In this document: piece after piece, positions 1 through 64,000 of the stretch
Layout of the letters: every line of letters starts with the position of its first letter
How positions within the stretch are numbered: the first letter of the stretch is position 1
Virus record (IMG/VR): IMGVR_UViG_3300017917_003143
Coordinates: 279,633-343,632 of that record
Length of the DNA: 64,000 nucleotides
Reading direction: 5' to 3' (one strand)
Position numbers and translations under genes: made by a program
The notes under the pieces: generated by a model
Databases searched by the model: none
What the model saw: only the letters and a program-made list of their open reading frames with translations
What the model was told of the DNA's origin: nothing

Positions 1-1
1 G

Positions 2-250
2 TATTTTCCAAGGATCTCGTATGGCAGGAATACAACTCTTGATGACATTGACCACAGCTGAACCATTGAACAATGCATCTGCTGTTCGGTATGTGATTTC
101 ATCCATGGCAGTCATTGGGTAGACTGGTAATTCTCTGTTGGGCGGCATGTCCAACACTCCGTCGGGATAGAAATTGCCATCACTGGGCAATTTGATGTAA
201 ATGGCCGGTTGACGGAAGAATCGGCGTAGTGGGTTGGCATTATCTGGCAT
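2..250 (-). CDS. Baseplate hub subunit, T4 gp26-like (N-terminal part; truncated by window edge)
   Basis: Manual translation from ATG at 250: MPDNANPLRRFFRQPAIYIKLPSDGNFYPDG...ELPVYPMTAMDEITYRTADALFNG. SD AAGGA on minus strand at 256-260. Not in the ORF track. Confidence 0.7.
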   Translation of the reverse strand, partial: MPDNANPLRRFFRQPAIYIKLPSDGNFYPDGVLDMPPNRELPVYPMTAMDEITYRTADALFNGSAVVNVIKSCIPAIRDPWKI

Positions 251-302
251 GTTTTTCCTTACCATAAATATTTGGATACAACCTTACTTATCGGCGTAGA
301 TT

Positions 303-2699
303 ATGGCAGATTTAGAAAATTCCAGCGAACTGTTGCGACAATCCTTAGATGAATTGCGCAAAACCGGCATGCTCACTGCCAGCACGTTGGACAAGCTAAA
401 TGCAGCCGCTAAAAAAAGCACCAAAGATGTCAAGGATCTTGGAGAAACTACCAAAGAAACTGCCGGTGACGTTGACGACTTTGGAAAGACACTGACCAAA
501 GTCACTCGTGCGCTGATTGATTCTACAGGTGCTATAAGAGAAAACAGAGAAGATTTCCGCAGTCTCAACCCGGCTATCAGAGCATCAGGTATAGCAGTAG
601 GTGCGGCTGGTCGCAAGTTTGGAGATGCGATCAGTGGTGTTGGTGATGCCATCTCTGGCCTTAGTTTATTTTTGGGCCCCAAAGGCAAACTGATTGGTAT
701 CCTGGGCGGTGGCTTATTGTCCGGCCTAGGCAAAGCAGTAGGAGCCAGTTCGGATGCGGCCGCACAATTGGCCGTGCAGTTTGGAGAATTTGCCACAGGT
801 GAATTACAAAATGTAGTCAATGCATATCGTCAAGTGGGAGCAGTGGGCGCGATATCTGCCGGTGGAATGACACAGCTCTATGATCAAGCCATTGCTGCCG
901 GACTGAGCATTGGACAGTTCAGCAAAATCATAGCTGAAAACAGCGAGACACTGGCCAAAGCAACTGGTAGCACTGCCGAAGGTGCCAAGGTGTTGGCACA
1001 AATCGCCAATGTCGGTGACGCCACACAAAAACAATTTTTAGCTCTAGGCATATCAGTTGAACAGACTAGAGAGTTCCAAGCCAAATTCCTAGAACAAAAT
1101 CGAGTCACTGGTCGTATCGCCATCGGCGATACCAAAGCACTGACAGAAGCCAGCAAAGCATACATTTTCCAACTGGATGAGTTGGCCCGAATCACAGGAT
1201 TGAGTAGAGAACAAGCTCAAAAATTATACGACGAACAAAATAGAAACATAAGATTCCGTGCCAGTGTGCGCATGGCCGAACGAGAATTTGGACCAGCCGC
1301 GGCACAAGCCATGAGAGATTCTGTGGCTGTGATCAGTACTGTGAACAAGCAGTTTGGTCAAGGTTTCGCTGACCTTATGGGTCCTGGTGGCGCCTCAACA
1401 GAAGCCGCTAAGAACCTGCAGATAGCTACAGGTAATGCTGCCAAAGGCATCGCTGACATGGTGCGCACCGGACAGATCACTGCGGATCAAGGTGCGGCTA
1501 TGATCCGTCAAGCCATTAGAAACAAGATGGAAGGCCTGGGCGGAGACACATATTTGGGTCTGGTAGGCGGTGTTGAAGGGCCAATGAAGGATCTGCTGTT
1601 GGGCATGGATGACATAGCCATAGCCAACAATCTCAACGTTGAAGAGATGAAAAAGGCTCGTCAAGGTAGCATAGATGCCAGAAAAGCTGAAGATAAAAAT
1701 ACTCAACAGGTCATTGATGCACAGTTAGCACTGCAAAAAATGGCAGTGGAACTTGACAAGATAGTCAGAGATAAAATATTACCTCATGCAGCCACGGCTG
1801 TTAAAACATTCACAGAAACATTGTTGTCGTCGGTCGACTACATCAATGAAAAATTAGGTATTAAACCTGCTGGAGGTGGTGGTGCAGGCGGAGGTGGTGG
1901 AGGTGGCGGCCCAGCAGGTCGCGGAACCGGAACAACACAAGCACCTGCCACAGGTATAGGCGGTGCTGGTGCACCAACACCTGAAGCCGCCGGAACGTTG
2001 GGCGCAATTAGAACACTGATTGGAAAAGCAGAAAGCGGAGGCAACTATAACATATTGGTTGGCGGTAAAAAGGCCGATTTAACAAATATGACGTTGGCAG
2101 AAGTTTACGACTTGCAGAAAAAAATGATGCAACGTGGCAGTGGATTTGAAAGCACTGCGGTGGGCAAGTATCAAATGCTGTATGGCACACTAAGGAGTAC
2201 AGCAAACAAACTTGGACTCGATCCAGCCACTACCAAGTTTGACCAAGCTACCCAAGATAGATTAGCAGACGAACTGATCGTCAGCAATGCCGGTTATAAC
2301 AAATATTCATCAGGTGCTATCAGCAAAGAACGATTCCTTTACAATCTTTCTGCTATCTGGGCAGGCTTACCAAAAGATGCCAGCGGTGTCAGCTATCACA
2401 AAGGAGTGGGTTCTAACAAAGCCACTGTGGGCTGGGAAGAAGCCATGGGCAGTTTTGCCTATGGTGGCATCAGCTCAGGACCAAAGTCGGGTTACATGAG
2501 CATGTTGCACGGCACCGAAGCAGTGATTCCACTGCCAGGCGGTCGCAGTATTCCTGTGGAAATGAACGGGGTTACAGACAAGATTGGCGAACAAGTCACT
2601 ATGATGAGTGCCCAGTTAGATCGATTAGATGAAATGGTTAGTTTGATGAAAACCAACAACGACGTCAACACAAAGATACTTCGCGCCCAGCAAAGTTAG
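303..2699 (+). CDS. Tape-measure-like protein with C-terminal lambda-lysozyme-like muramidase domain
   Basis: 798 aa. Ala/Gly/Gln-rich helical N-terminal ~520 aa, poly-Gly linker, then AESGGNYN...AVGKYQ...FDQATQD...WAGLP lysozyme-like motifs, ending in FAYGG..GP.SGY...LHGTEAVIPL. Confidence 0.7.
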   Translation: MADLENSSELLRQSLDELRKTGMLTASTLDKLNAAAKKSTKDVKDLGETTKETAGDVDDFGKTLTKVTRALIDSTGAIRENREDFRSLNPAIRASGIAVGAAGRKFGDAISGVGDAISGLSLFLGPKGKLIGILGGGLLSGLGKAVGASSDAAAQLAVQFGEFATGELQNVVNAYRQVGAVGAISAGGMTQLYDQAIAAGLSIGQFSKIIAENSETLAKATGSTAEGAKVLAQIANVGDATQKQFLALGISVEQTREFQAKFLEQNRVTGRIAIGDTKALTEASKAYIFQLDELARITGLSREQAQKLYDEQNRNIRFRASVRMAEREFGPAAAQAMRDSVAVISTVNKQFGQGFADLMGPGGASTEAAKNLQIATGNAAKGIADMVRTGQITADQGAAMIRQAIRNKMEGLGGDTYLGLVGGVEGPMKDLLLGMDDIAIANNLNVEEMKKARQGSIDARKAEDKNTQQVIDAQLALQKMAVELDKIVRDKILPHAATAVKTFTETLLSSVDYINEKLGIKPAGGGGAGGGGGGGGPAGRGTGTTQAPATGIGGAGAPTPEAAGTLGAIRTLIGKAESGGNYNILVGGKKADLTNMTLAEVYDLQKKMMQRGSGFESTAVGKYQMLYGTLRSTANKLGLDPATTKFDQATQDRLADELIVSNAGYNKYSSGAISKERFLYNLSAIWAGLPKDASGVSYHKGVGSNKATVGWEEAMGSFAYGGISSGPKSGYMSMLHGTEAVIPLPGGRSIPVEMNGVTDKIGEQVTMMSAQLDRLDEMVSLMKTNNDVNTKILRAQQS

Positions 2700-2708
2700 C
2701 GGTAAATA
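2699..2708 (+). promoter_or_regulatory. Late promoter motif (representative copy; many others listed in findings)
   Basis: GCGGTAAATA; TAAATA core as in T4 TATAAATA; 7 nt before portal ATG. Confidence 0.7.
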
Positions 2709-2715
2709 ATACACT

Positions 2716-4497
2716 ATGTCATGGAAAAAATATTTCAAAGTGGCCAACGTTTCGGGCCAGATGAGCCCTATTTCGGGCAACATACCCCGAGGGCCAAACT
2801 ACGGCACAGGATACGGAACAGACGGTCAAGCACAGACTGAATTCTCCTTCCGCAACTACGCCAGCCGACTGCCTGAAGTATATACAGGGCATCCCAATCG
2901 TTTGGAACGCTACAACCAATACGAAAACATGGACGGCGATTCAGAAATCAATGCCTGCCTTGACATTTTGGCCGAATTCAGCACACAGACCTGTGAATCA
3001 AACGGTACACCATTTGAGATAGATTTCAAAGAAAAACCCACAGATCACGAAGTAGACATCATCAAAAAACAGCTACAGCAGTGGGTCAAACTAAACAAAT
3101 TAGATCAACGTGTGTTTAAAATTTTCCGCAACACCATCAAGTATGGTGATCAGGTATTTGTGCGTGATCCAGAGACATTTGAGATGTACTGGGTGGACAT
3201 GACCAAAGTGGCCCGAGTGATCGTCAATGAGTCTGAAGGCAAACGTCCTGAGCAGTATGTTATCCGTGACATCAATCCCAATTTCCAGAGTCTGAGCATC
3301 GCTGCCAAGACTACAAATGATTACAACACACAACCACCATCGGGCGGTTATTCAGCACCCTACAATTACACAGCACCCAACGCACCTAACTCGTCGGGGC
3401 AGAGCCGTTTCCAGAAGTCTGTGAACGAAACCTGTATCGATGCCAAGCACGTGGTGCATCTCAGTCTGAGTGAAGGTCTTGATTACTACTGGCCATTTGG
3501 ACAATCTATCCTGGAGATGATTTTCAAAGTTTTCAAACAGAAAGAACTGCTTGAAGATGCTATCCTGATCTATCGTGTGCAACGTGCTCCAGAGCGCAGA
3601 GTATTCAAGATTGACGTGGGCAACATGCCTAGCCACTTGGCTATGCAGTTTGTTGAGCGTGTAAAAAACGAAATACATCAACGCCGTATTCCTAACCAAA
3701 CAGGTGGTAGCGCCAATATCATGGATGCTACATATAACCCACTGTCGATCAACGAAGACTACTTCTTTCCACAGACAGCTGACGGACGTGGATCATCAGT
3801 TGAAACCCTGCCCGGTGGTGAAAACTTAGGTCAGATTGATGACTTGAAATATTTCAACAACAAGATGTGCCGTGGTCTGCGTGTGCCCAGCAGTTACTTG
3901 CCCACAGGGCCAGATGATTCAGATCGTCCTATGAATGACGGTCGTGTTGGCACAGCACTCATACAAGAATACCGCTTTAATCAGTACTGTGAGCGTTTAC
4001 AGCGCCAGATTTGCCAGAAACTGGATGATGAATTCAAGATGTTCCTGCGCTGGAGAGGCTTTAACATTGACGCTGGTTTGTTTAATATTGAGTTTGCACC
4101 GCCACAAAATTTTGCCAGTTATCGTCAAGCAGAACTGGATACCACACGTATGACAGCGTTCCAGGGCTTGGAACAGTTGCCGTATATGAGCAAGCGTTTC
4201 TTGATGAAACGTTATCTTGGACTCAGCGAAGAAGAGATCAACGACAACGAACAGCTTTGGAAAGAAGAACGCGATCAACCCGACTTACAAACACAAAGCG
4301 GCCAGGATTTGCGTTCAGTTGGTATTAGCCCTGCAGACATTGAAGCAGATATTGGCGCTGGCGAAGAAATTGCTGCCGCTGGTGGGTCACCCGAAGGTGG
4401 TATCATGCCACCAGGTGGTGCCGCTCCTGTAGAGCCTGGCAGTGCCGCAGCCGGTGCTGGTCCTGCAGGTGGTGCCGCTCCTGTTCCAACAATCTAA
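2716..4497 (+). CDS. gp20: Portal protein (T4 gp20-like)
   Basis: LLEDAILIYRVQRAPERRVFKIDVGNMP, EDYFFP, TLPGGENLGQIDDLKYF motifs; first gene of the head module. Confidence 0.95.
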   Translation: MSWKKYFKVANVSGQMSPISGNIPRGPNYGTGYGTDGQAQTEFSFRNYASRLPEVYTGHPNRLERYNQYENMDGDSEINACLDILAEFSTQTCESNGTPFEIDFKEKPTDHEVDIIKKQLQQWVKLNKLDQRVFKIFRNTIKYGDQVFVRDPETFEMYWVDMTKVARVIVNESEGKRPEQYVIRDINPNFQSLSIAAKTTNDYNTQPPSGGYSAPYNYTAPNAPNSSGQSRFQKSVNETCIDAKHVVHLSLSEGLDYYWPFGQSILEMIFKVFKQKELLEDAILIYRVQRAPERRVFKIDVGNMPSHLAMQFVERVKNEIHQRRIPNQTGGSANIMDATYNPLSINEDYFFPQTADGRGSSVETLPGGENLGQIDDLKYFNNKMCRGLRVPSSYLPTGPDDSDRPMNDGRVGTALIQEYRFNQYCERLQRQICQKLDDEFKMFLRWRGFNIDAGLFNIEFAPPQNFASYRQAELDTTRMTAFQGLEQLPYMSKRFLMKRYLGLSEEEINDNEQLWKEERDQPDLQTQSGQDLRSVGISPADIEADIGAGEEIAAAGGSPEGGIMPPGGAAPVEPGSAAAGAGPAGGAAPVPTI

Positions 4498-4508
4498 TAA
4501 ATAATATT

Positions 4509-4727
4509 ATGTTGCTACTTGAGTTTTTCCATAAAGATCCTGCAGGTTATCAAGACGTTGAAGATGATAACTCACAGCCTCAGCTTGGCCAACTGCGCAA
4601 GACAAAACTCACACTACGCCAGATCAACAAACTGCGTAGAATGAATGATGTGCGTACCTTTGAGTACAAAGAAAAACTCAAAGATGTGCGCAAGCAATAT
4701 CAACCACCTGCCGCACCAGCACTGTAA
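4509..4727 (+). CDS. Small hypothetical protein in head module
   Basis: 72 aa ORF with basic C-terminus; TAAATA 5 nt before its ATG. Confidence 0.7.
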   Translation: MLLLEFFHKDPAGYQDVEDDNSQPQLGQLRKTKLTLRQINKLRRMNDVRTFEYKEKLKDVRKQYQPPAAPAL

Positions 4728-4742
4728 AGCAGGTCTTATCTC

Positions 4743-4770
4743 GGTAGAATGTTCATTTTCTACCACTTTT
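4743..4770 (+). terminator. Possible weak terminator hairpin
   Basis: GGTAGAA (4743-4749) / TTCTACC (4758-4764) followed by ACTTTT. Confidence 0.35.
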
Positions 4771-4840
4771 ACCCCATAAACCGCATAGATTTTGACGTGT
4801 GTCGTAAATATCACACAGAGCCATAACTTGGAGGAACCTC

Positions 4841-5680
4841 ATGAACAAATTTGAACAGCTCATTGAATACGTTATCAACGACGAAGAGCAAAAAGCTCGC
4901 GATCTTTTCCACGAGATCGTAGTTGAAAAAAGCCGCGGCATCTATGAAGAATTGATGGCCGAGGAAGAAATTGAAGAAGCCAAAGACGAAGAAGAACTCG
5001 ACGAAGCCAAAGACGAAGAATCTGATGAAGAAGAACTCGATGAAGCCAAGGACGAGGAAGAACTCGACGAAAGCATGATGGGTGAGATGGGCGGCGATCA
5101 AGCCGACGATCTTATTGACGACATTGAAACCGAAGAACAAGGTCTTTCAATGGAAGGCGAAGACGAAATGGCCGACGAAGAAGGCGGCGAAGATCTTGAA
5201 GATCGCGTAGTTGATCTTGAAGACAAACTTGACGAACTCATGGCAGAATTTGAAGCTCTTATGGGCGACGAAGGCCAAGAGGGCGAAGACGAAATGGACA
5301 TTGAAGTTGGTAGCGACGACGTCGAAACCGACGGCATGGGCGCTGGTGAAGAAGAAGAAATGGATTCTGAATTTGAAACCATGGAAGGTACTGAACTTGA
5401 AGAAGCTATCAATTTGAAAGCCGCTCCTGCTCCAGTTAAGTCTGAAGAAGGTAATATCAACAAGAAATCTACTGTTGCAGCCAACAGTGGTGCAAAGGGC
5501 ATGGATGGTAAGCCTGTAATGAGCGCAGACACACCTGAAAAAGGTCGTCCTGCTCCTACAGCCAAAGACTTGATTAGCGATGTGCAAAATGCTCCAGCAA
5601 AGAGCACAGTTAAACAAGGTCCTGCTACCAAGCCACATTTAGCACAGGCTACTGGTGTAAACACCAAGAGCCCTTACTAA
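4841..5680 (+). CDS. Acidic prohead core protein (gp67/gp68-like position)
   Basis: 279 aa, extremely Glu/Asp-rich with EEELDEAKD repeats; between portal and protease; GGAGG SD at 4830-4834. Confidence 0.7.
   Translation: MNKFEQLIEYVINDEEQKARDLFHEIVVEKSRGIYEELMAEEEIEEAKDEEELDEAKDEESDEEELDEAKDEEELDESMMGEMGGDQADDLIDDIETEEQGLSMEGEDEMADEEGGEDLEDRVVDLEDKLDELMAEFEALMGDEGQEGEDEMDIEVGSDDVETDGMGAGEEEEMDSEFETMEGTELEEAINLKAAPAPVKSEEGNINKKSTVAANSGAKGMDGKPVMSADTPEKGRPAPTAKDLISDVQNAPAKSTVKQGPATKPHLAQATGVNTKSPY
4963..5075 (+). repeat. Coding tandem repeat EEELDEAKD
   Basis: Near-identical gaagaactcga(c/t)gaagccaa(a/g)gacga units. Confidence 0.8.
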
Positions 5681-5697
5681 TAGGTTAGTTCAAGGTT

Positions 5698-6321
5698 ATG
5701 GCTCGTTACCTAAGAGAACACCTTACTTTTGACGCCGCTCGTATTGTACTCGAGGGCGCCGAAGGTAAGGACCTTTATATGAAAGGTATTTGTATCCAGG
5801 GTGGAGTCAAAAACGCCAACGAGCGTGTGTATCCGGTGAGTGAAATTGAAAAAGCTGTTCGTCAAATCAACGAACAGATCCAAGGTGGATACAGTGTTCT
5901 CGGTGAAGTTGATCACCCAGATGACCTTAAGATTAACTTAGATCGTTGCAGTCATATCATGACAGAAATGTGGATGGATGGCCCCAACGGATTTGGTAAG
6001 CTCAAGATTCTCCCAACACCAATGGGTAATTTGGTACGCACCATGCTTGAAAGTGGTGTGAAATTAGGAGTTTCAAGCCGCGGTAGCGGAAACGTTAACG
6101 AGGCCAATGGACATGTCAGTGATTTTGAAATTGTCACTGTCGATGTTGTTGCCCAACCCAGTGCGCCCAACGCATATCCAACAGCCGTATATGAAGGCTT
6201 GATGAACATGAAATATGGTCATCGAGTGTTAGAAATGGCCAAAGATGCTGGAGAGGACAGCAAGGTACAGAGATATTTGAGAGACGAGGTAACTCGCTTG
6301 ATCAAAGATCTCAAGATTTAG
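5698..6321 (+). CDS. gp21: Prohead protease (T4 gp21-like)
   Basis: NANERVYP, LGEVDHP, GKLKILPTPMG, LGVSSRGSG, DVVAQPSAP motifs. Confidence 0.95.
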   Translation: MARYLREHLTFDAARIVLEGAEGKDLYMKGICIQGGVKNANERVYPVSEIEKAVRQINEQIQGGYSVLGEVDHPDDLKINLDRCSHIMTEMWMDGPNGFGKLKILPTPMGNLVRTMLESGVKLGVSSRGSGNVNEANGHVSDFEIVTVDVVAQPSAPNAYPTAVYEGLMNMKYGHRVLEMAKDAGEDSKVQRYLRDEVTRLIKDLKI

Positions 6322-6330
6322 GAGAAACGC

Positions 6331-7419
6331 ATGCTAGATGCCATCAAACCGTTACTAGATAGCGACCTAATCAACGAGGAAACTCGTACAGCGATCTCAG
6401 AACAATGGGAACAAAAGCTGAACGAAGCTCGTGAGGTGGTACGTGCAGAACTCAGAGAAGAGTTTGCACAACGCTATGAGCATGACAAACAAGTGATGGT
6501 GGAAGCCCTAGATCGCATGGTAACAGAAGGTCTCGCCGCAGAGATCCAAGCTGTGCAAGCTGAAAAGCAAGCATTGGCCGAAGATCGCGTCAAGTTCAAT
6601 GTCAAGATGAAGGAATCAGCTACAAAGTTTAACGACTTTATGGTTTCTAAACTTGCAGAAGAAATTGGTGAACTGCGTAAAGATCGCAAAATTCACACAG
6701 AATCAATCCAGAAATTGGAAAGTTTTGTCGTGAAAGCTCTTGCTCAAGAAATCCGTGAATTCGCACAAGACAAGAAGGATGCGGTGGAAACCAAAGTCCG
6801 TTTAGTCCGTGAAGCTCGCAAACAGCTTGAGACATTGAAAGCACGTTTCGTAAAAGAAAGTGCTGACAAGATGAGCAAATCTGTAGCCAAGCATCTCAAG
6901 GCTGAACTTAGTCAACTCCACGAAGACATCAAAGTTGCTCGCGAGAACAATTTTGGTCGTCGTATCTTTGAAGCATACGCCGCTGAATTCGGTGCTACTC
7001 ACCTCAGTGAGAACGCAGAAATCCGTAAGCTCAACAGCGTTATTGCTGCCAAAGATCAGAAGTTGGCTGAAGCCATCAAGATCACCGAGAAGGCTAAAAC
7101 CCTCGTTGAATCAAAAGAACGCGAGATTCGCATAATCCGTGAATCCAATGAGCGAGCAAAGCTCATGGACGAACTGCTTGGACCTCTTAACGAGGAAAAG
7201 GCCGGTGTTATGAAGAATCTGCTAGAAAACGTTCAAACATCCCGTTTAAAGAACGCTTTCGAAAAATATTTGCCAGCTGTGCTCGCAGATAACAAACCAG
7301 CAAAAGCTAAGTCAGTGATTGCTGAGAGTGTTACTGAAGTCACTGGTGATAAATCTGCAAAGGTTGTAGCGGAAGATCGCAGTAATGTGATCGACCTTAA
7401 ACGCCTGGCAGGGCTTTAA
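6331..7419 (+). CDS. gp22: Prohead scaffold protein (T4 gp22-like)
   Basis: 362 aa coiled-coil, E/K-rich, between protease and capsid genes. Confidence 0.85.
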   Translation: MLDAIKPLLDSDLINEETRTAISEQWEQKLNEAREVVRAELREEFAQRYEHDKQVMVEALDRMVTEGLAAEIQAVQAEKQALAEDRVKFNVKMKESATKFNDFMVSKLAEEIGELRKDRKIHTESIQKLESFVVKALAQEIREFAQDKKDAVETKVRLVREARKQLETLKARFVKESADKMSKSVAKHLKAELSQLHEDIKVARENNFGRRIFEAYAAEFGATHLSENAEIRKLNSVIAAKDQKLAEAIKITEKAKTLVESKEREIRIIRESNERAKLMDELLGPLNEEKAGVMKNLLENVQTSRLKNAFEKYLPAVLADNKPAKAKSVIAESVTEVTGDKSAKVVAEDRSNVIDLKRLAGL

Positions 7420-7444
7420 TCTTAGGAAGGAAGAAGGAGACATT

Positions 7445-8647
7445 ATGTCACAAGAACTACTAGAAAGCCGTTGGGATGAGACCAAAGAAGCCCTACTCGA
7501 AGGCCTACAAGGTGCTCGTCGCTCAACCATGGGTGTTGTTTTAGAAAACACTCGCAAATACTTGAAAGAGAATGCTTCTGCAGGCTCAACAGTTTCAGGT
7601 AATATTGCAACATTAAACCGTGTGATCCTACCAGTGATTCGACGTGTTATGCCAACCGTTATCGCTAACGAGTTGGTTGGCGTTCAGCCAATGACAGGTC
7701 CAGTTGGACAGATCCACACATTACGTGTTCGTTATGCTCAGAGCTTGACAGACAACTCAGCCGCACAAACATCAGTTACAGCTGGTGAAGAAGCGTTGAG
7801 CCCATTCAAGATCGCTCAGGCATATTCGCGTCAAGTATCCGGTGTTGCTGGTGATACAGCTACCGAGTACACAGGTGCTAACACAGCAACTCTTGAAGGC
7901 AATGGTGGTCGTCAGATCTCTGTTCAAATCTTGAAGCAAGCTGTTGAAGCTAAGACACGTAAGCTACAAGCTCGTTGGACATTCGAAGCCGCGCAAGATG
8001 CACAAGCTATGCACGGTATCGATATCGAAGCTGAAATCATGGCAGCTCTTGCACAAGAAATTACTGCTGAAATTGACCAGGAGATTCTCCTGTCACTCCG
8101 CACTCTTGCAAGCACAGAGTTTACATACAACCAAGCTACCGTTTCAGGTACAGCTACATTCGTTGGTGACGAACACGCCGCATTGGCAGTTTTGATCAAC
8201 CGTGTTGCTAACTTGATCGCTCAGCGCACACGTCGTGGCGCTGGTAACTGGGCTGTTGTATCCCCAGCTTCATTGACTGTTCTACAGTCTGCAACAACTT
8301 CTGCTTTTGCACGTACAACAGAAGGCACATTCGAAGCACCTACAAACACCAAGTTTGTTGGTACATTGAACGGTGCTATGCGTGTGTTCTGCGACTCTTA
8401 TGCCGCAGACTCAACACCAGTTCTCGTTGGTTACAAAGGCGCAAGCGAAACTGATGCAGCCGCATTCTACTGCCCATACATCCCATTGATGTCAAGCGGT
8501 GTTGTGCTGGATCCAAGCACATTCGAGCCAGTCGTATCGTTCATGACACGTTACGGCTACATCGAACTCACAAACACAGCATCTTCATTCGGTAACGCCG
8601 GTGACTATGTTGGTGAGATTGCTGTTTCTAACTTGTCATTCTCTTAA
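7445..8647 (+). CDS. gp23: Major capsid protein (T4 gp23-like)
   Basis: LVGVQPMTGPVGQIHTLR, KTRKLQARWTFEAAQD, EITAEIDQEI, FYCPYIPL, FMTRYG motifs; strong SD and downstream terminator. Confidence 0.97.
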   Translation: MSQELLESRWDETKEALLEGLQGARRSTMGVVLENTRKYLKENASAGSTVSGNIATLNRVILPVIRRVMPTVIANELVGVQPMTGPVGQIHTLRVRYAQSLTDNSAAQTSVTAGEEALSPFKIAQAYSRQVSGVAGDTATEYTGANTATLEGNGGRQISVQILKQAVEAKTRKLQARWTFEAAQDAQAMHGIDIEAEIMAALAQEITAEIDQEILLSLRTLASTEFTYNQATVSGTATFVGDEHAALAVLINRVANLIAQRTRRGAGNWAVVSPASLTVLQSATTSAFARTTEGTFEAPTNTKFVGTLNGAMRVFCDSYAADSTPVLVGYKGASETDAAAFYCPYIPLMSSGVVLDPSTFEPVVSFMTRYGYIELTNTASSFGNAGDYVGEIAVSNLSFS

Positions 8648-8671
8648 TCCGACACTGGATCAAGAAAACTC

Positions 8672-8699
8672 AAAAACCCGCTTCGGCGGGTTTTTGTTT
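8672..8699 (+). terminator. Rho-independent terminator after capsid gene
   Basis: AAAAACCCGC-TTCG-GCGGGTTTTT hairpin with cUUCGg loop and U tract. Confidence 0.92.
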
Positions 8700-8716
8700 G
8701 GCCGCTAAATATTATC

Positions 8717-8857
8717 ATGATTGCACGTATTAACTTTGGATTAGGAATGCCGGCGGCTCGTCCACAAGCACCCATAGGCAATCCTATCGGGCATACAGTT
8801 CCACAAACACTGCCTCGCCCAGCAGTACATAACTTGATAGTAAAAACAAATGGCTAA
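8717..8857 (+). CDS. 46-aa small ORF (missed by track)
   Basis: MIARINFGLGMPAARPQAPIGNPIGHTVPQTLPRPAVHNLIVKTNG; TAAATA 5 nt upstream; stop overlaps next ATG. Confidence 0.5.
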   Translation: MIARINFGLGMPAARPQAPIGNPIGHTVPQTLPRPAVHNLIVKTNG

Positions 8858-9215
8858 TCCACCTCCACCATATGCAGACATCACTGGCATCAGCCGTACA
8901 GTGATGAAAGACAACGCACAAGAATCATTGGCCAACTACGATGGCAATGCCAGACCCGCAGAGTTCACAGTTGATCAAACCACAAGTAATGTTTACATTG
9001 GTAATGCCACAGGTAATTTGACACAAGTTTGGTCACCCACCGTGGCGATATTTCCTGTGTACACAACTTCTGCGGCTGCTAATCTTGTAGGATCTATAGG
9101 ACAAGCGATCTGTATCAGCGACAGTGCCCAAGGCAGTGACCCCGACGGAATGCTGGCATTTTGGGACACAACACACAATCGCTGGAGTTACGTACACAAC
9201 AATCAAGCAGTATAA
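8850..9215 (+). CDS. Hypothetical virion protein
   Basis: 121 aa; C-terminal module resembles the C-terminus of fibre 21568-25248. Confidence 0.65.
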   Translation: MANPPPPYADITGISRTVMKDNAQESLANYDGNARPAEFTVDQTTSNVYIGNATGNLTQVWSPTVAIFPVYTTSAAANLVGSIGQAICISDSAQGSDPDGMLAFWDTTHNRWSYVHNNQAV

Positions 9216-9223
9216 GTATTGCC

Positions 9224-10288
9224 ATGCAAGACTTGCATTGGCGATATAATTTCAATACAACAAAATTTGACTTTATTGAAAACAATCCACACCAGCATTA
9301 TGAACCACTGCTGAAGCACGTCTACGTGCCCACCTTGGTCATTGATATCAATTTGGTATCTGCCCAGTCATTGGACAAGTACATCAAAAAAGTTTTAGAT
9401 CTTGCTATAGAGCATCGTATTTCTTACCAGCAGATAATATTTGATGGCACACAAGATCCGGTCAATGATTACGCTACCAAAGTCAAAGTTCTTGATCTGT
9501 TTGCCCAGACAGCAGGAATAAAATGCTATTTCGCATTGAGCCAGTTTGATCTACAGACACACCCTTGTCTGGTAGAAATAAACTATCCAAGCTGGTTGTT
9601 TGTGTTCAAAAAACAATCACTGCCTGATTGGAACACAGCCCAGCGCACACACAAATTCAGCTGTCTCAATCGCAATCCTACATTCCATAGATTGATTTTT
9701 TACACCATGATCAAGCAACAAGGTCTGCTGGATGATTTTGTGTATAGTTTCTACAATCGCTGTCCCTATCAAGGACACTTGATAAATCCTATGAAGTATC
9801 GTGGGATTGAAAATTTGGTTGACAGCGACCTTGCACGACAATGCATAGAAAGTTTACAAGACTTTCCGATCAGCTGGGACAACGAAGTGTTAGGTGTCAA
9901 CGATCATTCCATCATGCACCCAGCCTACTCAGATACCTGGTGTAACATAGTGACCGAGACTTCGGCAATCACCAGCTTTACCAGCGAAAAAATTTGGAAA
10001 CCCATGGCCGCTGGACAACTGTTTTTTGTAGTAGGCGCACCCGGAACCTGTGCCTGGTTGAAAAAATTAGGATTCCATACCTTTGATGATGACTACGATT
10101 TCAAAATCAATCTCTCCAGCAGATTAAACATGGTAGTAGAGCGCATCAAAGAACACAGAGATGATGTTCCTGGATGGTGGAATCAGAACAAGTTCCATAT
10201 TGAACACAATTTCCATTGGTTGCGCAGTGGTAATGTAGAGAAAACCCTGCTTGACCCCATAGTAAATCAACTTAACCATAAATACTAG
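9224..10288 (+). CDS. Putative glycosyltransferase-like protein (GT10/GT-B-like C-terminal motif)
   Basis: Likely start ATG 9224 (TAAGTA 5 nt upstream). FSCLNR, NIVTET...FTSEKIWKP...LKKLGFHTF motif; paralog at 56157. Confidence 0.5.
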   Translation: MQDLHWRYNFNTTKFDFIENNPHQHYEPLLKHVYVPTLVIDINLVSAQSLDKYIKKVLDLAIEHRISYQQIIFDGTQDPVNDYATKVKVLDLFAQTAGIKCYFALSQFDLQTHPCLVEINYPSWLFVFKKQSLPDWNTAQRTHKFSCLNRNPTFHRLIFYTMIKQQGLLDDFVYSFYNRCPYQGHLINPMKYRGIENLVDSDLARQCIESLQDFPISWDNEVLGVNDHSIMHPAYSDTWCNIVTETSAITSFTSEKIWKPMAAGQLFFVVGAPGTCAWLKKLGFHTFDDDYDFKINLSSRLNMVVERIKEHRDDVPGWWNQNKFHIEHNFHWLRSGNVEKTLLDPIVNQLNHKY

Positions 10289-10368
10289 TCAACGTAATAA
10301 TGCGTTTTATGCGGATACCACCGCGTAGTGGCTAGAACCCACATCGGACTTCTATAAGGAGAAAACAA

Positions 10369-11217
10369 ATGGGACGTTCTCTCAAAATCCAAAAATACGG
10401 TGCCGCTCAAGGTATCACATATCCAAACAACACTTCTGCTAACACACCAGCAGCCGCTGTGCCAGTTGATCAAGGTTATCCTCAGTTCAGTCAGTTGACT
10501 GATCCTGTGTATTATTCTTCGCTGACAGCATCTAACTTCTATGGTGTCGTTGGTGGTAATAGAACAACTGCAACAACTACAACATTCCCTGTTGTTAAAT
10601 GCGCGGTCAACATTGCTCTTCCAGATGGTTCAGGCCAAGGGGTTGAAGACGGCGTTATTTTACGCCAAAAAGGTGCTCACAAATATCTTGTCATGAGCAG
10701 TGGTCAAGACGTACAAGACGAAGACATGGTTGTTGGAGCTTCTTACTACATCAAAACTTTGGATACAACTAACTGGCAACAAATGGGTGCTCCAGTGGGC
10801 GCACAAGTTGGCACAATCTTTACCTGCACAGCACTGTGCGCCAATCCACAAAACGGTGTTGGTTATTTGGTAGGCCAATGTGTTCTAACCAGTGACTTGA
10901 CTCCAGGACCTGGCTTGATGGCTATCAGCTATGCAGTTGGTGGTGACTCAACCGAAGTCGCTGTTTCCAAGTTGACCAACAAGTTCTTACAAAACTGGGA
11001 TAACTTCCAGAATGCTGCCGGTACTTCATTAGACAGCTATGCTGGCACAGGTAACAACGTAGGTGAAGTCAATTACTCAGGTGAGACCACTTATCTGGCC
11101 AACTTCTTCACTGACGATGCAGGCGCACAAGCAACCAAGTCTGGTGCTGATGCCGCAACATTCAGCAACGGTACAGGCGATATTGAATTGGCACAAGTCG
11201 AGAAGTTTACTTCTTAA
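10369..11217 (+). CDS. Probable abundant virion structural protein
   Basis: 282 aa, T/G/N-rich; strong AAGGAG SD, own late motif at 10279, terminator downstream. Confidence 0.65.
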   Translation: MGRSLKIQKYGAAQGITYPNNTSANTPAAAVPVDQGYPQFSQLTDPVYYSSLTASNFYGVVGGNRTTATTTTFPVVKCAVNIALPDGSGQGVEDGVILRQKGAHKYLVMSSGQDVQDEDMVVGASYYIKTLDTTNWQQMGAPVGAQVGTIFTCTALCANPQNGVGYLVGQCVLTSDLTPGPGLMAISYAVGGDSTEVAVSKLTNKFLQNWDNFQNAAGTSLDSYAGTGNNVGEVNYSGETTYLANFFTDDAGAQATKSGADAATFSNGTGDIELAQVEKFTS

Positions 11218-11231
11218 TTTGAGTTAGTTCC

Positions 11232-11266
11232 AAAATCCTCACAGCTATATACTGTGAGGATTTTTT
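11232..11266 (+). terminator. Terminator hairpin
   Basis: AAAATCCTCACAG-CTATATA-CTGTGAGGATTTT, 13-bp stem plus T tract. Confidence 0.85.
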
Positions 11267-11854
11267 ATGACTACAGCATTTGTATTAGGCAACGGCCGCA
11301 GCCGACAAACAGTTGATCTTGAACAGCTCAAACAGCGTGGGCCAGTCTATGCTTGCAACGCTATCTACAGAGAGTTCACGCCCACTGTGCTTGTGGCCAC
11401 CGATCGGCCCATAGCAGAAGCCATACAAAATTCAGGCTACAGTTTGCAAAACAGATTCCACACACGTCAGCCACTGCCCAATCTAGGTGCCCTGCCGTTG
11501 GATTCAAGATATCGAGGATTTAGTTCTGGGCCCAATGCTGTGGCCCTGGCCTGCAAAGATGGATTCCAGCGTATTTTTATGTTGGGATTTGATCTTGGAA
11601 CTACAAACGGACAGTTCAACAATCTTTACGCTGACACAGAATTTTACAAAAAAAGTTCAGCGCCGCCTACATTCAGCGGAAACTGGGTGAAACAGATAGT
11701 GCAACTGGCCAACGAGTACTCGACCAGAGAATTTATACGGGTAATGGGCCCTGAATCAGCCATGATACCCAGTTTTAACAACATTAAAAATCTACGTGAG
11801 ATGGCAATTCTGGAATTCAAAGACCTGCTAAATACATCAAAAGGCTTGCTATGA
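11267..11854 (+). CDS. CstII/Maf(DUF115)-like Rossmann-fold transferase
   Basis: AFVLGNGRSR...VYACNAIY...VLVATD...SSGPNAVALA...GFQRIFMLGFD, echoing the GNGPS / CN / SG..A..LG...I.L.G.D pattern of GT42/Maf proteins. Confidence 0.55.
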   Translation: MTTAFVLGNGRSRQTVDLEQLKQRGPVYACNAIYREFTPTVLVATDRPIAEAIQNSGYSLQNRFHTRQPLPNLGALPLDSRYRGFSSGPNAVALACKDGFQRIFMLGFDLGTTNGQFNNLYADTEFYKKSSAPPTFSGNWVKQIVQLANEYSTREFIRVMGPESAMIPSFNNIKNLREMAILEFKDLLNTSKGLL

Positions 11855-12477
11855 CCACTTACAAACGCATCGACGGTGATTTTTACATCCAAACTGTCTA
11901 CCCTCCTGAGCAGAAGGTTTATATCGACACGGACACGACTGTGTCTGGTAACTTGGTCGTCCAGGGTAATTTGACCTACATCAATGTTTCTGAGCTCAAC
12001 GTTACAGATCCGTTTATTTTGGTCAACGCTTCCAATACAGGAACATATCAATCAAACTCCGGTCTGCTCACACACAAAACCAGTTCTGACTATGCTGGTA
12101 TCAGATACAACGACAATTCAGGCGCTTGGGAAATCAGCACCAGCACTGGATCTAGCGGAACAACAGGTATATGGCAGCCTTTGATTGCAGGTGGTATCAC
12201 AGCCGCAGGCGCCAACACAGAAATACAGTACAATGATGGTGGCATTCTTGGTGCCAATGCCGCATTTACTTTTGATTATGCAAACGGCCAGATGTCGTTA
12301 GACGGTACCCTGGCCTTGGTATACAACGGTGCGACTCCATCGGCTATTGCTAACACAGCCACAGTGACATCAGATGTTCCAGGCAGTGGCGGGACAGGCA
12401 TATATTTCAACAACAACAGCAATCAAGATGAGTTGATCAGCAAGTCAAAAGCCATCGTGTTTAGCATAATATTCTAA
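11851..12477 (+). CDS. Small fibre-associated protein
   Basis: Carries the GNL..QGNLTYIN...V.DP module shared with the large fibres. Confidence 0.7.
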   Translation: MTTYKRIDGDFYIQTVYPPEQKVYIDTDTTVSGNLVVQGNLTYINVSELNVTDPFILVNASNTGTYQSNSGLLTHKTSSDYAGIRYNDNSGAWEISTSTGSSGTTGIWQPLIAGGITAAGANTEIQYNDGGILGANAAFTFDYANGQMSLDGTLALVYNGATPSAIANTATVTSDVPGSGGTGIYFNNNSNQDELISKSKAIVFSIIF

Positions 12478-12487
12478 GGAAAATAAA

Positions 12488-12802
12488 ATGACGATTCAAG
12501 TAGGAAACGTAACCACATCAGCCGCATCAGTCTACACCAGCGTTGGTAACACAGCTATCACTTTTTTGAGTTTGTGTAACTATACTGCAGGCAACGTGGC
12601 AGCCAATGTTTATGTAGTGCCCAATGGTGATACTGCAGGCAATGACAATGTGATCATCAACAATATTACCATAACTGTAGGCGATACATATCAGCTCTAT
12701 GCTGGTGCAGAAAAACTTTTGTTGGAAAACGGTGACTCAGTTCAAGTTGACGCCAATGCTAACAATGCAATCACTACAGTCACAAGTTACACTTCAATCT
12801 AA
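12488..12802 (+). CDS. Hypothetical virion protein (beta-rich, 104 aa)
   Basis: SD AAGGA; T/N/V-rich; translationally coupled to next gene. Confidence 0.7.
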   Translation: MTIQVGNVTTSAASVYTSVGNTAITFLSLCNYTAGNVAANVYVVPNGDTAGNDNVIINNITITVGDTYQLYAGAEKLLLENGDSVQVDANANNAITTVTSYTSI

Positions 12803-13224
12803 TGGGATACTTTGTCAAAAATCGCAGGCTACAGAGTGGCAGCTCAAGCATCGTAGTTCCGTCAGGTGATTCTGCTGATCGACCCGAAGCTCCGGTTTTT
12901 GGCAGTTTTCGTTACAACACAGACATAGGTACTTTGGAATTTTTCAACGGAACTGTGTTCAAGCAAGTTGGCCTGGGTGGCGAGCTCAATGTTGATGTTT
13001 ATTCAGCCACTGGCGACGGTTCCACTGTTACTTTTACTATTGGCAATACCACAGCGATCAGTGCAGATGATCAAGTCATCGTGTTTGTAGGTTCTATCTA
13101 TCAAGCACCTACTGCCAATTACACCATCACAGGTGCTGGGTACGATATCACATTTGGGTCTGCTCCTCCTGACGGTGAACCCATCAATATCATACGAAAT
13201 CTGGTAGCTCCCTCCACGCCCTAA
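12802..13224 (+). CDS. Stand-alone fibre module protein
   Basis: VP.G..A.RP...G..R.N...LE..G and GDG.T..FT...Q.P...Y...ITF..AP match internal modules of the 13252 and 17925 fibres. Confidence 0.7.
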   Translation: MGYFVKNRRLQSGSSSIVVPSGDSADRPEAPVFGSFRYNTDIGTLEFFNGTVFKQVGLGGELNVDVYSATGDGSTVTFTIGNTTAISADDQVIVFVGSIYQAPTANYTITGAGYDITFGSAPPDGEPINIIRNLVAPSTP

Positions 13225-13251
13225 ACCCATAAATACTAAAAAGGGTGATCA

Positions 13252-16200
13252 ATGGCGATTCAACGAGTTTCCGGCAACATTCTGCAGGACAACCTGCAAC
13301 GTGGTGCCAATCTAAGTATCCAGGGTAATTTAGCCTATTTTGACGTGGTTGATAACCGTGTGGGTATCAACACGAGCACACCCCTGCAAGATCTTTCGAT
13401 TGCTGGCAATCTTGGTGTTGGCAACTACATTGTTGTTGACGCTGAAGTTATTTCCAGTGCTGGCAATATTGTGTTGTTGCCCACAGGCAACGTCAGCGTA
13501 TCTAATGTTTACATACAAGATGTACTGGATCCTATCCAAGCACAAGATGCCGCTACAAAAAATTATGTTGACACATCATTAAGTTCATTCCTGACCTTTG
13601 AAGATGATGGTGCCAACACTACATCTATATCAGCTGGTGACACAGTATTCTTCAATGGCACAGCCAACGAAGTTTCAGTAGTGGTCAGCAGTCTGGCAGT
13701 GACTTTTGGTCTGCCTGATGATGTGATCGTTGGAAACTCATTGTCTGTCACTGGAAACTTTGATGCGGCCAATATCTACACCGGTGGTAACATTATCGCC
13801 ATAGGTAATATTGAAGGTGGTAATATTATTTCTGAAGGCGCCGTGATTGGCAACATACAGATCACAGGCAACATCACCGTCAACAATATTACCGTTTTAG
13901 GCAATACCACATCAAACAACGCCAGCATTGGAAACATACTCACAGTTGGTGGCAACATCACAGGTGGTAACTTGATATCCAACGCAGGTATCTATGGCAC
14001 CACAGCCAATGTCACAGGCAACGTATCAGTTGGTAACTTAACTATAACCAGCACCGCTGCCAACCGAGTGCTGTACACTGATGCTAATAAAAATATTACA
14101 ACCACTGCCAACTTCACCTTTGATGGTTCTCAGTTGGTACTCACAGGTACAGCCAATGTCAGTTCCAATGTGTTTGTTGGCAATCTCTATAGTGCGGCCT
14201 TGATCAATGCTGTAGGCAACATCACTGGATCCAATGTTATAGCCAACGGCAATGTCAATGGAAATTATGTCAACGTTACTAAGGATATCTATGCAGGCGG
14301 TAACGCTATCATTGATGGCAACTTGACAATCAATGGCGATCTGATTTATGAAAACGTCACTACACTAGCAGTTGAAGATCCAATCATCTCTTTGGGTCGT
14401 GGTGCTAACAACACTCCGTTGGTCAGCAATGATGGCAAGGACCGTGGTGAACAACTTTGGTATTATTCTGGCGCAGAAAAATCTGCGTTCATAGGGTATG
14501 ACAACTCGGCTGGCAACCTCATAGCCGCGGTAGATGTAACCATCGCCAACGAGATCGTTACAGTCAATCAGTATGGAACTTGGCAAGTTGGTAATATCTA
14601 TGCCCAAACTGCACTGATCACAGGCAATGTAAGTTTTGGAAATATTTCAACTCCAGGCCAGATATCAGCCACGGGCAACATCACCGGCGGTAATTTGATA
14701 TCCAACGCCATGGTATCAGCCGCTACCACAGTCAACGCCACGGGCAACGTCACGGGTGGTAACCTTGTTTCAAATGCGGCTATTTCTGCCGCGACTACTA
14801 TTTCTGCCACTGGTAATATCACTGGTGGCAACTTAATAAGCAACGCTAATATATCAGCATCGTCTGCTATCTTTGCCACAGGTAACATCACAGGTGGTAA
14901 TCTTGTAAGCAACGCTAATATTTCTGCCGCCAATGCTGTATTTGCTACAGGTAACATCACTGGTGGCAATTTGATATCCAACGCAGGTATCTTTGGAACC
15001 ACTGCTACCATAACTGGTAACATCATAGCTGGCAATGTTTCTACTCTGGGAGTAATCAACGTCACCGGCAATATCACCGGCGGTAACCTGATATCCAATG
15101 CCAACATATCGGCAACCAATGCTGTATTTGCTACCGGTAACGTCACTGCTGGTAATCTTGTAAGTAATGCTTCCATCTCGGCTGCTACAACAATCACAGC
15201 CGTGGGTAATATCACCGGCGGTAATCTTGTAAGCAACGCCAATATATCAGCCACTACCGCTGTATTTGCCACAGGTAACATCACTGGTGGTAATCTTGTT
15301 TCAAATGCCAATATATCAGCGGCATCGTTTATCTTTGCTACCGCTAATATAGTTGGTGGCAACCTAATATCCAATGCAAGAATAGTCGGAAATACTCTTG
15401 ACATTTATGGTGATGCACTGGTAGCTGGTAACTTGACTGTACAAGGAAACTTGACATACATCAACATTGATGATTTGAGAGTTGAGGATCCAATCATCCA
15501 GTTGGGTGGTGGTGCCAATGGTAATGCTTTGGTCACCAACGATGGTAAAGATCGTGGTACCCTACTGACCTATTACACCACAGGTCCTGGTAATGCGTTT
15601 GTTGGATGGGACAACAGTTCTGGTAACATGATTATTGCCAGCAACGTGAGCATAGCCAATGAAATTGTCACAGTCAATGCATATGGAACTTTCCAAGCTG
15701 GTAACATTTATGCTGAGAGTGCTGTCATAACAGGTAACACCAGCTTTGGTAATATTTCAACTCCAGGCCAGATATCAGCCACTGGTAACATCACTGGTGG
15801 TAACTTAATATCTAATGCCAACATATCAGCGGCATCTTTTGTATTTGCTACGGCCAACATTGTTGGTGGAAATCTCGTTTCCAATGCTAATATTTCTGCT
15901 ACCAATGCTGTGTTTGCCACAGGTAACATCACTGGTGGCAATTTGGTTTCAAATGCTTCCATTAGTGCGGCCACAACTATATCAGCCACAGGTAACATCA
16001 CTGGTGGTAATCTTGTATCCAATGCCGCAATATCTGCGGCCACTACAATCAATGCTACAGGTAACATCACAGGTGGTAATCTTGTAAGCAATGCCTCAAT
16101 CAGTGCGGCTACAACTATATCAGCTACTGGTAACATCACCGGTGGCAACATTGTGTCCAATGCTTTGGTAAGTGGAGCCAATGTACAGATTTCTACTCTG

Positions 16201-17856
16201 ACTCCTAATCGAGTGGTGTATGTTGGCACCGATGACTACTTGGTTGACTCAGCTAACTTTACCTTTAACGGTTCTAACGCCAACTTGCAAGGACAGTTGA
16301 TCGTTGATAACTTTACCATAGATGGTACAGCAATAACATCCAATGCTAACATATCAATAGCATCCAGTGTCAACGGCAACATAGCAATCACACCTAACGG
16401 TAGTGGCAATGTTGTGATAGACAACATTTCTATCTCTGACAACACTATCTATTCTACTGCTGGTAATATTGTTCTTGATCCTACTGCTAACATTGTGTTG
16501 CCAGATGAGTTGGCTAACTCTGTGCTGTATCTAACAGCTGGCAAAGAAATACAAACTGCCGCCAACTTTACATTTGATGGTGCTAATCTTGTGTTGTTGG
16601 GCCGGGCCAACATTGATAATGTCACTATAGATGGTACGACCATCAGTAGCAATGCCAATCTATCAATCACAGCCAGCTCGGGCAATTTGTTATTGACTCC
16701 TGGCACCACGGGTGTCACACAGATAAGCTCTACCACAGCACTCACAGTTCCTGTGGGTAACACAGCGCAGAGACCTGCGACACCCGATCAAGGTGCTGTA
16801 CGTTTCAACAGTTCCACTTTGGTATTAGAAGTTTGGGATGGTACGCAGTGGGATGTAGTTGGACAAGATCTGGCCATCATCACCAGCCAAACAATCAACG
16901 GCGACGGAACCACTGTAGCATTTACACTCAACGAAGATACTACATCGGGAGGTATCTTGGTCAGCATCAACGGTGTGAGCCAGATTCCAGATGTTTCGTA
17001 CGGAGTAGTTGGAAACATCATTACCTTCACAGAAGCACCGCAAGTTTCAGACGCTGTTGAAGTACGATTCCTGACACAGATACAAACAGTGACAGAAATT
17101 ACCAACACCGTAGGTAACTCTATCGTTGCTGTGGCAGCCAATGTTTCTCAAGTCAACATCACTGGAAACTTGTTGCCCACGGCCAACGTGATCTATAGTT
17201 TAGGCAACACTAGTTTAAGATGGAAAGATTTATATCTTGCAGGTAATTCTATCTATCTTGGTAATGTCATAATAACTAATGCCACAGGAAATACCGTAAG
17301 TTTCTTTGCGGCAGATGGAGTGACTCCAGCAACTATTTCCAGTGGCGGCGGGTTGAATATCGGCACAGGAAATCTCAGTGTTGGCAATATCTTCAACAAC
17401 AACGCCAACGGTGTAGGTAACATTGGTAGCTCAACTACCTATTTCAATACAGTATTTGCCAAAGCAACGTCAGCGCAATACGCTGACTTGGCCGAATACT
17501 TTGAGTCAGATCAAGAGTATGACACAGGAACAGTGATGATATTTGGCGGGTCTAAAGAAGTGACTAGATCTGTAGAGTACGCTGATCAGCGACTGGCTGG
17601 AATAGTGTCAACAGATCCTGCGTTTGTAATGAATGCAACACAGCCCAATTCTCTACCCATTGCTATGGCAGGACGTGTACCTTGCTGGGTCATTGGTCCT
17701 GTGAGCAAAGGTGACGTTCTGACTACTAGCGGCGTGCCAGGGCATGCTGTCAAGCTGTTCAATGATCACTGGAAACCCGGCGTTATTGTAGGTAAATCGC
17801 TGGAATCATGTCCTGAAGGCCACCATAAAATCATGGTTGTAGTAGGGGCCTGGTAA
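13252..17856 (+). CDS. Long repetitive fibre protein with C-terminal chaperone-like domain
   Basis: 1534 aa, 23-aa ATGNITGGNL repeats; ends YADLAEYF...GIVSTDPAFVMN...IAMAGRVP...KGD. Confidence 0.85.
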   Translation: MAIQRVSGNILQDNLQRGANLSIQGNLAYFDVVDNRVGINTSTPLQDLSIAGNLGVGNYIVVDAEVISSAGNIVLLPTGNVSVSNVYIQDVLDPIQAQDAATKNYVDTSLSSFLTFEDDGANTTSISAGDTVFFNGTANEVSVVVSSLAVTFGLPDDVIVGNSLSVTGNFDAANIYTGGNIIAIGNIEGGNIISEGAVIGNIQITGNITVNNITVLGNTTSNNASIGNILTVGGNITGGNLISNAGIYGTTANVTGNVSVGNLTITSTAANRVLYTDANKNITTTANFTFDGSQLVLTGTANVSSNVFVGNLYSAALINAVGNITGSNVIANGNVNGNYVNVTKDIYAGGNAIIDGNLTINGDLIYENVTTLAVEDPIISLGRGANNTPLVSNDGKDRGEQLWYYSGAEKSAFIGYDNSAGNLIAAVDVTIANEIVTVNQYGTWQVGNIYAQTALITGNVSFGNISTPGQISATGNITGGNLISNAMVSAATTVNATGNVTGGNLVSNAAISAATTISATGNITGGNLISNANISASSAIFATGNITGGNLVSNANISAANAVFATGNITGGNLISNAGIFGTTATITGNIIAGNVSTLGVINVTGNITGGNLISNANISATNAVFATGNVTAGNLVSNASISAATTITAVGNITGGNLVSNANISATTAVFATGNITGGNLVSNANISAASFIFATANIVGGNLISNARIVGNTLDIYGDALVAGNLTVQGNLTYINIDDLRVEDPIIQLGGGANGNALVTNDGKDRGTLLTYYTTGPGNAFVGWDNSSGNMIIASNVSIANEIVTVNAYGTFQAGNIYAESAVITGNTSFGNISTPGQISATGNITGGNLISNANISAASFVFATANIVGGNLVSNANISATNAVFATGNITGGNLVSNASISAATTISATGNITGGNLVSNAAISAATTINATGNITGGNLVSNASISAATTISATGNITGGNIVSNALVSGANVQISTLTPNRVVYVGTDDYLVDSANFTFNGSNANLQGQLIVDNFTIDGTAITSNANISIASSVNGNIAITPNGSGNVVIDNISISDNTIYSTAGNIVLDPTANIVLPDELANSVLYLTAGKEIQTAANFTFDGANLVLLGRANIDNVTIDGTTISSNANLSITASSGNLLLTPGTTGVTQISSTTALTVPVGNTAQRPATPDQGAVRFNSSTLVLEVWDGTQWDVVGQDLAIITSQTINGDGTTVAFTLNEDTTSGGILVSINGVSQIPDVSYGVVGNIITFTEAPQVSDAVEVRFLTQIQTVTEITNTVGNSIVAVAANVSQVNITGNLLPTANVIYSLGNTSLRWKDLYLAGNSIYLGNVIITNATGNTVSFFAADGVTPATISSGGGLNIGTGNLSVGNIFNNNANGVGNIGSSTTYFNTVFAKATSAQYADLAEYFESDQEYDTGTVMIFGGSKEVTRSVEYADQRLAGIVSTDPAFVMNATQPNSLPIAMAGRVPCWVIGPVSKGDVLTTSGVPGHAVKLFNDHWKPGVIVGKSLESCPEGHHKIMVVVGAW
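14668..15370 (+). repeat. 69-nt (23-aa) coding tandem repeat block 1
   Basis: ATGNITGGNL(I/V)SNA.(I/V)SA..... units; consecutive starts at 14668 and 14737 give the 69-nt period. Confidence 0.9.
15778..16170 (+). repeat. 69-nt coding tandem repeat block 2
   Basis: Same unit; preceded by a 32-nt exact duplicate (14641-14672 = 15751-15782). Confidence 0.9.
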
Positions 17857-17924
17857 AAAACTGCACACGAAACCATTTTTTAAACTGCCGCTAAATATAA
17901 TCATAGAGCGGAGCGACATGATTT

Positions 17925-20900
17925 ATGCCAATTACACGGATTAAAAATAACCAAGTTACTGATGCGTCAGCCGGTAACATTTACCTGGGTATCAATGCCG
18001 CAGTTAAACTGCAGGACTACTCAATCACAGCTGGTAAGATTGCCAACAGCTTGGTCTACGGATCAGACCTTACAGTTACAGGTAACTTAACAGTCAATGG
18101 TCAAACAACTACTATCGATACGGTCAGTGTTGTCATTGAAGATCCTATACTGTATTTGGCCGCAAATCAAACAGGCTCTCCAAGTTTAGACATTGGTTAC
18201 ATTGGTGAGCGTGGTACCAGCCAAAATATTGCTTTTGTTTGGGACGAATCCGCAGGTGAGTTTGTCACAGTTTATACCAACGACACCACGACCAACAGCA
18301 CTGTAACCATTGCCAGCTACGCCAACTTCCATACCAACGATGCCAACATTGGTGGTAACATCGTAATCAACGGCACATCGAGTTTTGTTGGAAACATAAC
18401 AGGCAACTTGGCAGTAACAGGTAACTTCCGTGCTGGTAATATCGCTACCGCAGGACAAATTTCTGCCACTGGTAATATTTCTGGTGGTAATTTAATTTCC
18501 AACGCCGCTATATCTGCGGCAACAACTTTAAGTGTAACTGGCAACGCCAACGTTGGCAATCTTGGCACAAACATCATTATAGCTACAGGTAATATCACCA
18601 GCTCTGCAAATGTACAAGCTGGTAACTTGATCGCCAATGGTGCTGTGATTGGCAACGTAACAGTCACAGGCAACTTGAGTCTGGGTAATCTCAGCGTTAC
18701 TGGAGTAATCAATACCACAGGCAACATCACTGGTGGAAACTTGGTTTCCAATGCCATGGTATCAGCCGCTACCACAGTCAATGCTACTGGTAATATCACT
18801 GGTGGTAACTTAGTATCTAATGCTTCTATCTCAGCTGCCACTACAGTCAACGCCACTGGCAACATCACTGGCGGTAATTTAATATCCAATGCCGCTGTTG
18901 TGGCTTCAGGATTGATTTCGTCGGGTACAACTATCAGTGCTACTGGTAACATTACCGGCGGTAATATTATTTCTAACTCTTTGATACAAGGTGGAAATCT
19001 AAGTATCACAGGAGAGGCGCTGATTGCTGGAAACTTGACAGTCCAAGGCAACTTGACATACATCAACATTGATGATTTGCGTGTTGAAGATCCAATCATC
19101 CAGTTGGGCGGCGGTGCCAACGGTAATGCTCTAACAACCAACGACGGTAAAGACCGCGGTGTGTTGATGACCTACTACACATCGGCGCAAGGCAATGCGT
19201 TCATGGGTTGGGATAACTCAACTGGTAACATGATCATTGCTCCAAACGTATCGTTGTCTGGTGAAATAGTCACGGTCAACGGTTGGGGTAACTTCCAATC
19301 AGGTAACGTTTTTGCCACAGGCAATATCACTGCCACAGGCAACATAGCTGGTAACTTTGTAGCACCTGGATCTAACACCCAGGTCATGTACAACAATAAC
19401 GGTCTCATTGCTGGTGATTCGGGCATGACCTATAACGCAACCACAGATGCACTTACTGTGGTTGGAAACATCACTGGTGGTAACTTAGGTACCGCAGGTC
19501 AAGTCACTGCCACAGGTAATATCACTGGCGGTAATATTATCACAGCTGGTAACGTCAACGGTAACGGTGCTTACTTCACCGGTAACATTACCACACTGGG
19601 TAACATCAATGCCACAGCCAACGTTATAGCTACAAACTCTGGTGTGTTTTACGGTAACTCAGTCACAGGTAATGCCGCACTGTTTGCAGGTGTACCTGGA
19701 TTTACCACCTTGGGTTCAAACGTTGTTGTACAGTTTGCTGGTAACGTCAACAACTACAGCCAGATCAACTTTGAGAATACTAACTCAGGCAACCGTGCAT
19801 CTACAGATTACATCCTAACCAATGATCAAGGTACAGACAGCACATACTTTGCTGACTGGGGTATTGCATCAAGCAATCATGACGATCCTACTTTCTTTGG
19901 TGATTCAGGAACTAAAAACGATGCTTACTTGTATGTAGTTGGTAACTCATCCACTGGTTCAGGCAGCCAAAACGTTGGTAACTTGATCTTAGGTTCAACC
20001 AATGGCAACGTTAAGACTTTCGTAGGCAACACAGCACAAGCCAATGTAATAACTACAGCGGCCACAACTGGTTTCTACATTGAAAAAGGCAACTTATACA
20101 CTGCTAATATCACTACCACAGGTAGCCGCATCACAGTCAACAACGGTACAGCTGATATTGACTTTGCTGTCAATGGTACATCAGCTAATATATTCTACAT
20201 TGATGCAGGCACTGGCACAGCCAGCTTTGGTACTTCAACACAGACTACCAATGCTATAGTAGCATTTAACGCTACAAACTCTATCCTGGCTCCTGTTGGT
20301 AATACAGCACAGCGTCCTGGTACAGGTGTTGCTGGTATGGTACGTTTTAACACCACAACATCTAGCTTGGAGTTCTATGATGGCACACAGTGGGTATCCA
20401 CAGGTACTATCTTTACAGTGGTCCAAAGCCAAACATTCAATGGCGATGGTACAACTGTAAACTTTACAATCAACTCTGGCTACACCACAGTCAGCTGTTT
20501 GGTTTCTATCAACGGTATTTTGCAAGTTCCAGTGACAGCCTATGCTGTGTCGGGTACAACACTGACATTTACAGAAGCTCCTGCTGTGGGCGACTTGATC
20601 GAAGTGCGTGAGATTGTTACAACTGTTGCAGTTAAAGGTATCACCAACGCCAACGGTAGTGCTGTAGTTGAAGTATCTGATACTACCAACTATATCCAAA
20701 CCACTGGTAACATCATACCTTCAGGCAACGTATTGTACAACCTAGGATCTGCTACAAACAGATTCAAAGACATATACCTAGCTGGTAACTCTATCACACT
20801 CGGTAACATTGTTCTCAAGAATACATCAGGCAATACTCTGTCATTCTTTGGGCCAGACGGTACCACTCCTGGTACACTGAGTTCTAACAACGTTGACACC

Positions 20901-21488
20901 ACAAGTATTGCTAACGGAACATCAAACGTACAAACATTGACATCGGGTGCTGTTACAATCAGTGCAGGTGGTAATGCTAACGTAGTTGTAGTGGCCAATG
21001 GTTCAGCCACACTCAAAGGCGACCTACTCAATGGTCAAGCCAACGGTGTGGGCAACATTGGTAACTCAACAACATACTTTAATACAGCGTTTATCAAAGC
21101 AACATCTGCACAATACGCTGACTTGGCAGAAAACTATGAGGCAGATGCCACATATGAGCCAGGCACTGTACTTTGCTTTGGTGGAGACAAGGAAGTTATG
21201 ATCTGTAATCAAGCAGATTGTACCAGTGTAGCAGGTGTAGTATCTACTAATCCTAGTTATCTAATGAACTCAGGACAAACTGGCGCACATGTGGCCGCTG
21301 TAGCATTGCAAGGTCGTGTACCAACCAAAGTCACAGGACGCATACGCAAAGGTGATTTGATGGTCAGTGCAGGCGATGGCCGCGCACGAGCCAACAACGA
21401 AGCCCGTGCAGGTACTATCATTGGTAAAGCCCTGGCAGACTTCGATGGTCAAGACGGAGTGATTGAGGTCGTTGTAGGACGAGTTTAA
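17925..21488 (+). CDS. Long repetitive fibre protein with C-terminal chaperone-like domain
   Basis: 1187 aa; same repeats and modules as 13252; ends YADLAENY...GVVSTNPSYLMN...VALQGRVP. Confidence 0.85.
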   Translation: MPITRIKNNQVTDASAGNIYLGINAAVKLQDYSITAGKIANSLVYGSDLTVTGNLTVNGQTTTIDTVSVVIEDPILYLAANQTGSPSLDIGYIGERGTSQNIAFVWDESAGEFVTVYTNDTTTNSTVTIASYANFHTNDANIGGNIVINGTSSFVGNITGNLAVTGNFRAGNIATAGQISATGNISGGNLISNAAISAATTLSVTGNANVGNLGTNIIIATGNITSSANVQAGNLIANGAVIGNVTVTGNLSLGNLSVTGVINTTGNITGGNLVSNAMVSAATTVNATGNITGGNLVSNASISAATTVNATGNITGGNLISNAAVVASGLISSGTTISATGNITGGNIISNSLIQGGNLSITGEALIAGNLTVQGNLTYINIDDLRVEDPIIQLGGGANGNALTTNDGKDRGVLMTYYTSAQGNAFMGWDNSTGNMIIAPNVSLSGEIVTVNGWGNFQSGNVFATGNITATGNIAGNFVAPGSNTQVMYNNNGLIAGDSGMTYNATTDALTVVGNITGGNLGTAGQVTATGNITGGNIITAGNVNGNGAYFTGNITTLGNINATANVIATNSGVFYGNSVTGNAALFAGVPGFTTLGSNVVVQFAGNVNNYSQINFENTNSGNRASTDYILTNDQGTDSTYFADWGIASSNHDDPTFFGDSGTKNDAYLYVVGNSSTGSGSQNVGNLILGSTNGNVKTFVGNTAQANVITTAATTGFYIEKGNLYTANITTTGSRITVNNGTADIDFAVNGTSANIFYIDAGTGTASFGTSTQTTNAIVAFNATNSILAPVGNTAQRPGTGVAGMVRFNTTTSSLEFYDGTQWVSTGTIFTVVQSQTFNGDGTTVNFTINSGYTTVSCLVSINGILQVPVTAYAVSGTTLTFTEAPAVGDLIEVREIVTTVAVKGITNANGSAVVEVSDTTNYIQTTGNIIPSGNVLYNLGSATNRFKDIYLAGNSITLGNIVLKNTSGNTLSFFGPDGTTPGTLSSNNVDTTSIANGTSNVQTLTSGAVTISAGGNANVVVVANGSATLKGDLLNGQANGVGNIGNSTTYFNTAFIKATSAQYADLAENYEADATYEPGTVLCFGGDKEVMICNQADCTSVAGVVSTNPSYLMNSGQTGAHVAAVALQGRVPTKVTGRIRKGDLMVSAGDGRARANNEARAGTIIGKALADFDGQDGVIEVVVGRV

Positions 21489-21506
21489 TCGGTGCTTCTG
21501 TACCAC

Positions 21507-21537
21507 AAAATAGGGCTACTCGTGGCCCTATTTTTTT
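21507..21537 (+). terminator. Rho-independent terminator
   Basis: AAAATAGGGC-TACTCGTG-GCCCTATTTTTTT. Confidence 0.88.
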
Positions 21538-21567
21538 CCATAAATATTGGGTAGACTAAGGTAAAAA

Positions 21568-24500
21568 ATGGGATTAACTAGACCTCGTGCCGCGCAGATA
21601 TATGACATCGACTATAAACAGGCGGTGCGTGTCATAACCACTACTAATATCACGCTGTCGGGTGGTGCGCCTACAGTGGTCGATGGTGTGACATTAAGTT
21701 TAAACGATCGTATTCTTGTCACAGGACAATCAACAGCTAGTCAAAACGGTATCTATCGCGTTAGCGTGGTTGGCACTGGTGCCAATGGTACTTGGGTAAG
21801 AACCACTGATACCAACGAAACTGGAGAGCTGTTGTCGGGTACCATTGTCATGGTCACCGAAGGTTCTACCTATGCTGACACATCTTGGAAACTTACAACC
21901 AATGATCCAATAACTATTGGAACCACAGCACTGACATTTGAGATTAACACTGGCAACGCATTTGGTGTTATCTCTGCCAATGGAACATCTGTTGTAGCAA
22001 ACTCTGCCACAGGTACAGTTACCTTTAGCACAGCCAATAACTTAATCATAACAGGTAATGCTACTTCAGACACAGTGACCTTTGAAGTCAGCCAAAGTCC
22101 TAACTTTACTGGTACAGTAAACATCAGCGGTGTTGTGGGTAGTAACCTTATACCCAGCGCCAACATCACATACAATCTTGGTAACACAACCAACCGTTGG
22201 AAAGACATTTGGCTATCTAACAGCACTATCTATCTTGGTAACGCCCAGATATCTGCCAACGCTACATCACTGATATTGACCAATCCACAAGGTGCGCAAA
22301 CGGTGCTGTCTGGAACCACTCCGGATATATCAGCATCAACTGTTACAGCCACAGGTAATATCACAGGTGGTAATCTTACAACCTCAGGAAGACTATCAGT
22401 TACAGGCAATGCCAATGTAGGTAACTTAGGCACCACCAATGCTGTATTGGCAGGTACGTTGACTGGAGTTACAACTATTTCTGCTTCGGGCAATGCCAAT
22501 GTAGGAAACATAGGTGCTACCAATGCTGTATTGGCAGGAACATTAACAGGTGTTACAACCATATCAGCATCAGGCAATGCCAACGTGGGTAACTTAGGTG
22601 CTACCAATGCTAACCTAAGCGCAATCACTGTGTCGGGCAATGCCAATGTGGGTAACATTGGTGCAACCAATGCCAACGTCACTGCTATCACAGCTACTGG
22701 CAATGCCAACGTGGGTAACTTGGGCTTTGGTACAGGACAGATCACAGGTACTGGTAACATCACTGGCGGTAACTTAAACATTACTGGTAACATAGTTGAT
22801 ACCGGTGCATTATTTTTAATCACTGGATCCAGCGGCAATGTTACTTTAGCCCCTAATGGATCTAATGTAGTTGTAGCAACAACTACTGGTGCCAACATCA
22901 CAGGCACACTCAATGCCACTGGCAATGCCAACGTTGGTAATCTTGGTGCTACCAATGCGGTACTAGCTGGATCGCTGACAGGCGTAACAACAATATCTGC
23001 TTCAGGCAATGCCAACGTAGGTAACTTAGGTGCTACCAACGCTAACTTAACAGCTATCACAGCCACTGGCAACGCCAACGTGGGCAATCTTGGCACAGCT
23101 GGATTGATCGTTGCCACAGGTAACGTCACAGGTGGCAATCTTGTAACAGCAGGTCAAGTAACAGCGTCTGGTAATATCACAGGCAACTACTTGTTGGCCA
23201 ATATTACCTTTGCCAGCGGCTACAATACTACCAAATTATTCAACGGAACCTCAGAAGCCAACATTGGTACATCGGGCGGCAATGCCAACATTACCATTGG
23301 CGGAGTTTCCAATGTCGCTGTGTTTAGTACAGCAGGTGCCAATATCACAGGCACATTGGGTGTCACGGGCAATATCACAGGCGGCAACCTATCAGGTACA
23401 TTGGTCACTGGTACATTAACCACAGCCGCTCAACCCAACATTACATCTGTTGGTACACTGACTAGTGTGTCGGTAACAGGCAACGTGTCAGGTGGCAATC
23501 TGGTCACAACAGGTACAGTGTCAACAGGTACACTGACTACAACAGGAAACGCCACTGTCGCTGGCAACCTTACGGTCAGCGGTAATGTTATATCGGTCAA
23601 CGTCACAAATTTAAACGTAGTCGACCCAATCATTGGAGTTGGCCGAGGAGCCAATGACTCACCACTCACTACCAATGATGGTAAAGATCGAGGTGAACAA
23701 CTTTGGTATTATACCACTTCTGAACAGTCGGCATTTATTGGTTATAAAAACTCTACTGGCAAACTCATAGCCGCAACCAATGTTTCTATTTCCAACGAAG
23801 TAGTCACTGTAAACAGCTATGGTAACCTGGTTGTTGGTGGACTTGAATCCACAACTATATCTTCAAGTGGTAATGCCAACGTCGGTAACTTAGGCACAGC
23901 AGGACAAATTACTGCCACTGGCAATATCACTGGCGGTAACTTAACAACAGCTGGCAACATCACAGGCAACTACTTGTTGGCCAATATTACTTTTGCCAGT
24001 GGATACAATACAACTAGACTATTTAATGGTACGTCAGAAGCCAACATTGGTACATCAGGTGGTAACTTATCTGTAACTATTGGCGGAACAAGCAACGTCA
24101 TGGTTGTTTCTTCGTCTGGTGCCGCTATCACAGGAACGCTAACATCAAGCGGTAACGCCAACGTTGGTAACTTAGGTACTGTAGGGTTGATTGTTGCCAC
24201 AGGTAATGTTACAGGCGGTAATATTGTAACAACAGGTTTGGTCAGCACTGCTACATTGTCTGCCACTGGTAATGCTAATGTAGGCAACTTGGGTGCCACC
24301 AATGCCAACTTAACAGCTATTACTGCCACTGGTAATGCCAATGTGGGCAACTTGGGTACCGCTGGACAAGTCACTGCTACAGGCAATGTCACAGGTGGTA
24401 ACTTGATTACCACAGGCTTGGTATCTATTGGAACTACCCTAAGTGTCACAGGCAATGCCAACGTTGGTAACCTAGGATTTGGCACAGGTCAAATCACAGG

Positions 24501-25248
24501 TACTGGTAACATCACTGGTGGTAACTTAAATCTTACAGGTGGTATATTTGACAGCACTGGTGCGCTGAACTTAACAACCACTACAGCTTCTAATATTGCT
24601 CTAGCAGTGAACAGTAGTAATATCATTGTTGCCACTGCCACTGGTGCCAACGTTACAGGTACACTCAATGCCACAGGTAATGCCAATGTGGGTAACTTAG
24701 GCACATCAGGATTGATTGTTGCTACAGGAAACATTACATCATCTGGCAATGTATCTGGCGGAAACATTTTAGGCAATGGTTATAACCTGACAGGAATCAA
24801 TACGTTTAGTACCATCGCGGTCACAGGTGCTAATACGATCACTGCTGATTCTATTGCGGACACATTGACTTTGGTAGCTGGTGCAGGTATTACCATTGTA
24901 ACCAACGATAGCACAGATACCATCACTATTGCCGCATCTACTTCGGGCAGTGAAATCTTTGTCGATGGTGCCGATTTTGGCACAGTGACAGAAGCAGTGA
25001 CGCTGAGTCAAGACTTAGGATTGATAACCCAGGCTGTTGATGCACAGAGCGACCTTGGCGAGATTGTTACATCGGGTGTTTTCTACCCAACTCAGTTGGT
25101 GCTACCAAGCTACACAGTCGCAACACTGCCCAGTGCTACGATTCCAGCACAGTTTATCTACGTTAGCAACGCTACAGGCGGTGCTATCACAGCTTTTAGT
25201 GACGGAACTAACTGGCGCCGCACCAGCGATAGAAGCATCATTAACTAA
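21568..25248 (+). CDS. Long repetitive fibre protein
   Basis: 1226 aa; N-terminal VRVITTTNITLSG...DGV.L..NDRILV.GQ....QNGIY docking-type motif; 17/21/28-aa GNANVGNLG repeats. Confidence 0.85.
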   Translation: MGLTRPRAAQIYDIDYKQAVRVITTTNITLSGGAPTVVDGVTLSLNDRILVTGQSTASQNGIYRVSVVGTGANGTWVRTTDTNETGELLSGTIVMVTEGSTYADTSWKLTTNDPITIGTTALTFEINTGNAFGVISANGTSVVANSATGTVTFSTANNLIITGNATSDTVTFEVSQSPNFTGTVNISGVVGSNLIPSANITYNLGNTTNRWKDIWLSNSTIYLGNAQISANATSLILTNPQGAQTVLSGTTPDISASTVTATGNITGGNLTTSGRLSVTGNANVGNLGTTNAVLAGTLTGVTTISASGNANVGNIGATNAVLAGTLTGVTTISASGNANVGNLGATNANLSAITVSGNANVGNIGATNANVTAITATGNANVGNLGFGTGQITGTGNITGGNLNITGNIVDTGALFLITGSSGNVTLAPNGSNVVVATTTGANITGTLNATGNANVGNLGATNAVLAGSLTGVTTISASGNANVGNLGATNANLTAITATGNANVGNLGTAGLIVATGNVTGGNLVTAGQVTASGNITGNYLLANITFASGYNTTKLFNGTSEANIGTSGGNANITIGGVSNVAVFSTAGANITGTLGVTGNITGGNLSGTLVTGTLTTAAQPNITSVGTLTSVSVTGNVSGGNLVTTGTVSTGTLTTTGNATVAGNLTVSGNVISVNVTNLNVVDPIIGVGRGANDSPLTTNDGKDRGEQLWYYTTSEQSAFIGYKNSTGKLIAATNVSISNEVVTVNSYGNLVVGGLESTTISSSGNANVGNLGTAGQITATGNITGGNLTTAGNITGNYLLANITFASGYNTTRLFNGTSEANIGTSGGNLSVTIGGTSNVMVVSSSGAAITGTLTSSGNANVGNLGTVGLIVATGNVTGGNIVTTGLVSTATLSATGNANVGNLGATNANLTAITATGNANVGNLGTAGQVTATGNVTGGNLITTGLVSIGTTLSVTGNANVGNLGFGTGQITGTGNITGGNLNLTGGIFDSTGALNLTTTTASNIALAVNSSNIIVATATGANVTGTLNATGNANVGNLGTSGLIVATGNITSSGNVSGGNILGNGYNLTGINTFSTIAVTGANTITADSIADTLTLVAGAGITIVTNDSTDTITIAASTSGSEIFVDGADFGTVTEAVTLSQDLGLITQAVDAQSDLGEIVTSGVFYPTQLVLPSYTVATLPSATIPAQFIYVSNATGGAITAFSDGTNWRRTSDRSIIN
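22400..24770 (+). repeat. Coding repeats GNANVGNLG / GNITGGNL, plus an internal block duplication (23170-23280 vs 23953-24063)
   Basis: Direct inspection of protein and DNA. Confidence 0.85.
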
Positions 25249-25271
25249 TAAATATGATACAGGAATAACAC

Positions 25272-26489
25272 ATGTCAACCCAGATACAATACCGCAGAGG
25301 ATCCAGCTCACAAACAGCCAGCTTTACAGGTGCGTTGGGCGAAATTACCGTTGATACCACTAATAAAGTAGTGGTAGTTCATGACGGAGCCACACTGGGT
25401 GGATTTAGCGGAGTTGGTACTACTGCTACTCAAACGCTGACAAACAAAACACTACAAAGTGCTGTTTTAACAGGCACACTCACAGCCAACGGTGGTACAG
25501 GATCTAGTGGACAATTTTTATCTAGTACAGGCACAGGCGTAGCCTGGGCTACAGTTGACGCTACCAGCATAGCCAACGGTACTTCTGCAATAACTGTCAT
25601 TGCGTCAGGCGGTAATATTCGTGCTAACGTAGGCGGCGCAACCAATACTACATTTACTGCTACTGAAGCCAACGTCAGTGCCAACCTTACTTGTACCGCC
25701 CAGACTGGTCTTGGAACAGCACCTACCACAGCCGCTGTGACCATTGGTGGTAATGAAACAGCTACCAGTTGGACTACCAATGGTATTGGTTTAAGAATCA
25801 ATGCGGCAACTTACACGGATTCAGGCACACCGGCTGCCGGCACAGCCGCATCAAATCATATACATGCTATTGCTCAAGGTACTTTGGCTGCTACCAACGG
25901 CACTGTTACTACTACCAACGCCGCAACATTATACATCGCTGGTGCACCAGTAGCCGGTAGTAATATGACTATTACTAATCCGTATGCCATGCAGATTGCC
26001 GCAGGTAACTTTATAACAGCTGGTAACATTTTAGCGGCATCTAACAATACCAGCAACATCGGTACATCATCTACCAAGTTTGGTAACATTTTTGGTGTCA
26101 CAGTCAATGCCACTTACGCTGACTTGGCCGAACATTACACCACTGATGCTGAATATGAACCAGGTACTGTATTGATATTTGGTGGAGACAAAGAAGTTAC
26201 ACAAAGCACAACGAGCCACGATCCAGCAGTGGCAGGAGTAGTTTCAACCAATCCAGCTTATGTCATGAACATTGATCTGCAAGGTGGTGTAGCAGTAGCA
26301 TTGACCGGACGAGTTCCATGCCGTGTGGTAGGAAAGATAAAGAAAGGTGATTTGTTGGTTACCAGCGCCATTCCTGGTACTGCAACCAAGATGGATACCT
26401 TTGTTCCAGGTAGTGTCATTGGCAAAGCATTGGAAAACTATGACAGTGAAACGCCAGGTAAAATTGAAGTGGTGGTGGGAAGATTATGA
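25272..26489 (+). CDS. Short fibre/receptor-binding protein (Mtd-N-like N-terminus, chaperone-like C-terminus)
   Basis: QIQYRRG...FTGALGEITVDT...VVHDG.T.GG N-terminus; YADLAEHY...GVVSTNPAYVMN...VALTGRVP C-terminus. Confidence 0.8.
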   Translation: MSTQIQYRRGSSSQTASFTGALGEITVDTTNKVVVVHDGATLGGFSGVGTTATQTLTNKTLQSAVLTGTLTANGGTGSSGQFLSSTGTGVAWATVDATSIANGTSAITVIASGGNIRANVGGATNTTFTATEANVSANLTCTAQTGLGTAPTTAAVTIGGNETATSWTTNGIGLRINAATYTDSGTPAAGTAASNHIHAIAQGTLAATNGTVTTTNAATLYIAGAPVAGSNMTITNPYAMQIAAGNFITAGNILAASNNTSNIGTSSTKFGNIFGVTVNATYADLAEHYTTDAEYEPGTVLIFGGDKEVTQSTTSHDPAVAGVVSTNPAYVMNIDLQGGVAVALTGRVPCRVVGKIKKGDLLVTSAIPGTATKMDTFVPGSVIGKALENYDSETPGKIEVVVGRL

Positions 26490-27160
26490 TCAATAAAGAA
26501 CGTTACAGAGCAGACTACAGCGGTGAATTTGTGATTACAAAGATCATCTATAGAGATGGACAAAAAATCACAGAAAAAGAATACATTGAAAATCCCATCA
26601 TCAACCAACATATTTCGGGCAGAGCTGTTGTGATTGGAAACGGGCATAGTCTACGCAATGATGTAGTGACTGCCATAGCCAATCACGGTGGCGGATTGTT
26701 AGGACAGAAAAAACTACAAACCTATGGATGCGAAGGTCTTTGGAAGAAGATGCATTTGGATTTCTGTGTTGAATACGACATTCCAACTCTCAATGAAATA
26801 GTGAGTTCAGGATATGCAGAACGCTCAGTAGTCTATACGCTTACCACAAACTGTTTAAAAATGCCTGGAGAGTTCTATCTTATTCCTTACTGTGTTAGAT
26901 TGGCGCCACCAGCGGCAGCCGCGTATCTTGCCGCATTTGACGGACACCAAGAAATTTTCTTGTTAGGCGTAGATGGAACTACGACCGAACACCACATCGA
27001 TCACAAGCATATAATTGACATCAAACAAGTGCTTGCGGCCTATCCAAACACCAAGTTTTATTTTGTTACAGATGGTGCTGATCCACACAACGAGTGGAGA
27101 GCATTTAGAAATGCAGAAGTTATGGACTATAGACAGTTTATACTTCACTGTGATGTCTGA
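26486..27160 (+). CDS. CstII/Maf-like transferase, paralog of 11267
   Basis: AVVIGNGHSLR...TYGC...AAAYLAAFDGHQEIFLLGVDG; ATGA-coupled to the last fibre gene. Confidence 0.55.
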   Translation: MINKERYRADYSGEFVITKIIYRDGQKITEKEYIENPIINQHISGRAVVIGNGHSLRNDVVTAIANHGGGLLGQKKLQTYGCEGLWKKMHLDFCVEYDIPTLNEIVSSGYAERSVVYTLTTNCLKMPGEFYLIPYCVRLAPPAAAAYLAAFDGHQEIFLLGVDGTTTEHHIDHKHIIDIKQVLAAYPNTKFYFVTDGADPHNEWRAFRNAEVMDYRQFILHCDV

Positions 27161-27585
27161 TACTGTTGTTGAACAGTCGACATCTTTTGTTTGACTTCTT
27201 CAAAGTTTACAGTAGACCATAAGCCAGGATGCAGTGGTCTTGGCCATGTGTTGGAATCAATCCATGCCCAGCCTTGATGTTCATCATTGAGTGTAGGAGT
27301 AAACTCTCCAGCTACACTACAAAAGAACGTATGATAAGAAAAATTTCCGTCAGGGCTGGTAAATTTTTCAATTGGTACCAACTTGATTTCGTTGGGCCAA
27401 AATCCTAATTCTTCAACACACTCTCTTTTGATCGTTTCTAACAATGTTTCATTGGATCTAGCCTTGCCGCCAGGAAGGCCCCAGGTACCGGGATTTCTGT
27501 CGTCATTGCGTAGTAGATAGAGATATCTATCAGTGGATATGCTATAAAACCAAACTCCGACTGCGTTCAAAGGACCAAACTCCAT
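27145..27585 (-). CDS. NUDIX hydrolase
   Basis: WGLPGGKARSNETLLETIKRECVEELG Nudix box. Confidence 0.9.
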   Translation of the reverse strand: MEFGPLNAVGVWFYSISTDRYLYLLRNDDRNPGTWGLPGGKARSNETLLETIKRECVEELGFWPNEIKLVPIEKFTSPDGNFSYHTFFCSVAGEFTPTLNDEHQGWAWIDSNTWPRPLHPGLWSTVNFEEVKQKMSTVQQQYQTSQ

Positions 27586-28955
27586 TCACCTTCGGGATAA
27601 AGACCTTCGTAACTCTTGAGCCACATGTTATCGGCCCAACGATACTGTATTTCGGTGGTCATGTTTGTGACATATTGTACAGCACTAAGGTTTGTGGCCA
27701 AGAACGATATGTTCCATTTCTCTCCATCGTATTCGATGATGTCATTGGTATTAGCGTGTAATATCTCTCCATTGACTCCAGTCCATGCCGCCGCACCACT
27801 GTTGTAATCTGGTGCTCCTGTGTCTCCTACGAGTAGATATCTTTGACCAGCAACTGCTGCCGGCAATCCTGCACCCGGTCCGTTGCGCTGAGGGTCTACT
27901 ATGGCATTCACTGGCTTTAGTGTGTCTTGTGGTAAGGTATCTTCGTCTACAGTGAACAATAAAAATCTATCATCTGTGGGATGATAGGCCACTGTACCTA
28001 CTATTATAGTATCATCAAAGGGATTGTCAAGTCTGACCTGACTGATACCGGGCTGTAAATCGCCAAACAGATTGACCACCGAGTGCCACATTAGATTGCT
28101 AGGAGGACTGGTATCGGGATTGATCGTACCTTCTCCAGGTACCACCGCAGATGGTTCAAGCACTTGCAATTGATTTCCAATCAGCAAGACCTGATAGTTG
28201 TATGGTGTAAATTTTTGCCTTGTGCCCAATAACAAATTGTTATCAATAATGGCCTCACGAAAATCTCCTTTGGCATCGTACATAGAAGCGATAATTTTTT
28301 GTACCACGCCCAGCTTTTTGACTTTGGCTGGAGGAGAAATCCAGATGGGCAATGTAAATCGTAGGCTGGAAATATCAATGGGATCTTCTGTGCCTACAGG
28401 AATAGTACGCTCAGTCCAAGTGGTAGATTCTAATTCACACACTGAAAGACTAGTCCAGTCGAGGAAGTTATCTGTTGACTGTATTTCTAATGCAGGATTG
28501 AACAGCGTTAAGATCTGTTCCAGTATCTGGAATTTTTGATTGGTGTTTGATGTCCATATATCTAGTTTGATCTTGAGATTGAACGGTACGGGCATCAATC
28601 GTTCTATCGTGAAAGCATTGCCTTGTGTGGTTTCGTAGCTTTGTGTGTCGGTATCCCAATAACGCTGACGCACATTGGTTTTTTCAACAAAGTAAGGTTC
28701 TTGCACACGATCTCGAGCATACTCAAGGTCAGTGATATAAAAAGTCATCAGCGGTGTCGACGGTAAAGTGCTGGCAGAGTTGTTCTGTAGCACTGTCTGT
28801 GCTTGTCGGCTGGCATCACCATAACGGATAGGAACTCTTATAAGTCCCTTGACGCCTTCGTCATTGCGACCGTATTCACATTGGAAGTTAGAAAATATCC
28901 TGGTAAACTGTAACAGAAAACGTCGTATCTGCTCGTCGTAAAAAAATTGTTGCAT
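27567..28955 (-). CDS. gp15: Tail completion / sheath stabiliser (T4 gp15-like) with C-terminal extension
   Basis: FFYDEQIRRF, VPIRYG, PVPFNLKIKLDIWT...FQILEQILTLFNP, FTLPIWISPP motifs. Confidence 0.85.
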   Translation of the reverse strand: MQQFFYDEQIRRFLLQFTRIFSNFQCEYGRNDEGVKGLIRVPIRYGDASRQAQTVLQNNSASTLPSTPLMTFYITDLEYARDRVQEPYFVEKTNVRQRYWDTDTQSYETTQGNAFTIERLMPVPFNLKIKLDIWTSNTNQKFQILEQILTLFNPALEIQSTDNFLDWTSLSVCELESTTWTERTIPVGTEDPIDISSLRFTLPIWISPPAKVKKLGVVQKIIASMYDAKGDFREAIIDNNLLLGTRQKFTPYNYQVLLIGNQLQVLEPSAVVPGEGTINPDTSPPSNLMWHSVVNLFGDLQPGISQVRLDNPFDDTIIVGTVAYHPTDDRFLLFTVDEDTLPQDTLKPVNAIVDPQRNGPGAGLPAAVAGQRYLLVGDTGAPDYNSGAAAWTGVNGEILHANTNDIIEYDGEKWNISFLATNLSAVQYVTNMTTEIQYRWADNMWLKSYEGLYPEGEWSLVL

Positions 28956-30283
28956 TAGTTATCTGCCTGAGGTTTAAGGATGTTACTGAGACCTTGACGC
29001 TGTGGAATAGGTCCTCGATCTGCTGTCTGTGTAGTAGCTGTGTTGTTGACGAAACTGCTACGCAAGGTCTTGTTGTCTGGTCCAGGTGTGAGATTGGTCC
29101 GTACAGCATCTTCAATCTTGAGCCAGGCCTTGCCATTGAACCGGAATAGACGGTTTGGAAAATAGTCTAATCGCAAAGCATAATCTCCATCGCGTGGATT
29201 TGGCGGAAACGATATACCAGGTGTCACTGGTAATCCGTTAGGTGCTATACCATCGCCTGTAAGATATCCAGAAGTATATCCATCTCCTCTAGGCGACACA
29301 TTGGCTTGATCTACATCAATGTTGGTATTGTCCACTGTGACCAAAGTATAGTCTGCAGTTGGTATAGAATTAGGATCTGCTGGTGTACCGTCGATATTGG
29401 TAGGTACGATGTAAAATTTAACAGTATCGTAACCACTTAGTGGCACCTCAAACTCAGCCTGCGCCAATATAGCATCGTTGAGTTCATAATCTTTCTTGCG
29501 TGTACCAATGGATTCCTGTATGGTTTCTGGGGTGTAAACTTCCCATTTGGTAGTATCTGTGATTGGCGTATCAACAGGAACATTTTCTTTGGCTTTGTAA
29601 TAAGTGTTACCATCCAGCACGATACTTCCACGTGGATAGTAATTACCTGGATCCCAGATGTTGTCCTGTGCAAATGGTTTGTTGAGTATGTCATTGTACT
29701 CTTGCGCACCAACCAAAGGTGTGGCCTTGACTCGCCACAAGTGTGGTAGCCAAGTTTGACTGAAACCTTCGCTGGCAAAAGCCGCGTCTTGGATCACATA
29801 GTATCTTGGGAGGGCTTTAGGCAACGCAGAGTTCAGTGGATTGTAATCTCGCAAGTTTGGAAATTCCAGCACATCACCGGCCATGAGCTTGCGACCCAAG
29901 GTATCAATCATGTCGTTGTAGTGGAACGTGATAAACAAGGTGTCGTTGTTTAGGAATAAACCAAACTGTGTAAGGTCAAAATCAATGTCTTGCTGATTGT
30001 ACACACCGCGCATGACATAGACGTTGGGACTGTAAGCACGATCTCTGTTTTCTATCAACAGCAGATCTTCAACAAACAGTGGATTTTCATAACTATACGC
30101 TGGCTGGGTGGCATCTTGTGTTCCGCCAGTCTGTGAGCTTGAGTCGTCACCGTGAGGCTTTGGACCCAGATATTTGTGGACATAGATGTCCAGCCCGCCT
30201 ACTGTGTACATTTCGGCTATGGTACGATCTAAAAACTTATAGTCGTTTTGGCGATTGGGGCGGTATAGTGATAATCTTGGCAT
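28955..30283 (-). CDS. gp14: Neck protein / head closure (T4 gp14-like), extended
   Basis: LTQFGLFL.ND.LFITFH, GRKLMAGDVLEFP, FSQTW.PHLW motifs; coupled to gp15. Confidence 0.75.
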   Translation of the reverse strand: MPRLSLYRPNRQNDYKFLDRTIAEMYTVGGLDIYVHKYLGPKPHGDDSSSQTGGTQDATQPAYSYENPLFVEDLLLIENRDRAYSPNVYVMRGVYNQQDIDFDLTQFGLFLNNDTLFITFHYNDMIDTLGRKLMAGDVLEFPNLRDYNPLNSALPKALPRYYVIQDAAFASEGFSQTWLPHLWRVKATPLVGAQEYNDILNKPFAQDNIWDPGNYYPRGSIVLDGNTYYKAKENVPVDTPITDTTKWEVYTPETIQESIGTRKKDYELNDAILAQAEFEVPLSGYDTVKFYIVPTNIDGTPADPNSIPTADYTLVTVDNTNIDVDQANVSPRGDGYTSGYLTGDGIAPNGLPVTPGISFPPNPRDGDYALRLDYFPNRLFRFNGKAWLKIEDAVRTNLTPGPDNKTLRSSFVNNTATTQTADRGPIPQRQGLSNILKPQADN

Positions 30284-30317
30284 AATTTTTGAGCTCTAAA
30301 ACTATTTATTGCTAATC

Positions 30318-30346
30318 TTGACAACAAACTTGTAAGCAACTATAAT
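30318..30346 (+). promoter_or_regulatory. Sigma70 early promoter
   Basis: TTGACA (30318-30323), 17-nt spacer, TATAAT (30341-30346); ATG 6 nt later. Confidence 0.9.
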
Positions 30347-30352
30347 AAAATC

Positions 30353-30613
30353 ATGAACATGGATCAGAGCTTGGCTCACAGCATTGATGAACTAAGAAAA
30401 CAGATAAGCCAAATCAATGCCAAACAGCGGGCAGATCTGCAGAAAATGTTAAACCACTGTCAACATCTTTGGGCAGAAATGAGCAAAGAGCATGTGCGTT
30501 GTCGCAGGGTTTGGCGTCTGACTCCAAAGTATTTGGATTTGGAACAAGAGCTAAAAGACACCCTTAACACAGCGCAACAGCACGTGATTTTGGCTACACT
30601 CATGGGTGGTTGA
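30353..30613 (+). CDS. Early hypothetical protein (86 aa)
   Basis: ORF directly behind a consensus sigma70 promoter. Confidence 0.7.
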   Translation: MNMDQSLAHSIDELRKQISQINAKQRADLQKMLNHCQHLWAEMSKEHVRCRRVWRLTPKYLDLEQELKDTLNTAQQHVILATLMGG

Positions 30614-30638
30614 CCAGAAATCCAAAAAGTAATATAAT
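30610..30638 (+). promoter_or_regulatory. Sigma70 early promoter
   Basis: TTGACC (30610-30615), 17-nt spacer, TATAAT (30633-30638). Confidence 0.85.
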
Positions 30639-30663
30639 TACACATTAGATCATAGGAGCCTGT

Positions 30664-31809
30664 ATGAAAACTGCTACCAAATTTGTCGCTGTCAAACCAC
30701 TGAACCCTCGCAGTCCAGACACCAAATACACTGGACTTGAACCACAGTGGAAAACCCAACCCACTGAAAATCGTGTCAGTGCGCTGAGCGGTGCTTTTTC
30801 TTGGTACAATTATCACTATGGCAAAAAAGAAGCCAAGGACATGATCGTCCAGTGGCTCGAACATCATGGTCGCAGTAAAGATGCCAAAAAGTTCCGAGGC
30901 GTGCCGGACAGCCAAGTCCGGCTGACTCCTGCTTGGTTAGCTCGCATGAGCTTGGTAGGGCTGGATCTGTCAGAACACGAAATGATCCATCTCGACGACC
31001 AGATCAACAAGATGCTGGCTGTCAAACAAGAAGCCAAAGTTGAAAAAACCACAGAAGAAGTCGCTGTGGCAAAAGTCACCATCCAGGACCGACTGCGTGA
31101 GAAAGTCCAGGAATGCGCCGGAGAGCTCGAAGGCTTGTTTGATGATTTTGTCGCCGATGGCGCTAAGATGTCGGCGAGCTGGAAACCCATCGCTACTATC
31201 CGTGGCATGAACGTTGCTCCGCAAATGGTTGGCAGTATCGCTGAAGTATGGCGTGCCAAGCTGGCTGAGTTTGAAGAAGTGCTGGAAGGAAAAGATGCAC
31301 AGTTGGTCGAAGGCTATTCAAACTTCAGTAAAATCCAGATTAAAAACTTGGTAAAATTTGCTGAACAAGTGATCAACGATTGCGGTGCTTATGTCCAGAT
31401 CAAGAAAGTGGAACGCAAGCCACGTGCCAAGAAGGCTGTGAGCCCAGAAAAACAATCAAGCAAATTCAAGTTCCTCAAGGAATTTCCTGAGCTTAAACTG
31501 GTCAGCGAAACACCGGCAAAACTCGTGGGTGCCAGCGAAGCATGGTTGTATGATACCAAGAAACGCAAGCTGATCCACGTCGTGGCAGATCAACACTTGG
31601 GTACATTCAGCGTCAAAGGCTCGAGCATCGTGGGCTTTGACACAGGCGGTAGCAATCAAAAAACCCTGCGCAAGCCCGCAGAACAGCTCAAAGGCTTGCT
31701 GTCCGGTGGAAAACCGGCGGCCCGCAAGTATTTCAAGGATATCAAATCCACAGAAGTCAAGTTCAATGGGCGTGGCAATGAGAACTTGATCATCCTCAAA
31801 GCCTACTAA
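30664..31809 (+). CDS. Early hypothetical protein, Lys-rich C-terminus
   Basis: 381 aa; AGGAG SD; function not recognised. Confidence 0.75.
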   Translation: MKTATKFVAVKPLNPRSPDTKYTGLEPQWKTQPTENRVSALSGAFSWYNYHYGKKEAKDMIVQWLEHHGRSKDAKKFRGVPDSQVRLTPAWLARMSLVGLDLSEHEMIHLDDQINKMLAVKQEAKVEKTTEEVAVAKVTIQDRLREKVQECAGELEGLFDDFVADGAKMSASWKPIATIRGMNVAPQMVGSIAEVWRAKLAEFEEVLEGKDAQLVEGYSNFSKIQIKNLVKFAEQVINDCGAYVQIKKVERKPRAKKAVSPEKQSSKFKFLKEFPELKLVSETPAKLVGASEAWLYDTKKRKLIHVVADQHLGTFSVKGSSIVGFDTGGSNQKTLRKPAEQLKGLLSGGKPAARKYFKDIKSTEVKFNGRGNENLIILKAY

Positions 31810-31833
31810 ATACTGGGGCATAGGAGTGCCCCA
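31807..31833 (+). promoter_or_regulatory. Late motif plus hairpin over gp13 ribosome-binding site
   Basis: TAAATA 31807-31812; stem TGGGGCA (31814-31820) / TGCCCCA (31827-31833) with loop TAGGAG. Confidence 0.65.
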
Positions 31834-32603
31834 TGGCTGAAGCTAACGCATCAACATTAGAAATTTTAAAACAAAACCTCATCGAGTATGTTCGCTTGAC
31901 CTTGGGCGATCAGATCGTTGATCTCGAGCTGGACCCAGCACATTACGAAGCCGCATATCAGCGCACCATTGGCGTGTATCGCCAACGTGCCGAAAATGCC
32001 TATGAGGAAAGTTATATTTTCTTAGAAATGGTGCAAGACGTCAACGTTTATACTCTACCTCAAGAAGTACAGAGTGTGCGTCAACTGTTCCGTAGAACCA
32101 TTGGCAACATGCAAGGACCTTACTCTACCAGTTTTGATCCTTTCTCTAGTGCCACGCTAAACACTTATCTGTTAAACTACAGCAGTGCTGGTGGTCTGGC
32201 AACATATGATTTTTATACCCAGTATGTTGAACTTGCGGCTCGCATGTTTGGTGGATTCGTTAACTACACTTGGAATCCTGTGACCAAGCAACTACAGATA
32301 ATGCGCGATCCCAAAGGTTCAGGCGAAACTATCCTGGTTTGGTGCTACAACTTGAAACCAGAAATTACCTTGCTGAGTGATTTCCAAATTCAGCAATGGG
32401 TGCGAGATTACATGGTAGCCGCTTGTAAAATGATCATAGGTGAAGCACGTGAAAAATTTGCCCAGATCGCCGGACCACAAGGCGGAACCAGCCTAAACGG
32501 TGCTGCCTTGAAGCAAGAAGCACAAGCCCAGATGGACATGAAGATTGAAGAACTCAAACTTTATGTAGACGGTAGCCAGCCACTTACCTTTGTTATTGGC
32601 TAA
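31833..32603 (+). CDS. gp13: Neck protein / head-tail adaptor (T4 gp13-like)
   Basis: YVRLTLG..IVDLELD, QWVRDY.VA.CKMIIGEAREKF...AGPQGG.SLNG motifs. Confidence 0.85.
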   Translation: MAEANASTLEILKQNLIEYVRLTLGDQIVDLELDPAHYEAAYQRTIGVYRQRAENAYEESYIFLEMVQDVNVYTLPQEVQSVRQLFRRTIGNMQGPYSTSFDPFSSATLNTYLLNYSSAGGLATYDFYTQYVELAARMFGGFVNYTWNPVTKQLQIMRDPKGSGETILVWCYNLKPEITLLSDFQIQQWVRDYMVAACKMIIGEAREKFAQIAGPQGGTSLNGAALKQEAQAQMDMKIEELKLYVDGSQPLTFVIG

Positions 32604-32631
32604 ACTTTCTCTTTTAATATAAAGAATATCA

Positions 32632-32640
32632 TGCTATAAT
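32632..32640 (+). promoter_or_regulatory. Extended -10 sigma70 promoter
   Basis: TGcTATAAT, 6 nt before ATG 32647; no convincing -35. Confidence 0.55.
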
Positions 32641-32646
32641 GTCCTT

Positions 32647-33174
32647 ATGGACATCATGATTGACATCGAAACCTGCGGTACAGGACCCGAAGCCTGTATC
32701 TTGACCATTGCCGCCCAGTGTTTCGATCCCTTGCGGCGCACTGAGCTCGAGCAAGAGCGTCAATACTATGCCCGTGTAGATCCCGGCAGTCAACCCGACC
32801 GACGTGTTGAACAAATGACCATAGACTGGTGGGCCACCCAACCCAAAGAAGCACAAGAAGAAGCCTTTGGGGAAGAAGGTCGTGTACCACTCAAACAAGC
32901 ATTAGAAGAACTGGGTCGGATGATCTGGCAGAGCAAACGCTTTTGGGCCAACGGTCCGACCTTTGATGCCAACATTTTAGAGCATGCTTACAAGAGCTAC
33001 AACATGCCCTTGCCTTGGCAATTTTACAATGTGCGCGATGCCCGCACCGTCTACAGTCTTTGTCCAGGACTAAACAAATACCCTGCCAGCCATCATGCGC
33101 TGGAAGACTGCCGCAGGCAGATTTACCTGCTGTGGGATACTCTTGAATTTTTAAAAATAAAGGAACTTGTATGA
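32647..33174 (+). CDS. DEDDh 3'-5' exonuclease (DexA/RNase AS-like)
   Basis: MIDIET, WANGPTFD..IL, RDART, HHALED motifs. Confidence 0.85.
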   Translation: MDIMIDIETCGTGPEACILTIAAQCFDPLRRTELEQERQYYARVDPGSQPDRRVEQMTIDWWATQPKEAQEEAFGEEGRVPLKQALEELGRMIWQSKRFWANGPTFDANILEHAYKSYNMPLPWQFYNVRDARTVYSLCPGLNKYPASHHALEDCRRQIYLLWDTLEFLKIKELV

Positions 33175-33830
33175 TCATTGGAGTTTGTGGATTCATTGGA
33201 TCTGGTAAAGATACCATCGCTGATTACCTTGTGAATATACACGAATTTCGTAGAGAAAGTTTTGCAGGCACCCTCAAAGATGCTTGCGCGGCTGTGTTTG
33301 GCTGGGATCGTACCATGCTGGAAGGGCGTACCAAGCAAAGCCGAGAGTGGCGTGATCAGATCGACGAGTGGTGGAGCAAGCGTTTGGGCCTAGCAGTGAC
33401 GCCTCGTTGGATACTACAGCAGTGGGGCACAGAAGTGTGCCGCAGAGGCTTCCATGATGACATTTGGATTGCCAGCTTGGAAAACAAACTACGGACATCA
33501 AAAGACAGCGTAGTGATCAGCGACTGTAGATTCCCTAATGAGATCAAAGCCATTAGAAATCAAGGGGGCATTGTAATACGAGTGGTGCGAGGACCTGAGC
33601 CTGCGTGGTATGATGATGCTGTGTCTATGAATGCTGGACCCACAAACATGCGTTGGTCAATAGCTAAGATGCATATGGAAAAGCTCAATATCCATGCCAG
33701 CGAAACTGCTTGGGTGGGCACTGAGTTTGATGCGGTAATTGACAACAATGGAACTATGGATCAGCTATATCAGCAGATCAACGATCTTCTTCAAGATCTC
33801 CGCGCTTCCAAGGCAAGTCCGCTCGAGTGA
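33171..33830 (+). CDS. Deoxynucleoside monophosphate kinase (T4 gp1-like)
   Basis: GVCGFIGSGKDT P-loop, PR.ILQ.WGTEVCR, VVISDCRFPNE, H.SE. Confidence 0.92.
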   Translation: MIIGVCGFIGSGKDTIADYLVNIHEFRRESFAGTLKDACAAVFGWDRTMLEGRTKQSREWRDQIDEWWSKRLGLAVTPRWILQQWGTEVCRRGFHDDIWIASLENKLRTSKDSVVISDCRFPNEIKAIRNQGGIVIRVVRGPEPAWYDDAVSMNAGPTNMRWSIAKMHMEKLNIHASETAWVGTEFDAVIDNNGTMDQLYQQINDLLQDLRASKASPLE

Positions 33831-34125
33831 TTTCGATACTGCAATTTAAACAAATACTCTTGAGATTGCGTAGTTCTGAATTGTTAAGATTGCCATCGAC
33901 ATGATACACTAAAATTTGTGCGGTGCTTTTAGCTCTAAACCCACATCGATCACAAGTCATTTTCTTTTTATAACCAGCACTCTGCCAACGCGGTGTCGCT
34001 GGTTTTTGTTTGCGGCCTTTGCGTATGCAGGCATCACACCTACTGCGATAGTAAATTTTATCATCTCGATAGCAGTTGATTGCCGACGGATTGCGGTTAC
34101 AGGCTTTGCATATGGGTCTTGACAT
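33778..34125 (-). CDS. Zn-ribbon / HNH-like endonuclease
   Basis: CKAC..., CDRCGF...YHVDGNLNN...NL..ICLNC; minus-strand TAAATA 5 nt before ATG. Confidence 0.7.
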   Translation of the reverse strand: MSRPICKACNRNPSAINCYRDDKIYYRSRCDACIRKGRKQKPATPRWQSAGYKKKMTCDRCGFRAKSTAQILVYHVDGNLNNSELRNLKSICLNCSIEITRADLPWKRGDLEEDR

Positions 34126-34227
34126 GCACTTATTTAAGACAAAACCTTACGTAAGGGCAAGGATAGACGGCGGTTTTGGTGCCTGCCGCTAAATATGAAT
34201 AGCACTTTTTATTAAAGGAACAGACAC

Positions 34228-37200
34228 ATGGCACTAGTTTCCCCAGGCGTAGAAGTTACAATCATTGACGAAAGTAACTACTTACCAGCCCCAACTAATT
34301 CAGTACCGTTTATCTTGATCGCGACAGCGCAGAACAAGATCAGCGGTAGCGGTGTAGGCGTAGCAGCCGGCACTACAGCGGCCAACGCTAACAGAGTTTA
34401 TTTAATCTCTTCACAGAGAGATTTGGTCAATACGTTTGGTAACCCATTCTTCTACAAGACCACAGCAGGTACACCAATCAATGGTTACGAGCTCAACGAA
34501 TATGGCTTGCTTGCCGCTTACTCAGTCTTGGGTATCAGCAATCGCGCTTACATTCAACGTGCCGACATTGACTTGAGTGAACTCACAGCTACTTTAACCC
34601 GTCCTACAGGCGAACCAAACAATGGTACTTACTGGTTAGATACTAGTTCTACTGCCTGGGGTATTTTTGAGTGGAGTTATACCACTTCAGCGTTCACACT
34701 CAAGACACCTATCGTCATCACTGACGAAAACGACCTTGATGGTGGGTTCCCGAAAGATTCTATCGGTAACATTGGTGACTATTGCGTCAATGCCTTGAAC
34801 ATCAACAACTATGGATATTTCAAGTCTCCAGGTTTGACAGTGACAGACTCTGGCGGTTCAGTTGAAATCGTTCCAGCCAATACTTGGGTATTGATTGGTA
34901 GCGACGACTGGAAAAATTCATGGCCTACAGTGATTGCCAACAACGCCAGCCCAGCATTGACCATTGGTCAATCAATCTTGCTCAATGGCAACATAGTCAC
35001 AGCCACAGGAACCACAGTCACACAATTTGCGATAGATATCAATGATGCAGGTATTCCTGGTGTGTATGCCAATGTAGTTGGTAACAAACTACAGATCTAT
35101 GTTGACGGTAACGGTACCAATGATTTGTCTACTGACGACGGCAACGGTATCCTTAGCATTGAAAACAACAGCGGTACTTTGTTGACTGCTCTAGGTATTA
35201 CAGCTACAGTTTACTATGCTCCTACCTTACAACAGAGTCCAAACTACACTGTTCCACAGTGGAGATCGACTAGTGCCGAACCACATCCAACTGGTTCTGT
35301 ATGGAATAAGATCAATAACGTAAACCAAGGTGCAGATCTTGTTGTTAAAAAGTACGACAGCACAGTAGGATTGTTTGTACAACAAAATTGCCCACTTTAT
35401 GCCAACGATCAAAGCGCAAACAAGGCTTTAGATCCAGCTGGTGGTGGTAGAAACATCACTGTTGGTACTACCTACGCTCAATACAATGTTGAAGTTCTTG
35501 ATGCACTAACTGGTGCCGCGACTTTCACAATGAAACTGTTTGAACGTGCAGCCACAGGCAACACTATCATCACAGGTAACACTACAACTCCTGTGTTTGT
35601 AAACGGTAATACTTTTGAAATATCTTGGAGCACTAAAAACAGCGATGTTTTAAGTGGACCAGTCACAGCTACCTTGGCTGGAACTGATGCCACAGCATTT
35701 GTCACAGCATTCTTGGCAGCAATTCCAAGTGGTGCACCTGTCACAGCTGGCGTAACATCAGACGGTGCAGTACAGATACAGCACACACAAGGCGGTGATG
35801 TGATTCTCAAAGATATCACAGGAACTCCAGTGGATGATGCCGGTATCACTACTTCGGTTGCAGGAGTACGTGCTGGCAAAGACAATGATTTGATCCTCAG
35901 CAACTGGGTCACATTGTTCCCAGATTATTTCCCACAAGGTGTAGCCCCTGATCAAGATCCAACTGATGGACGTCTATGGTACTACTCAGCCACAGATCAA
36001 GTTGACATCATGATCCAGAACAACGGTCAATGGGTTGGCTATCAGACAGTGAACTCAGATGTTCGTGGATTTGATCTAATGGCCACAGACCCTAATGGTC
36101 CAATTATTTCTGTGACTGCCCCAACTATAAACAGTGAGGGTAATCCTTTGGTTTATGGCGACCTGTGGATTGATACTTCTGATCTTGAAGCATATCCCAT
36201 CATCAAACGCTATCAATCAGTTGACGGACAAGACCAATGGGTATTGATTGACAACACCGATCAAACCACTGAAAATGGTGTGTTGTTTGCTGATTTCCGT
36301 TGGGCACCCAATGGATCAACAAATCCAATCACAGATCCAATTCCAACAATCAAGAGCTTGCTAAATTCAAGTTACCTTGATCCAGATGCTCCAACTTCTA
36401 CCTTGTATCCTGAAGGCATGTTAGGTTTCAACCTACGCCGTTCCGGATTCAATGTCAAGAGCTTCCAAGTTGATTACTTCAACACACGTGATTTCCCTGA
36501 CATGGATCCAATGGTTGTAACACAGACCAATGCTTGGGTCACAGCCAGCGGATTGCAAGACAACGGTGCTCCATACATGGGCCGTAAAGCAGTGCGCAAT
36601 CTTGTTGTACAGGCAATGAAGGCAAGTATTGATGGTAATCAAGATCTGCGCGAAGAACAACGCCAGTTCAACTTGATTGCTACACCTAACTATCCTGAGT
36701 TGATTCCTAACATGATAGCACTCAACAACGAGCGTAGCCAAACAGCATTCGTGGTTGGTGACACACCAATGCGCTTGCCTGACACAGCTGACGCGATCAC
36801 TGCTTGGGCAACCAATGCCAATGGTGTTGGACTCGATAGCGAAGATGGTTTGGTTACATCCGATCCGTACTTGGGCACATTCTACCCAAGCTGTGAAACC
36901 ACAGACTTGACAGGTTCCACAGTGGTACAACCACCGAGCCACATGATGTTGCGTACTATCCTGCGCAGTGACGAAGTGAGCTTCCCTTGGTTGGCACCAG
37001 CTGGTACACGTCGTGGTATCGTTGACAACGCATTTGCGTTGGGTTATGTAAATGCACAGACAGGACAGTTTGTTTCAACAGCTATCCGTCAAAGCATACG
37101 TGACACCTTGTATGAAAACAAGATCAATCCGATCACATTCATTCCAGGTGCTGGCATTACTAACTACGGTAACAAGACTGAAGCCGCTACACCAAGCGCA

Positions 37201-37545
37201 CTTGATCGTATCAACGTAGCACGATTGGTTTGCTTCATCCGTGCAAGACTTGAAAGCATTGGTAAGAGCTTTGTGTTTGAACCCAATGATCAGATCACAC
37301 GTGATGAGATCAGCAACGCTATCAGTAACTTGATGAACGACTTGGTTGCCAAGCGTGGTATCTATGATTACTTGGTTGTGTGTGATGATACTAACAATAC
37401 ACCGTCACGTATCGATCGCAACGAGCTTTGGGTCGATATTGCTATCGAGCCGGTTAAAGCAGTTGAATTCATCTACATACCAGTTCGAATCAAGAACACA
37501 GGTGAGATATCTTCCGGGCAGGTTGCGACATCAACTACCGTCTAA
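34228..37545 (+). CDS. gp18: Tail sheath protein (T4 gp18-like), enlarged
   Basis: MALVSPGVEVTIIDES N-terminus; FNLIATP.YPE, PWLAPAG..RG, LYENKINPI, ALDRINVARL, LWVDIAIEPVKAVEFIYIP C-terminus. Confidence 0.95.
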   Translation: MALVSPGVEVTIIDESNYLPAPTNSVPFILIATAQNKISGSGVGVAAGTTAANANRVYLISSQRDLVNTFGNPFFYKTTAGTPINGYELNEYGLLAAYSVLGISNRAYIQRADIDLSELTATLTRPTGEPNNGTYWLDTSSTAWGIFEWSYTTSAFTLKTPIVITDENDLDGGFPKDSIGNIGDYCVNALNINNYGYFKSPGLTVTDSGGSVEIVPANTWVLIGSDDWKNSWPTVIANNASPALTIGQSILLNGNIVTATGTTVTQFAIDINDAGIPGVYANVVGNKLQIYVDGNGTNDLSTDDGNGILSIENNSGTLLTALGITATVYYAPTLQQSPNYTVPQWRSTSAEPHPTGSVWNKINNVNQGADLVVKKYDSTVGLFVQQNCPLYANDQSANKALDPAGGGRNITVGTTYAQYNVEVLDALTGAATFTMKLFERAATGNTIITGNTTTPVFVNGNTFEISWSTKNSDVLSGPVTATLAGTDATAFVTAFLAAIPSGAPVTAGVTSDGAVQIQHTQGGDVILKDITGTPVDDAGITTSVAGVRAGKDNDLILSNWVTLFPDYFPQGVAPDQDPTDGRLWYYSATDQVDIMIQNNGQWVGYQTVNSDVRGFDLMATDPNGPIISVTAPTINSEGNPLVYGDLWIDTSDLEAYPIIKRYQSVDGQDQWVLIDNTDQTTENGVLFADFRWAPNGSTNPITDPIPTIKSLLNSSYLDPDAPTSTLYPEGMLGFNLRRSGFNVKSFQVDYFNTRDFPDMDPMVVTQTNAWVTASGLQDNGAPYMGRKAVRNLVVQAMKASIDGNQDLREEQRQFNLIATPNYPELIPNMIALNNERSQTAFVVGDTPMRLPDTADAITAWATNANGVGLDSEDGLVTSDPYLGTFYPSCETTDLTGSTVVQPPSHMMLRTILRSDEVSFPWLAPAGTRRGIVDNAFALGYVNAQTGQFVSTAIRQSIRDTLYENKINPITFIPGAGITNYGNKTEAATPSALDRINVARLVCFIRARLESIGKSFVFEPNDQITRDEISNAISNLMNDLVAKRGIYDYLVVCDDTNNTPSRIDRNELWVDIAIEPVKAVEFIYIPVRIKNTGEISSGQVATSTTV

Positions 37546-37562
37546 AGGTATCGCTAATGCAG

Positions 37563-37591
37563 AAAAATGGGGCTTAGGCCCCATTTTTTTT
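37563..37591 (+). terminator. Rho-independent terminator after sheath gene
   Basis: AAAAATGGGGC-TTAG-GCCCCATTTTTTTT. Confidence 0.9.
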
Positions 37592-37632
37592 GGTCTCATC
37601 TCAGATAAATAATTGCATAATAGGAGAATGAT

Positions 37633-38274
37633 ATGGCAGTCTCATCGTTAAACAAAATGACAGTGCCTTTGGCAAGTGATCAATCAAGTCCAACACAAGG
37701 CTTGCTCATGCCCAAGCTCAAGTATCGCTTCCGTGCGGTATTTGAAAATTTAGGTGTTAGTACACCAAGAACTGAATTGACCAAACAGGTTATGGATTTT
37801 ACACGTCCTTCGGTCAGTTTTGAAGAAATGGTCGTTGACATCTATAACAGTAAATTATATCTGGCTGGTAAACACAGCTGGGAAGCAATCGCAGTCAATT
37901 TGCGTGATGATGCAGGCGGTCAAGTTACCAAACTTATTGGCGAACAGCTACAGAAACAGCTAGACTTTGTTGAACAAGCGTCAGCGGCTGCTGGTATTGA
38001 CTACAAGTTTACAACACGTCTTGAGATCCTTGACGGAGGCAATGGTGCGGCAACTCCTGTAGTCCTTGAAACTTGGAAATTGTATGGTTGTTACTTGACA
38101 TCAGTCAACTACAACGATCTCAACTACGGTGAAAGTGCTCCAGTTACAATCACAATGAACATCCGATTTGACAACGCTGTTCAGACTCCAGAAGAAACTA
38201 GTGGAATTGGTATACAGGTTGGTAGTCAGTTTTCTAGATCTATCGATAGAGCAACTGGTCCAATAACAGGATAA
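37633..38274 (+). CDS. gp19: Tail tube protein (T4 gp19-like)
   Basis: PKLKYRFR, RPSVSF, LAGKHSW, ETWKLYGCYL..VNY.DLNY, I..NIRFDNA. Confidence 0.9.
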   Translation: MAVSSLNKMTVPLASDQSSPTQGLLMPKLKYRFRAVFENLGVSTPRTELTKQVMDFTRPSVSFEEMVVDIYNSKLYLAGKHSWEAIAVNLRDDAGGQVTKLIGEQLQKQLDFVEQASAAAGIDYKFTTRLEILDGGNGAATPVVLETWKLYGCYLTSVNYNDLNYGESAPVTITMNIRFDNAVQTPEETSGIGIQVGSQFSRSIDRATGPITG

Positions 38275-38279
38275 TAGTT

Positions 38280-39482
38280 ATGGCCTTTGGAGAGGACTTC
38301 CTCAAGGGGTTCTTTGGAAGTGACTATCTAAAGGACTACACACATGCCAGCAAAACTTTCCGCGCAGGTGGTTATGAGCTGGCTCCTCGTTATAAGTTTC
38401 TTTTTCACGTTTACTTCAATCTCAACACTGTTGAAATTCCAAAATTAAAAGAAGTATTTGCTCGAGCCGATCAGGACAACCTTGGTCTCTTGGTCAAAAC
38501 AGCACAGCTTCCTAATTATAACATTGAAGTTGATACTATGAATCAGTACAATCGTAAGAGACTGATTCAGAAAAAAATTGAATACAATCCATGCCAGATA
38601 TCGTTCCACGATGATGGATCAGATCTGGCAAGGAATCTTTGGTACAACTACTTTGCTTACTACTACAAAGACCCTACCCAACAATACTGGGGAGTACCTG
38701 TCACACAAGGCAGTCTTGGACAGAGTGGCAATGGTGGTGATCCAAAAATGAGTTACAATGGTAGAGATATCTACTCTACAGATCGCACAGTCAACGACTG
38801 GGGTTATATTGGCGAAAGCTACAGTGACGGCGCAGTGGGCGTGAGCGGAAAACCACCATTCTTTAGAGATATTACGATTTATGGTTTTGATCAAAATAAT
38901 TTCTGTGCTTATGTTCTAGTAAATCCAATGATCACCGAATGGCGCCATGATACATATGATTACAGCCAAGGTGGCGGATTGATGGAACATCAAATGACTT
39001 TGAGATACGAAACAGTAAAATATTATCAAGGCAAACTTGATGCCAACCGACCTACTGCCAACGCCAAAGGTTTTGCAGATCCTGCACGGTACGATACACA
39101 ACCCAGTCCGTTGCTTCGTGGTACAAAAGCCACTGTGCTTGGACCAGGTGGCTTGGTAGATACTGTAGGAGGTATAGTGAACGACTTACAAAGCGGATCA
39201 GTGTTGGGTATCATTGGTGCTGTACAAAAAGCAGGATCAGCATACCAAACATTCAAAGGAAAGAATTTGCAGAGTATTGTTCGTAACGAAGCCAATGCCG
39301 TGGTTAAAGATGTGATACGTGGACAACTACCAGGAGCAGTGAGACAAGTGGCCAATGCCGCTGATGGGTTCTTCTTCCCCAAGGTACCTACGCAGACTAA
39401 TCCAACTACCACTGCACCAGCCACACCAAGATCAGCCACACCGACCTTGCAAGGCCCGGCCACCCAGGACGTTCCAAGATGA
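38280..39482 (+). CDS. Tube-like baseplate-tube junction protein (gp54/gp48-like)
   Basis: VKTAQLP.Y......NQYNRKR..Q.KIEY.P..ISFHDD tube-type motifs; follows gp19. Confidence 0.6.
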   Translation: MAFGEDFLKGFFGSDYLKDYTHASKTFRAGGYELAPRYKFLFHVYFNLNTVEIPKLKEVFARADQDNLGLLVKTAQLPNYNIEVDTMNQYNRKRLIQKKIEYNPCQISFHDDGSDLARNLWYNYFAYYYKDPTQQYWGVPVTQGSLGQSGNGGDPKMSYNGRDIYSTDRTVNDWGYIGESYSDGAVGVSGKPPFFRDITIYGFDQNNFCAYVLVNPMITEWRHDTYDYSQGGGLMEHQMTLRYETVKYYQGKLDANRPTANAKGFADPARYDTQPSPLLRGTKATVLGPGGLVDTVGGIVNDLQSGSVLGIIGAVQKAGSAYQTFKGKNLQSIVRNEANAVVKDVIRGQLPGAVRQVANAADGFFFPKVPTQTNPTTTAPATPRSATPTLQGPATQDVPR

Positions 39483-39838
39483 GCACAGTCAATTACGTTG
39501 ATCCAAAATTGGATCCCACAGTCAGGGTATTTGATCAGTTTTATGATTTTGCTGTAGAAGTTCCAGCTGATCAATACGACGTGGTCTACAGTTATTTTAA
39601 AAAAGTTTTTTCAGACAATCTTGCCGCTAAAAATTTCACAGTCACTTTGTTCCAAGTGGCTGACTATCAAAAAAGACCAGTGTTAGAAGTGCTGGCAGAA
39701 ATACAAGGTCAGAGCCAACTACAGCTGACATCAACATTGTGTTACTATCTCAACAATCAACGCAGTAATTCTACCTTGTTGGGAGTCAATGCTTTGGTAC
39801 AACCCAACTACTATGCCGCACGTAATGTATTACCATGA
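39479..39838 (+). CDS. Hypothetical protein (119 aa)
   Basis: ATGA-coupled on both sides. Confidence 0.7.
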   Translation: MSTVNYVDPKLDPTVRVFDQFYDFAVEVPADQYDVVYSYFKKVFSDNLAAKNFTVTLFQVADYQKRPVLEVLAEIQGQSQLQLTSTLCYYLNNQRSNSTLLGVNALVQPNYYAARNVLP

Positions 39839-40269
39839 GCAGGAACTATGCACAGGGATTCTTTGAAGTAGCGAATCCAAAAAAATATCTTGGCAAGGGC
39901 AAGCCCAAATACCGATCAGGTTGGGAACATGCCTTCATGCGTTTTTGCGACAACAATGATGCCATAGTGGGCTGGGCCAGCGAAAGCATTTCTATACCCT
40001 ATCGTAATCCACTGACAGGCAAGATGACCAACTACATTCCGGATTTCTTGATACAGTATCGCACTCGTACCAACGAAGTAAAAACCGAACTGATTGAAAT
40101 CAAACCCAAAAAGCAAAGCATTTTAGAAAGCAAGATGAGCGTGAGAGATCGTGCCATTGTTGCTGTAAACTATGCCAAATGGGACGCCGCAACCAAATGG
40201 TGTCGCCGGCAAGGGCTAACATTCCGTGTGATTACCGAAGACGATATCTTCCGCAACGGCAAGAAATAA
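39835..40269 (+). CDS. Head completion nuclease (T4 gp4-like, PD-(D/E)xK)
   Basis: YRSGWE..FM.FCD, WASE...IPY, Y.PDF, LIEIKP, VN.AKW.AA..WC. Confidence 0.85.
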   Translation: MSRNYAQGFFEVANPKKYLGKGKPKYRSGWEHAFMRFCDNNDAIVGWASESISIPYRNPLTGKMTNYIPDFLIQYRTRTNEVKTELIEIKPKKQSILESKMSVRDRAIVAVNYAKWDAATKWCRRQGLTFRVITEDDIFRNGKK

Positions 40270-40285
40270 TGCGGTAAATACCCGC

Positions 40286-40783
40286 ATGACTAAGAAATTA
40301 GAAGAACTGTTTGATCTACCTCGCAAAGAGGACGCCCAGGGCACAGACGATCCTGAGGATTCACACCCAGGCAACGATGTTGAAACCAATCTTCCAGTAT
40401 TGCCCGAAGCCTTGGCAGCACTGGACAAGATAGAGTCTGCTCTGCCAGCTGTGCGTGGCCTAGAAGCATCTGATCAGGAAATGGATGATCTCGCCAAAAA
40501 AGCCACTGAAAGTTTTGACAACCTCATGGACTTGGGCATGCAAGTAGACAGCCGTTATGCCAGCGAAATCTTTGCAGTGGCAGGTGCCATGTTAGGGCAT
40601 GCGATCACAGCCAAAACAGCCAAACTAAACAAAAAGCTCAAAATGATCGATCTACAGCTCAAAAAAGCCAAGCTCGATCAAGACAACGACGAACCCTCTG
40701 TGTCCACCGGTACCGGTGTGCTGTTGGATCGCAATGAAATACTGGAACGCTTGAGCAAGCGCGAACAACCAAAGAAGCCTTGA
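40286..40783 (+). CDS. Putative terminase small subunit (gp16-like)
   Basis: 165 aa helical protein ending KL..LQ...DRNEILERL; weak resemblance only. Confidence 0.45.
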   Translation: MTKKLEELFDLPRKEDAQGTDDPEDSHPGNDVETNLPVLPEALAALDKIESALPAVRGLEASDQEMDDLAKKATESFDNLMDLGMQVDSRYASEIFAVAGAMLGHAITAKTAKLNKKLKMIDLQLKKAKLDQDNDEPSVSTGTGVLLDRNEILERLSKREQPKKP

Positions 40784-40811
40784 TAGGCTAAATATGATAT
40801 AGGGGATTGAT

Positions 40812-41414
40812 ATGAAAACTTTTGCAGAATACTTAACAGAATCCAAGCACACATACGATTATCGTATTAAAATAGCAGGGGATATTCCTCCTGATTTTAT
40901 GAGCGGGTTCAAAGAAAAGCTCAAGCAATTTGACGTGGTGTCAATGAGCGCACCTAAGAAAACACCGGTGCAAAAACAGTTGTCTGATTTTCCTCAGTAC
41001 AACAATGAAAGCATGACTTTCATGGATGTTACTTTTAACTATCCAGCAACACCGCCACAGATCACACAGATCGCTCAGTTATTGGGCCTTGATCCTAACC
41101 GTATCATCATGCAAGATTCTAAGTATGCTGACAGTATTGATCAAGAACGTGCCAAACAAGATGCAGAGAGCAAAAACTTGCTGACTGACACAGATTATCC
41201 AGCTCCTGACAAAGAACAAAAAGCACTATCCAAAGACTACGCAGTCGGCCCCTACGATCATGCTGTGGTCAAGAATGCTTACAAGAGTGATTTCACCGTG
41301 GCAGGAGGCAAGACTCCGCCTGCAGTGAGTTCCAATGATTTCCCAATGGGACAAAAGAGTCCAGTTGGAACAACTAAAAATAAATTGCCAGCTGTACACA
41401 GCAACGCCAGATAA
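40812..41414 (+). CDS. Putative internal head protein
   Basis: Starts MKTFAEYLTE, like the T4 capsid-targeting sequence MKTYQEFIAE. Confidence 0.55.
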   Translation: MKTFAEYLTESKHTYDYRIKIAGDIPPDFMSGFKEKLKQFDVVSMSAPKKTPVQKQLSDFPQYNNESMTFMDVTFNYPATPPQITQIAQLLGLDPNRIIMQDSKYADSIDQERAKQDAESKNLLTDTDYPAPDKEQKALSKDYAVGPYDHAVVKNAYKSDFTVAGGKTPPAVSSNDFPMGQKSPVGTTKNKLPAVHSNAR

Positions 41415-41425
41415 GGAAAAAACAA

Positions 41426-43066
41426 ATGAATAACATGTATGACATACTCGGTAAAATGAATTTGCTGGAAGGCAAAGGTAGCAAACCTGACTTCCTTGAT
41501 CTGGACAAAGATGGCAACAAAAAAGAACCAATGAAGTCAGCGGCCAAGGAAGTTGATGAAGCATCATATTCTGCCAAAGCCGCTCGTGCTGGCAAAGACA
41601 TTGGCAAGCCAGGCAAAGCATTTGCACAGATAGCTGCCAAAGCTGGCAAGGCCTATGGTAGCAAAGAGCGTGGCGAGAAAGTTGCTGGTGCTGTGTTGGC
41701 CAAACTCCGTGCCAAAGAAGATGTGGCACAAGAAGGCAACAAGTTCACAGGCAATCTAGCCAAGGCTCGTGCCGCAGGCAAAAAAGTAGCAGACCTTGAT
41801 GGTGACGGAGACATGGAGCCAGTGCGCGAAGGTAATCTTGAAGAACTTGACATGAAGTTGCTCAAAGGACTACAAGGTGCAATGAGCAAGAATCAAAAGG
41901 ATCCAGAGAGCGAGCGCAACATCCACAAGAAATATGGATACCGCAGTGATCGTGACGAGACATCAGACGACGACTATGATGAGCACGGCAATCTCAAAGA
42001 CAAGAAAAAAGCCAAGCACAAAGATGATGGTCCTAAGAAAAAAGGACGCCCCAAAGGTTCAGGCCGTAAACTTGGAGCCAAAGGTCCTACAGGCAAGAGC
42101 AAATTGCTCCGTATGAAAGAAGACGAAACACAGTTGGTAGACAAAGGCGAATACGATCGCGAAGGCGACATGGCCAAAGAGCAGTTGCACACTATCGAAG
42201 CCGCTGCCAAAGAATTACACAGTATCCTTGGCGATGATCAGAACTTGCCAGAATGGGTGCAATCAAAGATTACCAAGGCCATGGACTACATTGACACAGC
42301 ACGTGACTATATGTTGAGCCAAAGGCACGATCAAGAAGAAATGCCTGTGGCTGAAAAGGCTGTGAGCAAAGCACAACAACGTTTCATGGGCATGGCACAT
42401 GCCATGCAAAAGGGCGAAAAGATTCCTGGCGCCAGCAAGGAATTAAAGCAAGTAGCCAAGACCATGAAGAAGGGTGACGTAGAAGATTTTGCTAAAACCA
42501 AACACTCAGGTCTTCCTGAAAAGAAAAAGAAGGAAGAAGAAGTCGAAGAAACCACAGTGGCTGGTAGCGTAGCACCTGCACCTGCTGGCGGAAAAGGAAA
42601 AAAAGGTATGGTATTTGGCAAGGGAGTATATGAAAACAAGATCGCTGAGAGCTTTGACAAGAAATTAGGCGAAGTGCTCAACGAAGGCATGAGCATCAAT
42701 ATGAGCATGGGCGAAGACGGACAGAAAAGCCTTACAGTCAACGCCACAGATGACGATGCTGTAAAACTTGCGCAGATTCTCAAATTGGCTGGCATGGGTT
42801 CAAGCCATGGTTACCAAGACGCATGCCCTGCATGTGGACAGCAAGATTGTGGTTGTGAACAGATGGACGAAGCACAAGATGATTTGGCCAATTCTCCTGA
42901 TGAAGAAACAGAAACAACAGAATACATGACCAAAACGATCGCCGGCGGCTTGAACAAGAACAAGGTAACAGGAATGACTACAATACCTGTGGTGCCTACC
43001 CAGCAAGTCACTGAAGCTGAGATTGAAAAAGATCTCATGAATCTTTACAAACAGTTTAAAGCATAA
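41426..43066 (+). CDS. K/E-rich putative internal head (poly)protein
   Basis: 546 aa low-complexity modules separated by hydrophobic-X-E sites. Confidence 0.5.
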   Translation: MNNMYDILGKMNLLEGKGSKPDFLDLDKDGNKKEPMKSAAKEVDEASYSAKAARAGKDIGKPGKAFAQIAAKAGKAYGSKERGEKVAGAVLAKLRAKEDVAQEGNKFTGNLAKARAAGKKVADLDGDGDMEPVREGNLEELDMKLLKGLQGAMSKNQKDPESERNIHKKYGYRSDRDETSDDDYDEHGNLKDKKKAKHKDDGPKKKGRPKGSGRKLGAKGPTGKSKLLRMKEDETQLVDKGEYDREGDMAKEQLHTIEAAAKELHSILGDDQNLPEWVQSKITKAMDYIDTARDYMLSQRHDQEEMPVAEKAVSKAQQRFMGMAHAMQKGEKIPGASKELKQVAKTMKKGDVEDFAKTKHSGLPEKKKKEEEVEETTVAGSVAPAPAGGKGKKGMVFGKGVYENKIAESFDKKLGEVLNEGMSINMSMGEDGQKSLTVNATDDDAVKLAQILKLAGMGSSHGYQDACPACGQQDCGCEQMDEAQDDLANSPDEETETTEYMTKTIAGGLNKNKVTGMTTIPVVPTQQVTEAEIEKDLMNLYKQFKA

Positions 43067-43740
43067 TGAAAACACTGCGCGAATACATCACTGAATCAGA
43101 ACAATGGATGGATAACCCAGCCGTTGGTGATGACTTTGCGATCAACATCAAAGAAGATTGTTTGATTGAAAGCCATATCATCGCAGTAGAAGAAGATAGA
43201 CTCTGCATCGAAGCTGATGAAAAATTGATGGCCATATTAGAAAGTTATGGATATCAATTAGAAGACAAGTGTTCTGTCTGCGGGCACGAAGCCTGCACCT
43301 GCGAAGATCTTGATGAAATGATGAGCGTGGACGATGTGTTGGTCAGTGAAGATCCCACAGAAGAAGAGCCAATGACTCCTGGTCGTGATGATCCAGATGG
43401 TACTACAGCCGATGATCCAATCGGCGAAGATTCTGGCGAAGAAGATGGCATGCCATTGGATATCGACGAAGCTGAATATCAAGGTCGCAAAGTGCCCTTG
43501 GGTAAGCCCATGCGTGGTGATGTCAAGAAGTTCAAAGTTTATGTGCGTGATCCCAGCACTGGCAATGTAAAAAAAGTCAACTTTGGCCACGGTGGTACAT
43601 CGGCTAAACGTCTTGGTCAGAAGACCATGAAGATCAAAAAATCAAATCCTGCACGTCGTAGATCATTCCGTGCTCGCCACAACTGCGACAATCCAGGACC
43701 AAGAACCAAAGCAAGATATTGGTCTTGCCGTGCGTGGTAA
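43066..43740 (+). CDS. Putative internal head protein with basic C-terminal domain
   Basis: Starts MKTLREYITE; acidic middle; basic KKFKVYV...VKKVNFG...RARHNCD...KARYWSC end. Confidence 0.55.
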   Translation: MKTLREYITESEQWMDNPAVGDDFAINIKEDCLIESHIIAVEEDRLCIEADEKLMAILESYGYQLEDKCSVCGHEACTCEDLDEMMSVDDVLVSEDPTEEEPMTPGRDDPDGTTADDPIGEDSGEEDGMPLDIDEAEYQGRKVPLGKPMRGDVKKFKVYVRDPSTGNVKKVNFGHGGTSAKRLGQKTMKIKKSNPARRRSFRARHNCDNPGPRTKARYWSCRAW

Positions 43741-43755
43741 ACAAGGAAAATAAAA

Positions 43756-44034
43756 ATGGCCGCAAACGTATACACATCATTGGCTAATGCCACAGTCTAT
43801 ACAGATAAACTACAGATAATTACTACTTCAAACGCTGTAACATACCAGGTTTATGCTACAGCACTGGGCTCTGCTCCAGCAGTTGGTAATATTTACAGCG
43901 AACCTATTAACATTCCAGCCCATACCGTGTTTGAAGTATATGCCGGTGCCGGTAACAAAGTTACTGTGGCTGGTTCTAATTGGACAGCACTTGAATTAGG
44001 GACAGCGAGTTCAGCACAAGAAAGCGTGTTCTAA
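43756..44034 (+). CDS. Hypothetical protein (92 aa)
   Basis: SD AAGGA; beta-rich composition. Confidence 0.7.
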   Translation: MAANVYTSLANATVYTDKLQIITTSNAVTYQVYATALGSAPAVGNIYSEPINIPAHTVFEVYAGAGNKVTVAGSNWTALELGTASSAQESVF

Positions 44035-44035
44035 A

Positions 44036-44449
44036 ATGAGAGCACGAGAGTTTGTCACAGAAGACGCTGGATTCAACGGGTTTGATCACGACGAGTCTAC
44101 CGGTCGTCGACGTCCTACTAAAAAACACCAAAAAGGTCATCCTGACAATTGGTACGTAGCTACCAGTCCGGGTGCCATGCGTATTGACAACCTTGACAAG
44201 TATTATGATCTATATCGTATGAGTATGATCATGGCTGGCGGCCCCACAGATGACGTAGCTGATGAAGAATCTTACATAGCCAACAGTCCTGTGTTGAGTG
44301 GGTATACTGATGAGGATGATGAAAAAATTAAGTACGCTGCCAAACGCATGGGCGGAGTGATCAGAGATATTGCACCACCTGGCAGCCGCGAACCTCAAGA
44401 TACACAGAAACAGAGTCCAATCAAAGCATTCAAAGGTTACCCAAAATGA
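44036..44449 (+). CDS. Putative internal head protein, paralog 1
   Basis: MRAREFVTE...SPIKAFKGYPK. Confidence 0.6.
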   Translation: MRAREFVTEDAGFNGFDHDESTGRRRPTKKHQKGHPDNWYVATSPGAMRIDNLDKYYDLYRMSMIMAGGPTDDVADEESYIANSPVLSGYTDEDDEKIKYAAKRMGGVIRDIAPPGSREPQDTQKQSPIKAFKGYPK

Positions 44450-44832
44450 GAGCACGTGAGTTTATCACCGAACAAGAAAATCTTGCACCTGAGCAAGCCG
44501 CTCCCATGCGACAAACTTATGTGATTCCTGGACTCAGCGCCGCGGATCCTTACAAAAATTATAGATTTGGTGTGGCCATAGCACGAGCCAGATCTGATCA
44601 AACACCCGATGACATCAACCCACACCGACCCGAGTGGTCAAAAGAAACACCATTTGGTGAGCATGGTGTGGTAGTGGGCATGAATGCAGGAATCAAACCT
44701 GTGATTGATGCCGCACTGAAGATGACAGGTACCCCAGGTGGCAAACGAATAGTATCAACTCCAGCCAGCGACGAGCCAGAGTTCGTGGAAAAAATCAGTC
44801 CAATCAAACCCTTTAAAGGATATCCACGGTAA
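44446..44832 (+). CDS. Putative internal head protein, paralog 2
   Basis: MRAREFITE...SPIKPFKGYPR. Confidence 0.6.
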   Translation: MRAREFITEQENLAPEQAAPMRQTYVIPGLSAADPYKNYRFGVAIARARSDQTPDDINPHRPEWSKETPFGEHGVVVGMNAGIKPVIDAALKMTGTPGGKRIVSTPASDEPEFVEKISPIKPFKGYPR

Positions 44833-46439
44833 TGGCCACGCCAAATCCCTCAGAAGTAGCACCATGGTATCTGCGTAACATAACGCAGGCCCTGGAACTG
44901 GACGAAGCCACAGGCAATGTATTTGTCCGTACCAATGCGGCCATACTTGGCAATGTATCAGTGGGTAATGTATCTATTGGCGCATTAGGCAACATTGACC
45001 TAACAGGTAACACCATGCCGGTGTCTGTTATAGGCGATGTCACAGTTCTACAAGGCACCAATCCTTGGGTAGTCACTGGCAACACAAATGTAGCTATCAC
45101 ATCGGGCAATGTAGGCATCACAGGCAATGTCAACGTCACACAAGGTACAACACCTTGGACAGTGTCCGGCAATGTGGGGATCTCAGGCACAGCCAATGTT
45201 GTGTTGGCCGAAGATGCCAATGTAGTCATCTCAGGATTCAGCGGTGCTGTGTCAGATGCGTTTGGCCGACTGCGTGTGAGCGAACCTTACACCCTGTTTG
45301 ACACACAGGCTCGTTATTTTGATCATCAACAGTTTGCCAGCAACGTCACAGGCACTGGCAACGTTGTTTACGTACAAAATCAAAGCTCGTATCAACTCAA
45401 TGTGGGTTCAGCATCAGGCGACAGCGTACTAAGAGAAACCTTAAAAGCATTTCCTTATCAACCAGGCAAGAGTCAACTTACATTAAACACATTCTGTTTT
45501 AACACACCCAAGACCAATCTGCGCCAGCGTGTGGGATTGTTTGATGCTGACAACGGTGTGTTCTTTGAAAACGATGGAGAATACAACTACTTTGTGATCA
45601 GATCAGGCTCCACAGGAGTAGAAGAGCGTGTGCGTCAAGACGCCTGGAACGGCAATCAACTGCTTGGAGTAGTCAACACCAATAATCCCTCAGGTATAAA
45701 TCTATATCCTGATCGTACCCAGATCATGTTTGCTGACGTAGAGTGGTTGGGTGTGGGTTCGGTGCGTGTAGGATTTGTGATCAACGGTGCTTATGTCATC
45801 TGTCACACATTTAATCATGCTAACCAACCAGGCAATACAAAAGTCTACATGACCACGGCTACCTTGCCCATACGCTATGAGATAACCAACACTGGTGCTA
45901 CTACTGGTGCCAGCATGATGACACAGATATGTAGCTCGGTGATTTCTGAAGGGGGATTCCAGTTAGCAGGATCAGGTAATCCTCGTGCGGCCTCGCATGT
46001 TATAGGTACTCCGGTTCGATTGCCCAACGATCAGAGTTTTAAACCAGTGCTGTCAATCAGATTAAAGAGCACCAACTTAGATGCCGTGGTCATTCCTATC
46101 AACTATTCTTTGGTTCCTGTTGCACAGAGTTTATTCCAATACCGAATCTATAAAAAAGCTGTCACATCAGGCGGCTCATGGGTCAGTTCAGCCGCAGACA
46201 GTTCAGTGGAATACAATCTTGCACCTACCGCATTGGTATCTGGAGATATAGCGGAACAAACTTTTCTAAACTCCAGTAACCAAAGTAGTCAAGCACCTAC
46301 ACAGACATCATTTACATTCGTATATCAATTGGAGCGAGAGCCATTTACAGGCGTAGCATATGAATATGTGATCATGGCTGCCACCACAGGTACTAATCAA
46401 GACGTTTACGCCAGCATTGAATGGCAGGAGATTACATAA
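44832..46439 (+). CDS. Probable virion structural protein
   Basis: 535 aa; GNV repeats at N-terminus, DAFGRLRVSEPYTLFD motif, beta-sandwich-like composition. Confidence 0.6.
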   Translation: MATPNPSEVAPWYLRNITQALELDEATGNVFVRTNAAILGNVSVGNVSIGALGNIDLTGNTMPVSVIGDVTVLQGTNPWVVTGNTNVAITSGNVGITGNVNVTQGTTPWTVSGNVGISGTANVVLAEDANVVISGFSGAVSDAFGRLRVSEPYTLFDTQARYFDHQQFASNVTGTGNVVYVQNQSSYQLNVGSASGDSVLRETLKAFPYQPGKSQLTLNTFCFNTPKTNLRQRVGLFDADNGVFFENDGEYNYFVIRSGSTGVEERVRQDAWNGNQLLGVVNTNNPSGINLYPDRTQIMFADVEWLGVGSVRVGFVINGAYVICHTFNHANQPGNTKVYMTTATLPIRYEITNTGATTGASMMTQICSSVISEGGFQLAGSGNPRAASHVIGTPVRLPNDQSFKPVLSIRLKSTNLDAVVIPINYSLVPVAQSLFQYRIYKKAVTSGGSWVSSAADSSVEYNLAPTALVSGDIAEQTFLNSSNQSSQAPTQTSFTFVYQLEREPFTGVAYEYVIMAATTGTNQDVYASIEWQEIT

Positions 46440-47143
46440 TGAAAAAACTATTAGCCATTCTACTATTTGTACCCGTGGCAGTATGGGCACAAATCAATCA
46501 ACAATGTCCACAGTTTACCAGTCACGGCACACCTGCTTATCAAGCACAGCCAGGTGATCAAGAACTGTGTAAAACAAACTATGCTGTCATCCATCGTTGT
46601 TCAGTCAAAGCACCTGTGGCAGTGTTTGAACATTTGACAGTGGCCGCAATGACAGGTCCTGCCAAACGTAAAGACAACTTCCGACCAGATCCTGCTGTAC
46701 ATCCAGAATGTCAAGCTACCTTGGCCGACTATGCCACAGTGGGCCGCACACACGATCGCGGACACATGGCTCCGGCGGCTAACAACACACAAAATGATCA
46801 GATCATGAGCGAAAGCTTCTTCTTATCAAACATGGTAGCACAAGTGGCCAACAACAATCGTGGTATCTGGAAACAGTTGGAAACTTGGGAACGTGACTGG
46901 GCCATGAAAGGCGGAGACTTCTACATCATCTCCGGTGGTATCTTTGATCAAGGTCATCCAGTGACAGGCAATGGATTGGGCATACCCACACGCCTTTACA
47001 AAGTCATACACGAAAAAGCATCAGGACAGACCATGGCATATCTCATGCCCAATGCTCCACTACCTGTTGCAGATTTACCTAAGTATCAAGTTCCACTGGA
47101 AGCAGTAGAACAAGCCACAGGCTTCCGTTTTCCTTTTAGATGA
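46439..47143 (+). CDS. Non-specific DNA/RNA endonuclease (NucA/Serratia family) with signal peptide
   Basis: Start ATG 46439 (TAATG coupling); MKKLLAILLFVPVAVWA signal; DRGHMAP, ESFFLSNM.AQ...NRGIWKQLE. Confidence 0.9.
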   Translation: MKKLLAILLFVPVAVWAQINQQCPQFTSHGTPAYQAQPGDQELCKTNYAVIHRCSVKAPVAVFEHLTVAAMTGPAKRKDNFRPDPAVHPECQATLADYATVGRTHDRGHMAPAANNTQNDQIMSESFFLSNMVAQVANNNRGIWKQLETWERDWAMKGGDFYIISGGIFDQGHPVTGNGLGIPTRLYKVIHEKASGQTMAYLMPNAPLPVADLPKYQVPLEAVEQATGFRFPFR

Positions 47144-47343
47144 CCGCAGAAGAACTACAGAGACTCGCTGGTATAGGAGTTTATCGACCATATAACCTGC
47201 CTCCAACGGCAGGTTCTAACATCAGCATCACTGGCAATGAAAAAGGCGAGCTGATGAAAAAACACAACATCCAGCCAGGCACACCTGAGTGGTTCCAGTT
47301 ATGGTTCAGTAAGCCTTACTTGACTGGTGAGCATCCTCTTTGA
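47140..47343 (+). CDS. Small hypothetical protein (67 aa)
   Basis: ATGA-coupled; ELQRLAGI motif. Confidence 0.65.
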   Translation: MTAEELQRLAGIGVYRPYNLPPTAGSNISITGNEKGELMKKHNIQPGTPEWFQLWFSKPYLTGEHPL

Positions 47344-47851
47344 GACCCAAGTAAAGATTCCAGCTGGGGTGCCGTACACCGCGATAGGTGCTTTTCACAG
47401 AGTTGACCAAGGCCCAGTAGTTAGGCTTTACAGGAGCTTTGTTTGGCCTCCAGATCTTGTTGCCTTTTTCTGAGTTACACTCTTTACAGGCAGTGACACA
47501 GTTTTCCCACGTAGTGGTTCCGCCTTGTGCTCGAGGTAGCACATGATCGATGGTGAGTTCACGGCCGTTGAATGTTTCGTCGCAGTATTGGCAAGTGAAT
47601 AGATCTCGTAGATAAAGATTCTGCCTGCTGAATCGCATGCCGCCATTTTTGCCAAAACCTCGCTTGGTCACGGCCACAGCAGGGACTCGCATCTCCAGCT
47701 TGGCGCTTCGTACGACCCAATCATCATACCATTCTAACACTTGGATTTTGTCCAAGAAGAATAGTTTAACCGCTGTTTGCCAATCAATTGTGCTGAGTGG
47801 CAAGTAATTGACCGGTTGGTAGTCCGGTGCTAATATAAGGGTATCACTCAT
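47306..47851 (-). CDS. HNH endonuclease (McrA-like)
   Basis: RDLFTCQYC...LTIDHVLPRAQGG...WENCVTACKECNSEKG. Confidence 0.92.
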   Translation of the reverse strand: MSDTLILAPDYQPVNYLPLSTIDWQTAVKLFFLDKIQVLEWYDDWVVRSAKLEMRVPAVAVTKRGFGKNGGMRFSRQNLYLRDLFTCQYCDETFNGRELTIDHVLPRAQGGTTTWENCVTACKECNSEKGNKIWRPNKAPVKPNYWALVNSVKSTYRGVRHPSWNLYLGLKEDAHQSSKAY

Positions 47852-47889
47852 AAGAATATTTATATGCTAACATTTTGGTAAGTAATACT

Positions 47890-49455
47890 ATGTCAAAGAG
47901 TTTAGAAGGTGTATTAGTCAAGGCTCCTCATCGGCGCCAACCCTACACTGAACAACAAATCGAAGAATTCGTGAAATGTGCAGACCCTATCACAGGTCCT
48001 CATTATTTCATGTCAAACTTCTTTTTCATCCAACATCCTTTGCATGGCAAGATGTTGTACCAGCCCTATGAATTCCAAGACAGGCTGATAGAAACATATC
48101 ACAATTATAGATTCTCTATCAGCATGATGCCACGACAAACGGGCAAATCGACCTCGGCTGCTGGCTATCTTTTATGGTACGCTATGTTTGTACCAGACTC
48201 GACAATTTTGGTCGCGGCGCACAAGTATTTAGGCGCACAAGAAATTATGCAACGTGTACGATATGCTTATGAAGCCTGTCCAGATCATATCCGTGCTGGT
48301 GTGACATCGTACAATAAAGGATCTATAGAATTTGATAACGGTAGTCGTATTGTAGCACAAACTACTACTGAAAATACCGGTCGTGGTATGTCTATCACAC
48401 TCCTGTACTGTGACGAGTTTGCATTTGTAAGACCTACCATAGCCAAAGAGTTTTGGACTTCTATCACTCCTACATTGTCAACTGGTGGTAAGGCGATCAT
48501 TACATCAACACCAAACTCAGACGAAGATCAGTTTGCCTTGATCTGGAAGCTGGCCAACAAGCTGGAGGATGACTATGGCAACCCAACAGAGATAGGCCAA
48601 AACGGATTCCGTGCGTTCCGTGCGTTTTGGAGAGAGCACCCAGATCGTGACGAAAATTGGGCAAAACAACAAAGAGCAATACTGGGTGAAGAACGATTCC
48701 GTCGAGAGATGGACTGCGAATTCATCATCGATGATGAAACATTGATAGCACCTACCAAACTAGTTGATCTGACATCAAGAGACCCATTGTATAAAACAGG
48801 ACAGGTGCGCTGGTTCCAGAACCCACAACCTGATCGATTCTATGTAGTAGCGTTAGACCCCAGTCTGGGCACCGGCGGCGACCCTGCTGCCATACAAGTG
48901 TTTGATGCCAACACCACCGAGCAAATAGCCGAATGGAGGCACAACAGGACCACGATACCTGAACAGGTACGTATCCTGGCAGATATCTGCAAACACATCA
49001 ACGAAAAGATCAAAGATTCAAAGAGTATCTACTACAGCATAGAAAACAACACCATTGGCGAAGCCGCACTGATATCTATAGCAGAGTACGGCGAAGAAAA
49101 CATACAGGGCTATTTCCTCAGCGAATCAGGTGGCACCAGCGGGCGTAGATATCGTAAAGGATTTAACACTACTAACAAGCCCAAGCTGGCAGCTTGTGCC
49201 AAGATGAAAAATCTGATAGAAACAGGGCGCATGAAAATACACTCAGCCAGCTTAGTCACTGAGCTTAAAAACTTTATCGCATCGGGCGCTGGATATGCCG
49301 CAAAAGCTGGAGAAACTGATGATTTAGTGATGGCTACTATACTTGCAGTGCGCATGATGCAACTGTTGCAGAGCTATCACACTGAACTGGACACGCAATT
49401 ACGAGATCACAGCGACACGGTCATAGAACCCATGCCATTCATAGCAGCCTTCTAA
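47890..49455 (+). CDS. gp17: Terminase large subunit (T4 gp17-like)
   Basis: PRQTGKS Walker A, LLYCDEFAF Walker B, ITSTPN, ALDPSLG, DDLVMA nuclease motifs; likely start ATG 47890. Confidence 0.96.
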   Translation: MSKSLEGVLVKAPHRRQPYTEQQIEEFVKCADPITGPHYFMSNFFFIQHPLHGKMLYQPYEFQDRLIETYHNYRFSISMMPRQTGKSTSAAGYLLWYAMFVPDSTILVAAHKYLGAQEIMQRVRYAYEACPDHIRAGVTSYNKGSIEFDNGSRIVAQTTTENTGRGMSITLLYCDEFAFVRPTIAKEFWTSITPTLSTGGKAIITSTPNSDEDQFALIWKLANKLEDDYGNPTEIGQNGFRAFRAFWREHPDRDENWAKQQRAILGEERFRREMDCEFIIDDETLIAPTKLVDLTSRDPLYKTGQVRWFQNPQPDRFYVVALDPSLGTGGDPAAIQVFDANTTEQIAEWRHNRTTIPEQVRILADICKHINEKIKDSKSIYYSIENNTIGEAALISIAEYGEENIQGYFLSESGGTSGRRYRKGFNTTNKPKLAACAKMKNLIETGRMKIHSASLVTELKNFIASGAGYAAKAGETDDLVMATILAVRMMQLLQSYHTELDTQLRDHSDTVIEPMPFIAAF

Positions 49456-49468
49456 TAAATACATTACT

Positions 49469-50863
49469 ATGAGTCAATCAAACACTGCTTCCCAACAATT
49501 ATATGATCTATTAGTTTCGCGCGATTTTGAGCCCGAAGCACTGGACGCCGCTGGCAAACCCGCTGCCGACCCGGGCGAAGCAGATATCATCAGTTTTGAT
49601 TACAAGACACAGGAAAAAGATTACGGTACTGTGGTGCTGGTAATTGACGAAGAAAACAATCTTGATGTGTACTACGGCGACAACATGGGTCGCGCCATGG
49701 AAGGCGAAGACAAGGGAGACTGGTATGATTTCCTTTATCTCTTGCGTATGTTTGCCAAGCGCAATTTATTGACATTCAGCCTTAAAAATCTATCTCGACT
49801 CAAGTACAGCATGAGAACCATGGCCGCTGTCAAAGAGAGCTTGTTTGAAGGATACTACGGTAACCGCCGAGTCAGCTACAGCGATCAGCCCAACAAAGCA
49901 CGTTTGGTAATCAAACATAATCGCAATCTGGGTGAAGGTGATGCACGTTTCCGTCATATCGAAAGTTTGTTTGTAGAAAACGACAAGGGCGAACGATTCC
50001 GTGTACCATCGAAAAGTTTAATCGAAGGACGCATACTTGCTCGCCATGTAGCCGAAGGTGGCAATCCATACGATGCATTTGGTCAACACATATCTGAAAT
50101 GGTCAAAGATTTAAAAACATTGGCCAACTTCGTCAGAGTAGCCCGCCACAAAGATTACACAGGCGAAGCAAGCCACATGGTAGAAAGCGCCATCAAGCAT
50201 TACACAGAACTCAAAGCCAAAGCCAAGCGCATGATCAGTCGTCGTGGGTATCACGAAGCATTGGACAGTTTTGATCCGTCAGTAATCACACCAGTTGACG
50301 AAGCAGTTGAAACCATTAGAGAACTATTTGTACAGCAAACACTAGATCCTCGTGTAGAGCAGGCTTTGCCTGTGCTGGCCAGATTGCAAGAACAAGAAAC
50401 CATCATGAAAGAAGTAAATGATTTTGAGTCCTGGACCAATCAGATGATGGAAGGAACCTGGGCACTGGCAGATACACCTGAACTAGTAAAAAAACTACAG
50501 GATCTGATGAGCAAGGAACTCATAGTGGGTCCTGATGCTACCAATGCCACAGAACAATTATATGATCTCGTGGGAGACGATCAACTGTTTGACATACTTG
50601 ACGATATAGCTCAAGTCAATCCAGACGCCAATGCCTGGGATGATCCAAGAGTACAACAGAGACTGGCTCAATTAGGAGTGGCCATGCCCAGTGTAAATGC
50701 CCAAGCCGACTCTGATAAAGATCTTGATACCACTGATCTCAAAGAAGGATCGTGCAACATGACTCGTGAAGGTGTAGAATGTCCTGTACACGGAATGAAC
50801 GAATGTGGTATGTACGAATCTCGTGATTTAGAAAGAATCAAGACTCTCGCTGTAGTAAAATGA
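49469..50863 (+). CDS. Hypothetical late protein (464 aa)
   Basis: TAAATA 7 nt upstream; ends CPVHG...ERIKTLAVVK. Confidence 0.7.
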   Translation: MSQSNTASQQLYDLLVSRDFEPEALDAAGKPAADPGEADIISFDYKTQEKDYGTVVLVIDEENNLDVYYGDNMGRAMEGEDKGDWYDFLYLLRMFAKRNLLTFSLKNLSRLKYSMRTMAAVKESLFEGYYGNRRVSYSDQPNKARLVIKHNRNLGEGDARFRHIESLFVENDKGERFRVPSKSLIEGRILARHVAEGGNPYDAFGQHISEMVKDLKTLANFVRVARHKDYTGEASHMVESAIKHYTELKAKAKRMISRRGYHEALDSFDPSVITPVDEAVETIRELFVQQTLDPRVEQALPVLARLQEQETIMKEVNDFESWTNQMMEGTWALADTPELVKKLQDLMSKELIVGPDATNATEQLYDLVGDDQLFDILDDIAQVNPDANAWDDPRVQQRLAQLGVAMPSVNAQADSDKDLDTTDLKEGSCNMTREGVECPVHGMNECGMYESRDLERIKTLAVVK

Positions 50864-51435
50864 ATTGCTATCGCGTAAATTCTCAACTTTGGTTAGCAGA
50901 CGATTTTTTCACCAACGAGCGGTTCAAAGAGATTAAAAATCTTTATCGCAACAATCGTGTGCCATTTACCATGCAATACGACAATCGGTTGTTGACCCCT
51001 TGGGACTCTACACCTGAGCTACAAGAAATAGTACAGCAAGAAACGCAACGTATTTCAGAAATAGTCAAACAACCACTGTCTCCGCAAGTGGCTTACATTA
51101 GCATCGATCTTGCTGGAAGTTCTATCATGATGCATCGACTGCATCCGGATATCTACGTACAGGCACAGATAGTGCTCGGCGAAACATCAGATGCGATGAT
51201 GGATTTTGCTTTTTGTAACAATCAAGAAATCAATAGATCTTCTGAGCTGGACTATCAACCTATACGTAAGATCAGCAGGCACGATGTGGACTTGGCACAC
51301 TATCATCCCAATTCAGCATCGATCTATTTTAACGATCCAAGGGGGTTTGTGGGCATGCTTGGTCAAGTACCAAGAAACACAGTGAGAGAAGTCCTGGTAC
51401 TCAGTTACACACGTTATACTGAAACACAACACTAG
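50860..51435 (+). CDS. Degenerate 2OG-Fe(II) oxygenase-like protein
   Basis: Aligns by eye with 51401-51964, but has HRL in place of HxD. Confidence 0.4.
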   Translation: MNCYRVNSQLWLADDFFTNERFKEIKNLYRNNRVPFTMQYDNRLLTPWDSTPELQEIVQQETQRISEIVKQPLSPQVAYISIDLAGSSIMMHRLHPDIYVQAQIVLGETSDAMMDFAFCNNQEINRSSELDYQPIRKISRHDVDLAHYHPNSASIYFNDPRGFVGMLGQVPRNTVREVLVLSYTRYTETQH

Positions 51436-51964
51436 ACCGAGTTCCTAATCCTCTCATTACCTGATGTACTTTTGAATCAATATTGAGATTGATATAACCG
51501 TGGTTGGGTCGTATAGCGATCTCATGAGGGGGTTCCACATGCATGAATTCGACCCCGTGGCAGGGCTCATTGGAATCAGAATGCACATCTACATAAACTT
51601 GATATGTGACAACGATATCGGTAGCATCTGAGTGTGGCTGGCAACCAAAGTTAGGCAGATCCAACCAATATTTCACGACCATGAGATTTAGATCCTGTCC
51701 AGTGATCTCATTGAGTTTGGGTATGATATCCAATCCAATCTGCTGTAATCTTTCATAGTCGGCGCCAGGCTTTAACCATAGACGATGATGCGGCCTGGTG
51801 ACTTCGAATTCGTTGCCCTCATTGACTGTGATGTCCTGTAACCATTGTAAAGTCTCAGCCGAAAAGCACTGATCTACTTCCCAGCAGTTGGGAGCCACTG
51901 ATTCGATCAAACAAGTTTCGTCATAAATCTTGACTTGCTGTGCAGATGTGTTATACTGTGTCAT
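51401..51964 (-). CDS. 2OG-Fe(II) oxygenase-like protein
   Basis: WLD.PNF..QPHSD...YQVY...G.EF...N.GY.N.N...H; likely start ATG 51964. Confidence 0.65.
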   Translation of the reverse strand: MTQYNTSAQQVKIYDETCLIESVAPNCWEVDQCFSAETLQWLQDITVNEGNEFEVTRPHHRLWLKPGADYERLQQIGLDIIPKLNEITGQDLNLMVVKYWLDLPNFGCQPHSDATDIVVTYQVYVDVHSDSNEPCHGVEFMHVEPPHEIAIRPNHGYINLNIDSKVHQVMRGLGTRSSVVFQYNVCN

Positions 51965-52019
51965 ATGCTGATATTTAAGTACCAAATCGCATCTTCAGAA
52001 GAAAAATCACCTTTTGACG

Positions 52020-52047
52020 TTGACAGTATAAATATCTATGCTACACT
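52020..52047 (+). promoter_or_regulatory. Nested sigma70 and late promoters for gp32
   Basis: TTGACA (52020-52025), 16 nt, TGcTACACT; TATAAATA (52027-52034) inside the spacer. Confidence 0.65.
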
Positions 52048-52110
52048 CAGTAGGGTGTATGCAAGGCATATATAGGCAATTTAAAATTTCTTGAAAGGAC
52101 AATTTCTATT

Positions 52111-53100
52111 ATGGCATCTTTAGCAGAAATCCGCGCTCGACTACAAGCCGCAGAGTCGAACAAAGGCGGTAATCAACAATCAGGCGGCGACAACGCAATT
52201 TATCCCCACTGGAACATCGACGAAGGACAGAGTGCAACACTCCGTTTCCTACCTGACGGTGACTCAAAGAACACTTTCTTCTGGGTTGAACGTGCGATGA
52301 TCAAACTGCCATTCAATGGCATCAAAGGGGAAATGGAATCCAAACAGGTCCAAGTGCAAGTTCCTTGTGTGGAAATGTGGGGTGAGGCATGTCCTATCCT
52401 TGCAGAAGTTCGCACATGGTTCAAAGACAAAGCTCTTGAAGACATGGGCCGTAAGTATTGGAAAAAGCGTAGTTACATCATGCAAGGTTTCGTTCGTGAG
52501 AACCCACTTGCAGATGACAAGACACCGGAGAATCCGATCCGCCGATTCATCATCGGTCCTCAGATTTTCCAAACAATCAAGTCAGCACTCATGGATCCAG
52601 AATTGGAAGAGTTGCCAACTGACTTGATGCGTGGTCTGGACTTCCGTATCACCAAGACAAGCAAAGGTGGATACGCAGACTACTCAACTTCTAAATGGGC
52701 TCGTAAGGAAAGCGCATTGACTGAAGCAGAACAAGCCGCTCTTGAGGCACATGGTTTGTTCACGCTCTCCGACTTCCTTCCTAAGAAACCATCAGAGGCC
52801 GAACTCAAAGTCATGAAAGAAATGTTTGAAGCTTCGGTTGATGGCAAACCTTATGATCCCGACCGTTGGGGTGCGTACTTCCGCCCTGCTGGTGTAGCGG
52901 CTCCGCAAGGTTCTTCCGCAGGCTCTGAAACTGTAGCAGAACAAGCCGCACCAGTAGCAAAGGCCGCGCCTGCTTCTTCTACCAGCTCGTTTGATGAAGA
53001 GGATGATGCACCGGCTGCCACAGCACCGGTAGAAGCCAAGCCAACTCAGAAGGCTGAGGATATCTTGGCAATGATCCGCGCTCGTCAGAACAAACAGTAA
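52111..53100 (+). CDS. gp32: Single-stranded DNA-binding protein (T4 gp32-like)
   Basis: A.LRFLP, CPIL, YWKKRSY, D...G.DFRI.K...GGYADYS.SKW; acidic tail. Confidence 0.92.
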   Translation: MASLAEIRARLQAAESNKGGNQQSGGDNAIYPHWNIDEGQSATLRFLPDGDSKNTFFWVERAMIKLPFNGIKGEMESKQVQVQVPCVEMWGEACPILAEVRTWFKDKALEDMGRKYWKKRSYIMQGFVRENPLADDKTPENPIRRFIIGPQIFQTIKSALMDPELEELPTDLMRGLDFRITKTSKGGYADYSTSKWARKESALTEAEQAALEAHGLFTLSDFLPKKPSEAELKVMKEMFEASVDGKPYDPDRWGAYFRPAGVAAPQGSSAGSETVAEQAAPVAKAAPASSTSSFDEEDDAPAATAPVEAKPTQKAEDILAMIRARQNKQ

Positions 53101-53115
53101 TATATACGAGCACTC

Positions 53116-53148
53116 AGCACAAGGGTATCTTGCCCTTGTGCTTCTTCT
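53116..53148 (+). terminator. Hairpin / terminator between gp32 and uvsX
   Basis: AGCACAAGGG-TATCTTG-CCCTTGTGCT then TCTTCT. Confidence 0.65.
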
Positions 53149-53165
53149 CAAACAATAGGTGAAAT

Positions 53166-54224
53166 ATGGGTAAACCCTTTGACGTATCTAAATTCCGGAA
53201 GGAAATTACAAAATCTATCGACGGCTTGTCGATTGGATTCAACGATCCTACAGATTGGATCTCCACAGGCAACTTTGCGCTTAACTACCTTATCTCGGGC
53301 GACTTCAACAAAGGCGTACCGTTGGGCAAAGTCACTGTGTTTGCTGGCGAATCAGGTGCTGGCAAATCGTATATCTGTTCAGGCAATATCATCAAGAACG
53401 CACAAGAACAAGGTATCTTTGTTGTACTGATCGACTCAGAGAACGCACTAGACGAAGCTTGGTTACATGCGTTGGGCGTAAGCACCGATGAATCAAAATT
53501 GCTTAAACTCAGCATGGCCATGATCGACGATGTGGCCAAAACCATTTCGACATTCATGGGCGATTACAAGGCCTTGCCCGATGGTGAGCGTCCTAAAGTA
53601 TTGTTTGTGATTGACTCACTGGGTATGTTGCTCACCCCTACTGATATCAATCAGTTTGACAGTGGTGATTTAAAAGGTGACTTGGGTCGTAAGCCTAAAG
53701 CACTCACCGCCTTGGTTCGTAACTGTGTCAACATGTTTGGTAGTTATAATGTAGGTTTGGTGTGTACTAATCACACATACGCAAGCCAAGATATGTTTGA
53801 CCCAGATGACAAGATCTCAGGTGGACAAGGCTTCATCTACGCAAGTTCTATCGTTGTTGCTATGAAGAAACTCAAGCTCAAAGAGGACGAGGATGGCAAC
53901 AAGATCAGTGACGTTATGGGTATTCGTTCGGCCTGTAAGGTCATGAAAACACGTTATGCCAAACCCTTCGAAGGTGTACAGGTCAAGATTCCTTATGAGA
54001 CAGGTATGAATCCTTATTCAGGACTCACTGACTTGGCTGAAAAGAAAGGCTTGCTTAAGAAAGATGGTAACAGACTTATGTTTGTGACCAGCGAAGGCGA
54101 GATTATCAAATACTTCCGCAAAGGATGGGAATCCAATGAAGATGGATGCCTTGACAAGGTCATGGTCGATTTTAAAAATCAGAAGACCGAGGTAAGTACA
54201 GCTGAATCAGAACAGGAGGAATAA
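53166..54224 (+). CDS. uvsX: RecA-like recombinase UvsX
   Basis: GESGAGKS Walker A, IDSENA, VIDSLG, NHTY, SGG.GFIYASS. Confidence 0.95.
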   Translation: MGKPFDVSKFRKEITKSIDGLSIGFNDPTDWISTGNFALNYLISGDFNKGVPLGKVTVFAGESGAGKSYICSGNIIKNAQEQGIFVVLIDSENALDEAWLHALGVSTDESKLLKLSMAMIDDVAKTISTFMGDYKALPDGERPKVLFVIDSLGMLLTPTDINQFDSGDLKGDLGRKPKALTALVRNCVNMFGSYNVGLVCTNHTYASQDMFDPDDKISGGQGFIYASSIVVAMKKLKLKEDEDGNKISDVMGIRSACKVMKTRYAKPFEGVQVKIPYETGMNPYSGLTDLAEKKGLLKKDGNRLMFVTSEGEIIKYFRKGWESNEDGCLDKVMVDFKNQKTEVSTAESEQEE

Positions 54225-54227
54225 CTG

Positions 54228-54467
54228 ATGTCAGTGGAATTAGCAAGTGAACTTTGGTCAGAAATCAAACGATATGTCAACTCTGTAGACCGTAACGAAG
54301 CCGCAGAAACCGTAGTTAGTATTCTCATCGACAACGACATTGATGCAGAAGATATCAAATCAGCTTTCAAAGGTGATGGTGATATCAAACGTGCATTGGC
54401 AGAATATCTCAAGGAAGAAGAAGAACTTGAGGAAGAAGAAGAGGATGACTACGAGGATGACTATTGA
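54228..54467 (+). CDS. Small acidic hypothetical protein
   Basis: 79 aa with poly-E/D tail; SD AGGAGG. Confidence 0.7.
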   Translation: MSVELASELWSEIKRYVNSVDRNEAAETVVSILIDNDIDAEDIKSAFKGDGDIKRALAEYLKEEEELEEEEEDDYEDDY

Positions 54468-55726
54468 TGAAAGACAAGAAGTATTTTCCTATTAAGACTG
54501 CCACAGCATGTCAACTTAAATGGAGCTGGAGTACAATTTTATTGTGGCAAGGCATAACAAGATCTTGCCACAGAACATCAGATTCAGAATTGACTGCAGA
54601 AAACTTCTTCGACTTTCATAATACCAAACTCAAACTGCAAGACAGACAGGCCATGCTCGATGGGCAATGGCCGGAAAAAAACTGTTCTTATTGTAAAAAT
54701 ATCGAAGCTCGTGGTGGTACAAGCGATCGTATACGCATGACAAGCATACCTGACCTTTACCCCAACGAGTTAGATGATGATCCTACAAAACTCATAGTCG
54801 ATCCTTCTATAGTTGAAGTATATTTCAACAATACTTGTAATCTTGGTTGCTTGTACTGTAATTTAGGATTTAGTTCGGTTAATGAAGACGAAAATCGGCG
54901 TTACGGTGATTTCCGTTACGGTGAAGTTCGACTGATCGCGAGGCCCAAAGGACAGTATAAAAATCTTGTTCCTTATTTTTGGAAATGGTTTGAAAAAGAT
55001 TTTCAGAAAGTCAAACGACTGCATATACTTGGCGGAGAACCGTTTTTACAAAAAGAGTTGTTTGTGCTGTTAGACAAGATCGAACAGTTACCCAATCCCA
55101 ACTGCGAACTAAATGTAGTCACAAACTTGATGTGCGACGAAAAAGTACTGGATGAGTTTATAGCCCGTTGCAAAAAACTATTAGTTGGTCGAGCACTCAA
55201 AAGAGTTGATATCACTTGTAGCATCGATTGCTGGGGCGCCGATCAAGAACATGTGCGTTGGGGGATCAAGATGGATCAATGGGAAAAAAACTTTCGCACC
55301 TTGCTACAATACAAATGGCTGAAAATCAATATCAACCAAACGATCACTGTGTTAACGATAAAAACCATGCCAGACCTCCTGAGAAAATTAAAGGAATGGC
55401 AAAAGATACATCCTGTTGGGCATTTCTTCAGCGAAGGTGAACCTCTAATCGAATGTTTAGAAATTGATGTCCTGGGCCATGATATTTTTAGCAAAGAGAT
55501 CAGTGAAATCTTAGATATCATGCCAGAAACCAATGACGAAGAAATCTTGACAAAAAAGTACATGGATAGTATACTGTCAAAACTCGTTGGAACTAAACCC
55601 GATCCGAGACGCATGAAAGATCTAAAGGCTTTCTTAGATGAAAAGGATCGTAGACGTGGCACTGACTGGAAACAAGTTTTCCCCTGGGTACAAGAAGAAT
55701 TTAAAAAATGTGGTATAGCCGAGTAG
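54467..55726 (+). CDS. Radical SAM protein
   Basis: CNLGCLYC (CxxxCxxC), GGEPF; N-terminal Cys cluster (SCH...CSYC). Confidence 0.88.
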   Translation: MKDKKYFPIKTATACQLKWSWSTILLWQGITRSCHRTSDSELTAENFFDFHNTKLKLQDRQAMLDGQWPEKNCSYCKNIEARGGTSDRIRMTSIPDLYPNELDDDPTKLIVDPSIVEVYFNNTCNLGCLYCNLGFSSVNEDENRRYGDFRYGEVRLIARPKGQYKNLVPYFWKWFEKDFQKVKRLHILGGEPFLQKELFVLLDKIEQLPNPNCELNVVTNLMCDEKVLDEFIARCKKLLVGRALKRVDITCSIDCWGADQEHVRWGIKMDQWEKNFRTLLQYKWLKININQTITVLTIKTMPDLLRKLKEWQKIHPVGHFFSEGEPLIECLEIDVLGHDIFSKEISEILDIMPETNDEEILTKKYMDSILSKLVGTKPDPRRMKDLKAFLDEKDRRRGTDWKQVFPWVQEEFKKCGIAE

Positions 55727-56160
55727 TAGCGAACTTAGGATCGATTCCTGACTTTATAGCACACTATGAACGTGAGCTAGATGAAGCACGTCGGGAATGC
55801 CGCATCGGTGGAATGGTCGAACACAACATCAAAGAACTTCCGGGCATCACCGAACATAGATTCAATCAACTGCAAGAGATAGAAGCAGTACTCAACTATC
55901 TCAACATACAACTACGAAAAATCCGCCGCCGCCACTTTCAGAAGTATCTCGAAGCATATCAACGTGCCTTGACATCAAGAGATGCTGAAAAGTATGTAGA
56001 TGGTGAAGATGAAGTCATAGACTTTGAAACTATCATCAACGAAGTAGCCTTGTTGCGTAACAAGTGGCTGGGTATCATGAAAGGTCTGGATACCAAGCAG
56101 TGGCAGATGGGGCATATCGTGCGACTGCGTACTGCAGGCATGGAAGATATACAGGTATGA
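55708..56160 (+). CDS. uvsY: Recombination mediator UvsY-like
   Basis: 150 aa helical; LR.IR..HF..YLE.Y...LTSRDAEKYVDGE...LLRNKWLGI.KG. Confidence 0.75.
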   Translation: MWYSRVVANLGSIPDFIAHYERELDEARRECRIGGMVEHNIKELPGITEHRFNQLQEIEAVLNYLNIQLRKIRRRHFQKYLEAYQRALTSRDAEKYVDGEDEVIDFETIINEVALLRNKWLGIMKGLDTKQWQMGHIVRLRTAGMEDIQV

Positions 56161-57179
56161 CCTCTCGTTTGCGTAGAGCAGACCCTTATGTATATTATGA
56201 TGTATGGAGAAACATTGGATCATATGCGTTGAGATCCGGAGAGTTCTCCTCCATACTTGAACAGGATTTTGAGACAGCTGGAATACCCAAAGATCAAGTC
56301 AAAGATTTTGTCTGGATATTTGATCACAAGCCCGAGGGCATCTCTGCAGAAGACATGCAAGGCTTTTATGAATATTTTAAAAGTCTTGGAGTTCCAGACA
56401 AAAACTTTCGTGTGGCATTTAGTTGCGTAGAAGACATTGACGCATTGCCATATCCAGCTGTGTGTTTACCGGATCGCTTGATCTACAATGGCAATTGGTA
56501 CATGCATCTCAAGCACTACAACATTGACTGGGAAAATTTGCCAATGACTCACAAGATAGTGTGTTTAATGCGCAGGCCCAGCGTAGGACGAGGCAATCTA
56601 GCCAAGCGATTATTGGCCAAGATTGGGCCAGACAATCTCATAATGACTTTTGGTACCAATGGCGAGCACTGTGACGAATCAGTCAAAAAGCTAATATGGC
56701 CACATTCATTTCCCATGATCGTGGACAGACCCATGGCCGACCAAGTGTTCCAGCATCGTATAGATCATGATTTTTTCTACAAGGCTCCTGTGAACTTGAT
56801 AGTAGAGAGTTCCAGCCAAATAGATCCAAACACTTGGCGCAGTATTTTTATCACAGAAAAGACATTCAAAGCCCTGGCTTGGTATCAGTTTCCAATGTGG
56901 TATGCAGTACCAGGTCTGGTTGATCAAGTCCGACAGATGGGCTTTGATGTGTTTGATGATATTTTCAACGGTCATGTGTATGACAAAGAATCTGATCCTT
57001 GGGTGCGTATGACCCAAGTTGTGCAGTTGGCCAAACAGATGTGTGATCAAGACTTGCCACGATTGAGAAAAGCACACTGGCACCGGCTACAAAAAAATGC
57101 AGAGCTGATTGAAAAGATACATAATGAAGCAATTACAAAACATACACAAGCATTACATAAACTAACCAATGACATCTAA
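56157..57179 (+). CDS. Putative glycosyltransferase-like protein, paralog of 9224
   Basis: Start ATG 56157; NLIVES...FITEKTFKA...QMGFDVFDD. Confidence 0.5.
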   Translation: MTSRLRRADPYVYYDVWRNIGSYALRSGEFSSILEQDFETAGIPKDQVKDFVWIFDHKPEGISAEDMQGFYEYFKSLGVPDKNFRVAFSCVEDIDALPYPAVCLPDRLIYNGNWYMHLKHYNIDWENLPMTHKIVCLMRRPSVGRGNLAKRLLAKIGPDNLIMTFGTNGEHCDESVKKLIWPHSFPMIVDRPMADQVFQHRIDHDFFYKAPVNLIVESSSQIDPNTWRSIFITEKTFKALAWYQFPMWYAVPGLVDQVRQMGFDVFDDIFNGHVYDKESDPWVRMTQVVQLAKQMCDQDLPRLRKAHWHRLQKNAELIEKIHNEAITKHTQALHKLTNDI

Positions 57180-57930
57180 ATTTGTTAATCCTCAAGCCAG
57201 TCATGAACACAGTCTGAGAACGCTCAACGACCTGTATGAGCATGACGATTTCATGGAAAGCGTAGGCCGTGTGGTAGATCTTGGTTGCGGATACGATGCT
57301 TTAGATCTGCAATGGTGGGCCACACGGACCACACGCGACGATGATCCTCTACCGTTGAATATACAGTGCGTTGGTATTGATCTGATTGATACGATCAGTA
57401 GAGAAGCAAGACAAAACAACGTAACATATCAGCGCGGAGATTTGGAAACAGTACAACAGCCCAAACGTGCTTATGACATAGTGTGGTGTCACGATACTTT
57501 CCAGTACATGATCAACCCGCTACAATGTTTGGTCAATTGGCGTAACTTATGCACAGCCAACGGAATGTTAGTATTGATACTACCACAAACTACCAACATA
57601 GAATTCAATCGACAGGCATTCGATCAACCATCAGGATGCTACTATAATCATACCATGGTCAGTCTCATACACATGCTGGCCGTCACAGGATGGGATTGTC
57701 GTAGCGGATTTTTTAAAAAAGCACCCAACGATCCATGGCTACATGCCATAGTTTACAAGAGCGATCAAGAGCCCAGCGATCCACGTGGTACCTCATGGTA
57801 CAGTCTTGCCGAAAAGGGTCTACTACCGGCCAGCGCAGAAGAATCTATCAACAAATACGGTTACTTGCGACAGCACGATCTTGTGTTACCTTGGATTGAC
57901 AAGAGCCTGAGCTGGATGGGGCATCAGTAA
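57169..57930 (+). CDS. Class I SAM-dependent methyltransferase
   Basis: VVDLGCG, VGIDL, YDIVWCHD.FQY, G.LVL.LP. Confidence 0.85.
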   Translation: MTSKFVNPQASHEHSLRTLNDLYEHDDFMESVGRVVDLGCGYDALDLQWWATRTTRDDDPLPLNIQCVGIDLIDTISREARQNNVTYQRGDLETVQQPKRAYDIVWCHDTFQYMINPLQCLVNWRNLCTANGMLVLILPQTTNIEFNRQAFDQPSGCYYNHTMVSLIHMLAVTGWDCRSGFFKKAPNDPWLHAIVYKSDQEPSDPRGTSWYSLAEKGLLPASAEESINKYGYLRQHDLVLPWIDKSLSWMGHQ

Positions 57931-57954
57931 TCCAAGACCGTAATATGTGCCTAT

Positions 57955-57962
57955 TATAAATA
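57955..57962 (+). promoter_or_regulatory. T4-type late promoter TATAAATA
   Basis: Exact T4 gp55 consensus, 5 nt before ATG 57968. Confidence 0.75.
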
Positions 57963-57967
57963 TGCAC

Positions 57968-58732
57968 ATGAACAAAATCGTATTGGTTACCGGGGGATTT
58001 GACCCTGTACATTCTGGACACATCGCGTATTTCAAAGCCGCACGAGCTCTCGGCGACACTCTAATCGTTGGATTAAATTCTGACGAATGGCTCGAGCGTA
58101 AAAAAGGACGTGCATTCATGCCATGGAATGAGCGTCTTTGCGTGATCAATAATCTATCCATGGTCGATGAAGTCTACACGTTTGATGATGAAGACGGATC
58201 AGCCCGACATTTTATACAACAGGTGCGGGCACACTATCCCATGGCTGAGCTGATATTTGCCAATGGTGGCGATCGCACAGACAAAAACATTCCTGAAATG
58301 GATGTTGTTGACCCCAATCTAAAATTTGTGTTTGGTGTGGGCGGATTCAACAAGGCCAACTCCAGTAGCTGGATACTGGAAGAATGGCGAGCACCAAAGA
58401 CAGAAAGACCTTGGGGGTATTATCGTGTGCTACATGAACCTAACAAAAATGTAAAACTAAAAGAGCTCACGGTCGAACCTGGCAAAACTCTCAGCATGCA
58501 ACGCCATGCTGATCGAGGAGAGCTTTGGTTTGTCAGCGAAGGCGAAGCTACGCTGTACACGATCAACCGAAAATCTGACGCAGAGCTACACGGTCGATAC
58601 ACACGCAATCAAATGATCGTAATCAATCGTCAAGAGTGGCATCAGCTGGCCAACGAAGGCACAGAACCTCTCAAAGTCATCGAAATACAATACGGTGATC
58701 GATGTGAGGAAAATGACATAGAACGACAATGA
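57968..58732 (+). CDS. HIGH-motif nucleotidyltransferase (TagD/RfaE-like) fused to cupin (mannose-6-phosphate isomerase type II-like)
   Basis: GGFDPVHSGH, VGLNSD, FANGGDR; then RPWG.Y.V, LSMQRH..R.E.W, IEIQYG...E.DIER. Confidence 0.88.
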   Translation: MNKIVLVTGGFDPVHSGHIAYFKAARALGDTLIVGLNSDEWLERKKGRAFMPWNERLCVINNLSMVDEVYTFDDEDGSARHFIQQVRAHYPMAELIFANGGDRTDKNIPEMDVVDPNLKFVFGVGGFNKANSSSWILEEWRAPKTERPWGYYRVLHEPNKNVKLKELTVEPGKTLSMQRHADRGELWFVSEGEATLYTINRKSDAELHGRYTRNQMIVINRQEWHQLANEGTEPLKVIEIQYGDRCEENDIERQ

Positions 58733-59415
58733 ATGACATTATTCCTATCTTTGTAGGATATGATCCGCGAGAAGCTATAGCCTTTCACACTTGTGTGAAC
58801 TCAATCATACGTCATGCTACACAACCAGTGGCCATACATCCAGTAGCTCTCAATCTGTTTAAAGACTACAATGAGACACACACTGACGGTAGCAATCATT
58901 TTATCTACACGCGATTCCTTGTGCCGCACTTGATGGGTTGGAAAGGTTGGGCTATATTCATTGACGGTGACATGATCTTGAGAGATGATATCACCAAACT
59001 CTGGAATCTACGTGAGACAGACAAAGATGTCATGGTAATCAAACACGATTACAAAACCCGTATGCCTGTAAAATACTTAGGAGCAAAGAATGAAGACTAT
59101 CCTAGAAAAAATTGGAGTAGTGTTATTTTGTGGAATTGTAGTAGCTTTCCTAACAGGAAACTTACCCCTGAGTTCGTCCAACAATCCACGGGTAGTTTCC
59201 TCCACCGTTTCTCGTGGTTAAACGATGAACGAATCGGTGAGCTACCACCCGAGTGGAATTGGTTACCCGATGAATACGGTGTCAATCCTGATGCCAAGCT
59301 CTTGCACTATACTCTAGGTACGCCCTGCTTCCATGAATTTGCCGACACACCACAAAGTGAAGAATGGCATAGAGAACGCATACTAACAGAATACTGCCAA
59401 CAAAGGAACATATAA
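58729..59415 (+). CDS. GT-A glycosyltransferase (GT8-like)
   Basis: IFVGYDPRE, FIYTRFLVP, FIDGD (DxD), KNWSSV, LP.EWN, HYT.G.P. Confidence 0.8.
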   Translation: MNDIIPIFVGYDPREAIAFHTCVNSIIRHATQPVAIHPVALNLFKDYNETHTDGSNHFIYTRFLVPHLMGWKGWAIFIDGDMILRDDITKLWNLRETDKDVMVIKHDYKTRMPVKYLGAKNEDYPRKNWSSVILWNCSSFPNRKLTPEFVQQSTGSFLHRFSWLNDERIGELPPEWNWLPDEYGVNPDAKLLHYTLGTPCFHEFADTPQSEEWHRERILTEYCQQRNI

Positions 59416-59416
59416 A

Positions 59417-60070
59417 ATGATAGACCAACTGGAAATGAGAGAAGGCCTTTGGTGGCCAAAAAATGAAGTCAGGTGTTTCAATTGGACCAAGAAAGAATCG
59501 GACCTGCCTGAGCACTTGATGACACATGTTCCTGAAAAGAAAGTCATGGTACAAGCCGGGGGCAACATGGGTTGGTTCACCCAGATATATGCCAAACAGT
59601 TTGAACGGGTGTATGTGTTTGAACCCGATAACATAAATTTCCTTTGCCTGACTCTTAATAATCCCGAGCGCCATGTCATGAAATATCAGGCCTGCATTGG
59701 TAACGAGCGCAACCTGGTCAGTGTGACCTGGAGAGAGGATGATCGAGGTAAAAATCACATAGCCGGCGGACAAGATCTAGTAAAGATGGCCAAGAAGGGC
59801 AAGCAGGCAGACAACATACCCACCTTGATGATCGACGACTTAAATCTTGATGCATGTTCTTACATACACTTGGACATTGAAGGATTTGAATGGTTTGCTC
59901 TTAACGGTGCAGAACAAACAATCAAAAAATATCTGCCGATCATCGCTGTGGAAGAAGCTGGGCACGGCCTGAGATATGACAAACCTTTTCCTGAAGTTGA
60001 AAAATATCTTGCTCAGTTTGGATATAGAATCATAGACAGATATCGACACGAAGCAGTTTTTTCTGTATGA
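59417..60070 (+). CDS. FkbM-family methyltransferase
   Basis: QAGGNMG, VYVFEPD, IDDLNL, IHLDIEGFE..AL.GA..TI. Confidence 0.9.
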   Translation: MIDQLEMREGLWWPKNEVRCFNWTKKESDLPEHLMTHVPEKKVMVQAGGNMGWFTQIYAKQFERVYVFEPDNINFLCLTLNNPERHVMKYQACIGNERNLVSVTWREDDRGKNHIAGGQDLVKMAKKGKQADNIPTLMIDDLNLDACSYIHLDIEGFEWFALNGAEQTIKKYLPIIAVEEAGHGLRYDKPFPEVEKYLAQFGYRIIDRYRHEAVFSV

Positions 60071-60822
60071 AAGCATTTGTAATCTATTTGCCCACCCGGC
60101 CACACAGCGTTGAATCGTCTGCTGTGATGATAAAAAATCTCAAGAGATACGGAATCGACGCTGAACTGTTTGAAGGGACCACCGGTGACCAAGCCGTAGC
60201 CTTGGCTGAAAAATCTAAAAAAACTCTGTATCCATACAGCATCAAAAACCGAGTGCTTGACGAGCATGATGTTGAGCAGTTGATACGTCCAGAACTATAC
60301 GAAGAATTTAAAAAAAAGCATCGTTATGAAATAATCGAGCGCCAGTTAATCGACGAAACAGAACAAGCCAAGATGAGTCGTCCGGGAGTGATTGGGTGTT
60401 TCTATAGCCACTACAACTTATGGAAACGATGTGTAGATCTTGATGAACCCATCATGATTTTTGAAGATGACGTTAAATTCTATCGTGGTTACTATCCTGT
60501 AGAGTTTGATGGGGTCTTGATCTTGAGCCTGGGAAAAAGCTCGTTTATGTCAGACCCACAAAAGAGCTATCTCGAAAACCCAACAGGCCCTGTACAAGCT
60601 CGTAAATGGCAAAATTTTAGCATGCCTGGCGCCAGTGGTTATGCCATACAGCCCGATGCCGCGAGAGCACTGATTAAATTTTATCGACCTTATTGGTACC
60701 CGGCAGACAATGCTATAAATCAGTTTGTGGTTCCTATACACATCAGTACCTACATCATGGGCCGCAACACTTTGCCCGAGGAAGGAAACATCTCAATGAC
60801 CAAGGCCAAGGATTGGTTATGA
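60067..60822 (+). CDS. GT25-like glycosyltransferase
   Basis: KAFVIYL, IGCFYSH..LW..C, IFEDD, GASGY.I.P..A. Confidence 0.82.
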   Translation: MKAFVIYLPTRPHSVESSAVMIKNLKRYGIDAELFEGTTGDQAVALAEKSKKTLYPYSIKNRVLDEHDVEQLIRPELYEEFKKKHRYEIIERQLIDETEQAKMSRPGVIGCFYSHYNLWKRCVDLDEPIMIFEDDVKFYRGYYPVEFDGVLILSLGKSSFMSDPQKSYLENPTGPVQARKWQNFSMPGASGYAIQPDAARALIKFYRPYWYPADNAINQFVVPIHISTYIMGRNTLPEEGNISMTKAKDWL

Positions 60823-61727
60823 AGGTAGGAATATTTTACAACTCAATCAGCAATCCTGCCAAGTTTTCCAACAAAGTGATGTTAATGGACAACTTCAAAG
60901 CTGGTGTGCTGGCCAATGGCGATGAAGTAATAGAGTTTAAAGATAACAATTTGCCCAACCAGCCATTGGGTGCTGGATTCGTTCTTGGCTACACGCTGGA
61001 AGATAATTTTAGAAAAAAGATCATTGACTGTTTGCGCAATCAAAACACACCTGCTATCTTTGTTGACAGCAACATCCTGCACTATGCAAGAAAAGAACAC
61101 GAGTGGCACAGATACAGTTTAGGCAGTGTCTACCCAGATTCGGGAACTTATTTCTTTGGAGAACTGGACAGAACCAAGTGGCAAACTTACAGTGCCTGGC
61201 ACAGTGCTGAATTAAAGCCCTGGCGGACAGCAGGACAACACATACTGATACTCTGCCAGAGACCCAAGGGATTTAACATGTTCACAGATCAGGAAGCCTG
61301 GCTAGATGCGACCATTGCCAAGATTCGCAAACATAGCCAACGTCCTATAATGATCCGGATGCACCCTGGTGACGGAACCAGAGAAAAACAAATACACAAG
61401 ATCCAGAAAAAGTACGGAACCACGGTCACGATATCCACGCATGACAACATACGCGAAGCTCTGGTCAATTGTTGGTGTACTGTGGGATTAAACTCAACAC
61501 CAAATGTAGTCGCGGCCATCGAAGGTATACCGGGTTACATCGAAGATCCTCAGCACAGCTGGGCCAACGGAATCGCGTTTACTGACTTGTCTCAGATTGG
61601 GAACCCGCCCAGGCCAGATCGCACAGAGTGGATCCATAAGATTGCCAACATACACTGGAGCAATCAAGAAGTAAGATCGGGAAAACTCTGGTCAACAATC
61701 AAGACTTATATCGAGCAGTCTCGTTGA
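60819..61727 (+). CDS. KpsS/KpsC-like (capsule synthesis, GT-B) protein
   Basis: Start ATG 60819; ILILCQ, I.IR.HP, NST..V.A.I.GIP. Confidence 0.55.
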   Translation: MKVGIFYNSISNPAKFSNKVMLMDNFKAGVLANGDEVIEFKDNNLPNQPLGAGFVLGYTLEDNFRKKIIDCLRNQNTPAIFVDSNILHYARKEHEWHRYSLGSVYPDSGTYFFGELDRTKWQTYSAWHSAELKPWRTAGQHILILCQRPKGFNMFTDQEAWLDATIAKIRKHSQRPIMIRMHPGDGTREKQIHKIQKKYGTTVTISTHDNIREALVNCWCTVGLNSTPNVVAAIEGIPGYIEDPQHSWANGIAFTDLSQIGNPPRPDRTEWIHKIANIHWSNQEVRSGKLWSTIKTYIEQSR

Positions 61728-62490
61728 CGAATACTGCCAATTCTTTCCTGGTGCCTTTGGCAGTCCAAATATAACTGTCAGGGTGCATGTTCCAATCAAT
61801 GTAAGACATAGGTAGTTGCCCATGCTGATATCGAGGAACGATAGGATCTAATACATCTTGATCCAACCCCCAGTAAACATAATCGCGCTCAAACCAAGAT
61901 TTTAATTCTTGTGCGTAATCTGACAGGAATTGTTGGCATGCAGGAGTAGCATTGAGCCAAAGGCCTCCTGCAAGGTATCTGGCACGTTTACCAGTGATGT
62001 GATGTATATAAAAATCGTGTGATTCATTGAGAGCAGGCACGCTCTTCCGTACCACAGCATCTACATCGATGGCCAATACTTGAGTGCGCCGATATAGGTC
62101 AGACAAACGAATGAATCTGGCACAAGCATAGTATGTTTTTTGCAGGCGCTCAATCACGCTACGATCATTGCCTTTGCCCATGGCGTTTAAAGTCCGATCA
62201 TAACGACTTTTTTCTGGCTCTGTGATGGGTACTTGTGCCCAACGCTGTGCGGCTGGTCTAAATAGATCTTCTGTGACGTGTTCCCAGGACACTGAAACTT
62301 TTTTCTCCTGACAAAAATCAATTTGATCGTTGCGTGGATTGAACAAGTGCAAATGTATGCTCAATTTTGTGTTGTGCTGGATACTGTTTATGAACGCATG
62401 ACCGAATTCATCAAAGTATTGTGAGTCACAAGCAGAGTAGACAAATAAATCTTGATGATGGCAGGTTCCGTGTAGCTCGGGTAACTTCAT
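61699..62490 (-). CDS. Putative GT-A nucleotide-sugar transferase
   Basis: Start ATG 62490; YYACARF, AIDVD (DxD), WGLDQD.L. Confidence 0.55.
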   Translation of the reverse strand: MKLPELHGTCHHQDLFVYSACDSQYFDEFGHAFINSIQHNTKLSIHLHLFNPRNDQIDFCQEKKVSVSWEHVTEDLFRPAAQRWAQVPITEPEKSRYDRTLNAMGKGNDRSVIERLQKTYYACARFIRLSDLYRRTQVLAIDVDAVVRKSVPALNESHDFYIHHITGKRARYLAGGLWLNATPACQQFLSDYAQELKSWFERDYVYWGLDQDVLDPIVPRYQHGQLPMSYIDWNMHPDSYIWTAKGTRKELAVFVNETARYKS

Positions 62491-62491
62491 A

Positions 62492-62505
62492 GTTAAATAT
62501 TTAAC
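62492..62505. promoter_or_regulatory. Palindromic bidirectional late promoter
   Basis: GTTAAATATTTAAC, a perfect 14-bp palindrome with TAAATA on both strands, between divergent ATGs 62490 and 62509. Confidence 0.75.
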
Positions 62506-62508
62506 CTT

Positions 62509-63360
62509 ATGATCATCGCCTATTTTCCAAAACAATGTGCCCAAAACAGTGGTCCTGTCTTGGAAGCCATGCTGGCCAGTTTGAAAGCCGCTGGCCACAC
62601 CTGTGTTGAAAACAGTTATGATGCAGATGCGGCCATCATATGGTCGGTGTTGTGGTCGGGACGCATGGCTCGCAATCATGAAGTCTGGGTGCGATATAGA
62701 GATGCCAAGAAGCCAGTGATCGTAGTAGATGTGGGTGCTTTGTATCGCGGCGAAACCTGGAAGATAGCGGTAAACTCGATCACGGCCAATGGCTATTATG
62801 GACACACAGAAAACCTGGATTGGGATCGCCCTAAAAAGTTAGGCATCAGCTTGGCCATCAACCTCAGTCGTAATCCCAGGATCGTCATTGCGGCACAGCA
62901 TGCCCGCAGTCTACAGGTGGCAGGTTTGGTTAGCATAGAAGGTTGGATCTGGTCTCAGGTGGAAGAACTTAGAAAGGTCACAGACAGGCCCATAGTGGTC
63001 AGACCTCATCCTAGGAGCCCGCTTGATAGCTCCATCCATATCCATTTGCCCAAGGATGTAATAATAGAACAGCCGCAGAAAATAGCCAACACCTACGACA
63101 GCTATAACTTGGCCTTTGATTGCCATGCCATGGTCAACCATAATTCAGGTCCTGGCATACAGGCTGCCTTGGCTGGAACCAGACCCATTGTGGATTCTAG
63201 CAGTCTAGCACACCCAGTCAGCATCCGCATAGAGGACATCGAACAGCCTTACACAGTAGATCGCGATCAGTGGCTGGTAGAAATATGCCACACAGAATAC
63301 ACAGTAGATGAAATAAAACAAGGGCGATGGATAGACCGCCTACAGCCAGGACTCAGATGA
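62509..63360 (+). CDS. KpsS/KpsC-like protein, paralog of 60819
   Basis: IVIAAQ, IVVRPHP, NSGPGIQAALAG, DR.QWL..I... Confidence 0.55.
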   Translation: MIIAYFPKQCAQNSGPVLEAMLASLKAAGHTCVENSYDADAAIIWSVLWSGRMARNHEVWVRYRDAKKPVIVVDVGALYRGETWKIAVNSITANGYYGHTENLDWDRPKKLGISLAINLSRNPRIVIAAQHARSLQVAGLVSIEGWIWSQVEELRKVTDRPIVVRPHPRSPLDSSIHIHLPKDVIIEQPQKIANTYDSYNLAFDCHAMVNHNSGPGIQAALAGTRPIVDSSSLAHPVSIRIEDIEQPYTVDRDQWLVEICHTEYTVDEIKQGRWIDRLQPGLR

Positions 63361-64000
63361 CAGAAGAAACCAAAGAAGAAAAAAGGAAGCGCAAACTGGA
63401 AGCCATGGCCCAGCGCGATCAAAAAATAACTGCTGGCTTTGTTGACTGTGCTTGCCTTATACATGACACACTCTACGACTGGACTTATGTAGAGCGTCTG
63501 TACAACAGCTTGTGTAGGAATCTGACTCCGCAGGTACGTTTACATGTTTACACAGAAAAGAATCGCCCAGTTCCAGATCATATGATACATCATCCACTGC
63601 AAGAATGGCCTGGCATACGAGGTCCAAAAAGATCCTGGTGGTATAAAATACAGTTGTTTAATTCCCAATATCACAGCAATCCTATGATTTATTTTGATCT
63701 GGATACAGTGATCACAGGAAACATCGATTGGATCTGGCGCTTGCCTACCGCACAGTTTTGGGCAGTGCAAGACTTTAAGTATCTTTTCAAAAGCAGGAAT
63801 CCAGTGATCAATAGTTCCGTGATGTGGTTCAATCCTGCACAATGGAATCATGTCTATCAAGAATTTGACCCAGATGAAATAGTCAGAGCACGTGGAAAAT
63901 GGCACGGTGATCAAGATTTCATACAGGAAAAGATACCCATGGAGAAATGCCGTTATTTTCCCATAGATCAGGTGCGTAGCTGGCGCTGGGAACTCAAAGA
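63357..64000 (+). CDS. GT-A glycosyltransferase (truncated by window edge)
   Basis: Manual translation from ATG 63357: ...YVERLYNSL.RNL...WWYKIQLF...YFDLDTVITGNID...NSSVMWF...GDQDFI. Not in the ORF track. Confidence 0.75.
   Translation, partial: MTEETKEEKRKRKLEAMAQRDQKITAGFVDCACLIHDTLYDWTYVERLYNSLCRNLTPQVRLHVYTEKNRPVPDHMIHHPLQEWPGIRGPKRSWWYKIQLFNSQYHSNPMIYFDLDTVITGNIDWIWRLPTAQFWAVQDFKYLFKSRNPVINSSVMWFNPAQWNHVYQEFDPDEIVRARGKWHGDQDFIQEKIPMEKCRYFPIDQVRSWRWELK

What the first reader, a model, noticed from the sequence alone, without database searches (positions are those of the whole stretch)
54467..64000. Glycan-biosynthesis cluster that is largely under late-type promoters
Seen: about ten contiguous genes (GT10-like, SAM methyltransferase, nucleotidyltransferase-cupin, GT8-like, FkbM, GT25, two KpsS-like, two more GT-A, plus a radical SAM gene). 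An exact TATAAATA sits at 57955 and a bidirectional TAAATA palindrome at 62492. Knowledge: T4 DNA-glucosylating enzymes are made before the late phase, some mycobacteriophages glycosylate virion proteins, and KpsS/KpsC use CMP-Kdo. Inference: late timing plus this many linkage types points to a methylated oligosaccharide built on the virion or host surface rather than on DNA.
Basis: partly seen in the sequence, partly recalled or inferred. Interest (0 to 1): 0.8.

Follow-up and report, generated by a model that had tools for sequence, protein, structure and literature searches.

The report
Late-expressed sugar-building island in jumbo phage
A giant freshwater phage related to T4 carries a block of about ten sugar-adding and methylating enzymes, most behind late-type promoter motifs like those before its particle genes, so it probably decorates something made late in infection, most likely its own particle, with a variable methylated sugar chain.

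Summary
Window 56157-64000 carries ten back-to-back soluble glycan enzymes: a GT-B transferase, two methyltransferases, a nucleotidyltransferase-cupin fusion, GT8-like, GT25, two further GT-A enzymes and two paralogs with the beta-Kdo-transferase fold. A radical SAM gene and uvsY lie just upstream.

The late-promoter claim is supported by comparison, not by the exact 8-mer (3 copies against 1.8 expected). The core TAAATA occurs 30 times, 24 of them in the 5% of the window that is intergenic, and it precedes portal, sheath and fibre genes. It lies upstream of 76% of nucleotidyltransferase homologs, almost always as TAAATA-N5-ATG, and of 85% of the minus-strand GT-A homologs. It is absent before uvsX, uvsY and the first methyltransferase. 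So eight of ten genes sit behind late-type motifs; the first two ride the uvsX-uvsY operon.

Relatives (at least 597 related viral contigs) keep the nucleotidyltransferase plus GT8 core but swap the other genes, as O-antigen loci do. There are no membrane or export genes.

The glycan's target is unresolved. I favour virion proteins (0.45), then host envelope (0.22), then DNA (0.17). The "KpsS-like" pair lacks the QXXXD aspartate, and GT10 membership is unconfirmed. No expression data exist.

The parts
54467..55726 (+). Twitch-domain radical SAM protein. It is coupled to the acidic 79-aa gene upstream and to uvsY downstream. Its link to the glycan is unproven.
   Evidence: Pfam Radical_SAM. NCBIfam NF033640, 220.9 bits, above the 170 cut-off. 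Present in 32 of 80 related loci, often in several copies.
55708..56160 (+). UvsY-like recombination mediator. Not a glycan gene. It separates the radical SAM gene from the island and anchors the island's position.
   Evidence: phrog_231, E 6e-14. 58-100% identical in 57 loci. No TAAATA upstream in 44 distinct sequences.
56157..57179 (+). Its start overlaps the uvsY stop (ATGA).
   Evidence: No Pfam or NCBIfam hit. AF2 pLDDT 90.5. PDB matches are all GT-B enzymes, best E 8e-4, with fucosyltransferase 13 only at rank 44. BFVD matches are uncultured phage proteins, E down to 7.5e-15. Invariant E217..S219..T233-E234-K235. Present in 5 of 80 loci.
57169..57930 (+). Class I SAM-dependent methyltransferase, overlapping the end of the GT-B gene. 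In most relatives it directly follows uvsY.
   Evidence: Methyltransf_11, E 3.5e-8. DLGCG motif conserved. 0 of 20 distinct upstream sequences have TAAATA.
57955..57962 (+). T4-type late-promoter motif TATAAATA (core TAAATA at 57957-57962), followed by 5 nt and then ATG 57968. This predicts a leaderless or near-leaderless late mRNA.
   Evidence: TAAATA lies upstream of 38 of 50 distinct homolog upstream regions, 35 of them at exactly N5. Background is 0.7% of random 40-nt windows.
57968..58732 (+). Fusion of a nucleotidyltransferase (HxGH class, like RfaE domain II and TagD) with a PMI-type cupin. It is the head of the late operon and part of the conserved core. Presumably it isomerises and activates a sugar phosphate.
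   Evidence: PF01467, E 8e-14, and PF01050, E 5e-22. TIGR02199, 2.5e-21, and TIGR01479 C-terminus, 1.8e-19, both below the equivalog cut-offs. PDB cytidylyltransferases. GGFDPxHSGH conserved in 54 of 55. At least 8000 clusters in metagenomes.
58729..59415 (+). GT8-like GT-A glycosyltransferase, the most conserved island gene. Its start overlaps the nucleotidyltransferase stop.
   Evidence: PF01501, 29.4 bits, and phrog_28018, E 2e-36. F(I/V/M)DGDM in 63 of 64 homologs. At least 597 IMG/VR relatives, with the listed best 80 at 81-100% identity. Fused to a KpsS-like domain in variant L082.
59417..60070 (+). FkbM-family methyltransferase, a likely sugar O-methyltransferase.
   Evidence: PF05050, E 8e-12. 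TIGR01444, E 2e-11.
60067..60822 (+). GT25-family glycosyltransferase.
   Evidence: PF01755, 66.5 bits. EDD motif in 11 of 12 homologs.
60819..61727 (+). Beta-Kdo-transferase-fold protein, paralog 1 (motif QRPKG). Last gene of the plus-strand late operon.
   Evidence: Paralog of 62509-63360. Member of alignment A1. RMHPG and NS motifs present, glycine at Q+4.
61699..62490 (-). GT-A glycosyltransferase (GT8 / Nucleotid_trans-like), transcribed divergently from 62509-63360.
   Evidence: No Pfam hit. Atlas neighbours carry PF01501 or PF03407, and fusions to Capsule_synth and FkbM exist. DxD in 15 of 15. TAAATA upstream in 11 of 13 distinct homolog regions, mostly at N7.
62492..62505 (.). Perfect 14-bp palindrome GTTAAATATTTAAC that reads TAAATA on both strands: N7 before ATG 62490 on the minus strand and N9 before ATG 62509 on the plus strand. 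A candidate bidirectional late promoter.
   Evidence: The palindrome is kept in 11 of the 14 relatives of the minus-strand GT-A gene (protein identity down to about 40%), and 12 of 14 have TAAATA upstream.
62509..63360 (+). Beta-Kdo-transferase-fold protein, paralog 2 (motif QHARS).
   Evidence: AF2 pLDDT 89.4. Top 24 PDB matches are KpsC, WbbB and KrkA, E down to 7e-7, probability 1.0. HMM aligns RPHPG and NS.G.EA to WbbB 253-318. Serine at Q+4.
63357..64000 (+). GT-A glycosyltransferase, distantly GT8-like, cut at residue 214 by the window and contig end. Last gene of the island.
   Evidence: PF01501, E 0.0055, below cut-off. Family profile hits the GT8 Skp1 galactosyltransferase 6mw5 at E 0.06. 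DLD in 31 of 31. The full-length L003 homolog has 255 aa and is followed by an AAA ATPase and a helicase.
11267..11854 (+). Outside the finding: a conserved 195-aa GT42/Maf-like (sialyltransferase-like) protein inside the virion module, upstream of the giant fibre genes. It may belong to the same glycosylation function.
   Evidence: phrog_4603, E 9e-8. PF01973, E 1e-3. Profile A6 hits nine GT42 sialyltransferases at E 0.006-0.04 with both motifs aligned. 2490 homolog clusters. Homologous to CcrColossus gp126, hhalign probability 91.7.

Best explanation
The window is the last 64 kb of a 343.6-kb freshwater jumbo phage of the T4 superfamily. Its nearest isolates are the Rak2/CBB/GAP32-like phages. 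Between uvsY and an AAA-ATPase/helicase module it carries a hypervariable glycan island.

Proposed mechanism; every step below is inferred.
1. Late in infection a gp55-type polymerase starts at TAAATA motifs and makes near-leaderless mRNAs for three units: 57968-61727 (+), 62490-61699 (-) and 62509 to beyond 64000 (+).
2. The nucleotidyltransferase-cupin fusion converts a host sugar phosphate into a nucleotide-activated sugar.
3. The tightly coupled GT8-like enzyme uses that sugar, or host UDP-hexose, for the first or an early sugar.
4. The two beta-Kdo-transferase-fold enzymes, GT25 and the two other GT-A enzymes extend the chain. The KpsS-like pair probably draws on a host CMP-activated sugar such as CMP-Kdo, because the phage encodes no synthetase.
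5. FkbM and the class I methyltransferase O-methylate the chain.

All these enzymes are soluble and there is no flippase, polymerase or exporter. So the chain is built in the cytoplasm on an acceptor present late, most likely virion proteins (fibres, tail-tube-like protein or capsid).

Gene content turns over between close relatives. That pattern suggests selection for glycan diversity on an exposed structure.

Confidence differs by part. That this is a late-motif-driven cytoplasmic glycan-building island: about 0.8. That the acceptor is virion protein: 0.45 (the value given).
For: Lineage and position.

Enzyme identities and conserved catalytic motifs.

Late motif.
- TAAATA sits before portal, sheath, fibre and other virion genes.
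- Of 30 sites, 24 are intergenic.
- It is upstream of 76% of nucleotidyltransferase homologs (35 of 38 at N5) and 85% of minus-strand GT-A homologs. It is upstream of 0% of uvsX, uvsY, methyltransferase and AAA-ATPase homologs. Background is 0.7%.
- CBB and GAP32 have ATAAATA before structural genes plus a gp55-like sigma factor.

Cytoplasmic assembly: no hydrophobic segment in any product, maximum KD19 1.27.

Hypervariability around a conserved core.

Heavy methylation and sugar-nucleotide supply in relatives. These include methyltransferases, MetK, SAH hydrolase, a UDP-L-FucNAc-type trio and UDP-glucose dehydrogenase.

Links to virion or late genes.
- A core GT42-like gene lies inside the virion module.
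- In the unrelated siphophage CcrColossus the tail protein gene is followed by a GT42-like gene (probability 91.7) and a KpsS-like gene (probability 98.8, E 9.5e-17). A GT8-like gene, a gene annotated as family 9 glycosyltransferase and the lysis cassette follow.
- In a 44-kb podovirus, FkbM plus GT8-like lie between capsid and tail genes.
- The tail-tube-like protein 38280-39482 ends in a Pro/Thr/Ser-rich tail. This recalls the glycosylated C-termini of mycobacteriophage capsid and tube proteins (Freeman 2023, as cited in PMC12619734).

Fusions GT8+KpsS-like and GT-A+Capsule_synth tie these enzymes to one pathway.
Against: - There is no expression, glycoproteomic or chemical evidence of any kind, and no RNA run was listed.
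- Late timing is inferred from a motif. gp55 and gp33 homologs were not looked for in this genome.
- The island sits among recombination and replication genes, not inside the virion module.
- Two of its genes are co-transcribed with uvsX and uvsY.
- In pelagiphage Mosig the equivalent cluster and the GT42-like gene lie next to RNR, primase, gp59 and gp32 genes.
- The enzyme families (GT8, GT25, RfaE-like, Kdo-transferase-like) are those of LPS core synthesis, which fits the host-envelope rival.
- The Pro/Thr-rich tail is not conserved in distant relatives.
- No acceptor is identified, and no donor sugar could be assigned.
Confidence: 0.45

Rival explanations
1. Host-envelope remodelling. The soluble transferases act at the cytoplasmic face of the inner membrane on host lipid A-core, an undecaprenyl-linked intermediate or a lyso-phosphatidylglycerol capsule primer. 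Host Lpt, Wzx or ABC machinery exports the altered glycan. This would change the cell surface, for example to stop progeny or competing phages adsorbing to infected cells and debris.
For: - The families are the classic LPS/LOS and capsule set. These are GT8, GT25, an RfaE-domain-II-like nucleotidyltransferase, the beta-Kdo-transferase fold and FkbM.
- The atlas lists bacterial LPS 3-alpha-galactosyltransferases as structural neighbours of the model of the top-ranked atlas hit for the minus-strand GT-A, not of the GT-A's own structure.
- In cyanophage S-SCSM2R the GT8-like homolog sits beside KdsB and KdsA.
- The O-antigen-like turnover of gene content fits a surface antigen.
Against: - No initiating phosphoglycosyltransferase, flippase, polymerase, ligase or transporter is present, and no membrane segment at all.
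- Late-type promoters leave little time for export to pay off in a lytic jumbo phage.
- Homologous modules sit next to tail, capsid and lysis genes in other phages.
- The KpsS-like copies lack the catalytic aspartate of true capsule and O-antigen Kdo transferases.
Confidence: 0.22
2. DNA hypermodification. Some or all of the transferases glycosylate, and then methylate, a hydroxylated base (5hmC, 5hmU or 5hoC) on phage DNA before packaging, to evade restriction. Gene turnover would be driven by type IV restriction.
For: - The island is flanked by gp32, uvsX, uvsY and a helicase.
- The GT-B gene and a methyltransferase are in the uvsX-uvsY operon.
- The window encodes a T4-type dNMP kinase.
- Known DNA transferases include both GT-A and GT-B folds and often neighbour replication genes (bioRxiv 10.1101/2023.12.21.572611).
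- Polyarabinosylation occurs on DNA, and many hypermodifications are installed late (PMC13326640).
Against: - Known systems cluster with a thymidylate-synthase homolog or a 5mYOX dioxygenase, plus nucleotide kinase or dCTPase genes.
- None of these appeared among the 25 Pfam families that could be read from the scan of 49 recurrent gene clusters within 10 kb in 80 loci. That inventory was incomplete.
- Seven transferases plus several O-methyltransferases would greatly exceed any DNA glycan in the papers read here; the longest there is tri-arabinose.
- Most enzymes are acidic or neutral (pI 5.3-6.9), a weak argument.
- Homologous modules lie in tail and lysis regions of other phages.
Confidence: 0.17
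3. The glycan is a free cytoplasmic product, such as a methylated polysaccharide or a glycosylated small molecule. It would tune host metabolism or act as a decoy and would not be attached to virion, DNA or envelope.
For: All enzymes are soluble. Methylation is heavy. No acceptor is identifiable.
Against: There is no precedent in phages. Strong gene turnover suggests an exposed, recognised structure. The association with tail and capsid genes elsewhere is not explained.
Confidence: 0.08

Closest known systems
Mycobacteriophage virion glycosylation (Che8-type; Freeman et al. 2023, as cited in PMC12619734)
   Same: Both have phage-encoded glycosyltransferases together with methyltransferases. 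Glycans there are attached in the cytoplasm to C-terminal parts of capsid and tail-tube subunits. Here a tail-tube-like protein carries a Pro/Thr-rich C-terminal tail, and homologous enzyme modules lie next to tail or capsid genes in other phages.
   Different: The phage lineage is different (T4-superfamily jumbo myovirus, presumably with a Gram-negative freshwater host) and so are the enzyme families. There are far more enzymes. The island lies among recombination genes. No glycoprotein has been shown.
Chlorovirus and Mimivirus autonomous capsid or fibril glycosylation machinery (for example PBCV-1 A064R and A075L; PMC11571054)
   Same: The virus encodes several soluble GT-A and GT-B transferases plus methyltransferases and builds methylated oligosaccharides in the cytoplasm without host ER or export machinery. 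A Mimivirus-clade protein is among the structural relatives of the GT-B enzyme.
   Different: Those are eukaryotic giant viruses. No homology was shown beyond fold. The chemistry and acceptors here are unknown.
Retaining beta-Kdo glycosyltransferases KpsC/KpsS (GT107), WbbB (GT99) and KrkA (GT140)
   Same: Same modified GT-B-like fold; the top 24 PDB matches have probability 1.0. Same HP and NS.G.EA nucleotide-binding motifs. The glutamine lies at the same 37-residue distance from HP.
   Different: The aspartate nucleophile of QXXXD is Ser or Gly in both window copies and in 107 of the 150 best family representatives; 28 of 150 keep Asp. The proteins are single-module, about 280-300 aa, and virus-encoded. 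No Kdo pathway genes are present.
T4-type late promoters (TATAAATA, gp55/gp33/gp45) and the ATAAATA motif of Rak2-like phages CBB and GAP32 (PMC5259590)
   Same: A -10-only A/T motif lies upstream of virion genes. One exact TATAAATA precedes the island's core operon.
   Different: The working core here is the 6-mer TAAATA. It often sits only 5-9 nt from the ATG, implying leaderless or near-leaderless mRNAs, and in one case it forms a 14-bp palindrome serving two divergent genes. None of this is tested experimentally.
Phage DNA glycosylation systems (T4 alpha/beta-GT; arabinosyl-5hoC of RB69 and DLP3, PMC13326640; 5mYOX-linked transferases, bioRxiv 10.1101/2023.12.21.572611)
   Same: Phage-encoded transferases, sometimes several in series, sometimes with their own sugar-nucleotide pathway, lying near replication genes. 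Modification can be late.
   Different: Those clusters contain a thymidylate-synthase homolog or a dioxygenase, and kinases. Their glycans are 1-3 sugars. No such partner gene was seen near this island.
Bacterial O-antigen and LOS outer-core loci; 'LPS gene' islands of T4-like cyanophages and pelagiphages (Mosig, S-SCSM2R)
   Same: Same enzyme families and the same pattern of a conserved anchor with swapped transferase and methyltransferase cassettes. Mosig has GT8-like, two KpsS-like genes, a GT-A related to the last island gene, and genes annotated as two methyltransferases and a sulfotransferase.
   Different: No Wzx/Wzy, ABC transporter or initiating transferase genes. The function of the phage islands is untested in any system.

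Membership tests
T4-type (gp55-dependent) late promoter | -10-only motif TATAAATA or a close variant | tested here: met
   Exact TATAAATA at 57955. TAAATA core at 62494 (+) and 62498 (-).
T4-type (gp55-dependent) late promoter | The same motif precedes virion structural genes and is depleted elsewhere | tested here: met
   It lies before portal, sheath, four fibre genes and other structural genes. 24 of 30 sites lie in about 5.4% intergenic DNA.
T4-type (gp55-dependent) late promoter | Motif conserved at orthologous positions | tested here: met
   38 of 50 (35 at N5) and 11 of 13 distinct upstream regions, against 0.7% background and 0% before uvsX and uvsY.
T4-type (gp55-dependent) late promoter | Phage encodes gp55-like sigma factor and co-activators | not tested
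A gp55-like gene is reported in the relative CBB.
T4-type (gp55-dependent) late promoter | Transcripts start about 6 nt downstream and appear late | not testable with these tools
   No RNA run was listed.
Retaining beta-Kdo glycosyltransferases (GT99/GT107/GT140; KpsS/KpsC, WbbB, KrkA) | Characteristic modified GT-B-like fold | tested here: met
   The top 24 Foldseek PDB hits are KpsC, WbbB and KrkA, E 7e-7 to 2e-4, probability 1.0.
Retaining beta-Kdo glycosyltransferases (GT99/GT107/GT140; KpsS/KpsC, WbbB, KrkA) | HP motif and NS.G.EA CMP-binding segment | tested here: met
   The HMM aligns IvvRpHPg and nfNSspgveA to WbbB 253-318. HP is found in 142 of 150 representatives.
Retaining beta-Kdo glycosyltransferases (GT99/GT107/GT140; KpsS/KpsC, WbbB, KrkA) | Absolutely conserved QXXXD with an Asp nucleophile (PMC12887879) | tested here: not met
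   The window copies read QHARS and QRPKG. All 24 aligned phage sequences have S or G at that position or lack the Q motif. Among 150 representatives the residue is S in 66, G in 41 and D in 28. The Q position was assigned by spacing, not by structural superposition.
Retaining beta-Kdo glycosyltransferases (GT99/GT107/GT140; KpsS/KpsC, WbbB, KrkA) | Pfam PF05159 Capsule_synth match | tested here: not met
   No Pfam hit for either copy or for any of 24 family members. Only 18% of members of some atlas clusters carry PF05159.
Retaining beta-Kdo glycosyltransferases (GT99/GT107/GT140; KpsS/KpsC, WbbB, KrkA) | Uses CMP-beta-Kdo as donor | not testable with these tools
   Requires an enzyme assay.
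GT10 fucosyltransferase (for 56157-57179) | Match to PF00852 or to solved GT10 structures as best hits | tested here: not met
   No Pfam hit. PDB best hits are trehalose-phosphate synthase, TreT and MurG. FUT13 is at rank 44, E 0.14. Atlas GT10 clusters score only 0.78-0.79.
GT10 fucosyltransferase (for 56157-57179) | GT-B fold with an E..S...TEK-type donor motif | tested here: inconclusive
   The GT-B fold is clear. E217, S219 and T233-E234-K235 are invariant, but the spacing differs from the GT10 motif as I recall it.
GT8 (58729-59415) | PF01501 above the gathering score, and a DxD motif | tested here: met
   29.4 bits against 24.3 over a partial region. DGD in 63 of 64 homologs.
GT25 (60067-60822) | PF01755 above the gathering score, and an EDD motif | tested here: met
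   66.5 bits against 24. EDD in 11 of 12.
FkbM methyltransferase (59417-60070) | PF05050 / TIGR01444 above cut-off | tested here: met
   46 bits against 22.7, and 44.6 against 37.7.
HldE/RfaE domain II heptose-1-phosphate adenylyltransferase (N-terminal half of 57968-58732) | Equivalog-level score and the HxGH motif | tested here: inconclusive
   The HSGH motif is conserved. TIGR02199 scores 76 bits, far below its 181.5 cut-off. It is equally close to glycerol- and ethanolamine-phosphate cytidylyltransferases.
Phage DNA-glycosylation gene cluster | Thymidylate-synthase-homolog hydroxylase/hydroxymethylase or 5mYOX dioxygenase (with or without C5-MTase, dCTPase) in the neighbourhood | tested here: inconclusive
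   None appeared among the Pfam families reported for 49 recurrent gene clusters within 10 kb in 80 loci. Only 25 of 35 families were listed, rare genes were not scanned, and the rest of the genome was not seen.
Wzx/Wzy- or ABC-dependent surface polysaccharide locus | Initiating phosphoglycosyltransferase, flippase or polymerase, or transporter (membrane proteins) | tested here: not met
   No product has a hydrophobic 19-mer above KD 1.27. No such Pfam family was reported in relatives.
Phage virion protein glycosylation (mycobacteriophage type) | Glycan demonstrated on capsid or tail subunits | not testable with these tools
   There are only leads: the Pro/Thr-rich tail of 38280-39482, a GT42-like gene in the virion module, and synteny in CcrColossus and a podovirus.

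The most novel reading that the evidence does not exclude
An abundant, uncultured lineage of about 345-kb freshwater T4-superfamily phages carries a self-contained protein-glycosylation system. A conserved late, leaderless core operon (nucleotidyltransferase-cupin plus GT8-like) would start a glycan on virion proteins. A swappable cassette then diversifies it, giving virions a variable 'serotype' much as O-antigen loci do for bacteria. The cassette holds methyltransferases, GT-A enzymes and a very large phage-specific branch of the beta-Kdo-transferase fold that has replaced the aspartate nucleophile with Ser or Gly. That branch may have a new mechanism or a new donor. The same GT42-like / KpsS-like / GT8-like triad next to tail genes in Caulobacter siphophages would make this a widespread and so far unrecognised virion-glycosylation module of phages of Gram-negative bacteria.
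Probability: 0.3. Interest if true: 0.8.

Novelty: new variant of a known kind. Interest (0 to 1): 0.6.

Why it matters
Phage glycosylation is known for DNA (T-even phages) and, recently, for virions of mycobacteriophages. For phages of Gram-negative bacteria, virion glycans are essentially unexplored.

This island belongs to a very abundant freshwater lineage: at least 8000 90%-identity clusters of its core enzyme. Its content turns over rapidly, so whatever it decorates is under diversifying selection.

If the target is the virion, that would change how host range, grazing and immune or defence recognition of environmental jumbo phages are understood. It would also supply a large new set of soluble glycosyltransferases and sugar methyltransferases. 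These include a Ser/Gly-substituted branch of the Kdo-transferase fold with 5373 50%-identity representatives.

The conserved TAAATA-N5-ATG layout also gives a concrete, testable prediction of leaderless late transcription in this phage group.

Tried and rejected
- Megablast of 54-64 kb and 30-54 kb against the phage collection found no match. There is no close isolate.
- RNA runs: none was listed. Only pond and lake DNA contigs hold the sequence.
- Single-sequence PDB searches for 56157-57179 and 62509-63360 gave nothing meaningful. Profile searches for the two extra GT-A families gave only E of about 0.04-0.06.
- Pfam on 24 KpsS-like members gave no Capsule_synth hit.
- The exact 8-mer TATAAATA as a statistic is not enriched. 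I replaced it with the 6-mer core and comparative conservation.
- The 'moraphage' paper (PMC12619734) describes a different lineage.
- The two genes after the GT8-like gene of S-SCSM2R are not KpsS-like. The KdsA/KdsB adjacency therefore cannot be tied to that family.
- One relative cluster gave a QueF-like hit that I could not map; it is not among the 10 candidates scanned.
- Protein pI as a proxy for DNA binding is too weak to weigh.
- The Pro/Thr-rich tail as acceptor is conserved only in close relatives, so I keep it as a lead only.
- In Mosig the GT42-like gene lies by gp59 and gp32, so the link between GT42-like genes and virion modules is not general.

Full report
**What the sequence is.**
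- The window is the last 64 kb of IMG/VR contig 3300017917_003143 (343,632 bp). The window end is the contig end, so the last gene of the finding is truncated.
- Positions 303-51435 hold a T4-like virion module. It contains portal, prohead protease, major head protein, sheath, tube-like proteins, four fibre genes of up to 1534 aa, and large terminase.
- gp32, UvsX, a small acidic protein, a radical SAM protein and UvsY follow.
- UvsX is 62-68% identical to the Rak2-like and related jumbo phages Phosso, Vibrio 2.275.O, CBB, GAP32 and Atu_ph07. No isolate matches at the DNA level.
- DNA holders are pond and lake metagenomes.

**The observation.**
- Two corrections apply. uvsY (55708-56160) lies between the radical SAM gene and the glycan genes. 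The nucleotidyltransferase-cupin gene starts at ATG 57968.
- From 56157 to the window end there are ten contiguous genes, mostly with overlapping stop and start codons. Only two intergenic gaps exist: 57931-57967 and 62491-62508.
- DxD/EDD motifs, the HxGH motif and SAM-binding motifs are conserved across homologs.
- None of the products has a membrane segment.

**Family assignments.**
- 56157-57179 has no Pfam or NCBIfam hit. A confident model (pLDDT 90.5) is a GT-B glycosyltransferase. Its close structural relatives are uncharacterised phage proteins. GT10 membership is not confirmed; only an E..S..TEK-like motif and a weak atlas lead point that way.
- 62509-63360 and 60819-61727 are distant paralogs.
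  - The model of the first (pLDDT 89) matches only retaining beta-Kdo transferases at the top of the PDB list. A family profile aligns the HP and NS.G.EA segments to WbbB.
  - The defining QXXXD aspartate nucleophile (PMC12887879) is missing. The glutamine is conserved at the same 37-residue distance from HP, but Q+4 is Ser in one copy and Gly in the other.
  - The family is very large, with 5373 50%-identity representatives. Among the best 150, Q+4 is S in 66, G in 41 and D in 28.
  - These proteins work on a Kdo-transferase scaffold but cannot be filed as retaining Kdo transferases.
- The minus-strand gene and the truncated last gene are GT-A enzymes distantly related to GT8 and GT77.
- The nucleotidyltransferase-cupin joins an RfaE-domain-II/TagD-class nucleotidyltransferase to a type II PMI cupin. 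Its substrate cannot be named.

**Promoters.**
- The exact 8-mer is not enriched, so it proves nothing alone.
- The intergenic regions of the window show a clear core, TAAATA. Of 30 sites on both strands, 24 lie in the roughly 5.4% of the window that is intergenic. Twenty-one sit on the coding strand upstream of a gene, including portal, sheath, all four fibre genes and other virion genes.
- Sigma-70-like TTGACA-N16/17-TAxAxT sites occur instead at 30.3-30.7 kb, upstream of gp32, and inside the radical SAM gene upstream of uvsY.
- The CBB paper reports the same ATAAATA motif before structural genes of CBB and GAP32, and a gp55-like sigma factor (PMC5259590).
- In 80 related loci, TAAATA lies upstream of 38 of 50 distinct nucleotidyltransferase genes, 35 at exactly five nucleotides from the ATG. 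It lies upstream of 11 of 13 distinct minus-strand GT-A genes, mostly at N7. It is upstream of none of the uvsX, uvsY, first-methyltransferase or AAA-ATPase genes. The background is 0.7%.
- The palindrome GGTTAAATATTTAACC is kept wherever the divergent gene pair exists.
- In T4 the late motif spans -13 to -6 (established knowledge; Geiduschek and Kassavetis 2010, as cited in PMC5259590). By that rule TAAATA-N5-ATG predicts a transcript that begins at the A of the start codon. There is no room for a Shine-Dalgarno sequence. This leaderless arrangement is an inference.
- Operon picture:
  - gp32, then a hairpin.
  - uvsX, the acidic protein, radical SAM, uvsY, the GT-B gene and the methyltransferase, with no late motif.
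  - A late motif, then nucleotidyltransferase-cupin, GT8, FkbM, GT25 and the first KpsS-like gene.
  - The minus-strand GT-A, converging on that operon.
  - The bidirectional late motif, then the second KpsS-like gene and the last GT-A.
- No convincing terminator separates the units, so earlier read-through cannot be excluded.
- No RNA data could be found.

**Comparative anatomy.**
- The GT8-like gene has at least 597 relatives in IMG/VR; the listed best 80 are 81-100% identical. The nucleotidyltransferase-cupin has at least 8000 clusters in metagenomes.
- The island always lies after uvsY. In L003 it ends before an AAA ATPase and a helicase.
- Only the nucleotidyltransferase-cupin plus GT8 pair and one to three KpsS-like copies (175 copies in 71 loci) are near-constant. 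The GT-B gene occurs in 5 loci, GT25 in about 13 and the minus-strand GT-A in 15.
- Relatives carry other cassettes. These include many methyltransferases, SAM synthetase, a cluster in 14 loci that is probably the S-adenosylhomocysteine hydrolase seen in the scan, and a Polysacc_synt_2 / RmlD-like / Epimerase_2 trio. Others are an epimerase with UDP-glucose dehydrogenase, GT17 and extra radical SAM genes.
- Fusions GT8+KpsS-like (555 aa, L082) and GT-A+Capsule_synth tie these enzymes to one pathway.
- This is the pattern of an O-antigen-type locus: a fixed anchor with swapped decoration genes.

**What the glycan is attached to.** This is the open question.
- The enzymes are soluble and no export machinery is present. 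The chain is therefore made in the cytoplasm on something available late.
- Three lines favour virion proteins.
  1. A conserved 195-aa gene inside the virion module (11267-11854), just upstream of the fibre genes, belongs to the GT42/Maf-like sialyltransferase superfamily. The evidence is phrog_4603 at E 9e-8, and profile hits to nine Cst-type structures with both signature segments aligned.
  2. In the unrelated Caulobacter siphophage CcrColossus the giant tail protein gene is followed by a homolog of that GT42-like gene (hhalign probability 91.7) and a KpsS-like gene (probability 98.8, E 9.5e-17). The GT8-like homolog, a gene annotated as family 9 glycosyltransferase and the lysis cassette follow. 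In a 44-kb podovirus, FkbM and the GT8-like gene sit between the capsid and tail genes.
  3. The tail-tube-like protein 38280-39482 ends in a Pro/Thr/Ser-rich tail in this phage and its close relatives. This recalls the glycosylated C-termini of mycobacteriophage capsid and tube subunits (Freeman 2023, as cited in PMC12619734).
- Against this:
  - The island lies among recombination genes.
  - In pelagiphage Mosig the equivalent cluster and the GT42-like gene lie beside replication genes.
  - The Pro/Thr tail is not universal.

**Rivals.**
- Host-envelope remodelling fits the LPS-type families and the KdsA/KdsB neighbours of the GT8-like gene in cyanophage S-SCSM2R. It lacks any membrane-associated step, and late timing makes it awkward.
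- DNA hypermodification fits the replication-gene neighbourhood, the GT-B gene in the uvsX-uvsY operon and the dNMP kinase at 33171-33830. Late timing would not exclude it (PMC13326640).
  - Known DNA systems sit beside a thymidylate-synthase homolog or a 5mYOX dioxygenase and make chains of one to three sugars.
  - No such partner was seen near the island in 80 loci. That inventory was incomplete, and the rest of the genome could not be read.
- My weights: virion proteins 0.45, host envelope 0.22, DNA 0.17, free cytoplasmic glycan 0.08.

**Verdict.**
- The late-promoter reading is supported by strong comparative evidence for eight of the ten genes. It is not supported for the first two genes or for the radical SAM gene.
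- The inference 'virion or host surface rather than DNA' is plausible but unproven.
- The feature is a new variant of a known kind, a virus-encoded glycosylation cluster. Three aspects appear to be undescribed in the literature I searched:
  - The hypervariable island architecture in a very abundant uncultured jumbo-phage lineage.
  - The conserved TAAATA-N5-ATG late, leaderless core operon and the palindromic bidirectional site.
  - A very large phage branch of the Kdo-transferase fold without the aspartate nucleophile.
- Interest: 0.6.

Noticed in passing
window 11267-11854 (+): A conserved 195-aa GT42/Maf-like (sialyltransferase-like) protein lies inside the virion module, just upstream of the giant fibre genes. 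It has 2490 homolog clusters, none with a Pfam annotation. It is homologous to CcrColossus gp126, which directly follows that phage's tail protein gene.
   Followed up: partly
window 38280-39482 (+): A tail-tube-like 400-aa protein ends in a Pro/Thr/Ser-rich tail after a conserved GFFFPKVP motif. The tail is kept in close relatives (79-91% identity) and is variable or short in distant ones. It is a possible O-glycan acceptor.
   Followed up: partly
window 40275, 47857 (-), 57957, 2703, 49456, 62498 (-), 62494: Several late-type TAAATA motifs sit only 5, 7 or 9 nt from the ATG with no Shine-Dalgarno sequence. This suggests leaderless or near-leaderless late mRNAs. Other late genes have 16-32-nt leaders with a Shine-Dalgarno sequence.
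   Followed up: partly
window 47306-47851 (-): An HNH endonuclease gene on the opposite strand lies directly next to the large terminase gene. It has its own exact TATAAATA 5 nt before the ATG.
   Followed up: no
window 33171-33830 (+), 27145-27585 (-), 32647-33174 (+): A T4-type dNMP kinase, a NUDIX hydrolase and an Rv2179c-like 3'-5' exoribonuclease are present. The kinase and the exoribonuclease lie in an apparently early block (30.3-33.8 kb) with sigma-70-like promoters.
   Followed up: no
window 39835-40269 (+): A TnsA-like endonuclease N-terminal domain protein is embedded between tail genes. It may be a mobile endonuclease.
   Followed up: no
window 53101-53165: A G+C-rich hairpin followed by a T-rich run lies between gp32 and uvsX. 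Upstream of gp32 there are two sigma-70-like promoters, and a TATAAATA overlaps the spacer of the second. This layout is reminiscent of T4 gene 32 regulation.
   Followed up: no
L024:16445-17545 (-); L042:3449-4909 (-) and 13 other loci: Relatives carry S-adenosylmethionine synthetase next to uvsY. A 486-aa cluster present in 14 loci is probably the S-adenosylhomocysteine hydrolase detected in the family scan. Together these would be a phage-encoded methyl cycle beside the island.
   Followed up: partly
L046:5509-8379 (-): A relative's island appears to contain a Polysacc_synt_2 / RmlD-like / Epimerase_2 gene trio, typical of UDP-L-FucNAc-type 6-deoxy-amino-sugar synthesis. Only the RmlD-like gene was individually confirmed.
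   Followed up: partly
L082:10765-12432 (+): In one variant the GT8-like enzyme is fused to a KpsS-like domain (555 aa). The island there also gains an epimerase/dehydratase and a UDP-glucose dehydrogenase.
   Followed up: partly
related loci L001-L080 (unmapped): One recurrent gene cluster near the island in relatives hits QueF-like (PF14489), which hints at 7-deazaguanine metabolism. I could not map which locus carries it. A GGACT-like gene is at L058:13686-14099.
   Followed up: partly
L165 (Synechococcus phage S-SCSM2R) 10099-11520: This cyanophage carries genes annotated KdsB and KdsA (CMP-Kdo pathway) two genes downstream of its GT8-like homolog.
   Followed up: partly
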